A stretch of DNA of 45,595 nucleotides from Planctomycetales bacterium. Its GTDB lineage: Bacteria; 4484-113. Positions 1-45,595 of the stretch are shown here, piece by piece. The stretch is from assembly GCA_037445915.1 (NCBI GenBank), contig JBBIJQ010000010.1:1-45595 (forward strand). Direction: 5' to 3'. Every line of letters starts with the position of its first letter. Position 1 is the stretch's first letter. The translations under genes were made by a program, and so were the position numbers. The notes under the pieces are model-generated. The model was given only the letters and a program-made list of their open reading frames with translations. It was not told the DNA's origin and made no database searches.

Positions 1-149
1 ATGAGGAAATAGACGGCCAGCGACTGGTTGCCATAATACTCGCCGGCGACGACGCCAATGGCGGCGATGAAGACCGTGAAGAATACTATGAAGCCCAATA
101 TCAGGCCCCATGTGCGGTTGATGTTGCTCCGTATCTGATCCTCAAACAT
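1..149 (-). CDS. HtpX-like M48 zinc metalloprotease, N-terminus only (runs off window)
   Basis: Manual translation from ATG at 149: MFEDQIRSNINRTWGLILGFIVFFTVFIAAIGVVAGEYYGNQSLAVYFL. This resembles the 'M(Y/F)EQI.SN..RT' plus TM start of HtpX proteins. The catalytic motif is outside the window. Confidence 0.6.
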   Translation of the reverse strand, partial: MFEDQIRSNINRTWGLILGFIVFFTVFIAAIGVVAGEYYGNQSLAVYFL

Positions 150-247
150 AGAGTTCACCCCATAAGATAACTCCGTATTTTATCAGGATTCCTCGTTTGG
201 TATTGTAGAAGCGATGTTATTGGGGTAAATTAGGGTAGTTAGGCTGG

Positions 248-793
248 ATGGTGAACTTAGTGGACCTTATCCCCGGCAGGCTTACTCTTCTTGTTGGCGA
301 CATATCGCTTGTGAAGACGCAAGCGGTAGTCAATGCCGCAAACACAGAGCTTTGGATGGGCTCTGGAGTTGCCGGCGCGCTCAAAGCGCGCGGCGGCGAT
401 AAGATAGAGAAAGAGGCAAGGGCGCAGTCTCCCATCCGTCCCGGCGGGGCGGTGCTCACAAGCGGCGGCGATTTGTTCGCAGATTATGTCATACATGTTG
501 CCACTATGGAGCTAGGCGCATACGCCACTCCTAAAGCGGTTCGGATGTGCACCATGGGCGCGCTCGCGCTGGCGAAGGACAACCGCATTGACTCCATTTC
601 CTTTCCCGCGCTGGGCACAGGGGTTGGAGGAGTCTCCCTTGATGACTGCGCCAAGGCGATGCTCCCGACCATTTCCCGCTGGGTCCGCGAAAACGACTTG
701 CCGGGCGAGGTTCAGCTTATGCTCTTCCATCAAGAGCACCATGACGCCTTCTTGAATGCCTGGGAACACCTCAAGCTTGAAGGCGAGCTGTAA
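248..793 (+). CDS. Macro domain (ADP-ribose binding/hydrolase) protein
   Basis: GDIS, VVNAAN, MGSGVAGAL, YVIHV and SISFPALGTGVGG motifs. Confidence 0.93.
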   Translation: MVNLVDLIPGRLTLLVGDISLVKTQAVVNAANTELWMGSGVAGALKARGGDKIEKEARAQSPIRPGGAVLTSGGDLFADYVIHVATMELGAYATPKAVRMCTMGALALAKDNRIDSISFPALGTGVGGVSLDDCAKAMLPTISRWVRENDLPGEVQLMLFHQEHHDAFLNAWEHLKLEGEL

Positions 794-938
794 GGCCAGT
801 GATAACTGTTGAGCCATCGTTTGTAAAGCAAAACGGCTTATGGTTTAGTTTCATCCCAGCGGGTTAAACTTCTCTTTAGTTTCAACTTGGCAGCCCCCCG
901 GACATCTTTCACAGTAGCAACTATCTCTCGGGTTACAG

Positions 939-1037
939 CCGTATTAGGCTTATATACGATACTACATAATATCGTATTAGGCCATAATTCAGTTATTATA
1001 GATTAGTAAAACCGTATTAGACCCTATTACGATACTA
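939..1037 (+). repeat. Imperfect direct repeat CCGTATTAG-N7-TACGATACTA x2 plus a third CGTATTAG half, upstream of fic
   Basis: 939-964 CCGTATTAGGCTTATATACGATACTA; 1012-1037 CCGTATTAGACCCTATTACGATACTA; extra CGTATTAG at 973-980. All lie in an AT-rich intergenic region. Confidence 0.7.
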
Positions 1038-1055
1038 TGTGGTATCATAATAGCT

Positions 1056-2201
1056 ATGCCGATAGAATACATCACTATTGCGGAAGGCATTCAGGCGTGC
1101 ATTCCTAATCTGAGCATGAGCGATGTCAAGCTGAACCAAGAAGTTTGGGGAAAGCTTGCGCAAGCCAGCCGCGCGCTTGCTGAACTTAACGGGGCGACTT
1201 CAATGCTGACCATGCCAGGAATGGGAGTATTGACCTATCCGATGCTGGCAAGAGAAGCTGAGACAAGTTCACGAATTGAAGGGACACGCTCAACGCTTGA
1301 AGAAGTGCTGCAAGACGAGATGCACCGTAGCACGACCAAAGGCGAAGCACCCGGGGCGGATTTGCAGGAGGTTCAAAACTACCTTGCCTCTGCACAGCTC
1401 GGGTTTAGGCTTCTTGAGGATTTTCCACTTTGTTGGCGCGTTATCAGGCAATTGCACCGCCAGCTATTAGACGGGGTGCGTGGCAGGTCATGCGCGCCGG
1501 GCGAGTTTCGCCGCATTCAAGTGTGGATTGGCGGCAGGACTATGAAAGAGGCCGTGTATATTCCTCCTCCTCCTGACTACCTGCCCAAACTAACTAGTTT
1601 GCTTGAAGCTTATCTGAATGCCGAAAATGGGCTGGACCCGCTGCTGAAATGCGGTATCGCCCACGCGCAGTTTGAGCTGATACATCCGTTTATGGACGGC
1701 AATGGCCGCGTAGGCAGGCTGCTCATCTCTCTGTTTCTTAGGCAAACAGGCCTGCTTAACCAGCCGGTCTTAGTGTTAAGCGAGTACTTTGAGCACAATC
1801 GTTCTGCATACTATGAAGCGCTCAACAGCGTCGTTTCGGAAGAGAGTTGGGAAAAGTGGCTTAACTACTTTCTTACGGCGGTTCATGCGCAAGCAGAAAC
1901 GCGCCTTCGCTTGACCAATGCGCAAGTAGCGCTTTATTGGGCCTATAAGTCCCGCATCAGAGAACTTGCTGGAAGTAAGCGCGGCGTTAAGCCGGTTTAC
2001 CTGGAGCCTGCACTAGATGTGCTGTTTAAGCATGTTTACATTAACTCTGCGATGATTAAGCGCAGCCTGAACGTGGAGAATGCAACGGCGAGCAGGATTA
2101 TCCAGGGGCTTCACAATCTAGGCGCAATAGTGGAGACATCCGGGCGCAGCCGTAACCGCGAGTATTGCTGCGACGAGCTGCTTAAGCTGCTAAGAGGATA
2201 G
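1056..2201 (+). CDS. Fic family protein (class II type, probable C-terminal HTH)
   Basis: Canonical HPFMDGNGRVGR motif and N-terminal inhibitory SSRIEG motif. C-terminus ATASRIIQGLHNLGAIVETSGRSRNREY is wHTH-like. Confidence 0.95.
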   Translation: MPIEYITIAEGIQACIPNLSMSDVKLNQEVWGKLAQASRALAELNGATSMLTMPGMGVLTYPMLAREAETSSRIEGTRSTLEEVLQDEMHRSTTKGEAPGADLQEVQNYLASAQLGFRLLEDFPLCWRVIRQLHRQLLDGVRGRSCAPGEFRRIQVWIGGRTMKEAVYIPPPPDYLPKLTSLLEAYLNAENGLDPLLKCGIAHAQFELIHPFMDGNGRVGRLLISLFLRQTGLLNQPVLVLSEYFEHNRSAYYEALNSVVSEESWEKWLNYFLTAVHAQAETRLRLTNAQVALYWAYKSRIRELAGSKRGVKPVYLEPALDVLFKHVYINSAMIKRSLNVENATASRIIQGLHNLGAIVETSGRSRNREYCCDELLKLLRG

Positions 2202-2207
2202 GGGCGC

Positions 2208-3593
2208 TTACTCCTCAAGCTCCCAGGATGTCGCGCCAAGGGTCTTGTCGGCGGCGTCCACCTTGCCCGACGCGAGCAGGTCGGCAGCGGAGGCAATCAG
2301 CGTGGCGTCTCCCTCGCGCCCTGCCATCATCAGCACCGTCTTCGCGCGGTCAATAATCACCGTCGCCGTCCCCGCGTCATGCGCGAGAAGCTGCTTGGCG
2401 CGGCTAATCTCCGCAACCACGTCCTTCACGCGCATAACCGCGTCAACCTTCGGGTTGATTGAATCAAGTATCAGCTTGCGGTCGGCTGTGAACTGCACGA
2501 TGGATTCCGCGGGCATCTCGGTGCGCGAGGTTTGCCCCAAGTATTCAAATGACAGCGCGGATTCCAAGACTCTAAAGCGCGCGGCAGGATGCGCGTCAAA
2601 CACGAGCTTTATCAGAAGGTTTTGCGGCTGGCCCGCGACTATGTCCGGCAGCTCAATGACCGCCAGCCCGCCTTCAGCCTGCACTTCGCGCCCGTAGAAC
2701 TTGTCAAGGCGCACGCCCTTGGGAAGCTTCAGCGTCATGCGCACAGCCTTCGCCACGACTTCAAACAACGTCGCCAGCTCCGTCTCAAACACGCGCGGCA
2801 GGTCGCTCACCGCGTCCACGTAGTAGTAATTGCCAAGCGTGTTCTTCGCGACGCCGCGCATCAGCTCTTCGTTGTATTCAACGCCCACGCCGATGGTGGA
2901 AATGCTAAAGCCTTCGCGCTTGATGCCGCGCGCCTTGGCGATTATCTCGCCGTATTCAGTGACGCCCTCGTTGGCTTCGCCGTCGGTGAGCAGGATGATG
3001 CGCGAAAGGTGCGTCGCGCCCTTCACCATCGCAAGCTGGTTCGCGCCGGCAGCCATCCCGCCGTAGAGGTTCGTGGTGCCGCGCGGGCGGATGAGGTCAA
3101 GCTGCGCCTTGAGCGCTTCCTTCATCGTCACCGGCGATTGCGCCAGCACGACGTCCACGTTCTCCGCGAAGGTCACGATTGAAAGCGTGTCGGCGGGGCC
3201 GAGCTTGTCTATGAGCTGGCGGCAGGCTTCCTTCACGTATTCCAGCGGCCGGCCTTCCATGCTTCCCGACTTGTCAAGCACGATGGACAGGTTCACCGGC
3301 GGTCGCACGAGCTTTTGCCCCATGAACGCGCCGGAAAGCTCGCACAGCAAAAAGTTCTCGCTGCGCGCATCGGCGAGCGCGTAAGGGTTGTGCACCATCA
3401 GGTTCAGCGTGACTTCGGGCTTTAGCAGCGCGAGGTCAACCGTTTGCAGCGCCTGCGCCATCACGGTGGCGTCGCCTGCGGCCACGGGCGCGGTGGAAAC
3501 TACGGTCGCTGCGCCGGTTCCCTGGACTACAATCGTGGCGTCGCCGTGGCTTTCGGGGGAGACAATGGTCGCGTCGTTACTGGTCGTTTCCAT
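2208..3593 (-). CDS. vWA domain protein (YfbK-like)
   Basis: MIDAS motif VLDKSGSM, plus GTTNL, ILLTDGEAN and STIGVG. Confidence 0.92.
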   Translation of the reverse strand: METTSNDATIVSPESHGDATIVVQGTGAATVVSTAPVAAGDATVMAQALQTVDLALLKPEVTLNLMVHNPYALADARSENFLLCELSGAFMGQKLVRPPVNLSIVLDKSGSMEGRPLEYVKEACRQLIDKLGPADTLSIVTFAENVDVVLAQSPVTMKEALKAQLDLIRPRGTTNLYGGMAAGANQLAMVKGATHLSRIILLTDGEANEGVTEYGEIIAKARGIKREGFSISTIGVGVEYNEELMRGVAKNTLGNYYYVDAVSDLPRVFETELATLFEVVAKAVRMTLKLPKGVRLDKFYGREVQAEGGLAVIELPDIVAGQPQNLLIKLVFDAHPAARFRVLESALSFEYLGQTSRTEMPAESIVQFTADRKLILDSINPKVDAVMRVKDVVAEISRAKQLLAHDAGTATVIIDRAKTVLMMAGREGDATLIASAADLLASGKVDAADKTLGATSWELEE

Positions 3594-3745
3594 AGGTCTA
3601 TTAGACTACCATCAAGCTGGGATTGTTGCATAGAAGGGGGCGTGGGGGCGGATGCAGGATTAGATTTCCTGAGGTTTACTAAAGTGGTCTTTGGGGGACC
3701 TGCGCCTTGGCCAGACGCAGCCAAATCAGGAAAGAGGAAAGAGAG

Positions 3746-5005
3746 ATGGAAACCGTTTTTCGCTCACGAGGGGCTACTTTCGCTCTGCCATTCCGCATGC
3801 TCGCGCTTGCCTTGGCGATAGCGCTCATGGGCGCTTCGTGCGGCACTAGCGCGAGACTCGCGCAGCCTGCATCGCTCGCGCCTCAAGCGCATGCCGTCTC
3901 GGCGCAAGTCGCCGAAGTACTTGCAGCGCAAGCGCCCGAAGGCGTGGACGCCGCGCTGTGGGGGATGCTGAGGGATGAGCTTGTGAGGGAGCTTGAGACA
4001 TCTGCTGGCAAGCGAACTGCATCTGCTCCGATGACGATTCTCCCAATGAACAGCTATCGCCGAGGGATAGGAATGGGCTGGGATGATGAGTTTATGAGGG
4101 CGGATGGGTCCGGTAATGGGATTGTAGACGTAGCAGACTTATCGACGATAGTCATGCATTATCACCATTAGGCTGATTACATCAACGCGCCTGGCAAGGT
4201 GGCTGACTATAACAACGATGGTTATATCTCCTTAGGTGATGTTACAGCGCTGGCGCGCTCTTGCGGGATGAGTTGCAGCGGCTTTCGGACTGAGTACTCA
4301 ACCGAATGGGAGAATAGCGGCTTTAGTCCCGGAGGATTCATAAGCTACGACGATTACAGGATAAATATGCCAAACTTCAACACAGATCGCCGCTTGTTTG
4401 TGTACCCTTCTGATACGGCCAGTGAAAATCCTTATTGGATGCGAGTGTGGGCGATTAATCGGAATGGCGAAGACATCGGATATCACGTTTTTGAAGTCGC
4501 AGCCGAAAAAGGGCTTTATCCACCCATCGGCAGCCTGGCGCTAGCTATTCTCTCCAGCTCTCCACCGGCCATCACCTGGAATACCATGAATTTGAAGATG
4601 GCGGATGGTAATCAAGATGGAACTACAAACCAATTTGACCTAGCTTTCGTCTCGGAGCTTTTTGGGATTGACACACTAGAGAATCCCCAGTATTCAGTGA
4701 TGGATTATGACGATGATGGGCTTATTGGAGTCTCAGATGTAACAGGGGTCGGGACAGGCTTCTTGCTTGGGGTGGACAGCTACCTGATAGAGCTATCCAC
4801 GCAATCATCCGATGAAGGTTTCGCGGCGAACGGGACGGTGGAGTATCTAGATTCCGCAGGCTTCAACGCGAACGGCTTCAGGTATTACGAATACACAATT
4901 GCTTCGTCGCCAGTGGGCGTCCCATACTGGGTGCGAGTAACGCCTGTCGCGCCAAATGGTGAAATCGGCATTCCTAGCGATGCGGTGGAGTTTGGGGGAA
5001 GCTAA
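3746..5005 (+). pseudogene. Lipoprotein with dockerin/EF-hand-like repeats, interrupted by in-frame TAG at 4169-4171
   Basis: ORFs 3707-4171 and 4199-5005 are in the same frame, with open codons between them (ADYINAPGKV). Signal and lipobox-like MGASC. Four DxxxDG/DxxxNG..D motifs. N-terminal motif shared with 29154-31376. Confidence 0.7.
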
Positions 5006-5079
5006 CCTGTATAGAGAAGGCAGAATGAGGCGGGTCGCGGCGTGCCCGGATTGGGGACGCTGAGAAGCGAAGAAGTAAT

Positions 5080-5439
5080 AAACGGGTACGCCGGGCTCAC
5101 AAGCCCGGCTCTGGGTTCTCTATATTGATTATAGAGGGTGGCACATGCGTCCCGCTTGTGCGTATAGACCACAGCCGGAACGGCTGTGACACCACTTCCG
5201 AGGCTATGGTAGGAAAACAGTGGATACGCGACCTGGTGGCCGCGTTACTTAACGCACAGACGAGACGTCCGTGCCACCAAGAATATTCCATAGCCGAGCT
5301 GGTGACCCTCCAAAGGCGGGTAAAGCGCGGCGTACCCGAGGAATCGGATCTATGGGTTCCAGAGCCGGGCTAAAGCCCGGCGTACGGCGTTTTTCCTTTG
5401 GCGCGGTACCCACCTTCGCCAAGGCTACTGCGGGCAAGC
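5080..5439. repeat. REP/MITE-like palindromic repeat cluster
   Basis: GTACGCCGGGCTCACAAGCCCGGCTCTGG (5086-5114) is inverted relative to CCAGAGCCGGGCTAAAGCCCGGCGTAC (5359-5385). CCTTCGCCAAGGCTACTGCGGGCAAGC lies at 5413-5439. Related copies occur at 25652-26112. Confidence 0.75.
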
Positions 5440-5477
5440 AAGTCCGCGCCCTACACCGCACATGCTAAAATCCACGC

Positions 5478-6233
5478 GTGCCGGAGGCGCTGCTTAAAGT
5501 AGATAACATCGCGCATGCCTACCCCGACGGGACAAAGGCGTTGCGCGGACTGTCACTCGCAGTCGCGCCGGGCGAAATCGTGAGCATCATCGGCCTCTCC
5601 GGCGCGGGTAAATCCACCTTGCTTCGCTGCATCAACGGCTTGGTGCGCCCGCAAAGCGGGACGGTCACCTTCGCGGGCAAGGCGGTCGCGTGGGACGCGC
5701 GCACGCTGCGGCTGCTTCGCCGCGACATCGGCATGGTCTTCCAGCACTTCAACCTCATCGGCAACCTTACCGTGCTCACGAACGTGCTGCTGGGGCGGCT
5801 CGGTTATCAACCATCTTGGATGCAGCCCTTCTACCGCTTCAGCGCGCAGGACAGGGACATCGCCGCATCAGCGCTGGAAAAAGTCGGGATGCTGCGCGAA
5901 TGGCACAAGCGCGCGAGCGAGCTTTCCGGCGGGCAGCAGCAAAGGGTAGGTGTGGCGCGCGCGCTGGCGCAGGAGCCTAAGCTTTTGCTGGCGGACGAGC
6001 CGGTCTCCAGCCTTGACCCGCTCACCGCGGACATCGTGCTGGGGCATTTCGTAGAGATTGTGCGCGGCGAAGGGCTCGCAGCGCTGATGAACCTGCACAC
6101 GGTGGAGCTGGCGCGCAAATACAGCGACCGCATGGTGGGCGTGCGCGACGGGCGCGCGGTCTGGGAAGGATTGCCCGCCGAAGCGACGACCGGTGTCCTG
6201 AAGTCCATTTACGGGGATGAGTATGCCGGTTGA
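5478..6233 (+). CDS. phnC: Phosphonate/phosphite-type ABC transporter ATP-binding protein
   Basis: GLSGAGKST Walker A, LSGGQQQRV, LLADEPVSSLDP, NVLLGRLG. Followed by a PhnE-like permease. Confidence 0.9.
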   Translation: MPEALLKVDNIAHAYPDGTKALRGLSLAVAPGEIVSIIGLSGAGKSTLLRCINGLVRPQSGTVTFAGKAVAWDARTLRLLRRDIGMVFQHFNLIGNLTVLTNVLLGRLGYQPSWMQPFYRFSAQDRDIAASALEKVGMLREWHKRASELSGGQQQRVGVARALAQEPKLLLADEPVSSLDPLTADIVLGHFVEIVRGEGLAALMNLHTVELARKYSDRMVGVRDGRAVWEGLPAEATTGVLKSIYGDEYAG

Positions 6234-7056
6234 GCGCGCACAAGTGATGCTTCCCCCGCGCCCGCAATCGCCGGGGGCGCGCATAGCGCGCATCGCCTGG
6301 TGGATGGCGCTCGTTATGCTGGTTGCATACATCGCGCTAGCGCTGGTTCAGACCGAGTTCAACCCGCTCAAGCTAATTGCCGGAGGGTCAAGCGCGCGCG
6401 AAATCCTTTCGCAGATAATCCACCCCGACTGGAGCATCCTCGGCAAGCTGCTCAAGCTGATGAACGAAACGGTGGAGATCGCGCTTATCGGCACGCTTAT
6501 CGCGATAATCATCAGCTTCCCGCTATCGTTCCTCGCCGCGAAGAACTTGATGCTTGGCACTCCACTGGGGCGCGCGGTGTATGCGCTGGTGCGGCTTATT
6601 TTCAACGTGCTGCGCGCGTTTGAGCCGGTGCTGCTGGCTGTGCTGTTTGTGCTGATGGTCGGCATCGGGCCGTTCCCTGGCGTGCTGGCGCTGGGGCTGC
6701 ACAGCGTGGGGATGCTCGGCAAGCTGTTTAGCGAAGCAATTGAAGGCATTAACCAGGGGCCGGTGGAGGCGATTCAGGCGTGTGGCGGCAACCGCTTTCA
6801 GGTAATCTGGTACGGCATTCTCCCGCAGATAGCTCCTGCTTTCCTCGCGTTTTCCATCTACCGCTGGGACATCAACATCCGCATGAGCATCGTGCTGGGC
6901 ATAGTCGGAGCGGGCGGCATCGGCTACATGTTGTTGCAATACATGAACCTGCTGCAGTACAGCAAAGTCGCCACCGCGTTCATACTTATCCTCATCGTGG
7001 TGACCGCTCTGGACTACGCGAGCGCAGCCCTGCGCACGCGCCTCGGCCAGCGTTAG
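6217..7056 (+). CDS. phnE: Phosphonate-type ABC transporter permease
   Basis: GMLGKLFSEAIE, GPVEAIQACG and YRWDINIRMSIVLGIVGAGGIG motifs. Multiple TM segments. Confidence 0.92.
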   Translation: MSMPVERAQVMLPPRPQSPGARIARIAWWMALVMLVAYIALALVQTEFNPLKLIAGGSSAREILSQIIHPDWSILGKLLKLMNETVEIALIGTLIAIIISFPLSFLAAKNLMLGTPLGRAVYALVRLIFNVLRAFEPVLLAVLFVLMVGIGPFPGVLALGLHSVGMLGKLFSEAIEGINQGPVEAIQACGGNRFQVIWYGILPQIAPAFLAFSIYRWDINIRMSIVLGIVGAGGIGYMLLQYMNLLQYSKVATAFILILIVVTALDYASAALRTRLGQR

Positions 7057-7100
7057 GCGCAATGCTTGCCGCATCCACGCGCACATTGTAGAATCGCCGC

Positions 7101-8396
7101 GTGATAACCCGCCTAACCTGCGCTTTCGCGCTCGCGCTAGTTTTGGCGCTTGCGTTTGCCGCCTGCGTGCTTGCCGCAGACGATGATGACGCCGCGCCCG
7201 ACCTGACAGTCATCGCATTCATCACCGGCCAGCAAGCCCAATCGCAAGAAGCGAAAGAGGAAGACAAGCCTGCTGAAGAAACCGCGCCTGCCGAAGAAGC
7301 ACAGCCGGCTGATGAGGAAGATACGCAAGCCGCAGATGCGCAGGCTGATGAAGCAGCAGGGGAGCCTGCGGAAGAGGTTCAGCCTCCCGCAACGCCGGAG
7401 CAGGACGTCGCCGCCGGATTGGAGTTGTTGAAAACGGTTGAGGCGCAAGCGCAGGCAGAGCAGCCCGTGAAGCCGGAGAAGAAAGTAGGCGAATTCTTCG
7501 GGCCGCTGCAAACGCGCACGATGCACCCTCTGCACCAGTATCTTTTCAATTTCCCCGCCGACCGCGCACGGACGCTGAAGAAAGGGCATTCCGAGTTCGC
7601 GGTGCATCTCCAGGGCGCGAGCAATATAGTCAAGGAGACTTCGGGCGGCGCAATTGTTGACCTTGACCTGGAGAGTTGGACTTACCAGTTTGAGCTGCGC
7701 AAGTCTGCATGGGGCGGAGAGATTACTGCTATCGTCCCGCTGCGCGATAACACGCACGGCTTCATGGATAACTTAATAGACGGTTGGCATACGTTCTTTG
7801 GCCTTTTCTCAGGCGACCGTCCAAATTACCCCGCCAACGATTACCACTATTTCGTGCGCGATCCCCTTGGGAACACGCTTAACGTGCCTTCCGACCAATT
7901 CGGGTTTGGCGATATTAGCCTTGTGTGGAAACATGAAATCGGTGATAGCGCAGCCGACCATGCGCTTTCCTACCGCGTCGGCGTGAAGCTGCCAACCGGC
8001 GACTTTGACAAGGGCCTAGGCAGCGGCGGGGTGGATGCAGGCGTCGGCCTGGCATATGAAACGCTGGGCGAGAGATGGGCCGGATACGCCAACTTGAACT
8101 ATATCTTCACGAGCCAGGGCGACTTTGGCGGCTTCCAGGTTAACGACATCATTACCGGCTCGCTGGCGGCTGAATACCGCTTGCGGCATACTTGGTGGCT
8201 TACCGGCCAGGTTGACTACGCACAGTATCCGCTAACTACAGGCTCCAATTTGGATAAGGACTCGCTGGAACTGCTATTTGGCTTCCACAAGCTGCTGGAG
8301 AAGGAGCTTCTCTTCAGCGGCGGGTTTACTGAGGATATCAGCCTAGAGTCGTCGCCTGATTTCGGCATCATCGCGGAGCTGCGCTGGCGCTTCTAG
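7101..8396 (+). CDS. Secreted/outer-membrane beta-barrel protein (DUF3187-like)
   Basis: Signal peptide, acidic low-complexity linker, MDNLIDGWHTFFGL, VKLPTGD..GLGSG and C-terminal LRWRF. Family recognised by eye. Confidence 0.65.
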   Translation: MITRLTCAFALALVLALAFAACVLAADDDDAAPDLTVIAFITGQQAQSQEAKEEDKPAEETAPAEEAQPADEEDTQAADAQADEAAGEPAEEVQPPATPEQDVAAGLELLKTVEAQAQAEQPVKPEKKVGEFFGPLQTRTMHPLHQYLFNFPADRARTLKKGHSEFAVHLQGASNIVKETSGGAIVDLDLESWTYQFELRKSAWGGEITAIVPLRDNTHGFMDNLIDGWHTFFGLFSGDRPNYPANDYHYFVRDPLGNTLNVPSDQFGFGDISLVWKHEIGDSAADHALSYRVGVKLPTGDFDKGLGSGGVDAGVGLAYETLGERWAGYANLNYIFTSQGDFGGFQVNDIITGSLAAEYRLRHTWWLTGQVDYAQYPLTTGSNLDKDSLELLFGFHKLLEKELLFSGGFTEDISLESSPDFGIIAELRWRF

Positions 8397-8399
8397 CAG

Positions 8400-9056
8400 A
8401 TGAACATTGTGCGCGGAATAGCGTCTAATCAAGCGATGGCGCTTGTCCTAACGGCAGAGCTTATGGCCAACCGCGAAGCGAATGGTGTGCCCGCGCCGCC
8501 TTTTGAGGTGGAACTGGTAATGCGCACCCGCAGCGGCGACGATTCCGCGTTTGCGGAACTAGTCCAGCTCTACCAGACTCGTATCTTTAACTTCGTCCTT
8601 TCGCGGCTGCGCGACAGGCAGTTGGCGGAAGATGTGACACAGGAAGTGCTGGTCAAGGCCTATTACAACTTGGGGCGGCTTCGCGATGCCTCCAAGTTCA
8701 AGTCGTGGCTCTTTAGCATTGCGCATAACCACATGCGCGACCTTACGCGCCGCAAGCAGTTGAAGTTCGCGGATACTGAAGACGGGCACATTGAACATTA
8801 CGTGGACGGCGGCAACCCGGAAGTTGACCTGGCGCGCGACAGGCTGCAAGCCCTCGTGAAGAAAGCGCTGGCGAAGCTGAAGCCGGATCAGCGCGAGATA
8901 CTTCAGCTTTGCGACATTGAAGGCTTGAGCTACAAGCAGATCGCGGACATTATGCATATCCCGCTGGGAACAGTGCAGTCGCGCATTTATTACTCGCGCA
9001 AGCGGGTCAAAGAGATCCTTACCGGGGAGTTCGGTTACTCGGGTGACGAAATATGA
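8400..9056 (+). CDS. ECF RNA polymerase sigma factor
   Basis: AEDVTQEV, FKSWLFSIAHN (region 2); GLSYKQIADIMHIPLGTVQSRIY (region 4). True start may be slightly downstream. Confidence 0.95.
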   Translation: MNIVRGIASNQAMALVLTAELMANREANGVPAPPFEVELVMRTRSGDDSAFAELVQLYQTRIFNFVLSRLRDRQLAEDVTQEVLVKAYYNLGRLRDASKFKSWLFSIAHNHMRDLTRRKQLKFADTEDGHIEHYVDGGNPEVDLARDRLQALVKKALAKLKPDQREILQLCDIEGLSYKQIADIMHIPLGTVQSRIYYSRKRVKEILTGEFGYSGDEI

Positions 9057-9649
9057 GATGTGAAGATATCAGAGGGATTATGTGCGCCCTGGCGGACGGC
9101 GAAGTGACTCCGCGAGTCCGTTCGGAAGCGGAAGCGCACTTGAAGGCTTGCGCCGCATGTAGGGCGGAGCATTCCGCGCAGCTTGCTGTAAAAGGCATGC
9201 TTTCAAGTTTGCCGCAGGAGGACGCGCCTGCATTTCTAATGACGCGCGTGATGGCAGAGATTGCGCAGCGCAAGCGTGCGCACAGCCCGATAAAGCTGCG
9301 CTGGGCGTATTCAGGCGCGGCGGCATTGGTGCTGCTGCTTGTAGTTGCCGCCATCGGGGTCATGCACCCGGGCGGCAGCGCCCAAAACAGCGGCATATAT
9401 AAGGCGCTTCCCAACCAGCCCTCTGAGGTGCGGCTCGCTCCCGCCAACGGGCTGACGCACGCCAGCGCGGAAGCTGAATACCCGACTTTCGGCGAGTTTG
9501 TGCAGCAGAGGCATGAAGATGTCCGCGACAGCTTGCGCGTCCACCAGGAGTTTTCGCCCGGCCTAGAAAGCGCCGTTCGCGAGCTAAAGGGCTCAAACGG
9601 AATCTACAAAGAGCTGCCGGAAGACAAAGACAAGGAGAAGGGCAAATAG
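9053..9649 (+). CDS. Zinc-binding (zf-HC2) transmembrane anti-sigma factor
   Basis: HLKACAAC (HxxxCxxC) and a single TM. ATGA overlap with the sigma gene. Confidence 0.9.
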   Translation: MRCEDIRGIMCALADGEVTPRVRSEAEAHLKACAACRAEHSAQLAVKGMLSSLPQEDAPAFLMTRVMAEIAQRKRAHSPIKLRWAYSGAAALVLLLVVAAIGVMHPGGSAQNSGIYKALPNQPSEVRLAPANGLTHASAEAEYPTFGEFVQQRHEDVRDSLRVHQEFSPGLESAVRELKGSNGIYKELPEDKDKEKGK

Positions 9650-9658
9650 CTCCTTGAG

Positions 9659-10795
9659 ATGATGTCTGCATTATGCAAGCGGCTAAAACTGTCCCTCGCC
9701 GTATCGCTGGCAGCGCTGGCAGCGACGTCTATGGTGGCATTCGCAGCCGACGCGCAAGAGGTTGGATTTCGTGCGCAGAAAGCCCTTAGCGAGCAGGCGT
9801 TCACGGCAGACTTCACCGTCAAGATAGACAACAAGGCCGAAGCAGCGGCAGGCAAGCTAAGCCGCAATCCGCCTAGCCTAGTCCGCTTGGAGCATTACAA
9901 GGGTGGACAGCTAACCGACTATTATCTTGAAGGCAGCGGGCCGAGCGTTGAAGTGATACCATCCGAGAAGCGCGCGATTATCGTGCCCGGCAGGCGCATC
10001 GGGCTGCTCTTTGACCTTGTTTCCTACTCGCTGGAATCAGCGCGCAAGCACGGGAAGCTTACAGTTGCGCCAGCTGCCAGTTTTGGCCGCAAAACCCTCG
10101 TTGTCACCGGCGGCGCGGGCAATGCGACCTTTAAGCTAGTGCTGGATTCCAATGATTACCTGCCGCGCGAGTTCACAGCTTCGCGAGGCGAAGGGCGCGG
10201 GCTTACGGTGCTGATTGAAGGGCTGAAGGTTGTCTCCCCTTCGCACTTCCCCAAAGCGTTTTTCAGCGTGCCCGAGGGCTACCGCGTTTCCGGCCGCGCC
10301 CCCCGCCTCGGCAAGACGGAGCGCGAGCGCCTGCTTCGTTTCCAGGGGAGGCTTAGCGGGCCACTCTACGACATGCCGGCTGCACGGCGAAGCGCGAAGG
10401 CCGCCGATGCAGGCGCGGGCGCTGGCGAGAGCGTGTTCCTGCCGGTCCTTCCCACGCGCCTTCCGCCGGGGTTCGTCATTGACACCGTAACTCCGCTCTA
10501 TTTCTCCGACAATCTGCTCTACCACATTGAGCTGGTTGAGCCGGGCCAGCTCCAGCTAGTTTCCATCTTTGAGACGCAGCACCAGCGGTTGCTGGACGAG
10601 TTCCGCAAGTCGCGCAAGCAAAGCAAGGCGAATTACCTTGACCGCCAGTTTGACGAAAGCGGCATCTTCGTCATCATCATTTCAGATGACGTGGAGCAGG
10701 CGCAGCTCCAGGGGATATTTGATTCGCTTGCGCACCAGCCGCAGCTTGCGGTAGAGCTTCTCAACCGCGCGCTGGCGAACCTGCTCAGCGAATAA
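9659..10795 (+). CDS. Exported MucB/RseB- or LolA-like protein
   Basis: Signal peptide, FFSVPEGYRV and PVLPTRLPPGF. Third gene of the sigma/anti-sigma operon. Confidence 0.55.
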   Translation: MMSALCKRLKLSLAVSLAALAATSMVAFAADAQEVGFRAQKALSEQAFTADFTVKIDNKAEAAAGKLSRNPPSLVRLEHYKGGQLTDYYLEGSGPSVEVIPSEKRAIIVPGRRIGLLFDLVSYSLESARKHGKLTVAPAASFGRKTLVVTGGAGNATFKLVLDSNDYLPREFTASRGEGRGLTVLIEGLKVVSPSHFPKAFFSVPEGYRVSGRAPRLGKTERERLLRFQGRLSGPLYDMPAARRSAKAADAGAGAGESVFLPVLPTRLPPGFVIDTVTPLYFSDNLLYHIELVEPGQLQLVSIFETQHQRLLDEFRKSRKQSKANYLDRQFDESGIFVIIISDDVEQAQLQGIFDSLAHQPQLAVELLNRALANLLSE

Positions 10796-10821
10796 GCTCC
10801 TAAGCTATAATAATCAGCAGC

Positions 10822-11952
10822 TTGGCGGAAAACATAGGCCATTTTGATTCGCTTGAGCTCGTCGGGCAGGGCTCTATGGGCAAGGTTTACCGCGCCAGGG
10901 ATTCGCGCACCGGCGCGGCAGTTGCGCTTAAAGTCTTTTTCCCCGACACAACTGTAAGCGCGCAGCAGCAAGACGACCTTCTCGCCCGTTTCCAAAAAGA
11001 AGCCAGCGTCCTTACCACTATCCAACACCCCAACATCGTCGGCATCCATGAAGTCGGCAGCTACCAGGGGCAGGAATACATAGCGATGGAGTACCTTGAC
11101 GGGCCGAACCTAAAGGACCTGCTGGCGATGGGCGTCGCCTTTTCGGTGCAGGACACGGTGGACATCGGGGTACAGGCGCTCTCCGGCCTTGAGGCCTGCC
11201 ACAACGCAGGAGTCATCCACCGCGACATCAAGCCCGCCAACATAGTGAAGCTGGCTTCGGGCGTAGTGAAGCTCGCGGACTTCGGCATAGCGCGCATCCT
11301 TACCGACGCGACCATAAGCCGCACCGGCACGGTCGTCGGCACGCCCAACTACATGTCGCCGGAACAGGTTCGCGGCGGGGAGATAACGCCCGGTTCGGAC
11401 TTGTTCTCATTGGGCGTCGTCCTTTACGAGATGCTGACTAAACACAAGCCTTTTGACGCGGAGAACATCACTGCGATTATGTACAACGTGGTGAACCTCG
11501 CCGCGCCCCCGGCGTCTTTCTACGACGAGGAAATACCCAAGGCGATAGAGCATGTGCTGGCGCGGGCGATGCGCAAGATTCCTTCGGAGCGTTACCAGTG
11601 TGCGCGCGACTTCCAGCGCGACCTGCTCGCGTTTGACGCGGACGTGCCAATCAGCGAAGGCACTGTAGCAACGAATGCGCGCGCAGAGAACGCGCCGCCG
11701 GAAGCGGCTTTAGCGCAGTCGGGCAATGTCGTCTACTGCATTGACTGCGGCGCGGCCAACAACCCCAAGAACCTAATCTGCGCGCGCTGCTACCGCCAGC
11801 TGGTCAAGCGTGAAGCCGCTATCAGGCTTGCTGAGAGCATGTTGAAGGCGCCAAGCCCGGAGATGAGGAGCGACCGGATGCTCACGGCGGTGCTGAACTT
11901 CATCCTCGCGCTGCTGGTGCTCGCGGTTATCTACCTGTTCTTCCGCACCTAA
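10822..11952 (+). CDS. Hanks-type Ser/Thr protein kinase with zinc ribbon and C-terminal TM
   Basis: GQGSMGKVY, VALK, HRDIKPAN, DFG, GTPNYMSPEQ; CIDC...CARC; hydrophobic tail. Confidence 0.95.
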   Translation: MAENIGHFDSLELVGQGSMGKVYRARDSRTGAAVALKVFFPDTTVSAQQQDDLLARFQKEASVLTTIQHPNIVGIHEVGSYQGQEYIAMEYLDGPNLKDLLAMGVAFSVQDTVDIGVQALSGLEACHNAGVIHRDIKPANIVKLASGVVKLADFGIARILTDATISRTGTVVGTPNYMSPEQVRGGEITPGSDLFSLGVVLYEMLTKHKPFDAENITAIMYNVVNLAAPPASFYDEEIPKAIEHVLARAMRKIPSERYQCARDFQRDLLAFDADVPISEGTVATNARAENAPPEAALAQSGNVVYCIDCGAANNPKNLICARCYRQLVKREAAIRLAESMLKAPSPEMRSDRMLTAVLNFILALLVLAVIYLFFRT

Positions 11953-11956
11953 GGCG

Positions 11957-12925
11957 TTAGTCCGCCTCTATGTCAGGCTCATCATCTTCAGGCGACGAGT
12001 CGTCAAGCGTGCGCGGCCGGTATTTCAAAAAGCGCAGCAAGTTGCCCCGCTCGTTAAACGACACTTCGTCCATGAGGTTCTTAACCAGGAACAGCCCACG
12101 CCCATACATTCGCATGAACGATTCCGGATCAAGGTCTTCGTTAACGGAGCTATAGTCAAAGCCTGGGCCTTCATCCAACACGCTTACTTCCAGCCGTATC
12201 GCGTCTATTGAGGCAAAGATGGTGATGGACTTGCCGCGGTTGGCTACGTCCTCCATCTGCTCCAGGAGATACTTGCGGTAAACGCTGTGTCCGAGCACGA
12301 GGCACCGTTCTTTGCACTCCTTGTCCACTTGCAGGTTGCCGTGCTCAAAGGCATTAAGCAAAACTTCGTAGAGGGCGACTTTCACGTCGTTTAGCTGCGC
12401 GCCCTCCATTTGCCAGCAGTCCCGCACATTAGCAAAGATGTAGTTAATAATCTTTGAGAGGTAGATGTAGTTGTTTGGGATGCGGATTGTGAAGCTTTGG
12501 CTGCGGATAAAAGGGACTATCTCGCGGACGTCCGCCGTCTCGCGGTGGACGGCGAAAATGTTCTCAATGAGGGTGACGACCTGGTTGATGTCAAAAGGCT
12601 TCTTGATGAAGCTATTTGCCCCCAGCCGGATCGCGGAGATTGCATCCTCCATAGTGCCGTAGCCGGTAAGGATAATGACAGGGACGTTGATGCGCCTTCG
12701 CCTGATTTCGCCCAATAGCTCAATCCCGCTCATCTCCGGCATCTTGATGTCGGTGATTATGAGGTCGGGCATCATATTTTCAATTACTTTCAGCGCCTCA
12801 ACCCCGTTCCCAGCCTGGAGAACCTCGTAGCCGAGCGATTTTTGGATCTTGCTTGCGATGACGTCGCGGATTATCTCCTCGTCGTCAACGACTAATATCC
12901 GCTTAGGTAAGAGGGCATACTCCAT
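11957..12925 (-). CDS. Response regulator receiver fused to RsbW-like HATPase domain
   Basis: ILVVDD, TDIKMP, KKPF receiver motifs; EVLLNAFEHGN, DEGPGFD, GRGLFLV ATPase boxes. Confidence 0.9.
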   Translation of the reverse strand: MEYALLPKRILVVDDEEIIRDVIASKIQKSLGYEVLQAGNGVEALKVIENMMPDLIITDIKMPEMSGIELLGEIRRRRINVPVIILTGYGTMEDAISAIRLGANSFIKKPFDINQVVTLIENIFAVHRETADVREIVPFIRSQSFTIRIPNNYIYLSKIINYIFANVRDCWQMEGAQLNDVKVALYEVLLNAFEHGNLQVDKECKERCLVLGHSVYRKYLLEQMEDVANRGKSITIFASIDAIRLEVSVLDEGPGFDYSSVNEDLDPESFMRMYGRGLFLVKNLMDEVSFNERGNLLRFLKYRPRTLDDSSPEDDEPDIEAD

Positions 12926-13045
12926 GGCGCGCTAATACTAGCCGCGCAACCCAAAGCTGTCAAACGCTTCACCTTTGCCTGCCCATCTCCAAGCCGAATC
13001 AGTATAGTTAGTTAAAATTGGCAATTAGCGTTGTTATATTATTGC

Positions 13046-13062
13046 CAGTATATGCTATACTG
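13046..13062 (+). promoter_or_regulatory. Extended -10 promoter (TGcTATACT) embedded in inverted repeat CAGTATA-TGC-TATACTG
   Basis: TG at 13053-13054 and TATACT at 13056-13061, 49 nt upstream of the portal ATG. Perfect 7-3-7 inverted repeat. Extra CAGTATA half-site at 13000-13006. Confidence 0.65.
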
Positions 13063-13110
13063 TAAATGGGCGTGTAGTTATGCCGCCTAGAGCGCAGGAA
13101 CAACCCAACT

Positions 13111-14478
13111 ATGGCAATTAGAACTTGGCGAAACTTCAAGAAACTAGACAATTGCAGCCGGAGCTATCTGGATACCGATGTAGCCTGCGAGGAACGGCTA
13201 GCTAGGCTTGCAAAGCTGCGCCATCACTCGCGTTACTATGCTGGCAGCATCTACCGCTATCCCGGCGAATGGGCGGCCCAGTCCAACTACAGCCCCGGCG
13301 TCAAGCCGCCTGCTATATACGTGAACTATGCCCGCTGCCTAATTGACCGGTTGGCGTCGTTTAGCTTTGACCGGGCCGCAGGCATTAGCCTCATTCCCGG
13401 TGGCGAAGCTGTCAGCGAAAGCGCGCCTGACGCCGCATCCCGCTTCCTTGCAGGTTTCCTGCGCTCGTCACGTATCCTGGCGCGCCTCACCTCCGTTGCC
13501 AGGGAAGCGCTTCTCTTCGGCGATGTCCTCCTCCGCCTCCAACACACCCCCTCCTCCCACTTTCCCCTCGGCTTCTGCCTCGTGCCGGCAGAAGAATACG
13601 ACTACGAGCACAACCCACTAGACATCGCCGAAGTGCGCTTCATCCGCGAAGAATACTTCTATCGCGGCGGCAACGGGGCTATGCTTGCCCACCGCGAAGA
13701 CTACTACCCCGATAAGACCATTATTTACCGCGACCAGCCTGCCGAGCAGTTGTCGCTTCGGCAAGCGGCGCTTGCTCTCTTGAAGCCTGTTGCAGCGCCC
13801 AGGGAATTCGCAGTTGCACATGTGCTTCCCAGTTCCTTCGGGGTTATTCCTGCTGTGCAGGTGCGCAACCGGCCGCAAACAGGCCAGAAGTTCGGCATAA
13901 GCGAACTGGCAGACCTCACACCGCTGCTAGACGACATTAACTGGAAGCTCGCCCAGCGTTCGCGGAATATCTCGCGGACGATGAACGCCATCATCAAGAA
14001 CATCAACGGCCGCATCGTGACCGGCGAGTATGACGACACCCAAATCATCAGCGTGATGGGAGACAACCCGCAGCTTGATTATCTCGTGAACAACAGCGAC
14101 CTCGCGCCAGTGAATGCGCATATCACCGACTTGAAACAGGCGCTGGCGGAGCTGACAGGCGTAGTGATGCTAAGCCCCGAGAAGCTTACCAGTGTAGGCG
14201 CGATGTCGGGCTTCGCCCTGTCAATCCTCTACGAGCCGCTGTTGAATGCAGCGCGCACAAAGCGCCGCGAGATTGGCGGATGCGTGGAGGACTTCCTAAA
14301 GCTTGCATTGAAAGCAGGTGCTGCGCTGGGGCATCTCTCAGTTGAAGAAGCGCAGGCCGCGCAGCCAACGATTACGTATGCGCCCGACATGCAATTCACC
14401 GAGCAGGAAAAGCTCACCCGCCTGCGCCGCGAGATGCTGGCATCGCAGAACAACCTTACGCTGAACCCCGATAACTAG
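13111..14478 (+). CDS. Phage portal protein (SPP1 gp6-like)
   Basis: NYARCLIDRLASF, EALLFGD, FGVIPAVQVRN, GISELADLTPLLDDIN and AMSGFALSILYEPL match the SPP1-type portal pattern. First gene of the head module. Confidence 0.88.
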   Translation: MAIRTWRNFKKLDNCSRSYLDTDVACEERLARLAKLRHHSRYYAGSIYRYPGEWAAQSNYSPGVKPPAIYVNYARCLIDRLASFSFDRAAGISLIPGGEAVSESAPDAASRFLAGFLRSSRILARLTSVAREALLFGDVLLRLQHTPSSHFPLGFCLVPAEEYDYEHNPLDIAEVRFIREEYFYRGGNGAMLAHREDYYPDKTIIYRDQPAEQLSLRQAALALLKPVAAPREFAVAHVLPSSFGVIPAVQVRNRPQTGQKFGISELADLTPLLDDINWKLAQRSRNISRTMNAIIKNINGRIVTGEYDDTQIISVMGDNPQLDYLVNNSDLAPVNAHITDLKQALAELTGVVMLSPEKLTSVGAMSGFALSILYEPLLNAARTKRREIGGCVEDFLKLALKAGAALGHLSVEEAQAAQPTITYAPDMQFTEQEKLTRLRREMLASQNNLTLNPDN

Positions 14479-14488
14479 GAGGCGCGAT

Positions 14489-14773
14489 ATGAACGAGATC
14501 ACCAACACCGAAACTACAGACAATTGCGATCCTGAAGCCGAGCCTACTGCCGACGGCGAAGCTCACGAAACTGAGCCAGCACCTTTGCACAATGCGGAAC
14601 ACTCACAACCGCCGATGAATCTTGAGCAGATGGTGCGGGAGGCGATAGACCGGCGCATTGCCGAGCTGTCTCCCCCGCGCCGCGAGATTCCCCGCGTGGA
14701 AGCTGCATCGGGCGAACTGCTGCCGGAACAGCGGCTGAGGCTTGGCTACGGAACGCGCGAACCCAACACTTAG
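14489..14773 (+). CDS. Putative short capsid scaffolding protein
   Basis: Acidic, low-complexity 94 aa immediately before the MCP. C-terminal LPEQRLRLGY resembles scaffold tails. GGAGG RBS. Confidence 0.55.
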   Translation: MNEITNTETTDNCDPEAEPTADGEAHETEPAPLHNAEHSQPPMNLEQMVREAIDRRIAELSPPRREIPRVEAASGELLPEQRLRLGYGTREPNT

Positions 14774-14795
14774 CAACTAAACACAGGAGAAACGA

Positions 14796-15707
14796 ATGGC
14801 ACTTACATTGGCTGAAGCAGCCAAACTTGAAACCGATTACTTGCGCCGTGGCGTCATTGAGACCTTCGGCGAATTCTCGCCCGTCCTGGAAGACCTGCAG
14901 TTCGTCCAGGTGCAGGGCAACTCTTACCGCTACAACCTTGAAGACACGCTGCCCGAGGTTGACTTCCGCGCCGTCAACGCGCCCTACAACGAAAGCGCAG
15001 GCACGGTCACCGCGCAAAGCGAGACGCTGGCGATTTTCGGCGGCGTGGTGGACGTTGACCGCTACCTCCAGCAGGTGCGCGGCTCGGTGAACGACCAGCG
15101 CGCATTGCAGACGCGCCTGAAAGTCAAGTCGCTGGCGCTCGCGTTCACGCGCGAGTTCTTCAAGGGCGATGCGACAGCGAACCCCGACAGCTTCAACGGC
15201 CTTGCCAAGCGCCTTACCGGCGGCCAAATCATCACTGCCGATGCGGGCGCAGGCAACGGCGATGTGCTCAAGCTGGAGCATATTGACCAGCTCATTGACA
15301 CGGTCTGGAACGGCCCGGACGTGCTCTACATGAACAAGGCCAACCGCCGCAAGCTTATCCAGCTTGGGCGCGAGACCGAGCTGGTCACGGTGGAGATGGA
15401 CGCTGCCGGACACGTGCGCACCTACTACGACGGCATCCCGGTGAAGGTCGTGGAAAAGGACAACCACAACGACGACATCCTCGGCTTTGACGAGACCGTC
15501 GGCGCCGAGGACGAATGCTCCAGCATCTACGCCGTGCGCTACGGCGCGGACGAGTTCGTCTGCGGCCTTACCAACGGCGGCATCCAGGTGGAAGACCTGG
15601 GCCTCATCGCCAACCCGCCTGTTTACCGCACCCTCATTGAGTGGTATGTAGGCCTGGCGGTCTTCAACCCGAAATCCGCAGCCCGCCTCAAGGGCATCCA
15701 CCAGTAG
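14796..15707 (+). CDS. Major capsid protein (HK97 fold)
   Basis: MALTLAEAAKL..LRRGVIETF, GNSYRYN, FRAVN, GGVVDVDR, FNGLAKRL, SSIYAVRYG and YRTLIEWYVGLAVFNPKSAARLKGI form a recognisable phage MCP pattern. AGGAG RBS. Confidence 0.93.
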   Translation: MALTLAEAAKLETDYLRRGVIETFGEFSPVLEDLQFVQVQGNSYRYNLEDTLPEVDFRAVNAPYNESAGTVTAQSETLAIFGGVVDVDRYLQQVRGSVNDQRALQTRLKVKSLALAFTREFFKGDATANPDSFNGLAKRLTGGQIITADAGAGNGDVLKLEHIDQLIDTVWNGPDVLYMNKANRRKLIQLGRETELVTVEMDAAGHVRTYYDGIPVKVVEKDNHNDDILGFDETVGAEDECSSIYAVRYGADEFVCGLTNGGIQVEDLGLIANPPVYRTLIEWYVGLAVFNPKSAARLKGIHQ

Positions 15708-15716
15708 GCAAACCCC

Positions 15717-15965
15717 ATGGACCCGAAGCGACTCCGAGGCTACATCCGACTCGCCTGCGCAGTTACCGGCGCTGGACGCGCTAAAGAACGGCGCGCGCTT
15801 AGTGCGCTTGGCGGCAATGACGCGCTCTATGAAGTCACGCTCCCCAACCGCCATTACACCGGCCCATTGCTGGGAGAGTGGTTTGAAGACGGCATGGCTC
15901 AGGTGGGAGAAGCAGCCTCGGAGCGTTTCAGGTCGAGGGGATATGCAGTCCGCAAGCTTTGCTAA
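15717..15965 (+). CDS. Small capsid-associated phage protein
   Basis: PNRHYTG...F.DG...FRSRGYAV resembles small proteins that follow this MCP type. Function unknown. Confidence 0.5.
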   Translation: MDPKRLRGYIRLACAVTGAGRAKERRALSALGGNDALYEVTLPNRHYTGPLLGEWFEDGMAQVGEAASERFRSRGYAVRKLC

Positions 15966-15977
15966 TCGCTTAAGCCA

Positions 15978-16562
15978 ATGAACACCAACCTTGATTACAT
16001 CCGCACGTTTCTGGGCGAGCGCAGCAGCGAAAGCCCACTGCTCGCCGATGATGAGCTTAGGGCGCTGATGTCGCTTTCCATCCGCCGCGAGCTTCCCGAA
16101 CGGCTGGGCGCCCGTATGGCTATGCAGGGCGTAGCATGCACCCGAGTCTCATCGGACGGATTGATGCGCTTCACGCTAAAGCCGCTAGCGCACGCGCAGA
16201 CGGAATACCACGCAGGCATAGGCAACTGGCTTGACGGCGCTTACGCCATTCGCGTAGGAGATGTGAACTACCTGCCTGCCGAGGGCGATGTCGTGGACAC
16301 GTTTGGCGGCCGCATCCTCTTCGCGCAAACTCCGCCGCCCGGCGTGGTCACAGTTGAAACATACTTGATTGACTTGCGCGCAGTGCTCATTGAAGTGTTG
16401 CGCATCTTCAAGGCATCGCACTCGCGGCTATCTCTGAAAACGAACCTCGCCGGAATAAGCGTTGACCTCACGGGAATCTGCGCCGGCATTCAAGCGGAGA
16501 TTGATGCGCTGTCCACCGGCTACGAACTTCCCTTCGCCGTGTCAGAGGACTTCCCGCACTAA
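15978..16562 (+). CDS. Putative head-tail adaptor
   Basis: Position after the capsid genes; helical N-terminus IRTFLGE..PLLADDEL. Assignment mainly by synteny. Confidence 0.5.
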   Translation: MNTNLDYIRTFLGERSSESPLLADDELRALMSLSIRRELPERLGARMAMQGVACTRVSSDGLMRFTLKPLAHAQTEYHAGIGNWLDGAYAIRVGDVNYLPAEGDVVDTFGGRILFAQTPPPGVVTVETYLIDLRAVLIEVLRIFKASHSRLSLKTNLAGISVDLTGICAGIQAEIDALSTGYELPFAVSEDFPH

Positions 16563-16960
16563 TGGGCGCGCCGATGCTAAGCCGCGTGTTTGAAGAACTG
16601 CTGCGCCATCTTGGCGGCAGCGCGGAAGATGTGTCGCTGCGCACGTATGTGGAGACGGCGCAGGCAGAGCCCGAAGCGGGAATGCCGCCGCTGCGCACGT
16701 TTAGCGACATGCCGATTATCCCGCGCCCGATTGTGCTGGATGCAGACGGCGCACAGGCTGAAGGCTTAAAGCCAAGCTTCGCCGGAAGGCGCGGCGTTGG
16801 CGGATGCCGCAAGCTTGTGGTTTCAGGCGGCTGCGAAGTGCGGCTTGGAAGCATCCTCGCGTTTGCAGACGCGGAATGGGAAGTGACTGGGATGCGCGCG
16901 CCAGTGCTTTACGGGGAGACGCCGCTAAAGCTCTTGCTCGCAAGGAGGTTGCAACCGTGA
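16562..16960 (+). CDS. Putative head closure/stopper protein
   Basis: TAATG coupling; beta-rich C-terminus VRLGSILAFADAEWEVTG. Assignment by synteny. Confidence 0.45.
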   Translation: MGAPMLSRVFEELLRHLGGSAEDVSLRTYVETAQAEPEAGMPPLRTFSDMPIIPRPIVLDADGAQAEGLKPSFAGRRGVGGCRKLVVSGGCEVRLGSILAFADAEWEVTGMRAPVLYGETPLKLLLARRLQP

Positions 16961-17394
16961 TTCTTCACACGACATATAGCGTCAACAAGTGGCTTTCTGG
17001 GCGCCTGAGCACATTCAGCGCCGTGGCGTTTATGGACACGCAAGACCTGCCGCTCCCCGGCTATCAAGTCATTTGGGGCGAAGAGCGCGAGATGCAGGTG
17101 CGGCCGCGAGGAGCATTGTCGGGGGCGAGGTTTACCATATACTGCGCTGCGCCAATAAGCCAGTGGCACCTCTCGCGCAGGCTTGCCACATGTGCACTTT
17201 CGGTTCTGCGCGGAGCCGCAGGCGGCTTCACCATCCCCCGCTACCGTTATCCGTTTAACAAAGGCGACCTGCCCATCGGGCGCATCGCCCTGCGCGACAT
17301 CTCCGCTCGGGAGCTGCACGATCCGCTACATCCCGAGCTTGCGCTGCACGTCGTCCGTGCGACCGCGCTCACCATCAACCCGCCCACCTGCTAA
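16957..17394 (+). CDS. Putative tail terminator/completion protein
   Basis: GTG at 16957 overlaps the previous stop (GTGA), with AAGGAGG RBS at 16942-16948; 145 aa; directly before the tube gene. Assignment by synteny. Confidence 0.45.
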   Translation: MILHTTYSVNKWLSGRLSTFSAVAFMDTQDLPLPGYQVIWGEEREMQVRPRGALSGARFTIYCAAPISQWHLSRRLATCALSVLRGAAGGFTIPRYRYPFNKGDLPIGRIALRDISARELHDPLHPELALHVVRATALTINPPTC

Positions 17395-17403
17395 GGAGCT
17401 GAA

Positions 17404-18162
17404 ATGTCCTTCAACTACGATGCGCTGGCCCTCGGCGGCTGCGAAATATACATCAACGACTGCCACGCCGGTTTCGCTTCCGGCATCACGCTGCGCAAAA
17501 CGGTGGAACGCCTGCCCGTTGACATTGTCTCTAACGGCGAGCTGCACACGCGCCACATGATTCCGCTTCGGCGCACGCTGCACGTGGAAGTGCGGCTTAA
17601 AGAACTCAGCCCGGCTGCGCTGTCGCTGTTCGCATCGGGCGAAATAAGCATTGTTCTTGCGCCAGCCAACAGCGGCGTAACCGATTACGTCCGCCTGTTT
17701 GCCGGAATGCCGACGGCGCTGCGGCACTTGCCTGCGACAACTCCGGTTGTGAAAAGCGCAAACGGCTCGGTGGCTTACACCGAAGGCGATGATTACGTAT
17801 CAGACTGGGCGAACCGCACTTTCAGCCTTGCGCAAGACTCGGATATCGCGCCGGGGCAGCTCCTCAAAGTGAGTTACACCGCCGACATCCCGGCCGGCCG
17901 CGAAGTGAAGTTCGCAGGCGGCGGCTTGATCACCGCGAAGATGGAAGCGCTGCACCGATACCCTGACGGCGTGAGCTTCGCCGTGTTGCACTTGCGACGC
18001 GTGGAGCTGGACGCCTCGGGCTTGCTCGCGTTGGGCGGCGAAGACATAACTGAGATACCCATTGCCGGGCGATGCCTTTCCGATGCCGCGCATGCCGATT
18101 CGCCTTTCGGCTATGTGCGCTTTCACGGCGGAACAATGCCGCAGATGGAGAGCCGCTTGTGA
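17404..18162 (+). CDS. Putative major tail tube protein
   Basis: LALGGCEIYIN start, VEVRLKELSPAALSL, YTEGDDY insertion domain and C-terminal SPFGYV. AAGGAG RBS. Confidence 0.7.
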   Translation: MSFNYDALALGGCEIYINDCHAGFASGITLRKTVERLPVDIVSNGELHTRHMIPLRRTLHVEVRLKELSPAALSLFASGEISIVLAPANSGVTDYVRLFAGMPTALRHLPATTPVVKSANGSVAYTEGDDYVSDWANRTFSLAQDSDIAPGQLLKVSYTADIPAGREVKFAGGGLITAKMEALHRYPDGVSFAVLHLRRVELDASGLLALGGEDITEIPIAGRCLSDAAHADSPFGYVRFHGGTMPQMESRL

Positions 18163-18707
18163 GCCTGTTCATTGGCCAGCGCGATGAGGACATTGACGCG
18201 CTGAACACGCGCATTGACGAGCTGGCGCGCGAAGTTGCAGCGCTGAAATCACTTCAGCGAGAGGAAACCGATGCGAGCGATGGCGCAGGCACAAGCAAGC
18301 TGGACGACACGCTGGACTCTGCGCTGGAAAACGCCTTGCGGCGCATAGGCATCACGATTGCGCGCGGTGGATCGCTGGATGATGCTGTGGGCGCAGTCGC
18401 CTCGCAGCTTGAGCATGTTGCCGGAAGGAAGCTGGAAAGCTGGCTGGTCGCTGAAGCTGGCGGGGGATTGCTGGGCGCGCTCGTCGGGGGTGCTGGGGCC
18501 GCGCTGTTCAGCGATGCCATTGACGCCGTTGTCCGCGCAATAAGGCCGCGCCGCCTCTACTTGCCCGAAGTTGAAGATTCAACGTTTGCTGCGTTCCCAA
18601 TGTATGCCGCGCGCGGGAGCATCTTCCCGCAAGGAGATGAGCGCGATGACGCGCTTGAGCGAAGCCTAGCGCAAGAACTTGCGCGGGCGATTTCGGAGGA
18701 AAGCTAA
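18159..18707 (+). CDS. Very short tape-measure-like protein
   Basis: GTG at 18159 (GTGA overlap); 182 aa; N-terminal coiled coil and Gly/Ala-rich hydrophobic AGGGLLGALVGGAGAALF. Lies between the tube and baseplate genes. Confidence 0.55.
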   Translation: MSLFIGQRDEDIDALNTRIDELAREVAALKSLQREETDASDGAGTSKLDDTLDSALENALRRIGITIARGGSLDDAVGAVASQLEHVAGRKLESWLVAEAGGGLLGALVGGAGAALFSDAIDAVVRAIRPRRLYLPEVEDSTFAAFPMYAARGSIFPQGDERDDALERSLAQELARAISEES

Positions 18708-19160
18708 ATGTTGAGACTTTGGTTCGGCGAAACAACCGCCGACGCGATAGGCATTTATCCGCTGCTGCTTGAGCTTGAGCACGGCGAGAGCTTCGCAGTC
18801 GTGCCAACGCTCTCCGGCGTGCTTCACCGCATCGCCTTCTCGCAAACGCGCTATCCCTCAGCCGTGCGCATAACGCTGCCTGTTTCGCAGCTTGGGCTGC
18901 GAAGCGCTGAAAACAAAAGCCTGCGCGAACTAATCACTGCGCGTTTGGAAAACGGGCGGCCGGTAACAGCGTTTATTGAAAGCACAGGTATCGCCTTGAA
19001 CATCGCGTTCACTGCGCTGAGGCCCGCCGCGATAGTTGATGAGGAACTTACGGGAAGTGCAGGCCAGCAAAGCGCCGCGCTGGAAGGCATCGTTATCGCG
19101 GACGGTTCGTTCACTAACTTCAATTCGCTTGCAAGCGTTACCTGGAGGGCGCGCAGCTAA
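18708..19160 (+). CDS. Putative distal tail (Dit-like) protein
   Basis: 150 aa after the TMP-like gene; TLSGVLH motif. Assignment by synteny. Confidence 0.4.
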   Translation: MLRLWFGETTADAIGIYPLLLELEHGESFAVVPTLSGVLHRIAFSQTRYPSAVRITLPVSQLGLRSAENKSLRELITARLENGRPVTAFIESTGIALNIAFTALRPAAIVDEELTGSAGQQSAALEGIVIADGSFTNFNSLASVTWRARS

Positions 19161-21073
19161 TGGCATTCACGAAAACAGCACGCGATTATGTCGCGCAATC
19201 CGACAAGCGCATCTATTACACGCTTGAAGTTCGCGGCTTCCACGAAGAGAATGCGCAGTGGTCGCGGCTGCCGCTGGCGCGCGAAGGCTTCCGGCTGGTA
19301 AGCGACCGCGCGGAGCTGGCAGCATCGCTGGAATTCACGCTTCCTGCGGCGAGCGCGCTGCATTTCAGCGAGCTAAACCCCAACAACCCGCTGGCGCTGT
19401 TCAGCGAGGCGCGCCTGACCTGCGAGATGGCCGGCGAAAGCGAAGTGCTGTTTCTCGGCTTTATCAACGAGATACGCGAGGAAGGCGGCGTAATGCGCTG
19501 CTTTGCCCGCGATAATGCGCAGAAGTTATCGCGCGCAGTTTGCGAAGTGGAGATGGAAGGCAAAACGACAGCCGAGCTTGCGCTTTCGCCGCTAATCGTT
19601 CTGGCAAGCGAATACGACGCCTGCACATTCGGCCTTGACCCGCATAAAACGCCGGACGGCTTCAGCGCAGCAGGCGTGCGCCGCGCCTGGAAGCCCGGCG
19701 ATATCCGCGTTTATGCGAATGGCGCGGAAGTCCAGCCGGACCTTTATCGCGTGTATCCCGAAAGCGGCGTCGTGCGCTTCGCGCAGCCGATTACGCAATT
19801 GTTGAGCGTTACCGGCGTGCGCTGTTGCATTGAAGGCACGAGCGATGCTGCAGTGGCCGTTACGAAAGCGCTGCAATATCCGCAAGGCAAAGGCGGCATA
19901 GGCGCAGGCTCAAGTGACTGCGACTTGCCGGATATCGGCGTTGACCTGCACCGCTTGGAATGGCGGCGCGGCGCAGGCAAAACGTCGGAGTTCATCGCTG
20001 CGCTTAGCGAAAGGCTACCACGCAACTACCGCTTCTGGCACGACCCGTCACGCGGCGTGTTCACGCATGCGCTGATGGAGCAAAACCTGCTTGCGCCGCA
20101 TGCCCTCAGTGGCATCGCGTCATTCGCCCGCATCCGCAGCCGCAAGGGCATATACACTCGCGTCATCGTGAATGGTACGCGCACCAACGCGCCTAACCTC
20201 GCGCCGGTCGCGGCAGTCACCGACTTGCAGCAAAACGTGGGCGAGGTGTTTGAGTGGAGCGGCAACGAGCGCACCGTGGGGCAGGGGAGCATCGCGCTTA
20301 TCATTGACGGCGACTCCAACCACGGGTTCGGGCGGCACAACGCACCGTATCTTTACCAGTTCTACGACTTTGCGCTGATTGACCTGGGGCTTGACGCAGA
20401 AGGCAAACCTCCGCGTGTCAGCGCTATTGAGCTTACCGCCGCGAATTCGCACAACGTGAATTCGCAGAAGTCCGCTAATACCAAGTTCAGCTTTGGCTAT
20501 GAAGTCCTGGGAAGCCTTAACGGCGCGGATTATCAGCGCATTTCGCCGGACGCTCAAATGCTGCTCGCGCCGCTGCAAACGACGCGCTTAGGCAACCTCA
20601 CGATGCAACGCATGCGCTACGTAAAGCTGCGCGTAAAACCGGCGAAGGACGGCGTAAGCAACGACAACGACCCAGGGCTGGCGCTGAATGAAATACGCAT
20701 TTACGGCGACGACAGCTTCACGACCGAAGCCGCGCTCCAAGATACCGACCCGCAAGGAGCGTTTTACTGTCCGGAGCTGCTGGAGAAGTGCGAAGGCGCG
20801 GGGGCGCAGGTGATGCTGGTGGACGTTGGCGATAAGCTTCCTGAATGCGAAGCGGCGAAGCTCGCGGCCGACTTGCTCATAGAATCGCTTTGCGCCTACA
20901 CAAGCTTTGAAGTGGAATGCGCTGCTGACCCCACCGTGCGGGTTGGGCAGACTGTGTCCTGCGCCCATCCCGTCACCGGCGGTGTGCAGTCATTCATCGT
21001 TGAGCGAGTTGAGCTGATGCCCGGGCGTGTGCGCATCTGCGGCACCAACTACAACGCGGAGGTGCTGCGATGA
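19160..21073 (+). CDS. Putative baseplate hub/tail-tip protein with inserted carbohydrate-binding-like domain
   Basis: LFLGFINEI...ARD start, IYTRVIVNG, ADPTVRVGQTV..FIVERV end (hub-like). Internal IIDGD...IDLG...YEVLGSLNGADYQ...RYVKLRV...LNEIRIYG is discoidin/F5-8-like. Confidence 0.65.
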   Translation: MAFTKTARDYVAQSDKRIYYTLEVRGFHEENAQWSRLPLAREGFRLVSDRAELAASLEFTLPAASALHFSELNPNNPLALFSEARLTCEMAGESEVLFLGFINEIREEGGVMRCFARDNAQKLSRAVCEVEMEGKTTAELALSPLIVLASEYDACTFGLDPHKTPDGFSAAGVRRAWKPGDIRVYANGAEVQPDLYRVYPESGVVRFAQPITQLLSVTGVRCCIEGTSDAAVAVTKALQYPQGKGGIGAGSSDCDLPDIGVDLHRLEWRRGAGKTSEFIAALSERLPRNYRFWHDPSRGVFTHALMEQNLLAPHALSGIASFARIRSRKGIYTRVIVNGTRTNAPNLAPVAAVTDLQQNVGEVFEWSGNERTVGQGSIALIIDGDSNHGFGRHNAPYLYQFYDFALIDLGLDAEGKPPRVSAIELTAANSHNVNSQKSANTKFSFGYEVLGSLNGADYQRISPDAQMLLAPLQTTRLGNLTMQRMRYVKLRVKPAKDGVSNDNDPGLALNEIRIYGDDSFTTEAALQDTDPQGAFYCPELLEKCEGAGAQVMLVDVGDKLPECEAAKLAADLLIESLCAYTSFEVECAADPTVRVGQTVSCAHPVTGGVQSFIVERVELMPGRVRICGTNYNAEVLR

Positions 21074-21867
21074 GCCGCGCCGATACGCTAAACCGCGCTT
21101 TGAAACAGCTTGTGGACAAGCGCCTAGCGGCGCGGGGGAAACGCACAGGCGGGATGCCGCCTGAACTTCGCCCGTCGCAAGTGCATTTCGGCCCGCCGTC
21201 AGGCAGCGACGACTTTGACCTTGGCGGCGTGCGCAGCATCTCCATCCCTGGCGCAAGCAGCCTTACCGGCGATGTGGATGTCGCGGGCGTTGAAGGCATT
21301 GCCGCGTCGCAATCAGGGCAGGAGCTTCGCCTCGCCCCGCCTCGCCTTCGCCACTGCGCCAACCCGCGCACACCGCTGGGATGCTCTGCGTACGCGCCTC
21401 TCATTCTACGCACCATCTACCTGCACCCGCTGGAGCTTTCCGGCGCGATGCAGCTTTCGGCCTGCTATTTGCGCATCCAGCGAAACGGCAACCCCAACAA
21501 TGCGCTGGTGATGCTTGAAGCGGCGGTGTATGCGCGCAACAGCGCCAACAACGGCTTTACGCGCGAAGCATACACGGGCGCGCTGCGCTTCAACGACCTC
21601 ACGCGCCTGAGCACAGGCTCTGTTTACCGTTGCGCATTTTCGCCAAGCGCTCTGCTGCCGATGGGCCAGCGCTTCTTCGCGCTGCTCTACAAATACATCG
21701 GCCCTGACAGCTACAACTTCGGCGTGTGCAGCTCCAGCGATGGGCACTACCCCGGAGCAGGGCTATTCCTGAGCGGTGCTGCAAACGCACTGCCTGAAAG
21801 CATCGCCGATTCCGGCCGCAGCGCCTATGCGCAAAGCATAGCCTGGGCTGAACTCGCCGCAGACTAA
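21070..21867 (+). CDS. Putative tail fibre/receptor-binding protein
   Basis: ATGA overlap; GVRSI...LTGDVDV..EGI fibre-type linker, then a beta-rich aromatic domain. Last structural gene before the lysis genes. Confidence 0.45.
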   Translation: MSRADTLNRALKQLVDKRLAARGKRTGGMPPELRPSQVHFGPPSGSDDFDLGGVRSISIPGASSLTGDVDVAGVEGIAASQSGQELRLAPPRLRHCANPRTPLGCSAYAPLILRTIYLHPLELSGAMQLSACYLRIQRNGNPNNALVMLEAAVYARNSANNGFTREAYTGALRFNDLTRLSTGSVYRCAFSPSALLPMGQRFFALLYKYIGPDSYNFGVCSSSDGHYPGAGLFLSGAANALPESIADSGRSAYAQSIAWAELAAD

Positions 21868-21892
21868 TAACACTACCTCCAAGGAGCTACAT

Positions 21893-22135
21893 ATGGACGC
21901 CAAAACCCTTACCAAGAAGCTGCTCGCATTCCTCCTCCATCTCGCCTTCGCGCTTTACGAAACCGAAGCGAAACTCATTTTCCAATTCATCGCGCAGGTG
22001 AAAGCCGAAGGCCTCACCGGCGACGATGCGCGCCGCGAAGTCCTGCGCCGCTTCCGCCTGCACTGCGGCGATACGCTGCGCGACAGCGTCGTGAATTTCC
22101 TCATTGAAGCCGCCGTCGTCGCGGGGAAGCCTTAA
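21893..22135 (+). CDS. Holin-like protein (LL-H-like pattern)
   Basis: N-terminal hydrophobic helix, GLTGDDARREV and C-terminal LIEAAV. AAGGAG RBS. Confidence 0.5.
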   Translation: MDAKTLTKKLLAFLLHLAFALYETEAKLIFQFIAQVKAEGLTGDDARREVLRRFRLHCGDTLRDSVVNFLIEAAVVAGKP

Positions 22136-22138
22136 GTA

Positions 22139-22420
22139 ATGGACGGCTGGGCTTCACTCATCGGCAACGTCGGCATCGGCGGCGGGCTGGCGTTCTTCTT
22201 CGCGTGGTATCTCGTGCGCGCGGTCATCCCTCAGCTTATGAGCGAAAACGCGCAGCAACGCGAAGCCTTCCTCACGGAGTTGGCGAAGCAGCGCGAAGAA
22301 TTCCTCTGCGCGCTTGAAGGGCTCAAGCTTAGCGGGGAGCGCGCCGCCTGCGGCATATCGCAGCGCATAACAGAACTTGGGGCGCAGCTTTCGCGGCTAG
22401 CGCCCGCGAGGAAAGAATAA
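22139..22420 (+). CDS. Holin-like protein (single TM plus coiled coil, BhlA/UviB-like)
   Basis: GNVGIGGGLAFFFAWYLV TM, then a coiled coil. Immediately upstream of the amidase. Confidence 0.55.
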   Translation: MDGWASLIGNVGIGGGLAFFFAWYLVRAVIPQLMSENAQQREAFLTELAKQREEFLCALEGLKLSGERAACGISQRITELGAQLSRLAPARKE

Positions 22421-22422
22421 TT

Positions 22423-22893
22423 GTGGGCGGGTTCAGCATCGTTTACCTCGCCGACAAGCTTCCGCGCCATTCGCGCAAGCGCTATGCGCAACGCAAGCAC
22501 GCTGATATCTCGCGCATAGTCATTCACCACAGCGGCACGCGGGAAGGCTCGCCGCAGGACTTTGCGCGCTACCACGTGCTGCACTGCGGCTGGCCGGGCA
22601 TCGGCTACCACTTCGTAATCGGCAAGCGCGGGGAGGCGTGGAAAACAAACGACCTGACTACGGTGAGTTATCACGCGAAGGGCGCGAATGCAGACAGCAT
22701 CGGGATATGCCTCGTGGGGAATTTCTCGCGCGAAACGCCGCAGGAGGCGCAGCTTGCCGCGTTGCGCTGGCTCATCTTCCGAATCCAAGACGAGTTGAAG
22801 CCCGCGCCGTCCGTCGTGCTGCACCGCGAGATCAAGGGAAGCAAGACCACCTGCCCCGGCCTGCGCTTCACACGCGATTTGCTGCGAGGTTAA
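22423..22893 (+). CDS. N-acetylmuramoyl-L-alanine amidase (Amidase_2/T7-lysozyme-like endolysin)
   Basis: IVIHHS, GIGYHFVI, HAKGAN.SIGICLVGNF, HRE and TCPG. Zn ligands are intact. Confidence 0.93.
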   Translation: MGGFSIVYLADKLPRHSRKRYAQRKHADISRIVIHHSGTREGSPQDFARYHVLHCGWPGIGYHFVIGKRGEAWKTNDLTTVSYHAKGANADSIGICLVGNFSRETPQEAQLAALRWLIFRIQDELKPAPSVVLHREIKGSKTTCPGLRFTRDLLRG

Positions 22894-23768
22894 AGCTCCG
22901 CCTTCGTAAGACCAAGCCTGTCCAGCAACATGCGCACGCGGTCGCGCGGGAGTTCCCAGCCCTTATAGGGGCCGTCAAGGTAGCCGTGCCAGTCGCTGCC
23001 GCCGGTTGCGATAAGCCCTCGCGCGTCCACCATTCGCAGCAGCTCTCCGCGCACCGCGTCTTGCCCCCGGTAAAACACTTCGTAGCCGTCGCATTCCGCA
23101 ACAAGCGCGGCATCGCGCACTTTCGCCGAAGTTATCTTGTAAGGATGCGCAACTATCGCCAGCGCACCGTGCTCCCGTGCCCAGGCTATGCCGTCGGCGA
23201 ACTTAAGCGGCGGCGGGAGATACGCCTTGCCGCCGGGACCGATGGTCTCGCGGACAAAGCCGTCGTACCATTTCTTAAATTTGCCGCGAATGACGACGCC
23301 AAGCGCCCACAGGGGCCTGCGACGAAAGAGGTCCCAGAGGTAATGGCTTATCATCACCGGGTCGCCGCCAGCCAGCTTCTCCAGCCGCGAAAAGTCAAAG
23401 CCGTAGCCGCTTCCGGCAGCGCGCTCGCACATCAGCCGGTGCAGCTCGTTGCGCTGCTCCTTTATTTCCTTCAATGACTGCGCAAGCTTCCCGTCCACTC
23501 GCACGCCTAGCGCGAGAACATGCGCTTCCGCGCCTTCGCCGCCTGCTTCCAGCCAGGTCGTCAGCTCCAGCGCGGGAATGGCGAGGATGCCAAGCGCATT
23601 CGCAGACTGGTAAAACTCGGGGAAGCCGCCCATCGTGTCATGGTCAGCCAGCGCCGCCACGCGCACGCCGCGCGCAAAGAGCATCTTGGAAATCTGCGCG
23701 GGAGAATAGCGGCCATCAGAATGGCGCGAGTGGAAGTGCAGGTCGCAGCCTATGTTGTCGCCGGCCAC
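22890..23768 (-). CDS. PHP domain phosphoesterase (TrpH/YciV-like)
   Basis: DLHFHSRHSDG, ALADHD, AHP and TGGSDWHG. Confidence 0.93.
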   Translation of the reverse strand: MAGDNIGCDLHFHSRHSDGRYSPAQISKMLFARGVRVAALADHDTMGGFPEFYQSANALGILAIPALELTTWLEAGGEGAEAHVLALGVRVDGKLAQSLKEIKEQRNELHRLMCERAAGSGYGFDFSRLEKLAGGDPVMISHYLWDLFRRRPLWALGVVIRGKFKKWYDGFVRETIGPGGKAYLPPPLKFADGIAWAREHGALAIVAHPYKITSAKVRDAALVAECDGYEVFYRGQDAVRGELLRMVDARGLIATGGSDWHGYLDGPYKGWELPRDRVRMLLDRLGLTKAEL

Positions 23769-23795
23769 TGGCTGGCGATTATACCAGCGCTGCGC

Positions 23796-24164
23796 TTAAT
23801 AGATGCGAAACCCTAGTAACGACGCGAAAAACCAAAAAAGCAGCAAGCCCATCACTAGCAGGAATACTCCGGCGACCAGCGGGCTTAGCGGCGCATGGCG
23901 CAGGTAATACTCCGCGCTTTGGACGCAGGGCGGGGTATCCCGCCAGCGCTGCTCCAGCCGAGCATACCAGTTGCTCAAGATAAGCTTCTCCTGTTCGGTG
24001 CGCGGGACGTCAAGGTATGTGTGGTAATACCAGGCGAAGATGGAGCTGAAGACGGCGAGAACAATTAGCGCGGGAATAAACCACTGGATTGACAGCAGGA
24101 TGGTCAACAGCACGATGAAGACTGCAAACCAGTCGATGATGGCGATTTTCGGCACGCCTTTCAT
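23796..24164 (-). CDS. Hypothetical membrane protein
   Basis: Three hydrophobic segments; GGAGG RBS and TGgTATAAT upstream. Confidence 0.7.
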   Translation of the reverse strand: MKGVPKIAIIDWFAVFIVLLTILLSIQWFIPALIVLAVFSSIFAWYYHTYLDVPRTEQEKLILSNWYARLEQRWRDTPPCVQSAEYYLRHAPLSPLVAGVFLLVMGLLLFWFFASLLGFRIY

Positions 24165-24182
24165 ATTTGCCCTCCGCTGTGA

Positions 24183-25625
24183 TTATACCAGCGGAATGCC
24201 TGCGTTGCAGCTGACGAACTTTTCGGCTTCTTCGCGCGTCTTCACCGAGCCTTCAACCTGCGCTTCAAGCAGAAGCTCTTTTAGCTCGCCAACGCGCGGC
24301 CCGGAGGAAATGCCCGCCACGGCCATGATTTCCTCGCCGGTGAGCAAAGGCGTGGGCTCGGCGAGCTCGCGCGCGAAATAACGCTGGTGGAGTATCAGCC
24401 CTATCGTCTCTTCATGAACGCGCACGAAATCCTCCGGCGCATCCGGCCCGCGCACCGCCCGGGCATCCGCGACCGCATGCAGGCAGCTCATTGCCGCTGC
24501 ATCGCCCAGCTTGCGCAGGAAGCGGTAGATGAGCTTGGGGGGTGGCGGGTGGCTGTTGCAGTAAAAGCCGACGCGAAGGTGCTCCTCAATGAGGAGCTGG
24601 AGCATATCGCATTCGCGGTTGGACATGCGCAGCCGAGCGAACACCGGCGCAGCCTTCTCCGCGCCTGCCACCTGGTGGCCGTAAAAAGTGATCTTCCCAT
24701 TGTCCTGGACGGTGGAAGTTTCGGGCTTGCCAAGGTCGTGGAATAGCAGCGAAAGCTTGGTGAGCGCAGCCTTCGTGGCCGGCGGCGAAACAACTTCCTG
24801 CATCTCCACCGCCAGCGCGCCAAACGTCTCCGCCTCCAGCCCCTCGCCGGTGCGAAGCACGTGCTCAAGCTGGCGCACCGCCTCCAAGCTGTGCGCGAGG
24901 ACGGGCAGGTGGTGGTACGAGTTTTGCTGCGAATCGCGCAGCTCTTCAAGCTCAGGGAACAGCGCGCCTAATACCCGCGCCTCATCCATTGCCTCAAGTC
25001 CCCGGTACGCGTCGGGGCGGTTAAGCATAAGCATAAGCTCTTCGCGGATGCGCTCGGGCGCAGGCTCGGCGATTTTGCCCGCGTGCAATTCCAGCAACTG
25101 CGCCGTGTCTGCTTCTATCTCAAACCCAAGCTGCACCATCAGGCGAAATGCGCGCAGTATTCGCAGCGGGTCGTCAATGAGGTTATTCTCGTTAATCGCG
25201 GCGATGCGGTGCGTTTCAAGGTCGTCCAAGCCGCCAGCCATATCCAGAATGTTTTTCGCTGAATCAGCGAAACCGCCAAAGGGAAGCGCCAGCGCGTCCA
25301 CGGTGAAGTCGCGGCGCAGCAAGTCGTCGTTGCGCGCCCTGCCCATCACCGGCGAGATGTCCAGCGTGCCATCGGGCGTGACAATGCGGTGGGTGCGGAA
25401 GCGGCCGCCCAGCGCGAACGGCTCGTCGTGAAATGCTTTCGCCAGCTCCGCCAGCCCGTTCTCGTAATCGCCCTCAAGGACGATGTCCACTTCGCCCGGT
25501 TGCAGCCCAAGCAGCGCGTCGCGGATGAAGCCTCCGACGATGTAGCCCTGAAGGCCAAGCGCTGGCAGGCGTGACGCCAACGGGCTTTCCTTCAGTGCGC
25601 GCTGCAAATTCCCGTAATCAAGCAC
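24183..25625 (-). CDS. CCA tRNA nucleotidyltransferase/poly(A) polymerase family with HD domain
   Basis: YIVGGFIRD, EVDI, DLLRRDFTVDA, DDPLRILRAFR, ERIREE and LFHDLGK. Start reassigned to GTG at 25625: the upstream ORF extension crosses a repeat region, and a TGcTACTAT -10 lies 6 nt upstream. Confidence 0.9.
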   Translation of the reverse strand: MLDYGNLQRALKESPLASRLPALGLQGYIVGGFIRDALLGLQPGEVDIVLEGDYENGLAELAKAFHDEPFALGGRFRTHRIVTPDGTLDISPVMGRARNDDLLRRDFTVDALALPFGGFADSAKNILDMAGGLDDLETHRIAAINENNLIDDPLRILRAFRLMVQLGFEIEADTAQLLELHAGKIAEPAPERIREELMLMLNRPDAYRGLEAMDEARVLGALFPELEELRDSQQNSYHHLPVLAHSLEAVRQLEHVLRTGEGLEAETFGALAVEMQEVVSPPATKAALTKLSLLFHDLGKPETSTVQDNGKITFYGHQVAGAEKAAPVFARLRMSNRECDMLQLLIEEHLRVGFYCNSHPPPPKLIYRFLRKLGDAAAMSCLHAVADARAVRGPDAPEDFVRVHEETIGLILHQRYFARELAEPTPLLTGEEIMAVAGISSGPRVGELKELLLEAQVEGSVKTREEAEKFVSCNAGIPLV

Positions 25626-25651
25626 GGCGTGATAGTAGCATAGCGCTGCAG

Positions 25652-26112
25652 GCTTGCCCTCCGTAGACCGCACTCTTGACTTTCGTAGCCTTGGCGAAGG
25701 AGGTTTAGTGTGGCTCTGGAATCTGGACTGAAGGGTCGGGGGTTTACCAGCCTCAGGCTGGTTTATCCCCCGCCATCCGGATTCCGAAGGGTGGAACAGG
25801 CGACCCGCCTGTTCGTTTGGCAGCACAAGCGGGACCCTCCGCAGGCGGGCAAGCGCATGTGCCGCCAATAACAAGCCGGAGGCACGGCGCGCCACAAACG
25901 CGTAAACTTTCCAGCCGTGCATTCCGCAATGAGGCAAGAATGCCCCACCTCCGGATAAATAACCAAGCGCGACACTGAAGCTAGCCAGCATTCGGCGGGT
26001 GCAGCCTACAAAGAAGGGAACATGTTACGCAGAGTGGCGCTAGTCAGCACCGCCTACCCGTCACGTGAAATTGAGAACCACAGCCGCGCTGGTGAGCGCG
26101 GCGTACCCGTTT
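25652..26112. repeat. Intergenic cluster of REP-like palindromes and hairpins
   Basis: Split GCTTGCCCTCCGTAG...CGTAGCCTTGGCGAAGG (25652-25700); ACCAGCCTCAGGCTGGT; GAACAGGCGACCCGCCTGTTC; 26073-26112 is an inverted near-copy of 5080-5120. Confidence 0.7.
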
Positions 26113-26148
26113 GGTTGTTGAGTAAAGGTAACCACTATAATCTCCCAA

Positions 26149-27198
26149 GTGCTTGTGCTCATCAAAGTGCTTGGCGTAACTGCGGCGATAGCTGCGGTGT
26201 TGATGCTCGCGGTTGCGTTCATCAATTATTACGCCGACCCGGGGCTGCTCTACCACCGCAAGGGCAAGCGCCGCCAGGCGCGCAACGTGCGCGCGCGCAA
26301 GCTCGTGCTGCTCAAGAACCTGGTGCAGCCCTTCCGCACCGTCGTGCTCGGTTCATCGCGCGTGCTGAACCTTGACCTCAACCCGGCAGTGCGTTTCCCG
26401 CACCCCGTGTTCAACTATTCCGTCACCGCCGCGCGCGCTGAAGATTACCTCGCCAGCTACCGCATGTTCGTGCGCAGGCAGAAAGCGGCGCCGGAAGTCG
26501 CGGTGGTCTCTTGTGAAATCTCGGCGTTTCATCCCACGCTGCCGCAGCCATTTGAAGGCTTGACCGCGGGCGCATACACCGACGAACTCATCGCGATGGG
26601 CGCGCTCAGGCGCGGCCCGATGTGGAAATACGCCGCGCTGTTCAGCCTGAGCCACTTGCGCGAAAGCCTTAACCACCTGAAGTGGATTGCGCGCGGAAAG
26701 AAGAAGGGCTTTGAGCATAAGTTTCGCTGGGAAGCAGGCGGAGTTGGCGCATGGCTTGACCCTCTAGACGATGCCGCCCGCAAGAGCCTCATCGCGCGCC
26801 AGACCCGCCGCTACCCGCGCTCCGGCATCGGCCTGAGCACCTTCCATGAGCCAAGCCGGGAGCGTTTAGGGTATTTAGAGCAATTGCTAGTTGAAGGCGG
26901 CGCGCAGGGAACGCGATTCATCATCTTCATCGCGCCTGAAAACCCCCAGCTCCTTGCGGAAGCGCTCAAGCTTGGCGCGGGACACCTTTACGTGAAGTGC
27001 GCTGACGCAATCGCGAAGATGGCCAATGCGCGCGGCGCAGTGTTCCGCGACTGGCACGACCCGGCGCTGCTGGGGCTTAGCGAAGGTGATTTCCGCGACA
27101 TTATGCACCTTACCGACGAGGCGCATAGGCGCGTTGCGCGGGAGCTAGAAAGGCTGTTGGATGAGCTTTCCCAAGATATCAGCAGAAATGCCGGCTAA
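26149..27198 (+). CDS. Membrane-anchored hypothetical protein, SGNH/DltD-like
   Basis: N-terminal TM, INYYADP, VVLGSSR, FNYSV and FRDIMHL. Confidence 0.6.
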   Translation: MLVLIKVLGVTAAIAAVLMLAVAFINYYADPGLLYHRKGKRRQARNVRARKLVLLKNLVQPFRTVVLGSSRVLNLDLNPAVRFPHPVFNYSVTAARAEDYLASYRMFVRRQKAAPEVAVVSCEISAFHPTLPQPFEGLTAGAYTDELIAMGALRRGPMWKYAALFSLSHLRESLNHLKWIARGKKKGFEHKFRWEAGGVGAWLDPLDDAARKSLIARQTRRYPRSGIGLSTFHEPSRERLGYLEQLLVEGGAQGTRFIIFIAPENPQLLAEALKLGAGHLYVKCADAIAKMANARGAVFRDWHDPALLGLSEGDFRDIMHLTDEAHRRVARELERLLDELSQDISRNAG

Positions 27199-27273
27199 AT
27201 GTGGAACAAATCAGAGTACTGCTGGTCAAACATAAGGTGTGGCGATGTTATAATTGCATTAGGCTAACCGCAT

Positions 27274-27624
27274 TTGAAAGAAGGTCGTAAAAACCGGAGA
27301 GGCGTCCGTTTCCATATGGATGTCAACGAGGAGTTTGAGTTCCTGCCCCAAACGCCGGAGCAGCTATTTGTCCGCGCGATGAGCTCCGGGGTTCCCCTGT
27401 TCCTGACCGAATCGCTTCTCAATGAGATTAGCCGCATTGAGCCTGATGAGCTGGTTGAGAAAATAATCAACGACATGCACAAGGATTCCAGCAAGGCCGA
27501 CCCGGCGCTGCGCTGGTTCTACTTGATGATGGACTTCCAGGAAGACTTCCCGCGCCTGATGCAGCTTATGTCCGCTCGCGACGCTGCGCGTGACACCAAC
27601 CGCATTGACAGCGACGAAGACTAG
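27274..27624 (+). CDS. Hypothetical acidic protein (start may be ATG 27316)
   Basis: Host-like codon use and an upstream TGtTATAAT. No motif recognised. Confidence 0.65.
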   Translation: MKEGRKNRRGVRFHMDVNEEFEFLPQTPEQLFVRAMSSGVPLFLTESLLNEISRIEPDELVEKIINDMHKDSSKADPALRWFYLMMDFQEDFPRLMQLMSARDAARDTNRIDSDED

Positions 27625-27639
27625 CCGCAGGCAGCGCCT

Positions 27640-28287
27640 TTACCGCGCAATCATGTAGTTATCCATTATTTGGTTAAGTGTGCGCTCAGCATCGGCTCGG
27701 CACAGGCCGCAGCCGGTGGAAATCTTCGTTCGCTCCTGAAGCTGCTCAAAGGTGCGGACGTTGTGCTCCAGCACCGCGTCTTCAATGTCGGCTTCGGTCA
27801 CCGCAAGGCAATGGCACACTTCGCGCGCGGGCTCCGGCGGGATGCGGTGTTCCTGCCCTGCCTTGATGAGGTAATCGCGCAGCGCAGCACGCAGCGCCTT
27901 GTCGCCCAGCACAGAGCAGTGTATCTTGCGGTCGGGAAGCCCTCCCAGCCTTGCGAGGATGTCCTGCGGCCTTAGCAGGAATGCGTCTTCAATCGTCATG
28001 CCGCCGTTTTCAAGCACTATTTCCGAAAGCATTGAAGTGGATGCGATAGCGCTTGCGCAGCCAAAAGTCTTCCATTGAAAGCCGCTGATGCGGCCGCTCT
28101 TCTCGTCAATGTTGACATAGACTTTCATCATATCGCCGCAGACCGGGCTTCCCACCACGCCTACGCCATCGGACTTGGCCACGGCTTCGGCATCATCGCC
28201 GAAGAGCGCGTTGCGCGGGTTCGTGAAGTGGTCTTTCACGACATCGGTGTATAGCCACTGCGTAAAGGCGTCAGTTTCGTTGGTCAT
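27640..28287 (-). CDS. NifU/IscU Fe-S scaffold with C-terminal BFD-like [2Fe-2S] domain
   Basis: DHFTNPRN, CGD, TFGCASAIAS, KIHCS; C-terminal CHC...TGCGLC. Confidence 0.93.
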   Translation of the reverse strand: MTNETDAFTQWLYTDVVKDHFTNPRNALFGDDAEAVAKSDGVGVVGSPVCGDMMKVYVNIDEKSGRISGFQWKTFGCASAIASTSMLSEIVLENGGMTIEDAFLLRPQDILARLGGLPDRKIHCSVLGDKALRAALRDYLIKAGQEHRIPPEPAREVCHCLAVTEADIEDAVLEHNVRTFEQLQERTKISTGCGLCRADAERTLNQIMDNYMIAR

Positions 28288-28437
28288 ATTCGTTCCTCAC
28301 CGTAAACATGCACTAAAGCGCACACCTTATGTTACACGGGTTCCCGGCTGAATAACGCAGAAAGCGGGGCCGGAGTTGTGGTTAATCTACCGACCCCGCT
28401 TCCTTAGAGGCGAGATAATTCCGTTTCGCCCCGCCCA

Positions 28438-29060
28438 TTAATGTGGAGGCGTTCCAGGAGCCGTGTAGGTTGCGATTCCGTTTAAGCCTACAACGACATT
28501 TACAGCATACCAATCTCCACTAGAGCTGTCAAGGGGTTGCGGCCCTAGTGTCGCGGTTTCTTCTTAAGGAGTGCCAGGGTTCAAGAGCAGGGAGATATAG
28601 TTGCCGTTTATAAATGACCCGTCGTAGTTGTGGACATAAACGTAGTAAGTCCCCGCTATTTCGGGCGAACCTGTTGGCACGACGCAAGTGAAGTTCTCCG
28701 GGCCGTAAGTGGTGACGTTATCCACGTCAAGGCTACCGGTCCCAATGACCTTTTGGCTGTAATAGCAATGTTCCCCGTTAGGGCCTACTACATGCAGGTC
28801 CATATCGCCGGGACCATCCCATGTCAGCGTCGCGCGGAAGAGGATATCGCCGTTCTCGCCCTCAACCGGCTCGGAAAGCTAGGAAAACGACAGCCCCGAC
28901 GAAGGCGCTTTGCCGCCCGCGGGGAGAATAGTGTAGTCGGCTGTTAGGCCGCCCGCTTGCAAGGGAATTGTTATATGAAGAGTGTTCCCGCTTCCGCCGC
29001 AAGCCCGATGGCGAGCACGGCCGGAATTATGAACAACACACAAGTGATCTTGTTTACCAT
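28438..29060 (-). pseudogene. Disrupted lipoprotein with YfaP/DUF2135-like domain
   Basis: GGAGG then ATG at 29060 (MVNKITCVLFIIPAVLAIG), frameshift into ACGGSG, TAG at 28879-28881, then LTWDGPGDMDLHVVGPNGEHCYY..LDVD..YGPEN, TAA at 28564-28566, then open to TAA at 28438. Confidence 0.75.
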
Positions 29061-29153
29061 CCCATCCTCCTATGCGAGATTGGGATTTAAGCACAAGCTT
29101 GAATTAGCAGCTTGTGCTATTATTGCTCTAGCCAAGTGTATTGGGGGTTCGGT

Positions 29154-31376
29154 ATGAACGCTCGTAGTGTGTTCATCGCCGTAGGGGCCGCGCTGCTTGC
29201 GGCTTGTATAATCACGGGCGGCTGCTCCGGCCAAGCCCGCAACTCCGCACGAATAGCCGATTCCGCACAATCGCTGTTGTTATCCGAGCAACTGAAGCAA
29301 TTGGAAGAGCTGCAAACGCCGCCTGGCGTTGACCCTGAGCTTTTCCAAAAGCTAAAGGATGCCTTCAGGGCGAAGCTGGCGGATGGCAAGATGGCCAGCT
29401 CGCCGCCTGTGGGCGGCGATAACGCAGTATCGGATTTAGCGCTGGTATTTGATGCCGGATTCTATACCGCAACCTGGTCTTACCGTAACGTCGGTGATTA
29501 CAACCAAGATGGTGAGGTCGGCATTTCCGACTTGACCCCGCTGGCAATGGAGTTTTTGCAGCCGGTTACTCCGGACAACGAATGGGTTGACGGCAACAAC
29601 GACGGCGCTATCAACATCGCCGATGTCACTCCGCTGGCGATGCATTTCCTGAGCAAGTGCGACCATTACGCGCTAATGCAAAGCGCAGCCGAAGCAGGTC
29701 CTTTCACGGAGGTTACTACGATTCCTTTTGCAAACGCAACAGGAAGCCAGCGCAAGCAATTCAGCGCGCCATCGCTTGACCTGTCATCAGGCTGGTTCTA
29801 TAACGTGCAGCCATTTGATTCGGAAGGAAATCCGGGTGAGCCTGGCGTAACAGTGCGGATACCGGTGAACCAACCGCCTGAAGCGTCCTTCACTGCTGAC
29901 CCGCCTTCAGGGTCTGCTCCTCTTACCGTGACATTTGACGCAAACGCAAGCATTGACCCGGACGGGACGATTGTAAGTTATGCGTGGGACTGGGAGAGCG
30001 ACGGGACGGTTGATGAAACTAATGCTATTCCAACCGCCACGCATCAATTCACCGCCGGAGGCATATACCAAGTAGGCCTTATCGTGACCGACAACGCTAC
30101 TGCGCAGGATTCGGCTTACGCAACCATTACAGCGAAGGAGGAATGGACGCATTCCTGGGGGCAAGCCGGATGGGATTTCGCTACACGAGTGGCGACAAAC
30201 AGAGACGGCGAAGTCTTCGTTACAGCAACGCTGGAATTGAGCGGCACGGACACGGACATCGTCTTGCTCAAATACAGCCCGCAAGGCGATTTACTATGGG
30301 AGAAAGCATGGGGCGGTGCGGCGAGCGATGACCCAGTGGGCTTAGCTGTAAACAGCTACGGCGAAGTGTTTGTTATTGCGAATACAACAAGCTACGGTGA
30401 GGGGAATACGGATGTGCTTCTCCTCAAATTCAGCCCGGCAGGGGATCTCCACGGGGCACTGACTTGGGGAAGCGCTGGCCAGGAATTCGCAACCGGCCTT
30501 ACGCTGGATGGCAATGAAAACCTGATTGTATCCGGCCAAACCACAAGCTTTGGCGCGCAAATGCAAGACATCTTCGCAATCAAGTTTTCAGGAGCCAACG
30601 CTGATGTTGAATGGGCGAAGCTCTGGGGCGGCGCACAGGACGATTTCTCTATGGGCGTTGTCGCGGGCGGCGGAAGCTTCTACCTATCGGGAACGACTTA
30701 CAGCTACGGCGAAGGTTGGCGGGATGCGCTGCTAATAGCCGCAAGCACAGACGGCGACCTGTATTGGCGCAATACGTGGGGAACGCCGCTATCCGAAGGC
30801 GCTCGCGCCATCGCCATGCACCCGGTTGAGGGCACGCTGTATTTGACGGGTTTTGCAGAGGTCTCCTTTCCGCCCAGCCAGGACGTAATGCTCCTTGGTT
30901 TCAACCAAAGCGGAGATCTTGTGCTGGAGAAGGTCTGGGGCGGCACGCAGTATGACAGGGGTGACGCGATTGCCGTGTTCAAGAATGGCGATATTGCAGT
31001 GGGAGGGAATTCGCAGAGCTTCTTTGACCCGTTGGATGGGGATGCATTTCTGCTTCGCTACAGCCCTATTGGCGCGCTGCAATGGTCGCGCAGTCTGGGG
31101 GGAAGCGGCCATCAAGATATTATCGCGGCCTGCTTGGACAATCTCGGGAACCTGTTGCTGGCGGGTATTTCGCCGGACGCCTCATGCGTGTGGTCGGATG
31201 TCACCGGGACCGAAACAGCGCCGACAGCAGTAGTCACGCACGAAACAGCCGACCCATTCACGAGCATAACTGGCGTCGTCAACAACCAGCCTTTTGCCGC
31301 GCGCAACGAGCCAGGCGTGGAGGATGCAGGCGGAGGCGGCGATGGTGACGCGCTTGCCCTCAAGCTTACTTTGTGA
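29154..31376 (+). CDS. Lipoprotein with dockerin-like pair, PKD domain and beta-propeller repeats
   Basis: Signal ending GGC; DYNQDGEVGISD and DGNNDGAINIAD; APLTVTFDANASIDPDGTIVSYAWDW (PKD); repeated W..(T)WGG...D blades. ATG at 29154 preferred. Confidence 0.85.
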   Translation: MNARSVFIAVGAALLAACIITGGCSGQARNSARIADSAQSLLLSEQLKQLEELQTPPGVDPELFQKLKDAFRAKLADGKMASSPPVGGDNAVSDLALVFDAGFYTATWSYRNVGDYNQDGEVGISDLTPLAMEFLQPVTPDNEWVDGNNDGAINIADVTPLAMHFLSKCDHYALMQSAAEAGPFTEVTTIPFANATGSQRKQFSAPSLDLSSGWFYNVQPFDSEGNPGEPGVTVRIPVNQPPEASFTADPPSGSAPLTVTFDANASIDPDGTIVSYAWDWESDGTVDETNAIPTATHQFTAGGIYQVGLIVTDNATAQDSAYATITAKEEWTHSWGQAGWDFATRVATNRDGEVFVTATLELSGTDTDIVLLKYSPQGDLLWEKAWGGAASDDPVGLAVNSYGEVFVIANTTSYGEGNTDVLLLKFSPAGDLHGALTWGSAGQEFATGLTLDGNENLIVSGQTTSFGAQMQDIFAIKFSGANADVEWAKLWGGAQDDFSMGVVAGGGSFYLSGTTYSYGEGWRDALLIAASTDGDLYWRNTWGTPLSEGARAIAMHPVEGTLYLTGFAEVSFPPSQDVMLLGFNQSGDLVLEKVWGGTQYDRGDAIAVFKNGDIAVGGNSQSFFDPLDGDAFLLRYSPIGALQWSRSLGGSGHQDIIAACLDNLGNLLLAGISPDASCVWSDVTGTETAPTAVVTHETADPFTSITGVVNNQPFAARNEPGVEDAGGGGDGDALALKLTL

Positions 31377-31396
31377 TTGCCTAGGGCATCGGGAAG

Positions 31397-31867
31397 CTAA
31401 CCGGCGAAGACCTGAAACTCGGCGTTGACCGGGAAGTTCACGCTGTTGCCGACGGCGCAAGCCGAATGCGCTTTGTGCAGCATCGCCTCGCACTTCTCGC
31501 GGTCTTCCTCGCGCTTGACAGTAACGCGCGGGCGCAGGTTCACGTGCGTGAAGCGAAGCGCACCCTCAACCATCGCCATTTCGCCGTCCGCGCTGTCTTC
31601 GTAAGCGGTGAACTCTAAGCCGGCGCGCGAAGCCATGCTGATGAAAGTTGACATCACGCATGACGAGAGCGCGGCGACCAGCATGTCCGCTGGCGTGACG
31701 TTAGCGGCATCGCCGCCGAACTCAGGGCCGCCACCGGTCATAAATCGCGGCTTGTCGTCGTTAAAATACAGCTCAGCGCTCTTGTTGTGTTTCCAGTCCA
31801 GGCGGCATTCATAGCGCCAGCTCCGGGGCTTAGCCTTGTGTGTTTCGGTTTCTTTCGTTTCTTCCAT
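31397..31867 (-). CDS. OsmC/Ohr family protein
   Basis: PEFGGD, TPADMLVAALSSCVMSTF and AHSACAVGNS (two Cys). Confidence 0.92.
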   Translation of the reverse strand: MEETKETETHKAKPRSWRYECRLDWKHNKSAELYFNDDKPRFMTGGGPEFGGDAANVTPADMLVAALSSCVMSTFISMASRAGLEFTAYEDSADGEMAMVEGALRFTHVNLRPRVTVKREEDREKCEAMLHKAHSACAVGNSVNFPVNAEFQVFAG

Positions 31868-31988
31868 AGGGTCTTATTACCTCCCGAAGCTATATTATCA
31901 CGCATCCCCCGAAAGCTATTTTGCGCTGGGCCAACTTTACTCCTGAACTTCCAGTACTCAACCCTTCGCGACCAACAAGCAAACGGAT

Positions 31989-32017
31989 TTGACACCCCTG
32001 CGCGGACGTGGTATCTT
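31989..32017 (+). promoter_or_regulatory. Sigma70-type promoter of rpmB
   Basis: TTGACA (31989-31994), 17 bp spacer ending TGG, TATCTT (32012-32017). Confidence 0.8.
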
Positions 32018-32041
32018 ACACGCCCCTCAAGGGAAACGACT

Positions 32042-32242
32042 ATGTCTAGGAAATGCGAAATAACCGGTAAGAAGCCCATGGTTGGGTGCAGCGTGTCGCA
32101 CTCGCAGCGGCACACAAAGCGCACCTGGTCTCCCAACCTGCGCATGGCCGTGGTAACAATGCCCGACGGCACCCGCAAGAAAATGAAGGTCTCCATGAAA
32201 GCCCTGAAGACCCTTGCCAAGCCAGTCCGCGACCGCAGCTAG
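32042..32242 (+). CDS. rpmB: 50S ribosomal protein L28
   Basis: MSRKCEITGKKPMVGCSVSHSQRHTKRTWSPNL...KMKVSMKALKT. Confidence 0.97.
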   Translation: MSRKCEITGKKPMVGCSVSHSQRHTKRTWSPNLRMAVVTMPDGTRKKMKVSMKALKTLAKPVRDRS

Positions 32243-32281
32243 CCCCTAGCCCCGCGCCTCCAAACCAGCGACTTATTCACT

Positions 32282-32578
32282 TTAGCCACCGCCCACCAGC
32301 ACACGCGCATCCTCTGCGCTCATGCCCTTAACGAGGATGCGCTTATTGCGGGAAGCATCGCCGCTTAGAAGCTCGAGCTTTGAGCGGGGGACGGCAAGGA
32401 ACTTGGCGAGGACAGCGAGGACGGCTTCGTTGGCCTTGCCCTTCTCAGGCGGCGCGGTCACGGCGACTTTCAGCGCGCCACCGTCAACGCCTCGCACCTC
32501 CGCGCGCGCGGAATGCGGCAGCGCTTTCACGGTGATAATCACGCCCTCGGCGGTTTGTTTGAGCCAATCTTCGCTCAT
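32282..32578 (-). CDS. DUF167/YggU family protein
   Basis: LKVAVTAPPEKGKANEAV and LLSGDASRNK. Confidence 0.93.
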   Translation of the reverse strand: MSEDWLKQTAEGVIITVKALPHSARAEVRGVDGGALKVAVTAPPEKGKANEAVLAVLAKFLAVPRSKLELLSGDASRNKRILVKGMSAEDARVLVGGG

Positions 32579-33078
32579 TTCACGACCACGAGCTTTTTGA
32601 TATCGGCGAACTTCTTGTCGCCGATGCCCTTCACGTCTTTTAGCTGCTCAATGGACTTAAAGCGACCGATGGATTTGCGGTGCGCGATGATGCGCGCGGC
32701 AAGCGTTGGGCCGATGCCCGGCAGCGCATCCAGCGCATCTGCGCTCGCGGTGTTGATATCAATGGGGAAATGAACCTTCGGCTTCGCGGGCACTGCTTTC
32801 GCGGAAGGCTTGCGGGCAGGAGTGCTGCTTCCAACGAGCTTTGCCGAGTTTGCGGATTCGGGCGCTTCGCCAGCCAGCTCGCTTGCGATGTCCGTCACTT
32901 CCGGCATGGCTTTCATCGCTTTCACCGTTAGCTTGCCCGCATCGGCGGTGATGCCGGGGAGCGCAGTAAGGGGCTGCGCGCTTTTGGGCACGGCGTAAAG
33001 CGTGCCGTAGCCGGAAGCCACCGCGGCGAACAGGAGCGCGCCCGCGGCGAGCGCTATGACTTTTTCCTGAAGCTCCAA
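32575..33078 (-). CDS. comEA: ComEA family helix-hairpin-helix DNA-binding protein
   Basis: N-terminal TM; IDINTASADALDALPGIGPTLAARII and LKDVKGIG. Confidence 0.9.
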   Translation of the reverse strand: MELQEKVIALAAGALLFAAVASGYGTLYAVPKSAQPLTALPGITADAGKLTVKAMKAMPEVTDIASELAGEAPESANSAKLVGSSTPARKPSAKAVPAKPKVHFPIDINTASADALDALPGIGPTLAARIIAHRKSIGRFKSIEQLKDVKGIGDKKFADIKKLVVVK

Positions 33079-33086
33079 CGATTCCC

Positions 33087-35576
33087 CTACTTGACGACTA
33101 TGTTCACGAGCCGCCCGCGCACGACGAGAATCTTCACCAGCGTCTTGCCTTCCATATGCTGTTTGACTTTCTCGTCCGCGAGCGCGGCTTTTTCAATGTC
33201 GGCGTCGGCGGCGTCCACCGGCATGATTATGCGGGCGCGCGGCTTCCCGTTCACGCTGATGCCGTATTCCACTTCGCTGACCTGCAGGAAGCGCGCATCG
33301 TGCTTGGGCCAGCTCGCATGCATTGCAAAGCCCTCGCCGCCGCTAACCGCCCAAAGCTCTTCGGCGAGGTGCGGCGCAATCGGCGAAAGCAGTATTGGAA
33401 AGATGCGCAGCGCGGCGTTCATCATCGCGCGCAAGTTCGCATCCGACTTGCGCGCATCGGGCAGCGCGTCCCATTGCTCGGAAAGCTGGTTGAACAGCAC
33501 CATCAGCGAGCTTATGACAATATTGAAGCTCCAAGCTTCAAGCGCGGTGGTGATGTCGCGGATGCCGGCATGAAGCGCTGACTGGAGCGCCTTAGCTTCG
33601 GGCGATTCGTCGGATGTGTCCGCCTCTCCTGCGCCCTCAACCTGCTCCCATGTGTCGCTGAAGAATGTATATAAGCGCTTCAAGAAGCGGAAGCAGCCGC
33701 CGACTCCGCCTTCCTGCCATTCCACGTCGCGGTCGGGCGGGCCCCAGAACAGGCTGATCATGCGCCCTGTGTCCGCGCCGTAGCGGTCAAGGAAATGGTC
33801 AATGCTGACGACGTTGCCCCGGCTTTTGCTCATCTTCGCGCCGTCCTTGTAGAGGATGCCCTGCGAGAAGTAGCGCAGGAACGGCTCGCGGAAGTTGAGC
33901 ATGCCCGCGCGGTTGAGCGCGTGGCAGATGAAGCGCGAATAGAGCATATGCCCGACGACGTGCTCCTTTCCGCCGATGTAAAAGTCCACCGGCATCCATG
34001 CGTTGCACGTCGCAGAATCAAACGGCGCGGAGGCGTTCTTCGGGTCGGTGTAGCGCAGGTAGTACCACGAGCTGCACATGAAAGTGCTCATCGTGTCGGC
34101 TTCGCGCTGCGCAGGGCCGCCGCACTCGGGGCATTTGGTTTCAATGAATTCGCGGTTGGAAGCGAGGCGCGAGTCCGTCTCGGCGTTGAACGCCACCGTC
34201 TCAGGCAGCAGCACCGGCAGGTCTTCAAACGGCACGGGGACATGCCCGCAATGTTCGCAATGCACGACAGGGATGGGCACGCCCCAATAGCGCTGGCGCG
34301 AAACGAGCCAGTCGCGAAGCTTATACTGCACCGTGCCACCGCCGATGCCAGCCTGAGCAAGGTCGGTGTTCAGCGCGGCGATGCCGTCGGCGCTCGTCAT
34401 GCCGCTGTATTTGCCGGAATCAAACATGACGCCGTAGCCGGTGTAACATTCGCCGCCATCCACGCCTTCGGGAGGCTTGACAACGCTGACGATGGGTATG
34501 CCGTATTTCGTGGCAAAGGCGAAGTCGCGCGTGTCGTGCGCCGGCACGCCCATGACGACACCAGTGCCGTATTCCATCAGGACGTAATCGGCGGCGAAGA
34601 TGAACACTTCTGCGCCGGTCAGCGGATGCCGCACCTTCACGCCGAGGTTCACGCCTTCCTTCTCGCGCTCCTCCGCGCCGCGTTCAATCGCGCTGACGCT
34701 GGTGAGCTTCGCGCGGAATGCTGCAAGCTCATCGGCTTTGCCGCCCGCCTGCGCCAGCTTCTCTGCCAGCGGATGTTCAGGCGCGATGGAGAGGAAAGTC
34801 ACACCGAAGAGCGTGTCTGCGCGCGTGGTGAAAACCTCAACCTTCTCGCACACATCGGGGATTTCAAAAGTGATGCGCGTGCCCTCGCTGCGGCCGATCC
34901 AGTTGCGCTGCATCGTCTTGTAGTTTTCCGGCCAGTCGTTAAGGCCTTCAATGTCGGCGAGCAGCTCGTCGGCGAACTCGGTCGTGCGGATGAACCACTG
35001 GCTCAAGTTGCGCTTCACCACCGGCTGCGCGCATCGCCAGCACGTGCCGTCGGACGCTTCCTCGTTGGCTAGGACGCCGTGCGTGGGGCACCAGTTCACC
35101 GGCGCATCGCGCTTGTAAACGAGCCCCATTTCGTAGAGCTTCAAGAATATCCACTGCGTCCAGCGGTAGTATTCGGGCGTGCTGGTATTGACCTCGCGGT
35201 CCCAGTCGTAGCTGATGCCCGACGCTTTGAGCTGGCGCTTGTAGTTGCCGACTGCCTTCATGGTCATCTCGCGCGGGTGGACGCCGTGGTCAATCGCGGC
35301 TTGCTCTGCGGGAAGGCCGAAGGCGTCCCAGCCCATCGGGTTCAAAACGTTCCTGCCCAGCATCCGCCGGTAGCGCGCGACCACGTCGCCGATGGTGTAG
35401 TTGCGCAAGTGGCCCATGTGCAGGTCGCCGGAGGGATAGGGGAACATGACGAGGACGTACGCCTTGTCTTCGCGCGAGCTAGGCTCATGCGCGGCAAAGG
35501 CGCTGCGCGAAGCCCATTCGCGCTGCCAGCGAGCCTCAATTTCCTTGAAATCGTATTCAGCCACGGTTACACCCAT
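33087..35576 (-). CDS. leuS: Leucine--tRNA ligase
   Basis: MFPYPSGDLHMGH, GWDAFGLPAE, FTTRADT, GVPAHD, SRQRYWG and KMSKS. Confidence 0.99.
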   Translation of the reverse strand: MGVTVAEYDFKEIEARWQREWASRSAFAAHEPSSREDKAYVLVMFPYPSGDLHMGHLRNYTIGDVVARYRRMLGRNVLNPMGWDAFGLPAEQAAIDHGVHPREMTMKAVGNYKRQLKASGISYDWDREVNTSTPEYYRWTQWIFLKLYEMGLVYKRDAPVNWCPTHGVLANEEASDGTCWRCAQPVVKRNLSQWFIRTTEFADELLADIEGLNDWPENYKTMQRNWIGRSEGTRITFEIPDVCEKVEVFTTRADTLFGVTFLSIAPEHPLAEKLAQAGGKADELAAFRAKLTSVSAIERGAEEREKEGVNLGVKVRHPLTGAEVFIFAADYVLMEYGTGVVMGVPAHDTRDFAFATKYGIPIVSVVKPPEGVDGGECYTGYGVMFDSGKYSGMTSADGIAALNTDLAQAGIGGGTVQYKLRDWLVSRQRYWGVPIPVVHCEHCGHVPVPFEDLPVLLPETVAFNAETDSRLASNREFIETKCPECGGPAQREADTMSTFMCSSWYYLRYTDPKNASAPFDSATCNAWMPVDFYIGGKEHVVGHMLYSRFICHALNRAGMLNFREPFLRYFSQGILYKDGAKMSKSRGNVVSIDHFLDRYGADTGRMISLFWGPPDRDVEWQEGGVGGCFRFLKRLYTFFSDTWEQVEGAGEADTSDESPEAKALQSALHAGIRDITTALEAWSFNIVISSLMVLFNQLSEQWDALPDARKSDANLRAMMNAALRIFPILLSPIAPHLAEELWAVSGGEGFAMHASWPKHDARFLQVSEVEYGISVNGKPRARIIMPVDAADADIEKAALADEKVKQHMEGKTLVKILVVRGRLVNIVVK

Positions 35577-35759
35577 GGGGATTCCCCCCGCATCATGAAC
35601 GAGCGTGGATTATATCATTGGGGGCGAGCGCGGAGAGGATTACCTCCCTTTTGAAATTACCCCCCCTTGTAATCGGGACTTTAGTCCCGCTCTGGTCGTG
35701 ACGACCATATCAACCCCTCTTGGGCTATTTTCGGCGATATGCCATAATGAGCAATAGGG

Positions 35760-38700
35760 ATGGAATACATGCGAAAGATGCCGGGAGAAGGGCCGCACAA
35801 GGCGGGGAAGCTTGCGCCGATGGGGCGCGCGCAAAAGCCGTCACGTGAGCACGCGCCGGGCGCAGGTAAGCCAAAAGCCGATGCTGCCAATCAACTACCC
35901 CCCAAGCGCATCCTCGTCGCAGGCGCGCCGCAGTCGGGGAAGACGCGCAGGCTCATCGGCGTTTATCTCGACTCGCTGCGCGAACAGCCGTTTGCGCGCC
36001 GCACTTTCCTCGCGCCCGACACATCGCACCGCAACCATCTCCGCGTGCAGGTGATGCGCCAGGGCGGCTTGGACGCGCTGCCCGAGGGCGAAATCATCAC
36101 CTTCCCCGAATTCCTCTACAACCTCGGCTTGCGCACAGGGCTCGTCACCGGCCGGCGCATGACGCCCCTTGAGGAGCGCATCGTCGCGATGTGGTTCCTG
36201 CAAGACCTCGTTTACAAGGACGATAAGCTCAAGCCCGTGCCTGCGACGCTGGCATCGGCGGGGCACTTCATCGCAGGCCTAACCGCCTTGCGCCGCGCAG
36301 GATTGTATGCGCGGGACGCGACAGGGGAGGACGTTCCCCAAGACCTCGGCTGCGAGTTGATGGAAGCGTATTCGCTGCACATCCGCCAGAGCTACAAGAT
36401 GAACCAAACCTACGACGGCCTGTTGCCGCAGGAAGTGTTCATTGAAATGTTGCACGAGGGCGACGATTACATCAACGAATTGCTTCCGGAGTTGCTGCTC
36501 ATTGATGGCTTTTGGGACTTCATCCCGCTGCACAAAATCGCGCTGAGGGAGCTTGCGCAGTATAGCCGCATAAATATTTACATGAGCATTCCGCTCGCGC
36601 CAGGCGACCGCCCGCTGGCGAAGCTTGAAAGTTTTGCGACCGAGCTTGGGCTTGAGCGCGAGGAGCTTCCCCCGCGAAACGAGGCGCTGGGCAGGCTGCT
36701 CACTGCGCTTGCCGCCGCGCGCGAAGGGAAGGAATGCGCGAAGGAACTTGGCGGCGCGATTGCGGCTGAGGGCGTGGAGCTGCGCCCGTGCACTACGCAC
36801 CAAAGCGAAGCGGACTTCATCGGCGACACGGTGCTCAAGCTGCACCGGCGCGAGGGCGTGCCGCTGGACGAGTTTCTCGTCATACTAAACTCGGTTGACG
36901 CGCGCTTCATTGCGGCGCTGGAGCGCGTGTTCGCATCGCGCGGGCTACCGCTCATAGACCTGACCAAGCGCGGGAAGCCTGCGCTGATGGGGCCGTTCCT
37001 CGCCGCATGCTTCGCCTACGCCGCGAAGCAAGACGCGCTGACACTACGAGCACTGCTGCTCGCGTCGTGCCCTTACGTCCTGCGCTGGAACCATCTGCTC
37101 TTCGCGCACATCATGCGAATGGGCGCGTTCCTTGACGTGCAAAGCCTCGCGCCGGTGCTGGCGTCGCCGGAACAGCAGTCGTTCACGGCCTTGCTGGAGG
37201 AGCTTGGCGGCCTGAGGCGCGTGATGGGCAAAAACGAGTCCATTCTTCGCGCGCAGGGCGCGGCTGAAGAGTGGGGCAATTTGCTGCTCGCGAAGATGCG
37301 CGCTGCATGCGCCGATGACGCCGACATCGCGCGCGAGAAGGCGGCGTTGGATGCCGCGATTGATGCGCTGGATGCGCCTGTGGGAATGGTGATGCCGCCT
37401 GACGATTTGCTGGCGGTCGCGGCGGAGGCGTGCAGTGGCGTATGCGCGCCGATTGTTGAGCGGCGCACAGGCGGGGTGTATCTCGTGGATGCGCTGGTGG
37501 CGCGGCAGTGGCAAAAGCGCGTGGTGTTCATCCCGCAGTGCAGCGCAGACAATTGGCCGCGCCCGTTCAAGGAGATTAACGTCGGCGGCGAAAAGCTGCG
37601 CAAAGCGCTGGTGCAGGGCGGGATGGAGCTGCGCGCGCCGGAGGACACATACGCCTTTGAGGAAACGCTGTTCCTCTCCGCGCTTTCGCGCGCCTGCGAC
37701 AACGCATTTGTGACTTACCCACAGCGCCAGTTTGACGGCAAGCCGCTGCTGCCCTCGCCGTTCCTCTTCCCGCTTGAAGAAGCGCTGAAGAAGCTTGGCG
37801 GCGCGAAGCCCGAGCATGATGCGCAGGTTTTCGCCGACGAGCAGGCGCTGGCGCTGACCGCGGCGAAGGAGCTTCGCTGGGGTGACTGCATTGATACCGG
37901 CATGGAGAGCGGCGTAGCATCGGCGGTATTCAAGAAGTGCGATGAGGCGCTGCGCGACGGAATGCTGCGCGCGGGCGGCATTGCGTCGGAGGATGCAGCC
38001 GCGCCGGTTGCGGCAGCGGATATTCCACAGAAGTTCAGCCCCTATGCGCTGACTGCGTTTCGCAAATGCCCCTATTACTACTTCGCATCGCAACTCCTTG
38101 ACTTGGGCGGCGAGATGGCCACGCTGGAAGACGGGCTAAGCCCTGACGAAGTCGGCAAGGCGGTTCACGCTGCCCTGAAGGACGCCTTTGAGCGCAAACT
38201 TGCGCCGGACGCGCTCCTGGGAGTTTTTACGCGCAAGATAAAAGACGTGGCCCGCGAGCGCGGGTATCTCGGCAAGTTTGAGCTTGAGTTGCAGCGCGAG
38301 CTTACGATTTGGCGCGTCGCGCTGCGCGAGTTTTATGAGACAGAGCTTTGGCTGATGAAAAAGCGCAAATCGCAGGTCGCGGAGATGGAGCGCGACTTGA
38401 AGCTGGAGATGCAGGACGCGAATGGCGCGCCGTTTTCGCTGCACGGATTCATTGACCGCGCCGACCGCACGCGCGACGGCTACGCAGTTTACGATTACAA
38501 GTCCGGCCGCGCCAGTACCTTCGGCATGGGCGAGGGCAAGGAAATTGTGTTCGGGCTGTCGCTGGCGTGGCTCATCTACCCGCTGATTGTGCAGGAAGCG
38601 TTCAAGGCGAAATACGCGCCGCCGTTCTCGCTGCTTTTCGTGCGCGACAATGAAGGCATGGCTGTCGCCTGCGATGGCGTGATATATGAACTGCTTACCG

Positions 38701-38900
38701 CGTCTATGCTGCAAAACGTTGCGTCAATCCGCACGAGGCTTTTCCCGCGCGCGCCGCACACTGCGGCGGTGGAATGCAGCGAGTGCGAGATGTATAGCAT
38801 CTGCCGACGCGATGTGTTCACTGAAAGCGCGCCCAATGTGGTGCAAGAGAGCTTCGCTGACGGCAAGCCGTGCGTGATAGTGAAGGAGGAGCGGGAATGA
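35760..38900 (+). CDS. addB: AddB-like helicase-nuclease subunit (PD-(D/E)XK with Fe-S staple); start uncertain
   Basis: Degenerate GAPQSGKT, LFLSALSRA, FSPYALTAFRKCPYYYF, GFIDRAD..YDYKSG and C-terminal CSEC.....C. Coupled to addA. Confidence 0.8.
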   Translation: MEYMRKMPGEGPHKAGKLAPMGRAQKPSREHAPGAGKPKADAANQLPPKRILVAGAPQSGKTRRLIGVYLDSLREQPFARRTFLAPDTSHRNHLRVQVMRQGGLDALPEGEIITFPEFLYNLGLRTGLVTGRRMTPLEERIVAMWFLQDLVYKDDKLKPVPATLASAGHFIAGLTALRRAGLYARDATGEDVPQDLGCELMEAYSLHIRQSYKMNQTYDGLLPQEVFIEMLHEGDDYINELLPELLLIDGFWDFIPLHKIALRELAQYSRINIYMSIPLAPGDRPLAKLESFATELGLEREELPPRNEALGRLLTALAAAREGKECAKELGGAIAAEGVELRPCTTHQSEADFIGDTVLKLHRREGVPLDEFLVILNSVDARFIAALERVFASRGLPLIDLTKRGKPALMGPFLAACFAYAAKQDALTLRALLLASCPYVLRWNHLLFAHIMRMGAFLDVQSLAPVLASPEQQSFTALLEELGGLRRVMGKNESILRAQGAAEEWGNLLLAKMRAACADDADIAREKAALDAAIDALDAPVGMVMPPDDLLAVAAEACSGVCAPIVERRTGGVYLVDALVARQWQKRVVFIPQCSADNWPRPFKEINVGGEKLRKALVQGGMELRAPEDTYAFEETLFLSALSRACDNAFVTYPQRQFDGKPLLPSPFLFPLEEALKKLGGAKPEHDAQVFADEQALALTAAKELRWGDCIDTGMESGVASAVFKKCDEALRDGMLRAGGIASEDAAAPVAAADIPQKFSPYALTAFRKCPYYYFASQLLDLGGEMATLEDGLSPDEVGKAVHAALKDAFERKLAPDALLGVFTRKIKDVARERGYLGKFELELQRELTIWRVALREFYETELWLMKKRKSQVAEMERDLKLEMQDANGAPFSLHGFIDRADRTRDGYAVYDYKSGRASTFGMGEGKEIVFGLSLAWLIYPLIVQEAFKAKYAPPFSLLFVRDNEGMAVACDGVIYELLTASMLQNVASIRTRLFPRAPHTAAVECSECEMYSICRRDVFTESAPNVVQESFADGKPCVIVKEERE

Positions 38901-41900
38901 GCGCAGACCTGGGCTTCTTGCTTCGCCCCACGATCTACACAGCGAGCGCAGGCACGGGCAAGACATACCGCCTGACCGAAGACTTCCACGCCGCGCTTGA
39001 CCATTACGGCTACGAAAGCGCGCACCGCTTCGCCGCGATTACGTTTACTGAAAACGCAGCCGCCGAAATGCGCGCGCGCATCCAGCAAAAGATGCTGGAG
39101 AAACACGGCTTGAAGGCGCTGCCCGCCGCGCAGTCGCTTTCCATAAGCACGATCCACAGCTTCTGCCGCCGCGAGCTGAAGCGCCATGCGCTGCTGCTGG
39201 GAATTGACCCCGAATTCGGCGTGATGGAAGAAACCGGCTCGGGGAGCATCGCGCGCCATGCGCTGCTTGAGGTGCTCAGCGCTCGCTACAACAGCGAGGA
39301 CAAGCGCGAGAAAGGCGACATCCCGCGCTGCGTCGCCTTCACCAGCTACTTTCGCGGCACGAGCTTCGGCGCAAGCCTTGAAGGCGAAATACTCGCAGAC
39401 TACAACCGCCTGCGCGCGCAGGGCCTGCGCAACATCGCGCCTGCAAAGCTCTCGCTGCCTGAGCCAAAGTGGGATGAATGCCTGCTCGCGCTGCAAAGGG
39501 CGATATCAGCCGTAACGCTAGCGCAGCCGGAAGGCGTCAAAGCCGAAAAGTCGCGCGAGAAGCTGGCGCTGGTGCAGGCGAACCTGCGCCGTTACGGCGA
39601 AGAGATTGCGAATATGAAAGTCGGCGAACCGGCGGCGCGGCTGCTTGACCGCCTGTGCAAGCCGGTGAAGCGCAACGTCTCCAACGATGTGAAGGCGCTT
39701 TTTGATGCAATGCTTGCGGCGGTCTGCGGTTGTTTCCACGAAATGATCCGCCTGGACACGGGCAGCGTGCTCATTGAAATGCTGCATATCTTAGGCGAAT
39801 TGGACGCGCGCCTGGAGGCCGAGAAGCGCGCGCGCAGCGTGCTTAGCTTCTCCGACTTGGAATTGCAGATGCTGCGCCTGCTGGAAGATTTCCCAGAAGT
39901 GCGCGAGGAGTATCGCGGGCGTTACCACAAAGTGTTCGTTGACGAATTCCAGGACACGAACCCGCTGCAGGTGCGCATCATTGAGCTGCTTGCGGAGCCA
40001 AAGGCGCTGTATTACGTCGGCGACCCGAAGCAAAGCATCTTCGGCTGGCGCTATGCGGAGCCGAAGACCATCGGCTTGAAGCGCAACGAGTTCGCCGACG
40101 GCGCGCAGACGCTAACGCAAAACTGGCGCTCGCACCCCGACATCCTTGAGTTCGTGAATCGCCTGTTCGTGGGGATGGAAGGCGAGCCGCCAGAGCTTGG
40201 CTTTCAATACGACGCGATGACCGCGGCGCGCGAATTTACCGGCGCGATGCCAGCGAACGCCCCCAAGCGCATCACGCTGTTTAGATACCCGCTCGGCGAA
40301 GGCGGGAAGCTTCCTTCGGCAGATGAGCGTAGGGCGCGTCAGGCGCAGGCCGCCGCCGCCTACATCAAAGACCTCGTTGAGAACAAACGCCTTGTGCACA
40401 CGCGCGAAGACAGCGCGAAGCACAACGAGCCGCTGGCCTACGGCGACTTCACTATCCTCGTGCGCAAAAACAAGACTGTGCCGCTGTTTGAGCAGGAGCT
40501 TTCCGCCGCGAACATTCCGTTCGTCAGCGAAACAAGCGTGGGCTTCCTGAGCACGCCTGAAATTGGCGCGCTTACTGCGTTCTTGCAGTTTCTTCTCACG
40601 CCGGAAAGCGATTTGCTTTGCGCGGAAGTGCTGCGAAGCGATCTCGTGGGTATCTCATCTGACGGGCTGGCGGAATTGGCGAATGTGCGCGGCTTCGGCG
40701 ATGCCAAGCGGACGCTGGTAGAAGCGCTCGCCAAAGCAAAGCTGACGGATACCAATGACGCCGCCGCAGTCGCCGAGTTCACGCAGTTTGTTGGCGAACT
40801 GCGCCCGCGCATCCCGCAGCTTTCCGCATCAGCGGTGCTCTGCGAGGCGGTGGAGAAGCTGCGCCTGCGCGAAAAGCTCGCGGCGTGCGGCAGGCCGTTT
40901 CGCGCCGCGCTGAATGTCGGCAAGCTCATTGACTTTGCCGACGGCATCAGCGGCATAGGTTATGCCGCGCTGGAAGAGGCGGCAAGCTCGCTGCGCGAGA
41001 TGGGATATCAGGGCGCGAACATCGGCGAAATGTTCGTTGAAGGCGGCGAGTTCGTGAAGATAATGACCGTCCACCGCGCCAAGGGCCTTGGCTTCCCTGC
41101 TGTGATTCTCGGCGAAACTGACTACAACATCGCGCCCACGCGCCAGCTATTCTTTGACGAGCGCATCACCGGCGTTGAAGAGGCTGCGTCGTTCCGTTTC
41201 GCCGTGAAGCACCGTTACGAGCGCTATGCGGCAGCGAAAGACGCCAACCGCCAATACAAGGAATTGAAAGACGAAGCCGAGGCGAAGGTGCAGGAAGAGG
41301 AGTTGCGGCTGCTTTACGTCGCGCTGACGCGCCCGATTGAACACCTCGCCATCTTCGGCGTGCAGGAAGGGCCGGGCAAGCTATGGCAGTCCGTCCTCCC
41401 GCGCGCTCTTGATGCACGGTATTCCGACATCGTGCAAAGGGAAGACTTCGCGCAAAGTGAAGCCTCGGAAGTTCGCGCGCAACAGGTATTACCGCAGCTT
41501 GCAGATATTGCGAAGCAAGTGAAGGTGCGCAAGGCTGATAATAAAGCCGCAGAAGCTATGCTCGACGAGTCGCGCAAGCCGCCGCAATTCAAGCTGCACA
41601 AATATCTGTTTGGCATAAGCGAGTTCTTGCGCTGGATGCGCGGCGATGACGCCCCCCGCCCACGGTTGAGCTTTATTGACAATGACGGCGAGCTTGAGCG
41701 CGGACTGGCGGAATGGGTGGCTTCGCACGAGACGGTTGACGGCGAGGAGGGCGCGCGCGAGCTTGGCACCGCCATTCACGCCTTGCTAGACTTCGCGATG
41801 CAGCACCGCTTTGAAGTAGAGCCGCAAGAGATTCCCCTCGCGCTGCTTGACGATGACCTGTTACTTCAACATTTCCGCGAGCACTACGAAGTACTCACGC

Positions 41901-42334
41901 GCGCGAAAAAGCGTGCGGAAAAGCTCTTAGAGGGCTTTGTGAAAACCGGCGTGCTTCAGGTTGCATGCGCTACTGAAGCGCTGCGCACTGAACATTCCTT
42001 TATGTTGCGCGCTGCGCCGGATGCTGGCGTATTCCTGCGCGGACGCTGCGACTTGCTGATAGCCTTGGACTCAGAGCTGTTCATCATTGACTACAAAACC
42101 GACCGCATCTCCAGCGCAGCCCAGCGAGACAGCCTAGTTACCCGCTACGCTCCGCAGCTTGCGCTATACGCAATGGCTGCGCACCTTCTCTATCCTGCGT
42201 TTGCCGTGAAAGCAGGTTTAGCGCTGCTTGATACAGGCGAAATGGCATGGATTGGCGCCTTGCCGGAGCACATTGCCTCGGTAAAGGCGAAGATGGCGGA
42301 ATTTGCCATCCACGAGCTAAGCGCGTTCAGCTAA
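38897..42334 (+). CDS. addA: AddA-like UvrD helicase-nuclease
   Basis: ASAGTGKT, ITFTENAAAEM, VDEFQDTN, VGDPKQSI, LLYVALTR and RGRCD..IIDYKTD. ATG at 38897 in ATGA overlap with AAGGAGG RBS. Confidence 0.88.
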   Translation: MSADLGFLLRPTIYTASAGTGKTYRLTEDFHAALDHYGYESAHRFAAITFTENAAAEMRARIQQKMLEKHGLKALPAAQSLSISTIHSFCRRELKRHALLLGIDPEFGVMEETGSGSIARHALLEVLSARYNSEDKREKGDIPRCVAFTSYFRGTSFGASLEGEILADYNRLRAQGLRNIAPAKLSLPEPKWDECLLALQRAISAVTLAQPEGVKAEKSREKLALVQANLRRYGEEIANMKVGEPAARLLDRLCKPVKRNVSNDVKALFDAMLAAVCGCFHEMIRLDTGSVLIEMLHILGELDARLEAEKRARSVLSFSDLELQMLRLLEDFPEVREEYRGRYHKVFVDEFQDTNPLQVRIIELLAEPKALYYVGDPKQSIFGWRYAEPKTIGLKRNEFADGAQTLTQNWRSHPDILEFVNRLFVGMEGEPPELGFQYDAMTAAREFTGAMPANAPKRITLFRYPLGEGGKLPSADERRARQAQAAAAYIKDLVENKRLVHTREDSAKHNEPLAYGDFTILVRKNKTVPLFEQELSAANIPFVSETSVGFLSTPEIGALTAFLQFLLTPESDLLCAEVLRSDLVGISSDGLAELANVRGFGDAKRTLVEALAKAKLTDTNDAAAVAEFTQFVGELRPRIPQLSASAVLCEAVEKLRLREKLAACGRPFRAALNVGKLIDFADGISGIGYAALEEAASSLREMGYQGANIGEMFVEGGEFVKIMTVHRAKGLGFPAVILGETDYNIAPTRQLFFDERITGVEEAASFRFAVKHRYERYAAAKDANRQYKELKDEAEAKVQEEELRLLYVALTRPIEHLAIFGVQEGPGKLWQSVLPRALDARYSDIVQREDFAQSEASEVRAQQVLPQLADIAKQVKVRKADNKAAEAMLDESRKPPQFKLHKYLFGISEFLRWMRGDDAPRPRLSFIDNDGELERGLAEWVASHETVDGEEGARELGTAIHALLDFAMQHRFEVEPQEIPLALLDDDLLLQHFREHYEVLTRAKKRAEKLLEGFVKTGVLQVACATEALRTEHSFMLRAAPDAGVFLRGRCDLLIALDSELFIIDYKTDRISSAAQRDSLVTRYAPQLALYAMAAHLLYPAFAVKAGLALLDTGEMAWIGALPEHIASVKAKMAEFAIHELSAFS

Positions 42335-42406
42335 TAATTGCGCAGCAGGAGTATAATGGCAGTCGGTAGATAACGCTCATTCACTTGGTTACTCTAGGAG
42401 GTAATA

Positions 42407-42928
42407 ATGCGCCTACTCATACCTCTGCTCATCACATTGGCGACCTTGACCGCCCTCATAGCCTTTGCCGCGTGCGGCGGGCACGGGCGCGCCCAGCGTC
42501 CCCTGGATGCTGCCGCAAACCCGGCTGCATCAGGAGCATCCAATACATTTACGCTTGAACAGGCGGCTGAAGGCGGGAAGCTCACTGCGACGCTGCGGGC
42601 GCAGGGCTTTTTTGACCTCTACCAGGTAGCAGGCGAGCTTGGATACGACGAAGGCGCGCTGGAACTGGAAAGCGTGAGCCAAGGCGCATTCCTCGGCGCG
42701 CCGCCGGACGTCATCTTTTTCCAGCGCGGCGAGGCAGGCGGCATCCCCTTTGCGCTCACTAAGCGCGATGTCGGAGCCGGCTCCACCGGCGCGGGCGTGA
42801 TTATCCAGGCGCGCTTCCGCATTAAAGGCTCGCTGCCGGAGAAGCCAGTTTGGGTTGGCGAAAAGCTTTTGGCGCGGGACTCGCTGCGGCACAAGATTGA
42901 CGCGGTAGTTGAAGGAGGTGCGAAGTGA
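42407..42928 (+). CDS. Lipoprotein with cohesin-like domain
   Basis: Lipobox FAAC; DLYQVAGELGYDEGALELESVSQGAFLG and GAGVIIQARF resemble cohesin beta-sandwiches. Confidence 0.65.
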   Translation: MRLLIPLLITLATLTALIAFAACGGHGRAQRPLDAAANPAASGASNTFTLEQAAEGGKLTATLRAQGFFDLYQVAGELGYDEGALELESVSQGAFLGAPPDVIFFQRGEAGGIPFALTKRDVGAGSTGAGVIIQARFRIKGSLPEKPVWVGEKLLARDSLRHKIDAVVEGGAK

Positions 42929-45595
42929 ACACGCGCGCAGCCCTGATTGCTAGCATAGCCGCCTTTACCGCAATTCTAAGCGCTTCCGCCTTCGCTTCCG
43001 TCCAGCCCCCGCAGGAATGGCTGGACGCGAGCGAAGCCAACCGCCAGCGTTATGAGCAAATGAAGCCCCAGCTCCAAAAGTGGGTCAAGGGCGAGGTGGA
43101 AGACTGGCGGCTGCCGGAGCCGGTGGCTCTGGAGAGCATCGGCGCGCACTTTGGCGAAACCCGAGAAACCCGCACTGTCTCGCTGGACAGCGCCGAGCTT
43201 CGTTTTGGCCAGCTTGACCTGAACTTTGACGGCGTGGTTGACCAGCTTGACGTGCTGGAGCTTGGCTACAAGCCCGCGCCGCGCAAGGCAGTCTCTGTCG
43301 CCAACACAAAGGGCGTGAACAACCTGATTATCGTCCGCGCGGATTTCTCTAACAGCCTGGCCGACACGGCCACCTGGAACTACGACTACACATACAACCT
43401 GATGCTTGCCGACGGCACCGCGCCCAACCCCTCATTCCACGACTTCTTTGAGGAGGTTTCCTACGGGGACCTGGACATACAAGGCACTGTTGATAACCAA
43501 GGCCCGAATAACGGCTGGTACACCGCGCCCAACACGCGCAACTACTACCGCGACACCAGCATAATGGAGTTTATGCTCTTCGCGGCGCAGTCTATAGACC
43601 CCCACACCGACTTCTCAGATTACGATTCCGATAACGATGGCTATGTAGATTCGTTTATCGTCTATTACCCGTATGCGGAGTTTGCGGGCGGGCTTTGGCC
43701 GCATATGAGCAGCGGGATGAACTACTACGCCGACGGCGTTGTCGTTGACATCCATTACATCAGCGGCTTCGGCGGCGCCTTCAGCACGGCTGATAACATG
43801 ACCGTCGCCTGCCATGAATACGGCCATATAATGGGCTTCCCTGACCTTTACGACACCGATGGGTCTTCCAACGGCTGCGGGAGGTGGACGCTTATGGCCT
43901 ACCAGTATGACAGCCAGCAGAAGCCTCCCGCGCCCGACCCTTGGCTTCGCCAGCAGGCAGGCTGGATTAACCCTCTCGTCATCACTGAGGACGCCACCGG
44001 GGTGAGCATCCCGCAAATTGCGACAAACCGCTTCATGCTGAAGCTCTGGAAGAACGGCGACCCGGGCGAGGAGTATTTCCTAGTTGAAAACCGCCAGAAA
44101 GTCGGCACTGACGCAACCCGCCCCGGCGCGGGCCTGATGATTTACCATTGCGATGACTCCCAAAACGGAAACACCAACGACGCGCGCCGCCTGGTTGACG
44201 TGGAAGTCGCCGAAGGGCTGGATGGCAATAATAAAGACCACTTAGACCGCAAGGATGGCGGCGGAGGCAAGGCGACCGACCCGTTCTACTCCGGCAACAA
44301 GACCGCATTCAACTTCACGAGCAACCCGCCGAGCAAGACTTACGCAAACACTGATTCATATGTGAAAGTGGAGAATATTTCCGCCAGCGGCTCTACGATG
44401 ACAGCCAATATCTCGGTTGAAACAGCGACGCGCCCGTCCGTAACGATTACCGCCCCAACCGCTGGCGGCACTGTCAGCGGCGATGTGACTTTCTCTGCGA
44501 CTGCGGCTGCCAGCGGCGCGCGCACGATAAGCAAGGTTGATTTCTACGCCAACGGATACTTTGTCGGCACAGACACGACTGCCACCGGCAGCACATACAG
44601 CATTACATGGAACTCGCGCACTTGCTACAACAAGGCTGTATTCATCAGCGCTAAGGCAACCGACAGCACCGGCGAAACAGGCACTAGGAGCATCAGCGTA
44701 ACAGTAGATAACGAGGGCGAATGGCCGTTCAGCGATGGCATCACTAATACGTGGAACTGGGCAATCCTTGACCCCTCCGGCACTGCATCCTGGGCGCTTC
44801 GCACTACCGTTTACAACTCCCCGCCGAGCTGCCTGGGCATCGGCCCCGGCTATGACACCAACGAGCACGACCGCATCCTCTCGCCGCTGCTTGACCTGAC
44901 AGGCTCAACGCAGCCCGCGCTGACTTATTACATGCGCTACAAGATAGCCGGAAGCTTGCACAACGCCCGCGTGTATGTCATCAGCGAAGACGGCAGCGTG
45001 GAAACGCAGGTTAAATCGTTTACCGGGACCGACTTGAGCTGGAAGAGCCGCGCAATCTGGCTGGACGGTTTCGCAGGCCAGAAAGTATTCATCGCCTTTG
45101 AACTGAACTCAACCTCTTTGGGCAGCGGCGGAGGCGCTGCAACCGGCAGCGGAGTGTGGGTTGACGATGTTGACCTGCACGAGCGCACTAGCCCGCCGTC
45201 CCTAAACAGCATCACCCCCGGCGACGGCTCAACCGTCTCCGGCGATGTCGCGATTGAGGTTGACGCAACCGACGACGTAGGAGTCACTTACGTCGCGTTC
45301 TGGATGAATGGGGAGTATGTCGGCGCAGACACGTCTTCCCCGTTTGTGTACACATGGAACTCGCGCGATGTTTTCAACGGTGGCGCCACCGTCCTTGCCC
45401 GGGCCTATGACCGCGATGAGCAATATGATGAGGCTCAAGTCACATACACCATTGATAACGGGATGCAAACCCCCGCGTACTACTACGGGTTTGAAGACGC
45501 AGCGCACCTGGACGATTACTGGCGCATTTACAACCCAACTGGCCCCGGAACCTGGCAACTGGCGAACTACCGATACTACCGAGGGTCGTATTCCG
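42925..45595 (+). CDS. Secreted M6 (immune inhibitor A-like) metalloprotease with Ig-like domains; runs off window
   Basis: Absent from the ORF track because it has no stop. GTG at 42925, signal peptide, DFSDYDSDNDGYVD, ACHEYGHIMGFPDLYD, WTLMA, EYFLVENRQ, and two Big_7-like repeats (KVDFYANG; ATDDVGV). Confidence 0.92.
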   Translation, partial: MNTRAALIASIAAFTAILSASAFASVQPPQEWLDASEANRQRYEQMKPQLQKWVKGEVEDWRLPEPVALESIGAHFGETRETRTVSLDSAELRFGQLDLNFDGVVDQLDVLELGYKPAPRKAVSVANTKGVNNLIIVRADFSNSLADTATWNYDYTYNLMLADGTAPNPSFHDFFEEVSYGDLDIQGTVDNQGPNNGWYTAPNTRNYYRDTSIMEFMLFAAQSIDPHTDFSDYDSDNDGYVDSFIVYYPYAEFAGGLWPHMSSGMNYYADGVVVDIHYISGFGGAFSTADNMTVACHEYGHIMGFPDLYDTDGSSNGCGRWTLMAYQYDSQQKPPAPDPWLRQQAGWINPLVITEDATGVSIPQIATNRFMLKLWKNGDPGEEYFLVENRQKVGTDATRPGAGLMIYHCDDSQNGNTNDARRLVDVEVAEGLDGNNKDHLDRKDGGGGKATDPFYSGNKTAFNFTSNPPSKTYANTDSYVKVENISASGSTMTANISVETATRPSVTITAPTAGGTVSGDVTFSATAAASGARTISKVDFYANGYFVGTDTTATGSTYSITWNSRTCYNKAVFISAKATDSTGETGTRSISVTVDNEGEWPFSDGITNTWNWAILDPSGTASWALRTTVYNSPPSCLGIGPGYDTNEHDRILSPLLDLTGSTQPALTYYMRYKIAGSLHNARVYVISEDGSVETQVKSFTGTDLSWKSRAIWLDGFAGQKVFIAFELNSTSLGSGGGAATGSGVWVDDVDLHERTSPPSLNSITPGDGSTVSGDVAIEVDATDDVGVTYVAFWMNGEYVGADTSSPFVYTWNSRDVFNGGATVLARAYDRDEQYDEAQVTYTIDNGMQTPAYYYGFEDAAHLDDYWRIYNPTGPGTWQLANYRYYRGSYS

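Follow-up and report, generated by a model that had tools for sequence, protein, structure and literature searches.

A portal-to-endolysin operon and an unlinked large-terminase gene in an uncultured bacterial lineage: a probable gene transfer agent-like system

The particle operon and its upstream junction

About 17 genes on the plus strand, from position 13111 to 22893, form one operon of 9.8 kb that runs from portal to endolysin and encodes a siphovirus-type head, a long tail and lysis functions. The window, by which we mean the whole stretch of 45,595 nucleotides analysed, belongs to a 90%-complete genome (G000) of genus g1 in family f1. The host lineage is small, uncultured and of phylum level; it comprises 24 species, deposited as Planctomycetales or Planctomycetia MAGs.

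The first gene of the operon (13111–14478) encodes a portal protein of 455 aa (PF05133, 1.8e-14; phrog_64, 4.4e-19; dN/dS 0.10, here and below for G000 against its relative G001). Its AlphaFold2 model (mean pLDDT 74.6) matches over the whole length the portals of NF5 (3e-13), Bxb1, SU10 and SPP1 (gp6) in Foldseek, and the portal fold is confirmed at the level of this predicted structure. Between the portal and capsid genes lies a gene for a 94-aa protein (14489–14773) without a family match, kept in family f1 (35–73%; dN/dS 0.38), which by its position may be a short scaffold. The major capsid protein (303 aa, 14796–15707; phrog_212, 6.1e-80; PF20911, 7.9e-20; dN/dS 0.04) is 98% identical in G001, 81–84% in family f1, 66–70% in family f3 and 51–52% to capsid proteins of Paenibacillus phages. 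Four small genes follow (82, 194, 132 and about 196 aa; 15717–17394), which lack family matches, are kept in f1 and partly in f3 (dN/dS 0.12–0.20) and, given where they lie, likely encode head-completion and neck proteins. The start at 16804 assigned to the last of these overlaps the preceding gene and is probably too early.

The tail genes begin with a major tail protein of 252 aa (17404–18162; phrog_807, 3.3e-13; dN/dS 0.11), kept in f1 (55–90%) and f3 (33–38%). The next two genes (about 211 and 150 aa; 18072–19160), also kept in relatives, have only sub-threshold Pfam matches (dN/dS 0.25 and 0.17); the true start of the first is probably after 18162, and its product, which combines a coiled coil with a hydrophobic stretch rich in Gly/Ala, is possibly a chaperone or a short tape measure. 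Two larger proteins of 637 and 265 aa (19160–21867; dN/dS 0.14 and 0.15), without family matches, were named tail-tip or baseplate-type by position. The former is 61–84% identical in f1 and 39–41% in f3 and does not resemble a tape measure. Then come two small proteins of 80 and 93 aa (21893–22420), kept in f1 (58–89%; dN/dS 0.22 and 0.10), of which the 93-aa one may be a holin or spanin because a hydrophobic N-terminal segment precedes a coiled coil. The last gene (22423–22893) encodes an N-acetylmuramoyl-L-alanine amidase, the endolysin (PF01510, 1.6e-22; phrog_1493, 7.9e-25; dN/dS 0.10). Downstream, the minus strand carries genes for a PHP-domain protein (22890–23768), a membrane protein (23796–24164) and the CCA enzyme (24183–25991). 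Plus-strand ORFs at 22638–23477, 23474–23983 and 24040–24381 were rejected as spurious, the real genes being on the opposite strand (dN/dS 1.6 and 0.9 for the first two).

Upstream of the portal, a divergent gene on the minus strand (11957–12925) encodes a response-regulator receiver (Response_reg, 2e-31) fused to an RsbW/SpoIIAB-type kinase-like domain (HATPase_c_2, 1.4e-18). The gap between the two genes (12926–13110) is 185 bp, and it was claimed from the letters alone that neither a terminase gene nor a terminase Walker A motif is to be found there or in the cluster. Both observations hold. ORF coordinates gave the same gap, Pfam searches of 45 window ORFs (23 + 22) and PHROGs searches of 23 returned no terminase family, a Walker A regular expression over 37 window proteins matched only an ABC-transporter ATPase and one spurious ORF, and tblastn of the G000 large terminase described below against the window reached a best E of 1.7.

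An assembly misjoin near 13000, which would have refuted the claim, is ruled out. The regulator adjoins the portal in the same order in four other genomes of family f1 (G001, G002, G005 and G008; 75–89% identity), and contigs from four sequencing runs in a single study, perhaps including the source sample, bridge 12926–13110; no RNA run is among the runs that contain the stretch. Nor is a simple deletion indicated by relatives: terL lies upstream of the portal in none of the seven checked. The genes flanking the operon are host genes (ECF sigma and anti-sigma factors, a Ser/Thr kinase, the CCA enzyme, NifU, LeuRS and AddAB), and no integrase or replication family was found among the 45 window ORFs or around terL.

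An unlinked large terminase and the inheritance of both loci

A single intact large-terminase gene was found in G000, on a separate contig from the portal (C35, 15290–16792) and between an Asp/Asn/Lys-type tRNA synthetase gene and a serpin gene. Genome searches with PF03237 hit C35 only (27.4 bits, cut-off 22), those with PF03354, PF04466 and PF20441 gave no match, and phrog_2 recovered C35 at 2.4e-32 together with one weak 17.9-bit match on C13. The protein (500 aa) aligns to phrog_2 over residues 40–496 (4e-35). Across seven aligned sequences from two families, about 40% identical, Walker A (CGRRWGKT, 61–68), Walker B (VVFDE, 152–156) and four nuclease aspartates (D278, D382, D486, D490) show no variation; in the terminase family, the Walker and acidic residues are established as catalytic. 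Searched against the PDB, the alignment profile matched the TerL ATPase of Thermus phage P74-26 (4znj, 2.7e-37) and, on its C-terminal part, another large terminase (5oea, 7.5e-16). By these features, an N-terminal ASCE ATPase and a C-terminal RNase H-like nuclease, the protein looks like a functional large terminase.

The earlier note had proposed that packaging is supplied in trans, by an unlinked terminase or by a helper phage, or else that the particle contains no DNA. The first option now has a candidate. The invariance of the ATPase and nuclease motifs in TerL makes a DNA-less particle unlikely, and a helper phage loses ground to the fixed site and vertical inheritance described below and to a survey of G000 itself, in which the common portal and capsid families yielded nothing further and only one clear terL turned up. 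The survey included PF05065 (HK97-type) and PF04860, which we take to be the capsid and portal families of RcGTA; neither has a match. No phage genes lie beside terL in any of six genomes (G000, G001, G005, G008, G021 and G023). PKD/dockerin proteins recur near it in relatives, and we dismissed them as linked genes, this family being spread over 26 contigs of G000 and its proximity a matter of chance.

We identified no small terminase in family f1. In f3, a 203-aa HTH_23 protein and a 131-aa ORF upstream of terL were considered as candidates and set aside, neither having a homologue in G000. PHROGs searches with these candidates and with the P0003 family described below gave nothing significant, and the Atlas returned only leads under 0.9 on the small-terminase question.

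The expectation that an orphan terL would accompany the cluster was borne out across the lineage, both in co-occurrence and in co-diversification. The portal is present in 14 of the 24 species and terL in 12, while the 10 species that lack the portal also lack terL. By family, the counts for portal and terL are 9/9 and 7/9 in f1, 4/4 and 4/4 in f3, 1/1 and 1/1 in f4, and 0/10 and 0/10 in f2. The two exceptions, G002 (93% complete) and G003 (77% complete), gave no terL by protein or profile search, which could reflect loss or assembly dropout beside a repeated gene. Wherever both genes occur (12/12 genomes), they are on different contigs; positions and contig extents put a minimum of about 90 kb between them in G005 and of about 79 kb in G023, too far for both to fit into one headful of ordinary size. 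Since f2, of the same order as f1, lacks both genes in all 10 species, the distribution calls for either a loss or repeated gain, and the unrooted LeuRS tree, with its three deep groups, cannot decide between the two.

Trees of portal, TerL and LeuRS from the same 11 genomes are congruent at every supported node. The block DUF3187–ECF–antisigma–378aa–kinase–regulator–operon–CCA is syntenic in G001, G002, G005 and G008, and the site is shared by four genera. Both loci are under purifying selection: values of dN/dS between G000 and G001 are 0.04–0.38 across all 19 genes (terL 0.27), next to 0.08–0.18 for flanking host genes, and the frames of the operon and of terL stay open in relatives down to 34–46% identity. 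Third-position GC of the operon genes and terL (0.70–0.83) is within about 0.02 of the range of five host genes (0.71–0.80).

The viral relationships of the two loci are less uniform. In a tree of 11 lineage TerLs and 75 viral ones, the lineage occupies one side of a branch (SH-aLRT 90). The viral relatives of TerL differ from those of the capsid protein. The portal operon and terL may or may not derive from one phage. None of 80 viral loci with a related terL holds a homologue of any other cluster gene, and a pattern search of IMG/VR gave no portal relatives.

Promoter similarity and a multi-copy gene family

A promoter-like element precedes the portal on the plus strand (13032–13073), with TGTTAT at 13032–13037, a −10-like TATACT at 13056–13061 and ATGGGCG at 13067–13073. 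The palindrome CAGTATA-N3-TATACTG (13046–13062) overlaps the −10 and had been suggested as a signal shared with terL. We rejected this: it occurs once in the genome, is absent from the terL locus and is limited to genus g1, and with 903 perfect 7+3+7 inverted repeats in the genome, 0.09 would be expected per 185 bp, so that the palindrome is unremarkable.

What the two loci share instead is a wider promoter and leader similarity. The 100 nt upstream of the portal and the 100 nt upstream of terL align with a local score of 19.0, the best non-self score of 59,346 genome windows (next 17.5), whereas 602 other upstream regions reach no more than 15. When the portal promoter was compared with the genome by plain BLAST, terL matched at only E = 15, and rank tests were used instead. 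A g1 pattern has five matches in G000 (portal, terL, two copies of the family called here P0003-type and one other gene) and four in G001 (portal, terL and two P0003-type copies), with none for the reversed-pattern control. A different pattern is shared in genus g5 by the portal operon, the terL operon and further P0003-type copies (three matches in G008, six in G005, none in G007; control 0). These patterns were derived post hoc, from the same sequences that they then matched. Across genera, only a TGCTATAATGTAAA-like −10 sequence of the portal promoter is kept, and in family f3 the portal and terL loci share only a near-consensus TTGACA/TATAAT promoter that is possibly common.

The P0003-type family has two to three copies per genome, in G000 one at C71, 4092–4850, and a second, broken one. 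All copies that could be checked carry the promoter motif of the portal operon and terL, and in genus g5 one copy lies directly upstream of terL, the usual position of a small terminase. The AlphaFold2 model of P0003 (pLDDT 49.7) is too poor for a structure search, and a complex prediction with TerL scored 0.00, which speaks neither for nor against binding. There is a small chance, in our view, that the particle system is a regulon of three kinds of loci in which the P0003-type paralogues act either as interchangeable small-terminase-like subunits choosing the packaged DNA or as auto-activating regulators firing all loci. Either role, if true, would amount to a host control over packaging that, to our knowledge, is not described for any GTA.

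As for control by the regulator gene, separate host control of packaging had been expected from a split motor. The conserved regulator block beside the operon fits this loosely, and the divergent regulator may or may not be the controller of the operon; however, the block is absent from beside the portal in f3, the second family, and such control is therefore not established.

A probable host-owned particle system and its known counterparts

We consider it probable that these loci constitute a vertically inherited, GTA-like particle system, dispersed, co-regulated and owned by the host lineage. Ownership by the host is argued from the absence of integrase, replication and lysogeny genes in the operon, from its fixed chromosomal site and from its vertical inheritance. 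A head–tail–lysis operon with a distant terL under a similar promoter is how one would expect a gene transfer agent, rather than a dying prophage, to be arranged. We infer that a common factor would switch on the portal operon, terL and the P0003-type family, that TerL made from its unlinked site would fill capsids with DNA through the portal, and that the amidase would lyse the producer cell; the particles would carry host DNA, as gene transfer agents do. The one line of evidence for DNA packaging is the intact set of ATPase and nuclease motifs in TerL. Particle capacity might be far above the 9.8 kb of the operon itself, and a small GTA-type head is not implied, since the capsid protein shares 51% identity with its counterparts in phages whose genomes measure 50–56 kb.

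The reading that competes best, although we hold it to be unlikely, is a killer particle of the PBSX type: a domesticated element kept for killing competitors, whose packaged DNA is incidental and undelivered. The evidence of domestication, split loci and lysis would be the same for such a particle, and sequence alone does not separate a GTA from a defective-phage bacteriocin. Nothing in the data specifically opposes this reading, and the conservation of TerL sites shows only that DNA processing matters. A satellite or helper-dependent mobile cluster that borrows the terminase of a helper phage, with the C35 terL belonging elsewhere, seems very unlikely to us. It would account for an operon without terS and terL and for the differing viral relatives of TerL and the capsid protein, but the cluster has its own tail and lysis genes and host flanks, with no integrase, replication gene or repeat-bounded island; its site is fixed and syntenic in four genera of the family, its trees follow the host tree, and G000 has neither another portal or capsid of the common families nor, like the five relatives examined, phage genes adjoining terL. 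Two unrelated prophage remnants, decaying independently and co-occurring by chance or through non-functional shared ancestry, are already disfavoured and rank as the least credible reading, for although isolated phage genes are common in bacterial genomes and terL was not found in G002 and G003, dN/dS is near host-gene values in all 19 genes, frames remain open, catalytic motifs are invariant, presence and absence match across four families and the promoter is shared in two genera.

Returning to the GTA-like system, GTAs (viriforms) are described as having caudovirus-like particle proteins and an endogenised genome, often in several loci, that lacks a self-replication or integration module; they are mostly inherited vertically and co-diversify with the host, encapsidate mostly random host DNA in a head too small for all particle genes, and deliver it to other cells (PMC9662315). 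Here, portal, capsid, major tail protein and endolysin families were identified, both loci have host genes on either side, portal and terL sit on separate contigs in each of the 12 genomes with both genes, and congruent trees, synteny and dN/dS indicate vertical inheritance, with the caveat that the 10 species of f2 have neither gene. Established GTA lineages are few in the sources drawn on: mostly Alphaproteobacteria, plus Brachyspira and recently Faecalibacterium (PMC9662315, PMC12946183). In a search of the literature on GTAs and Planctomycetes, none of the titles or abstracts listed describes such an element. If our reading is true, this would be a further, independently domesticated GTA system in an uncultured phylum-level lineage.

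The nearest precedent for the split layout is BhGTA (VSH-1, Brachygtaviriformidae) of Brachyspira hyodysenteriae. Its head–tail–lysis cluster has no terminase, and the single identifiable terL, of unvalidated role, maps outside the cluster as delineated, is conserved throughout the host clade and stands apart from viral TerLs in the tree (PMC9662315). The G000 system resembles it in all these respects and differs in host phylum and in being known from genes alone, whereas particles and gene transfer have been shown experimentally for BhGTA. A shared promoter and a co-marked multi-copy family are present in the G000 system and not described for BhGTA in the consulted sections of that source (PMC9662315). 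BhGTA gave rise to the still unvalidated idea that a particle cluster is served by an orphan terL at an unlinked site; our data support this idea and provide a clean case at the sequence level of a packaging motor separated from the portal with a matching promoter kept. For annotation, the case cautions against taking every terminase-less head–tail cluster, or every isolated terL, for prophage debris.

In RcGTA of Rhodobacter capsulatus, terL lies in the main cluster and adjoins the portal gene, whereas in G000 the split is between these two genes. RcGTA (Rhodogtaviriformidae; terL is g2) is likewise phage-derived, vertically inherited and scattered, over five loci under cellular regulators (PMC9662315). 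G000 does not belong to the RcGTA-like group, as it lacks PF05065 and PF04860, its capsid being phrog_212/PF20911, its portal PF05133 and its terL unlinked. FpGTA I of Faecalibacterium prausnitzii, whose operon of about 10 kb includes head genes derived from phages and was read as a GTA (PMC12946183), is similar in its compact operon and non-proteobacterial host; it differs in holding a possible TerS, TerL and portal in one operon, while in G000 TerL is unlinked and we found no TerS. Among phages, Paenibacillus phage Unity (NC_055031.1) has the 51–52% identical capsid protein, the only match to the window in BLAST. Its genome of about 50 kb differs in carrying terS–terL directly upstream of the portal, a minor head protein and a 211-aa scaffold, and agrees with the G000 operon in the order portal, capsid, tail.

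A particle operon that begins at the portal

The particle operon occupies 13111–22893 of the plus strand and comprises about 17 tightly packed genes. The first encodes the portal (ATG at 13111; PF05133, phrog_64), and it also includes the major capsid protein (14796–15707; phrog_212 at 6.1e-80), the major tail protein (phrog_807) and, as the last gene, an N-acetylmuramoyl-L-alanine amidase. For the remaining genes even a threshold of E = 1 yields no family match, yet they are kept in relatives. The window takes up the entire contig, one of 120 in a 1.79-Mb metagenome-assembled genome that is 90% complete.

The observation that this operon starts at the portal, with terminase genes missing, is confirmed. 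As the earlier note had claimed, a gap of 185 bp separates the portal ATG from the start of the divergent regulator (12925 on the minus strand), and the cluster has no Walker A motif: a regular expression run over 37 window proteins matched only an ABC ATPase and one spurious ORF. No terminase family is found among 45 ORFs (Pfam) or 23 ORFs (PHROGs) of the window, and searching it with the genome's own TerL as query detected no terL remnant (best E 1.7). A misjoin at the regulator–portal junction can be set aside; the arrangement is identical in four other genomes and is bridged by contigs of four sequencing runs, all from one study. The other possibility raised, terL directly upstream of the portal in relatives, was encountered in none of the seven relatives examined. 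In those of family f1, to which our genome belongs, the portal is preceded by the regulator block, and in those of f3 by other host genes (an epimerase; triosephosphate isomerase and a HicAB pair; a dockerin protein).

Upstream lie an ABC transporter, a DUF3187 protein, an ECF sigma factor with its zf-HC2 anti-sigma factor, a 378-aa unknown, a Ser/Thr kinase and the divergent receiver-HATPase_c_2 gene; downstream are NifU, a PKD/dockerin protein, OsmC, a ComEA-like protein, LeuRS and AddAB. Family searches of the window ORFs (Pfam/PHROGs) returned no integrase, replication or lysogeny family. The block from DUF3187 to the receiver-HATPase_c_2 gene (7101–12925) neighbours the operon in four f1 genera, not in f3, and may be a control module or merely an old neighbour. 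Three plus-strand ORFs past the amidase (22638–24381; 279, 169 and 113 aa) were rejected as off-frame artefacts because the two with a measured dN/dS have values of 1.6 and 0.9 and conserved minus-strand genes occupy the same DNA. The minus strand past the amidase carries a PHP-domain gene (22890–23768), a membrane protein gene (23796–24164) and, beside the latter, the gene of the CCA-adding enzyme.

An unlinked terminase gene and its inheritance

Whole-genome profile searches revealed one clear terL, located on contig C35, where PF03237 matches at 15467–15880 inside a 500-aa ORF (15290–16792) that phrog_2 covers from residue 40 to 496 (4e-35). PF03354, PF04466 and PF20441 have no match in the genome, and the sole additional phrog_2 match is one of 17.9 bits on contig C13, from a profile that also gives matches in 11 of 14 control genomes. 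Walker A, Walker B and four nuclease-domain aspartates are invariant in an alignment of seven TerLs from two families, and the profile of this alignment matches solved Thermus phage TerLs (4znj at 2.7e-37, 5oea at 7.5e-16) as well as T4 gp17. The gene is flanked by a divergent class II Asp/Asn/Lys-type tRNA synthetase gene and a serpin gene.

In the genome set used, the lineage is ranked as its own phylum and class with just 24 species. The portal occurs in 14 of these (f1 9/9, our genome counted; f3 4/4; f4 1/1; f2 0/10) and terL in 12 (f1 7/9; f3 4/4; f4 1/1; f2 0/10), so the proposed co-occurrence of an orphan terL with the cluster is borne out, including its joint absence from all ten f2 species. 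Family f2 either lost the particle system or never had it; the unrooted LeuRS tree, with f1, f3 + f4 and f2 as three deep groups, is compatible with both. In the f1 genomes G002 (93% complete) and G003 (77% complete) terL was not found, even with the profile. Relatives' terL is frequently located at contig ends, and dropout from assembly is plausible; the contig-end position would fit a repeated gene alongside. Portal and terL are always on separate contigs where both are present, at a minimum distance, from positions and contig extents, of ~90 kb in G005 (genus g5 of f1) and ~79 kb in G023 (f3). The TerL search, run over 41 genomes in all, also gave distant matches at 30–31% identity in two genomes outside the lineage.

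Identity to our genome drops in parallel for LeuRS, portal and TerL: 92%, 91% and 83% in G001, of the same genus (g1); 72%, 62–63% and 65–67% in g5; and 52–53%, 39–44% and 40–46% in f3. Maximum-likelihood trees of the three proteins from the same 11 genomes are concordant at all supported nodes, and when 75 viral TerLs plus a distant bacterial one are included, a branch with SH-aLRT 90 separates the 11 lineage TerLs from the rest. Portal, capsid, tail protein, amidase and terL have dN/dS values of 0.10, 0.04, 0.11, 0.10 and 0.27 between our genome and G001; for host flanking genes the range is 0.08–0.18. Third-position GC is within ~0.02 of the range spanned by five host genes. The portal family is narrow, with 25 proteins at E <= 1e-10 among 8,000 candidates scored out of 5.8 billion, and a pattern search of IMG/VR found no portal relatives. 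The capsid protein is far better conserved than other operon genes (98% in G001, 81–84% in f1, 66–70% in f3).

Promoter similarity between portal and terL

The palindrome CAGTATA-N3-TATACTG, which the earlier note proposed to look for at an orphan terL, is present at 13046–13062 as a single copy in the genome and is absent at terL. Palindromes of the same form number 903 (0.09 expected per 185 bp), and this one overlaps the -10-like TATACT of the portal promoter. The similarity that we do find runs from a TGTTAT box past the -10-like hexamer and an ATGGGCG box into the leader. Local alignment of the 100 nt upstream of each gene scores 19.0; 602 other upstream regions reach at most 15 (mean 7.9, s.d. 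1.4). Among 59,346 genome windows, the terL window is the top non-self match to that of the portal (runner-up 17.5); in the reverse comparison, the portal window is tied third. Plain BLAST of the portal promoter against the genome gives the terL match only E = 15. The -35-like box upstream of the portal (13025–13040) shows strain variants in contigs that further runs of this study yielded, and one of them, T>A at 13040, is the base found in G001 too.

A g1 pattern has five matches in our genome (portal, terL, two copies of the multi-copy protein family P0003 and a DUF6642 gene) and four in G001 (portal, terL, two P0003-family copies), with none for the reversed control. At the level of sequence, the similarity is found independently in g5, where terL is second in its operon after a 315–363-aa gene and the operon's upstream region matches that of the portal in the same genome with a score of 22, by a sequence other than that of g1: GGTGTCCNCTTTT ... 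GCTATAAT. The g5 pattern has three matches in G008, six in G005, none in G007 and none in the control, located at the portal operon, the terL operon and further P0003-type paralogues. Both patterns were written post hoc from the sequences they match. In f3, portal and terL loci have in common merely a near-consensus sigma-70 promoter. The DUF6642 gene behind the fifth g1-pattern copy (2027–2629 on contig C37, locus L052 at 1871–2629) may be a chance match, because none of the nine g5-pattern matches precedes such a gene.

Every checked P0003-family copy bears the promoter-like motif of the portal operon and terL. Our genome has one copy of 252 aa (C71:4092–4850, locus L039) and a second split over the starts of contigs C96 and C74; f1 relatives have two or three. 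The family is all-helical with two conserved helical blocks and has no Pfam or PHROG match; its Atlas leads, each under 0.9, include small-terminase families, and the structure model is of poor quality. In g5, one copy immediately precedes terL, the usual place of the small terminase. The family could act as a small terminase or a regulator, or have some other role. In f3, an unrelated small ORF takes this place instead (L038:6075–6686 in G021, L023:358–936 in G019, L022 in G022, L037:7607–8002 in G023). In the first three genomes it encodes a ~200-aa protein with an N-terminal HTH_23, plausibly a small terminase, of which no homologue was found in our genome.

A probable GTA-like system and its alternatives

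The description that fits the element best is that of a GTA-like system, new and independently domesticated, whose portal and terminase are split between loci that have a promoter motif in common. The unlinked terL would supply packaging for the particle operon in trans, and the two loci would be co-regulated through their common motif. We consider a dispersed, co-regulated, host-owned packaging system reasonably likely. We infer a DNA-transfer particle, and hold true gene transfer with less confidence than the packaging system, a PBSX-like killing particle being the alternative. Among the three readings of the earlier note, packaging by an unlinked terminase is the one supported, terL being apparently intact and on a different contig from the portal wherever both are found. 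Supply by a helper phage is unsupported: common portal and HK97-capsid families yield nothing beyond the known loci, and no second prophage is visible within the assembled part of the genome. A DNA-less particle is likewise unsupported.

Phage records with a match to the capsid protein number 310, the best at 51% identity (Paenibacillus phages). In one of these, Unity, terS and terL come first, followed by portal, minor head protein, scaffold and capsid; the capsid protein is its sole match to the window. Viral TerLs share 29–34% identity with the lineage TerL over the full length, and no homologues of other cluster genes occur on their contigs. GTA criteria described in PMC9662315 comprise packaging of host DNA, head capacity and delivery, along with three that sequence can address: caudovirus-like genes, endogenised dispersed loci and vertical co-diversification. 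Each of these three is found here. The closest precedent is BhGTA of B. hyodysenteriae, whose single terL, conserved genus-wide and of unvalidated role, likewise lies outside the particle cluster according to that source. The same source describes RcGTA genes as spread over five loci. FpGTA I is described as having a possible TerS, TerL and portal together in one operon (PMC12946183).

PKD/dockerin surface proteins are very abundant in our genome (window 29112–31376 and 26 contigs), so that finding them near terL, as in several relatives, is probably a coincidence. HicA-type toxin genes adjoin terL in G008 of g5 (L036:7441–7994) and the portal operon in G021 of f3 (L032:5048–5526), the latter with a HicB-like antitoxin gene alongside.

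What the first reader, a model, noticed from the sequence alone, without database searches (positions are those of the whole stretch)
13111..22893. Candidate new gene-transfer-agent-like virion operon: intact head-tail-lysis genes in 9.8 kb with no phage life-cycle genes
Seen: 15 same-strand ORFs with no evident frameshift or internal stop, overlapping or separated by 25 nt or less. Portal, MCP and amidase are recognisable by motif, and the genes are in siphovirus order. No integrase, repressor, replication, terminase or cargo gene is recognisable anywhere in the window. Host genes lie immediately on both sides. Known: RcGTA, BaGTA, VSH-1 and PBSX are domesticated virion clusters that lack autonomous replication. 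Inference: this is a host-maintained particle factory (GTA, PBSX-like killer particle or other capsid device). The SPP1-type portal, separate scaffold and lack of a prohead protease argue against it being an RcGTA orthologue.
Basis: partly seen in the sequence, partly recalled or inferred. Interest (0 to 1): 0.93.

Follow-up and report, generated by a model that had tools for sequence, protein, structure and literature searches.

The report
Domesticated GTA-like phage particle operon
An uncultured bacterial lineage has kept a compact set of phage head, tail and lysis genes at one chromosomal spot and under purifying selection for as long as its families have diverged. This pattern marks a virus tamed by its host, most likely to make gene-transfer-agent-like particles.

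Summary
Window 13111-22893 carries 15 tightly packed, intact + strand genes: SPP1-type portal, major capsid protein (MCP), stopper, major tail protein, a short tape-measure-like protein, a baseplate hub with a sugar-binding insert, a holin-like protein and an amidase. Host genes abut both ends. No integrase, repressor, replication gene, terminase, tRNA or att repeat was found.

- The cluster sits between the same host genes in all same-family genomes where flanks were visible, across five genera.
- Element trees match a GyrB tree, and pairwise identities correlate at r 0.90-0.96.
- The MCP is as conserved as GyrB.
- dN/dS for all 15 genes is 0.04-0.38, like the flanking host genes.
- The closest phage MCPs are at most 51% identical.

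One intact large terminase lies alone on another contig. It is conserved in relatives and lies at least 71-80 kb from the cluster in three genomes.

All 24 genomes held for the phylum carry a hub homologue. One family joins it to a different head module with the terminase alongside.

Caveats: one genus carries a degraded copy, the window's genus lacks two chaperone-like genes, and no particle, packaging or expression data exist.

Verdict: a domesticated, non-RcGTA, GTA-like element. GTA function itself is inferred, not shown.

The parts
11957..12925 (-). Divergent neighbour: response-regulator receiver fused to an RsbW-like HATPase_c_2 domain. It is a candidate regulator and a conserved neighbour in family f1.
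   Evidence: PF00072 2e-31 and PF13581 1.4e-18. It is adjacent to the portal gene in all f1 loci whose left flank was visible: L029, L030, L031, L032, L033 and G004. A regulatory role is inferred.
12926..13110 (.). Intergenic region with the conserved 14-nt motif TGCTATACTGTAAA at 13053-13066. It may be an extended -10-like element for the operon, or a -35 for the divergent gene.
   Evidence: The motif TGCTATA(A/C)TGTAAA is invariant in 6 of 6 f1 genomes from 3 genera, while the rest of the spacer has diverged (alignment A7; sequence). Promoter-like matches occur on both strands. These are consensus matches only.
13111..14478 (+). g01: portal protein, SPP1 gp6 type (455 aa).
   Evidence: PF05133 1.8e-14 and phrog_64 4.4e-19. 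It is the only portal family hit in the own genome. dN/dS 0.098.
14489..14773 (+). g02: small acidic protein (94 aa), putative scaffold by position.
   Evidence: No family hit. It is the least conserved gene, with dN/dS 0.38. Its position between portal and MCP matches the scaffold of phage Unity. Function is inferred.
14796..15707 (+). g03: major capsid protein (303 aa).
   Evidence: phrog_212 6e-80 and PF20911 7.9e-20. Identity is 98% in the genus, 79-84% in the family and 62-70% in sister families. dN/dS 0.038.
15717..15965 (+). g04: small head-associated protein of unknown role (82 aa).
   Evidence: Only a weak phrog_10541 hit, 0.005. Conserved in f1 at 48-87%. dN/dS 0.12.
15978..16562 (+). 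g05: head-tail connector candidate (194 aa).
   Evidence: Role assigned by position. The profile search of PDB sequences gave nothing significant. Conserved in f1 and f3. dN/dS 0.115.
16562..16960 (+). g06: stopper / head-closure protein (132 aa).
   Evidence: Profile A3 hits PDB 10lj_A 'Stopper protein gp12' at E 2.8e-5. dN/dS 0.15.
16957..17394 (+). g07: tail-terminator / head-tail joining candidate (145 aa from GTG 16957).
   Evidence: Role assigned by position. The start was set by alignment A8. No PDB sequence hit. dN/dS 0.11.
17404..18162 (+). g08: major tail protein (252 aa).
   Evidence: phrog_807 3.3e-13. Profile A9 hits the JBD30 major tail protein 8rk3_q at E 0.006 over its full length. 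dN/dS 0.11.
18159..18707 (+). g09: short tape-measure-like protein (182 aa from GTG 18159).
   Evidence: N-terminal coiled coil; profile A6 gives only coiled-coil hits. It has a Gly/Ala-rich hydrophobic segment. It sits where the tape-measure protein lies in phage Unity. The two chaperone-like ORFs that precede it in other genera are missing here.
18708..19160 (+). g10: distal-tail-protein candidate (150 aa).
   Evidence: Role assigned by position, immediately before the hub. It is co-conserved with the hub even in family f2. No significant PDB sequence hit.
19160..21073 (+). g11: baseplate hub / tail-tip protein with an inserted galactose-binding-like (CBM32/discoidin-like) module (637 aa).
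   Evidence: AlphaFold2 model with pLDDT 77.6. Foldseek matches include Algoriphagus eCIS baseplate 7aef_q 1.7e-9, T5 tail tip 7zqp_b 2e-9, Mu gp44 1wru 1e-7 and RcGTA virion 6tba_7A 8e-6. The insert matches sialidase CBM 1eut and CBM32 2wdb. A homologue is present in 24 of 24 phylum genomes.
21070..21867 (+). g12: conserved tail-end protein of unknown fold (265 aa); receptor-binding or fibre role is a lead only.
   Evidence: Mean column identity in f1 is 73% (A5). No Pfam, PHROG or PDB hit. The AF2 model is poor, pLDDT 40. The ESM Atlas places it nearest unnamed phage clusters (0.93-0.94), with weak Mtd_N and Phage_fiber_2 leads.
21893..22135 (+). g13: small protein with one hydrophobic stretch (80 aa), lysis-cassette candidate.
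   Evidence: Its position lies before the amidase. Sequence. Conserved in f1 at 53-86%. dN/dS 0.22.
22139..22420 (+). g14: holin-like protein with one predicted N-terminal membrane helix (93 aa).
   Evidence: Kyte-Doolittle segment at residues 12-30. Its position lies before the amidase. dN/dS 0.10.
22423..22893 (+). g15: N-acetylmuramoyl-L-alanine amidase (endolysin type, 156 aa).
   Evidence: PF01510 1.6e-22 and phrog_1493 / phrog_822 at 1e-24. dN/dS 0.095. Its 3' end overlaps the convergent PHP gene (22890-23768, - strand).

Best explanation
This is a domesticated, vertically inherited siphovirus-derived particle module of an uncultured lineage. NCBI record titles call its relatives Planctomycetales, and it probably belongs to the GTDB placeholder phylum 4484-113.

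Proposed mechanism:
1. A conserved promoter region upstream of the portal gene drives one 15-gene operon. The operon builds a capsid (portal, small scaffold-like protein, MCP), a head-tail connector (g05-g07) and a short non-contractile tail. The tail comprises the major tail protein, a 182-aa tape-measure-like protein, a distal tail protein and a hub with a sugar-binding module. By the roughly 1.5 A per residue ruler known from lambda (recalled), the tail would be about 30 nm long.
2. A holin-like protein and the amidase release the particles by lysis.
3. DNA is packaged by the only large terminase in the genome, which is encoded alone at an unlinked locus (G000:C35:15290-16792).
4. The genes lie in separate places, at least 71-80 kb apart in three relatives. 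There is no integrase or replication module. So a particle cannot carry its own blueprint and must carry other, presumably host, DNA. That is how a gene transfer agent works.

Shown: gene content, intactness, synteny, congruence with the host tree, purifying selection, and the unlinked conserved terminase.

Inferred: particle formation, use of that terminase, packaging of host DNA, transfer to recipients, and regulation.
For: (1) Gene content is structural plus lysis only. Flanks are host genes. There is no tRNA and no att repeat.

(2) Same locus in family f1. In L029, L030, L032 and L033 all 15 genes are colinear between ECF sigma / anti-sigma / hyp378 / STK / RR-HATPase and PHP / CCA. L031 shows the left flank. 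G004 shows both flanks. Cluster proteins are 35-98% identical and flank proteins 32-92%.

(3) Distribution. MCP and portal were found in 14 of 24 phylum genomes: f1 9/9 including the own genome, f3 4/4, f4 1/1 and f2 0/10. They were found in 0 of 17 genomes from other phyla.

(4) The MCP identity gradient (98 / 79-84 / 62-70%) is as flat as that of GyrB (95 / 73-78 / 60-63%).

(5) Tree congruence. The concatenated portal+MCP+MTP tree of 11 genomes equals the GyrB tree except for the order of three genera. Pairwise identity r with GyrB is 0.90-0.96, and 0 of 2000 Mantel permutations reached it.

(6) dN/dS against the same-genus genome is 0.038-0.376 for all 15 genes, with dS 0.31-0.69. Seven flanking host genes give 0.08-0.23, with dS 0.34-1.19.

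(7) Outside relatives are distant. Phage MCPs are at most 51% identical (310 INPHARED records, all under 60%). Five IMG/VR loci are 41-48% identical. In an MCP tree, the 13 genome rows plus 22 database rows lie on one side and 50 phage-like rows on the other. The hub family has only 20 database relatives, at 49-97% identity, on contigs up to 275 kb.

(8) Terminase. There is one Terminase_6N hit in the own genome. No PF03354, PF04466 or PF17289 hit was found. It is 500 aa with Walker A/B motifs visible and is flanked by AspRS and a serpin. It matches phage terminases over its full length at 28-31% identity, E 1e-43 to 1e-45. dN/dS is 0.27. It was found in 12 of the 14 MCP-bearing genomes, always on a different contig from the MCP and among non-phage genes.

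(9) The own genome has no other portal or HK97 capsid family hit. It has only two Xer-sized recombinases, on other contigs.

(10) The promoter-region motif is conserved in 6 of 6 genomes.

(11) Compaction. The cluster is 9.8 kb, against 15.2 kb for portal-to-endolysin in phage Unity. The tape-measure protein is 182 aa against 965 aa.
Against: There is no evidence of particles, expression or packaged DNA. No RNA run holds the stretch.

One of five f1 genera (G004) carries a degraded copy at the same locus. Its MCP ORF ends after about residue 174 and is followed by unrelated DNA. Portal, hub and g12 are each split over two frames. g04-g06 were not found. The flanking host genes are unbroken. 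So the element is dispensable in at least one lineage.

The window's genus lacks the two chaperone-like ORFs that lie between the tail protein and the tape-measure-like gene in every other genus examined. They were not found elsewhere in the 90%-complete genome.

In family f3 the cluster's flanks differ between genera, so locus conservation is shown only for f1.

The terminase locus keeps its neighbours only within the genus. The terminase was not found in G002 (93% complete) or G003 (77% complete), and G006 has only a fragment at a contig edge.

No small terminase was identified.

Capsid capacity is unknown. MCP relatives come from phages of 43-59 kb, so a head could in principle hold the 9.8-kb cluster itself.

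The host tree rests on one marker, GyrB. All genomes are metagenome bins.
Confidence: 0.55

Rival explanations
1. The module is domesticated and makes particles, but for a purpose other than gene transfer. Candidates are a PBSX-like killer particle (phibacin), programmed lysis for eDNA or biofilm release, or a delivery device aimed by the sugar-binding hub.
For: The comparative evidence is the same: synteny, dN/dS and congruence. The hub carries a carbohydrate-binding module. A lysis cassette is kept. Nothing in the sequence distinguishes DNA transfer from killing.
Against: An intact, conserved large terminase and portal are kept, which argues that DNA packaging matters. There is no sheath or contractile-tail gene and no toxin-like cargo in the cluster. 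ComEC, DprA and a ComEA-like gene are present, but these are common in control genomes as well.
Confidence: 0.25
2. Only a few genes, for example the amidase, hub or MCP, are kept for a cellular function. The rest are hitch-hiking remnants that no longer form a particle.
For: The window's genus has lost two chaperone-like genes. G004 has a broken copy. In f3 no amidase was found next to the cluster.
Against: All 15 genes, not a subset, show dN/dS of 0.38 or less with unsaturated dS. All are intact and colinear in four genera. The tail genes downstream of the deletion still show dN/dS 0.14-0.18 between the two species that share it.
Confidence: 0.08
3. It is a still-mobile defective prophage or satellite. 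It would integrate repeatedly at one conserved site and rely on a helper phage for terminase, replication and integration.
For: The terminase is missing from the cluster. The cluster sits at different places in f3 genera. Family f2 genomes carry a related tail tip on a different head module.
Against: There is no integrase, att repeat or tRNA at the borders. Flanks and gene content are identical across genera. The element tree tracks the host tree. Same-genus dS in the cluster equals that of the flanking genes. No empty-site joint appears in 4 DNA runs, which are contigs only. No helper prophage was recognisable in the own genome.
Confidence: 0.05
4. It is an ordinary prophage remnant decaying neutrally.
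For: It lacks life-cycle genes. One genus has a degraded copy.
Against: Neutral decay cannot keep 15 ORFs open, with dN/dS near 0.1, across family-level divergence where GyrB is 73-78% identical.
Confidence: 0.02

Closest known systems
RcGTA of Rhodobacter capsulatus and its alphaproteobacterial relatives (properties recalled; PDB entry 6tba was seen as a hit)
   Same: Both are compact head-tail clusters without life-cycle genes. Both are vertically inherited, under purifying selection, have the MCP as the best conserved gene, have a short tail and have further genes at unlinked loci. The hub fold resembles chain 6tba_7A (E 8e-6).
   Different: There is no sequence orthology; the best PDB sequence hit to an RcGTA chain has E 0.55. 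This element has an SPP1-type portal and a PF20911/phrog_212 MCP instead of an HK97-type MCP with protease. The large terminase is outside the cluster, whereas RcGTA has it inside (recalled). The amidase and holin-like genes are inside the cluster. The host phylum is different.
PBSX-type defective prophage particles of Bacillus subtilis (recalled)
   Same: Both are chromosomally fixed, non-propagating phage-like particle clusters with a lysis cassette.
   Different: PBSX is a contractile-tailed element with its terminase genes in the cluster, and it kills sensitive cells (recalled). Here no sheath family was hit and the terminase is unlinked.
Siphophages with PF20911/phrog_212 capsids, e.g. 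Paenibacillus phage Unity (NC_055031) and the Pseudomonas phage JBD30 tail
   Same: Gene order is the same: portal, scaffold, MCP, connectors, tail protein, tape measure, Dit, hub, holin, amidase. The MCP is 51% identical. The tail protein profile hits the JBD30 major tail protein.
   Different: Unity has TerS and TerL in the cluster, a minor head protein, chaperones, a 965-aa tape measure and about 30 kb of further genes. Its TerL and portal are unrelated to those here.
Head-tail cluster of sister family f2 in the same phylum (e.g. G011:C1, about 1355700-1370900)
   Same: It shares Dit-like and hub homologues at 30-33% identity. It is also about 15 kb, colinear across three genera, and present in 10 of 10 f2 genomes.
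   Different: The order there is TerL (phrog_38), portal (phrog_113), protease (phrog_976), MCP (phrog_371), with the terminase in the cluster. A divergent HTH-S24 (LexA/CI-like) gene lies next to it.

Membership tests
Gene transfer agent (functional class; criteria recalled from the GTA literature) | Phage-like structural gene cluster without replication, integration or lysogeny genes | tested here: met
   Searches gave only structural, lysis and host families. There is no tRNA or att repeat.
Gene transfer agent (functional class) | Vertical inheritance with the host and purifying selection on the structural genes | tested here: met
   Synteny is conserved in f1. Trees are congruent and r is 0.90-0.96. 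dN/dS is 0.04-0.38, like the flanks. Exception: the copy in G004 is degraded.
Gene transfer agent (functional class) | Particles cannot carry all genes needed to make them | tested here: inconclusive
   The terminase is unlinked. From contig geometry it lies at least 80 kb away in G005, 79 kb in G023, 71 kb in G008 and 16 kb in G000 (coordinates). MCP relatives come from 43-59 kb phages. Capsid capacity itself is unknown.
Gene transfer agent (functional class) | Particles are produced and package essentially random host DNA | not testable with these tools
   The organism is uncultured. Only 4 DNA runs, held as contigs, carry the stretch, and no RNA or virome run does.
Gene transfer agent (functional class) | DNA is delivered to recipient cells and recombined | not testable with these tools
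   ComEC, DprA and a ComEA-like gene exist, but they also ring in 10-11 of 14 control genomes.
Gene transfer agent (functional class) | Production is controlled by host regulators | tested here: inconclusive
   There is a conserved upstream motif and a conserved divergent RR-HATPase_c_2 neighbour in f1. This neighbour is absent in f3. No functional data exist.
RcGTA-type (alphaproteobacterial) GTA orthologue | HK97-type MCP with prohead protease, and the large terminase at the head of the cluster (recalled) | tested here: not met
   The MCP is PF20911/phrog_212 and the portal is SPP1-type. No protease was hit. There is no PF05065 or PF04860 hit in the genome. TerL is on another contig.
Intact temperate prophage | Integrase, repressor, replication genes and att sites | tested here: not met
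   None in the window. The only two tyrosine recombinases are about 300 aa and lie on other contigs.
Tailocin (headless phage-tail bacteriocin) | Tail genes without head or packaging genes | tested here: not met
   Portal and MCP are present, intact and the best conserved genes.
Capsid-forming PICI / phage satellite (recalled definition) | Mobile island with integrase and replication module that relies on a helper phage for tails | tested here: not met
   There is no integrase or replication gene. The element has its own tail genes. Its locus is fixed and its tree congruent with the host's.

The most novel reading that the evidence does not exclude
An ancestor of the whole candidate phylum captured a siphovirus and turned it into a gene transfer agent. 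The element has been kept through the radiation of at least three families, with a capsid protein evolving as slowly as gyrase B. Its terminase was moved to a separate locus. One family later swapped the entire head-packaging module while keeping the same tail tip. If so, this would be a new, independently domesticated GTA lineage in an uncultured phylum. It would be among the deepest virus domestications known in bacteria.
Probability: 0.35. Interest if true: 0.85.

Novelty: new variant of a known kind. Interest (0 to 1): 0.74.

Why it matters
As far as I recall, gene transfer agents are known from only a handful of lineages: Alphaproteobacteria, Bartonella, Brachyspira, Desulfovibrio and Methanococcus. 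How often bacteria tame viruses into DNA-shuttling particles is an open question.

This case has the full comparative signature of domestication in a small-genome (1.5-2.8 Mb), uncultured candidate phylum, and it comes from a different phage ancestor.

It offers three things:
- A concrete, testable candidate for horizontal gene exchange in subsurface communities.
- A natural example of a packaging enzyme separated from its virion genes.
- Sister families that pair one tail tip with two unrelated head modules.

My literature searches listed no paper on a GTA of this group. Searches listed 15 of 35 and 11 of 12 papers, read as titles and abstract openings. One search listed six papers. One search listed six papers naming '4484-113', none about phage elements.

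Tried and rejected
Expression. The look-up of sequencing runs listed 4 DNA runs from one study (subsurface metagenome) and no RNA holder.

Read layout. Read laying on window 10000-26000 showed contigs bridging both cluster borders and no joint that skips the cluster. These are contigs only, so nothing can be said about depth or rare forms.

g12. No Pfam, PHROG or PDB sequence hit. The AF2 model was too poor to search, pLDDT 40. The ESM Atlas gave only unnamed phage clusters.

Other unknowns. Profile searches of PDB sequences were not significant for g05 (A2), g07 (A8), g10 (A4) and the hub (A1).

Small terminase. The ORF directly upstream of TerL in genus g5 (L041:10399-11283) has a 33%-identical relative in G000 at C71:4092-4850. 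It has no Pfam family. It belongs to a multi-copy family, with 3 or more copies in G001 and several in g5, found in f1 only. I do not claim it as TerS.

Common ancestry with phage Unity. Its TerL and portal are unrelated to those here, so only the MCP module is shared.

Identity of family f2. The HZS_alpha family rang in 2 of 2 f2 genomes tested and 0 of 3 others, but also in a control genome. I draw no conclusion.

Not used. Complex prediction was not used, because a portal-terminase pair is a transient textbook pair and a blank would say nothing.

Limits. Calling the 232-aa ORF in G004:C1 an M15-type peptidase rests on recall of the motif.

Method notes:
- Trees. One search used 11 of the 14 MCP-bearing genomes. 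Dropped were G004 (degraded), G007 (portal cut by a contig end) and G022 (tail gene outside the fetched locus).
- One search used the 13 genome MCPs plus 72 of the 120 listed database proteins (P0001-P0060 and every fourth one after that, with identical rows removed).
- dN/dS is my own Nei-Gojobori script run on the best tblastn segment per gene. Comparisons with other genera were saturated (pS 0.48-0.81) and are not used.

Full report
OBSERVATION

Window 13111-22893 holds 15 + strand ORFs with no internal stops. They overlap by 1-4 nt or are separated by at most 25 nt. Two starts needed correction. g07 begins at GTG 16957 and g09 at GTG 18159. Each overlaps the previous stop as GTGA (alignments A8 and A6).

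HMM scans identify four of the genes:
- An SPP1-type portal: PF05133 1.8e-14, phrog_64 4.4e-19.
- A major capsid protein: phrog_212 6e-80, PF20911 8e-20.
- A major tail protein: phrog_807 3e-13.
- An Amidase_2 endolysin: PF01510 1.6e-22.

Pfam scans of 30 other ORFs of the window found only cellular families. To the left are an ECF sigma/anti-sigma pair, a Ser/Thr kinase and a divergent response-regulator-HATPase_c_2 gene. To the right are a convergent PHP gene and a CCA/polyA polymerase. There is no tRNA. No direct repeat brackets the cluster. GC matches the surroundings.

ANATOMY

I built profiles from relatives and one structure model to fill in roles.
- g06 matches a solved 'stopper protein gp12' (10lj_A, E 2.8e-5).
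- The tail protein profile matches the JBD30 major tail protein (E 0.006 over its full length).
- g09 is a 182-aa protein with a coiled-coil N-terminus, sitting where the tape-measure gene lies in related phages.
- g11 (637 aa; AF2 pLDDT 77.6) has the baseplate-hub fold. It matches T5 pb3, Mu gp44, eCIS and VgrG-type hubs, and a chain of the RcGTA virion. It carries an inserted CBM32 / sialidase-type galactose-binding module.
- g14 has one predicted membrane helix.

The order matches that of phage Unity: portal, scaffold-like, MCP, small protein, three connectors, tail protein, tape-measure-like, Dit-like, hub, g12, two small lysis-type proteins, amidase. In Unity the same block takes 15.2 kb and the tape measure is 965 aa. 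Here it takes 9.8 kb. g02, g04, g05, g07, g10, g12 and g13 are assigned by position only.

WHO CARRIES IT

Record titles of relatives call them uncultured Planctomycetales, and one is 'Planctomycetales bacterium 4484_113'. Other sources label cluster members as Riflebacteria or Chloroflexi.

The genome tool puts the window's genome in a phylum of only 24 species genomes of 1.5-4.1 Mb. A passage of PMC11382960 lists a GTDB placeholder phylum 4484-113 with genome sizes of 1.54-4.11 Mb. The identification is therefore likely but inferred.

MCP and portal were found in 14 of these 24 genomes: own family f1 9/9, f3 4/4, f4 1/1 and f2 0/10. They were found in 0 of 17 genomes from other phyla.

TESTS OF DOMESTICATION

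1. Locus. In four f1 genomes with 10-kb flanks (L029, L030, L032, L033) all 15 genes are colinear between the same host genes. L031 shows the left flank. G004 shows both flanks on two contigs. Cluster proteins (35-98% identity) diverge like the flanking host proteins (32-92%).

2. Rate. MCP identity is 98% in the genus, 79-84% in the family and 62-70% in the other families. GyrB is 95%, 73-78% and 60-63%.

3. Congruence. For 11 genomes the concatenated portal+MCP+tail-protein tree equals the GyrB tree, apart from the order of three genera. That order has support 98/98 in the element tree and 69/67 in the GyrB tree. Pairwise identities correlate with GyrB at r 0.90-0.96, and 0 of 2000 Mantel permutations reached those values.

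4. Selection. Against the same-genus genome, where dS is unsaturated (0.31-0.69), dN/dS is 0.038 for the MCP and 0.095-0.376 for the other 14 genes. Seven flanking host genes give 0.08-0.23.

5. No close phage.
   - Among 310 INPHARED records with a match, all are below 60% identical and the best is 51%.
   - Five IMG/VR loci are 41-48% identical.
   - In a tree of 85 MCPs, the 13 genome copies and 22 database relatives lie on one side of a branch. The f1+f3 part of that side has support 99. The other 50 rows, all phage-like, lie on the other side.
   - The hub has only 20 relatives (49-97% identity) among 5.8 billion clustered proteins at that tool's sensitivity. Some lie on contigs up to 275 kb.

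None of the refuting outcomes occurred.

THE TERMINASE

The window has none, but the genome has exactly one. It is a 500-aa Terminase_6N protein at G000:C35:15290-16792, between an AspRS-type synthetase and a serpin. Three other terminase families were not found.
- It aligns over its full length with phage large terminases at 28-31% identity, E 1e-43 to 1e-45.
- It shows Walker A and B motifs, and its dN/dS is 0.27.
- It is present in 12 of the 14 MCP-bearing genomes. G002 (93% complete) and G003 (77% complete) are the misses, and G006 has a fragment at a contig edge.
- It is always on a different contig from the MCP.
- In other genera it also lies among non-phage genes.

From contig coordinates it is at least 80 kb from the cluster in G005, 79 kb in G023 and 71 kb in G008.

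The own genome has no second portal, no HK97-type capsid and only two Xer-sized recombinases. The lone terminase and this cluster are therefore the only recognisable virion parts. They most simply belong together. That link is an inference.

RESULTS THAT CUT THE OTHER WAY

- G004 (genus g4) has the cluster at the same locus, but broken. The MCP is truncated after about 174 residues and followed by unrelated DNA. Portal, hub and g12 are each split between two frames. g04-g06 were not found. The neighbouring host genes are intact.
- The window's genus (G000, G001) lacks the two small chaperone-like ORFs that separate the tail protein from the tape-measure-like gene in genera g2, g3, g5 and in f3. 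They are not elsewhere in the 90%-complete genome. The downstream tail genes still show dN/dS 0.14-0.18 between the two species that share this deletion.
- In f3 the flanks differ between genera. They are host-type genes: triosephosphate isomerase, a DCC1-like protein, an epimerase and a radical SAM protein. No amidase was found beside the f3 cluster.
- No small terminase was identified.
- No expression or particle data exist.

THE WIDER PICTURE

The hub gene has homologues in 24 of 24 phylum genomes. In family f2 it lies, with the Dit-like gene, in a different 15-kb cluster. That cluster reads: large terminase (phrog_38), portal (phrog_113), protease (phrog_976), MCP (phrog_371), connectors, tail, hub, fibre-like protein. 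It sits next to a divergent HTH-S24 (LexA/CI-like) gene. It is colinear in three f2 genera. Its MCP is in 10 of 10 f2 genomes (one weak match) and in 0 of the other 14.

So the two head modules partition by family, while the tail tip is shared at 30-33% identity. Whether this reflects a module swap in one ancient element or two separate captures of related phages is open. The tool's ranks place f2 in the same order as f1, but GyrB identities do not resolve this.

INTERPRETATION

Best reading, confidence 0.55: this is a domesticated siphovirus-derived module that still builds DNA-filled, short-tailed particles, released by its own lysis cassette. The particles are filled by the trans-encoded terminase. 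Because the genes are scattered and no life-cycle genes remain, they would carry host DNA. That makes it a GTA-like element.

A conserved 14-nt motif upstream of the portal gene (6 of 6 genomes) suggests host-integrated control. So does the conserved divergent response-regulator-kinase gene in f1. Neither has been tested.

Rivals:
- The same particles used for killing, lysis or delivery (0.25).
- Selection on only some genes (0.08).
- A helper-dependent mobile element (0.05).
- Neutral decay (0.02).

COMPARISON AND NOVELTY

The element works like a GTA but is not an RcGTA orthologue. It has a different portal and capsid family, no protease and an unlinked terminase. Sequence similarity to RcGTA chains is insignificant (E 0.55), and only the hub shows fold-level likeness.

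It is also not PBSX-like (no sheath), not a tailocin (heads are present) and not a satellite (no integrase, own tail, fixed locus).

Literature searches listed no description of such an element in this group. Searches were read as listings. PMC12213060 was checked at the passages found, where the GTA paper is only cited in passing. Supplementary files were not consulted.

I rate the finding as a new variant of a known kind, with interest 0.74. The comparative signature is unusually clean and deep. The function remains unproven, and the hosts are uncultured.

Noticed in passing
L053 / L084 (G011:C1, about 1355700-1372100); also L055, L056, L057: All 10 family-f2 genomes carry a different compact head-tail cluster: TerL, portal, protease, HK97-like MCP, tail, hub, fibre-like protein and an 882-aa protease. 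It sits next to a divergent HTH-Peptidase_S24 (LexA/CI-like) gene, with an IS200-like gene nearby. It shares only the Dit-like and hub genes with the window's element. It may be a second GTA-like or SOS-controlled element.
   Followed up: partly
G004:C1:1-4300 (L086) and G004:C2:364000-370893 (L087): The cluster copy in genus g4 is degraded at the conserved locus. The MCP is truncated and followed by foreign DNA, which includes a 232-aa ORF that looks like an M15-type peptidase (by recall). Portal, hub and g12 are each split across two frames.
   Followed up: partly
window 18159-18162, compared with L030:13360-14012, L032:13381-14038, L035:5244-5965 and L045:15009-15652: The window's genus has a deletion of about 650 nt that removes two small chaperone-like ORFs between the major tail protein and the tape-measure-like gene.
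   Followed up: yes
G000:C71:4092-4850 (L058); L041:10399-11283: A 252-aa ORF has no Pfam family and belongs to a multi-copy family restricted to f1. In all three genus-g5 genomes a copy lies directly upstream of the lone terminase. Its role is unknown; a small terminase is one possibility.
   Followed up: partly
window 32575-33078 (-) and 35760-42334 (+): A ComEA-like HHH_3 DNA-binding protein and an AddB/AddA-type helicase-nuclease pair lie 10-20 kb downstream. ComEC (C8) and DprA (C7) are present elsewhere in the genome. These are common genes, so they are only weak support for DNA uptake.
   Followed up: partly
L053:5062-5709 and L036:6320-6964: A NYN-domain gene lies within a few kb of the head-tail cluster in both an f2 genome and an f3 genome. 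This may be coincidence.
   Followed up: no
L014:10568-11212 (G000:C35): A 214-aa ORF compared with the same-genus genome gives dN/dS 3.8 with dS 0.02. It is probably not a real gene in that frame, or it overlaps something else that is conserved.
   Followed up: no
window 11100-11420: Many metagenome contigs from other organisms join or end inside the kinase domain of the Ser/Thr kinase gene (joints and loose ends). This reflects a conserved domain shared by many community members, not a feature of this locus.
   Followed up: no
window 1-5000: A macro-domain gene, a Fic/DOC gene, a VWA gene and a dockerin-bearing gene sit in a stretch of lower GC (0.51-0.52 in places). This could be a small accessory island.
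   Followed up: no
P0007, P0009, P0131 and the titles of L029-L038: Public labels for members of this one lineage disagree: Planctomycetales, Candidatus Riflebacteria, Chloroflexi or plain 'bacterium'. Name-based surveys would therefore miss that the element belongs to a single phylum.
   Followed up: no
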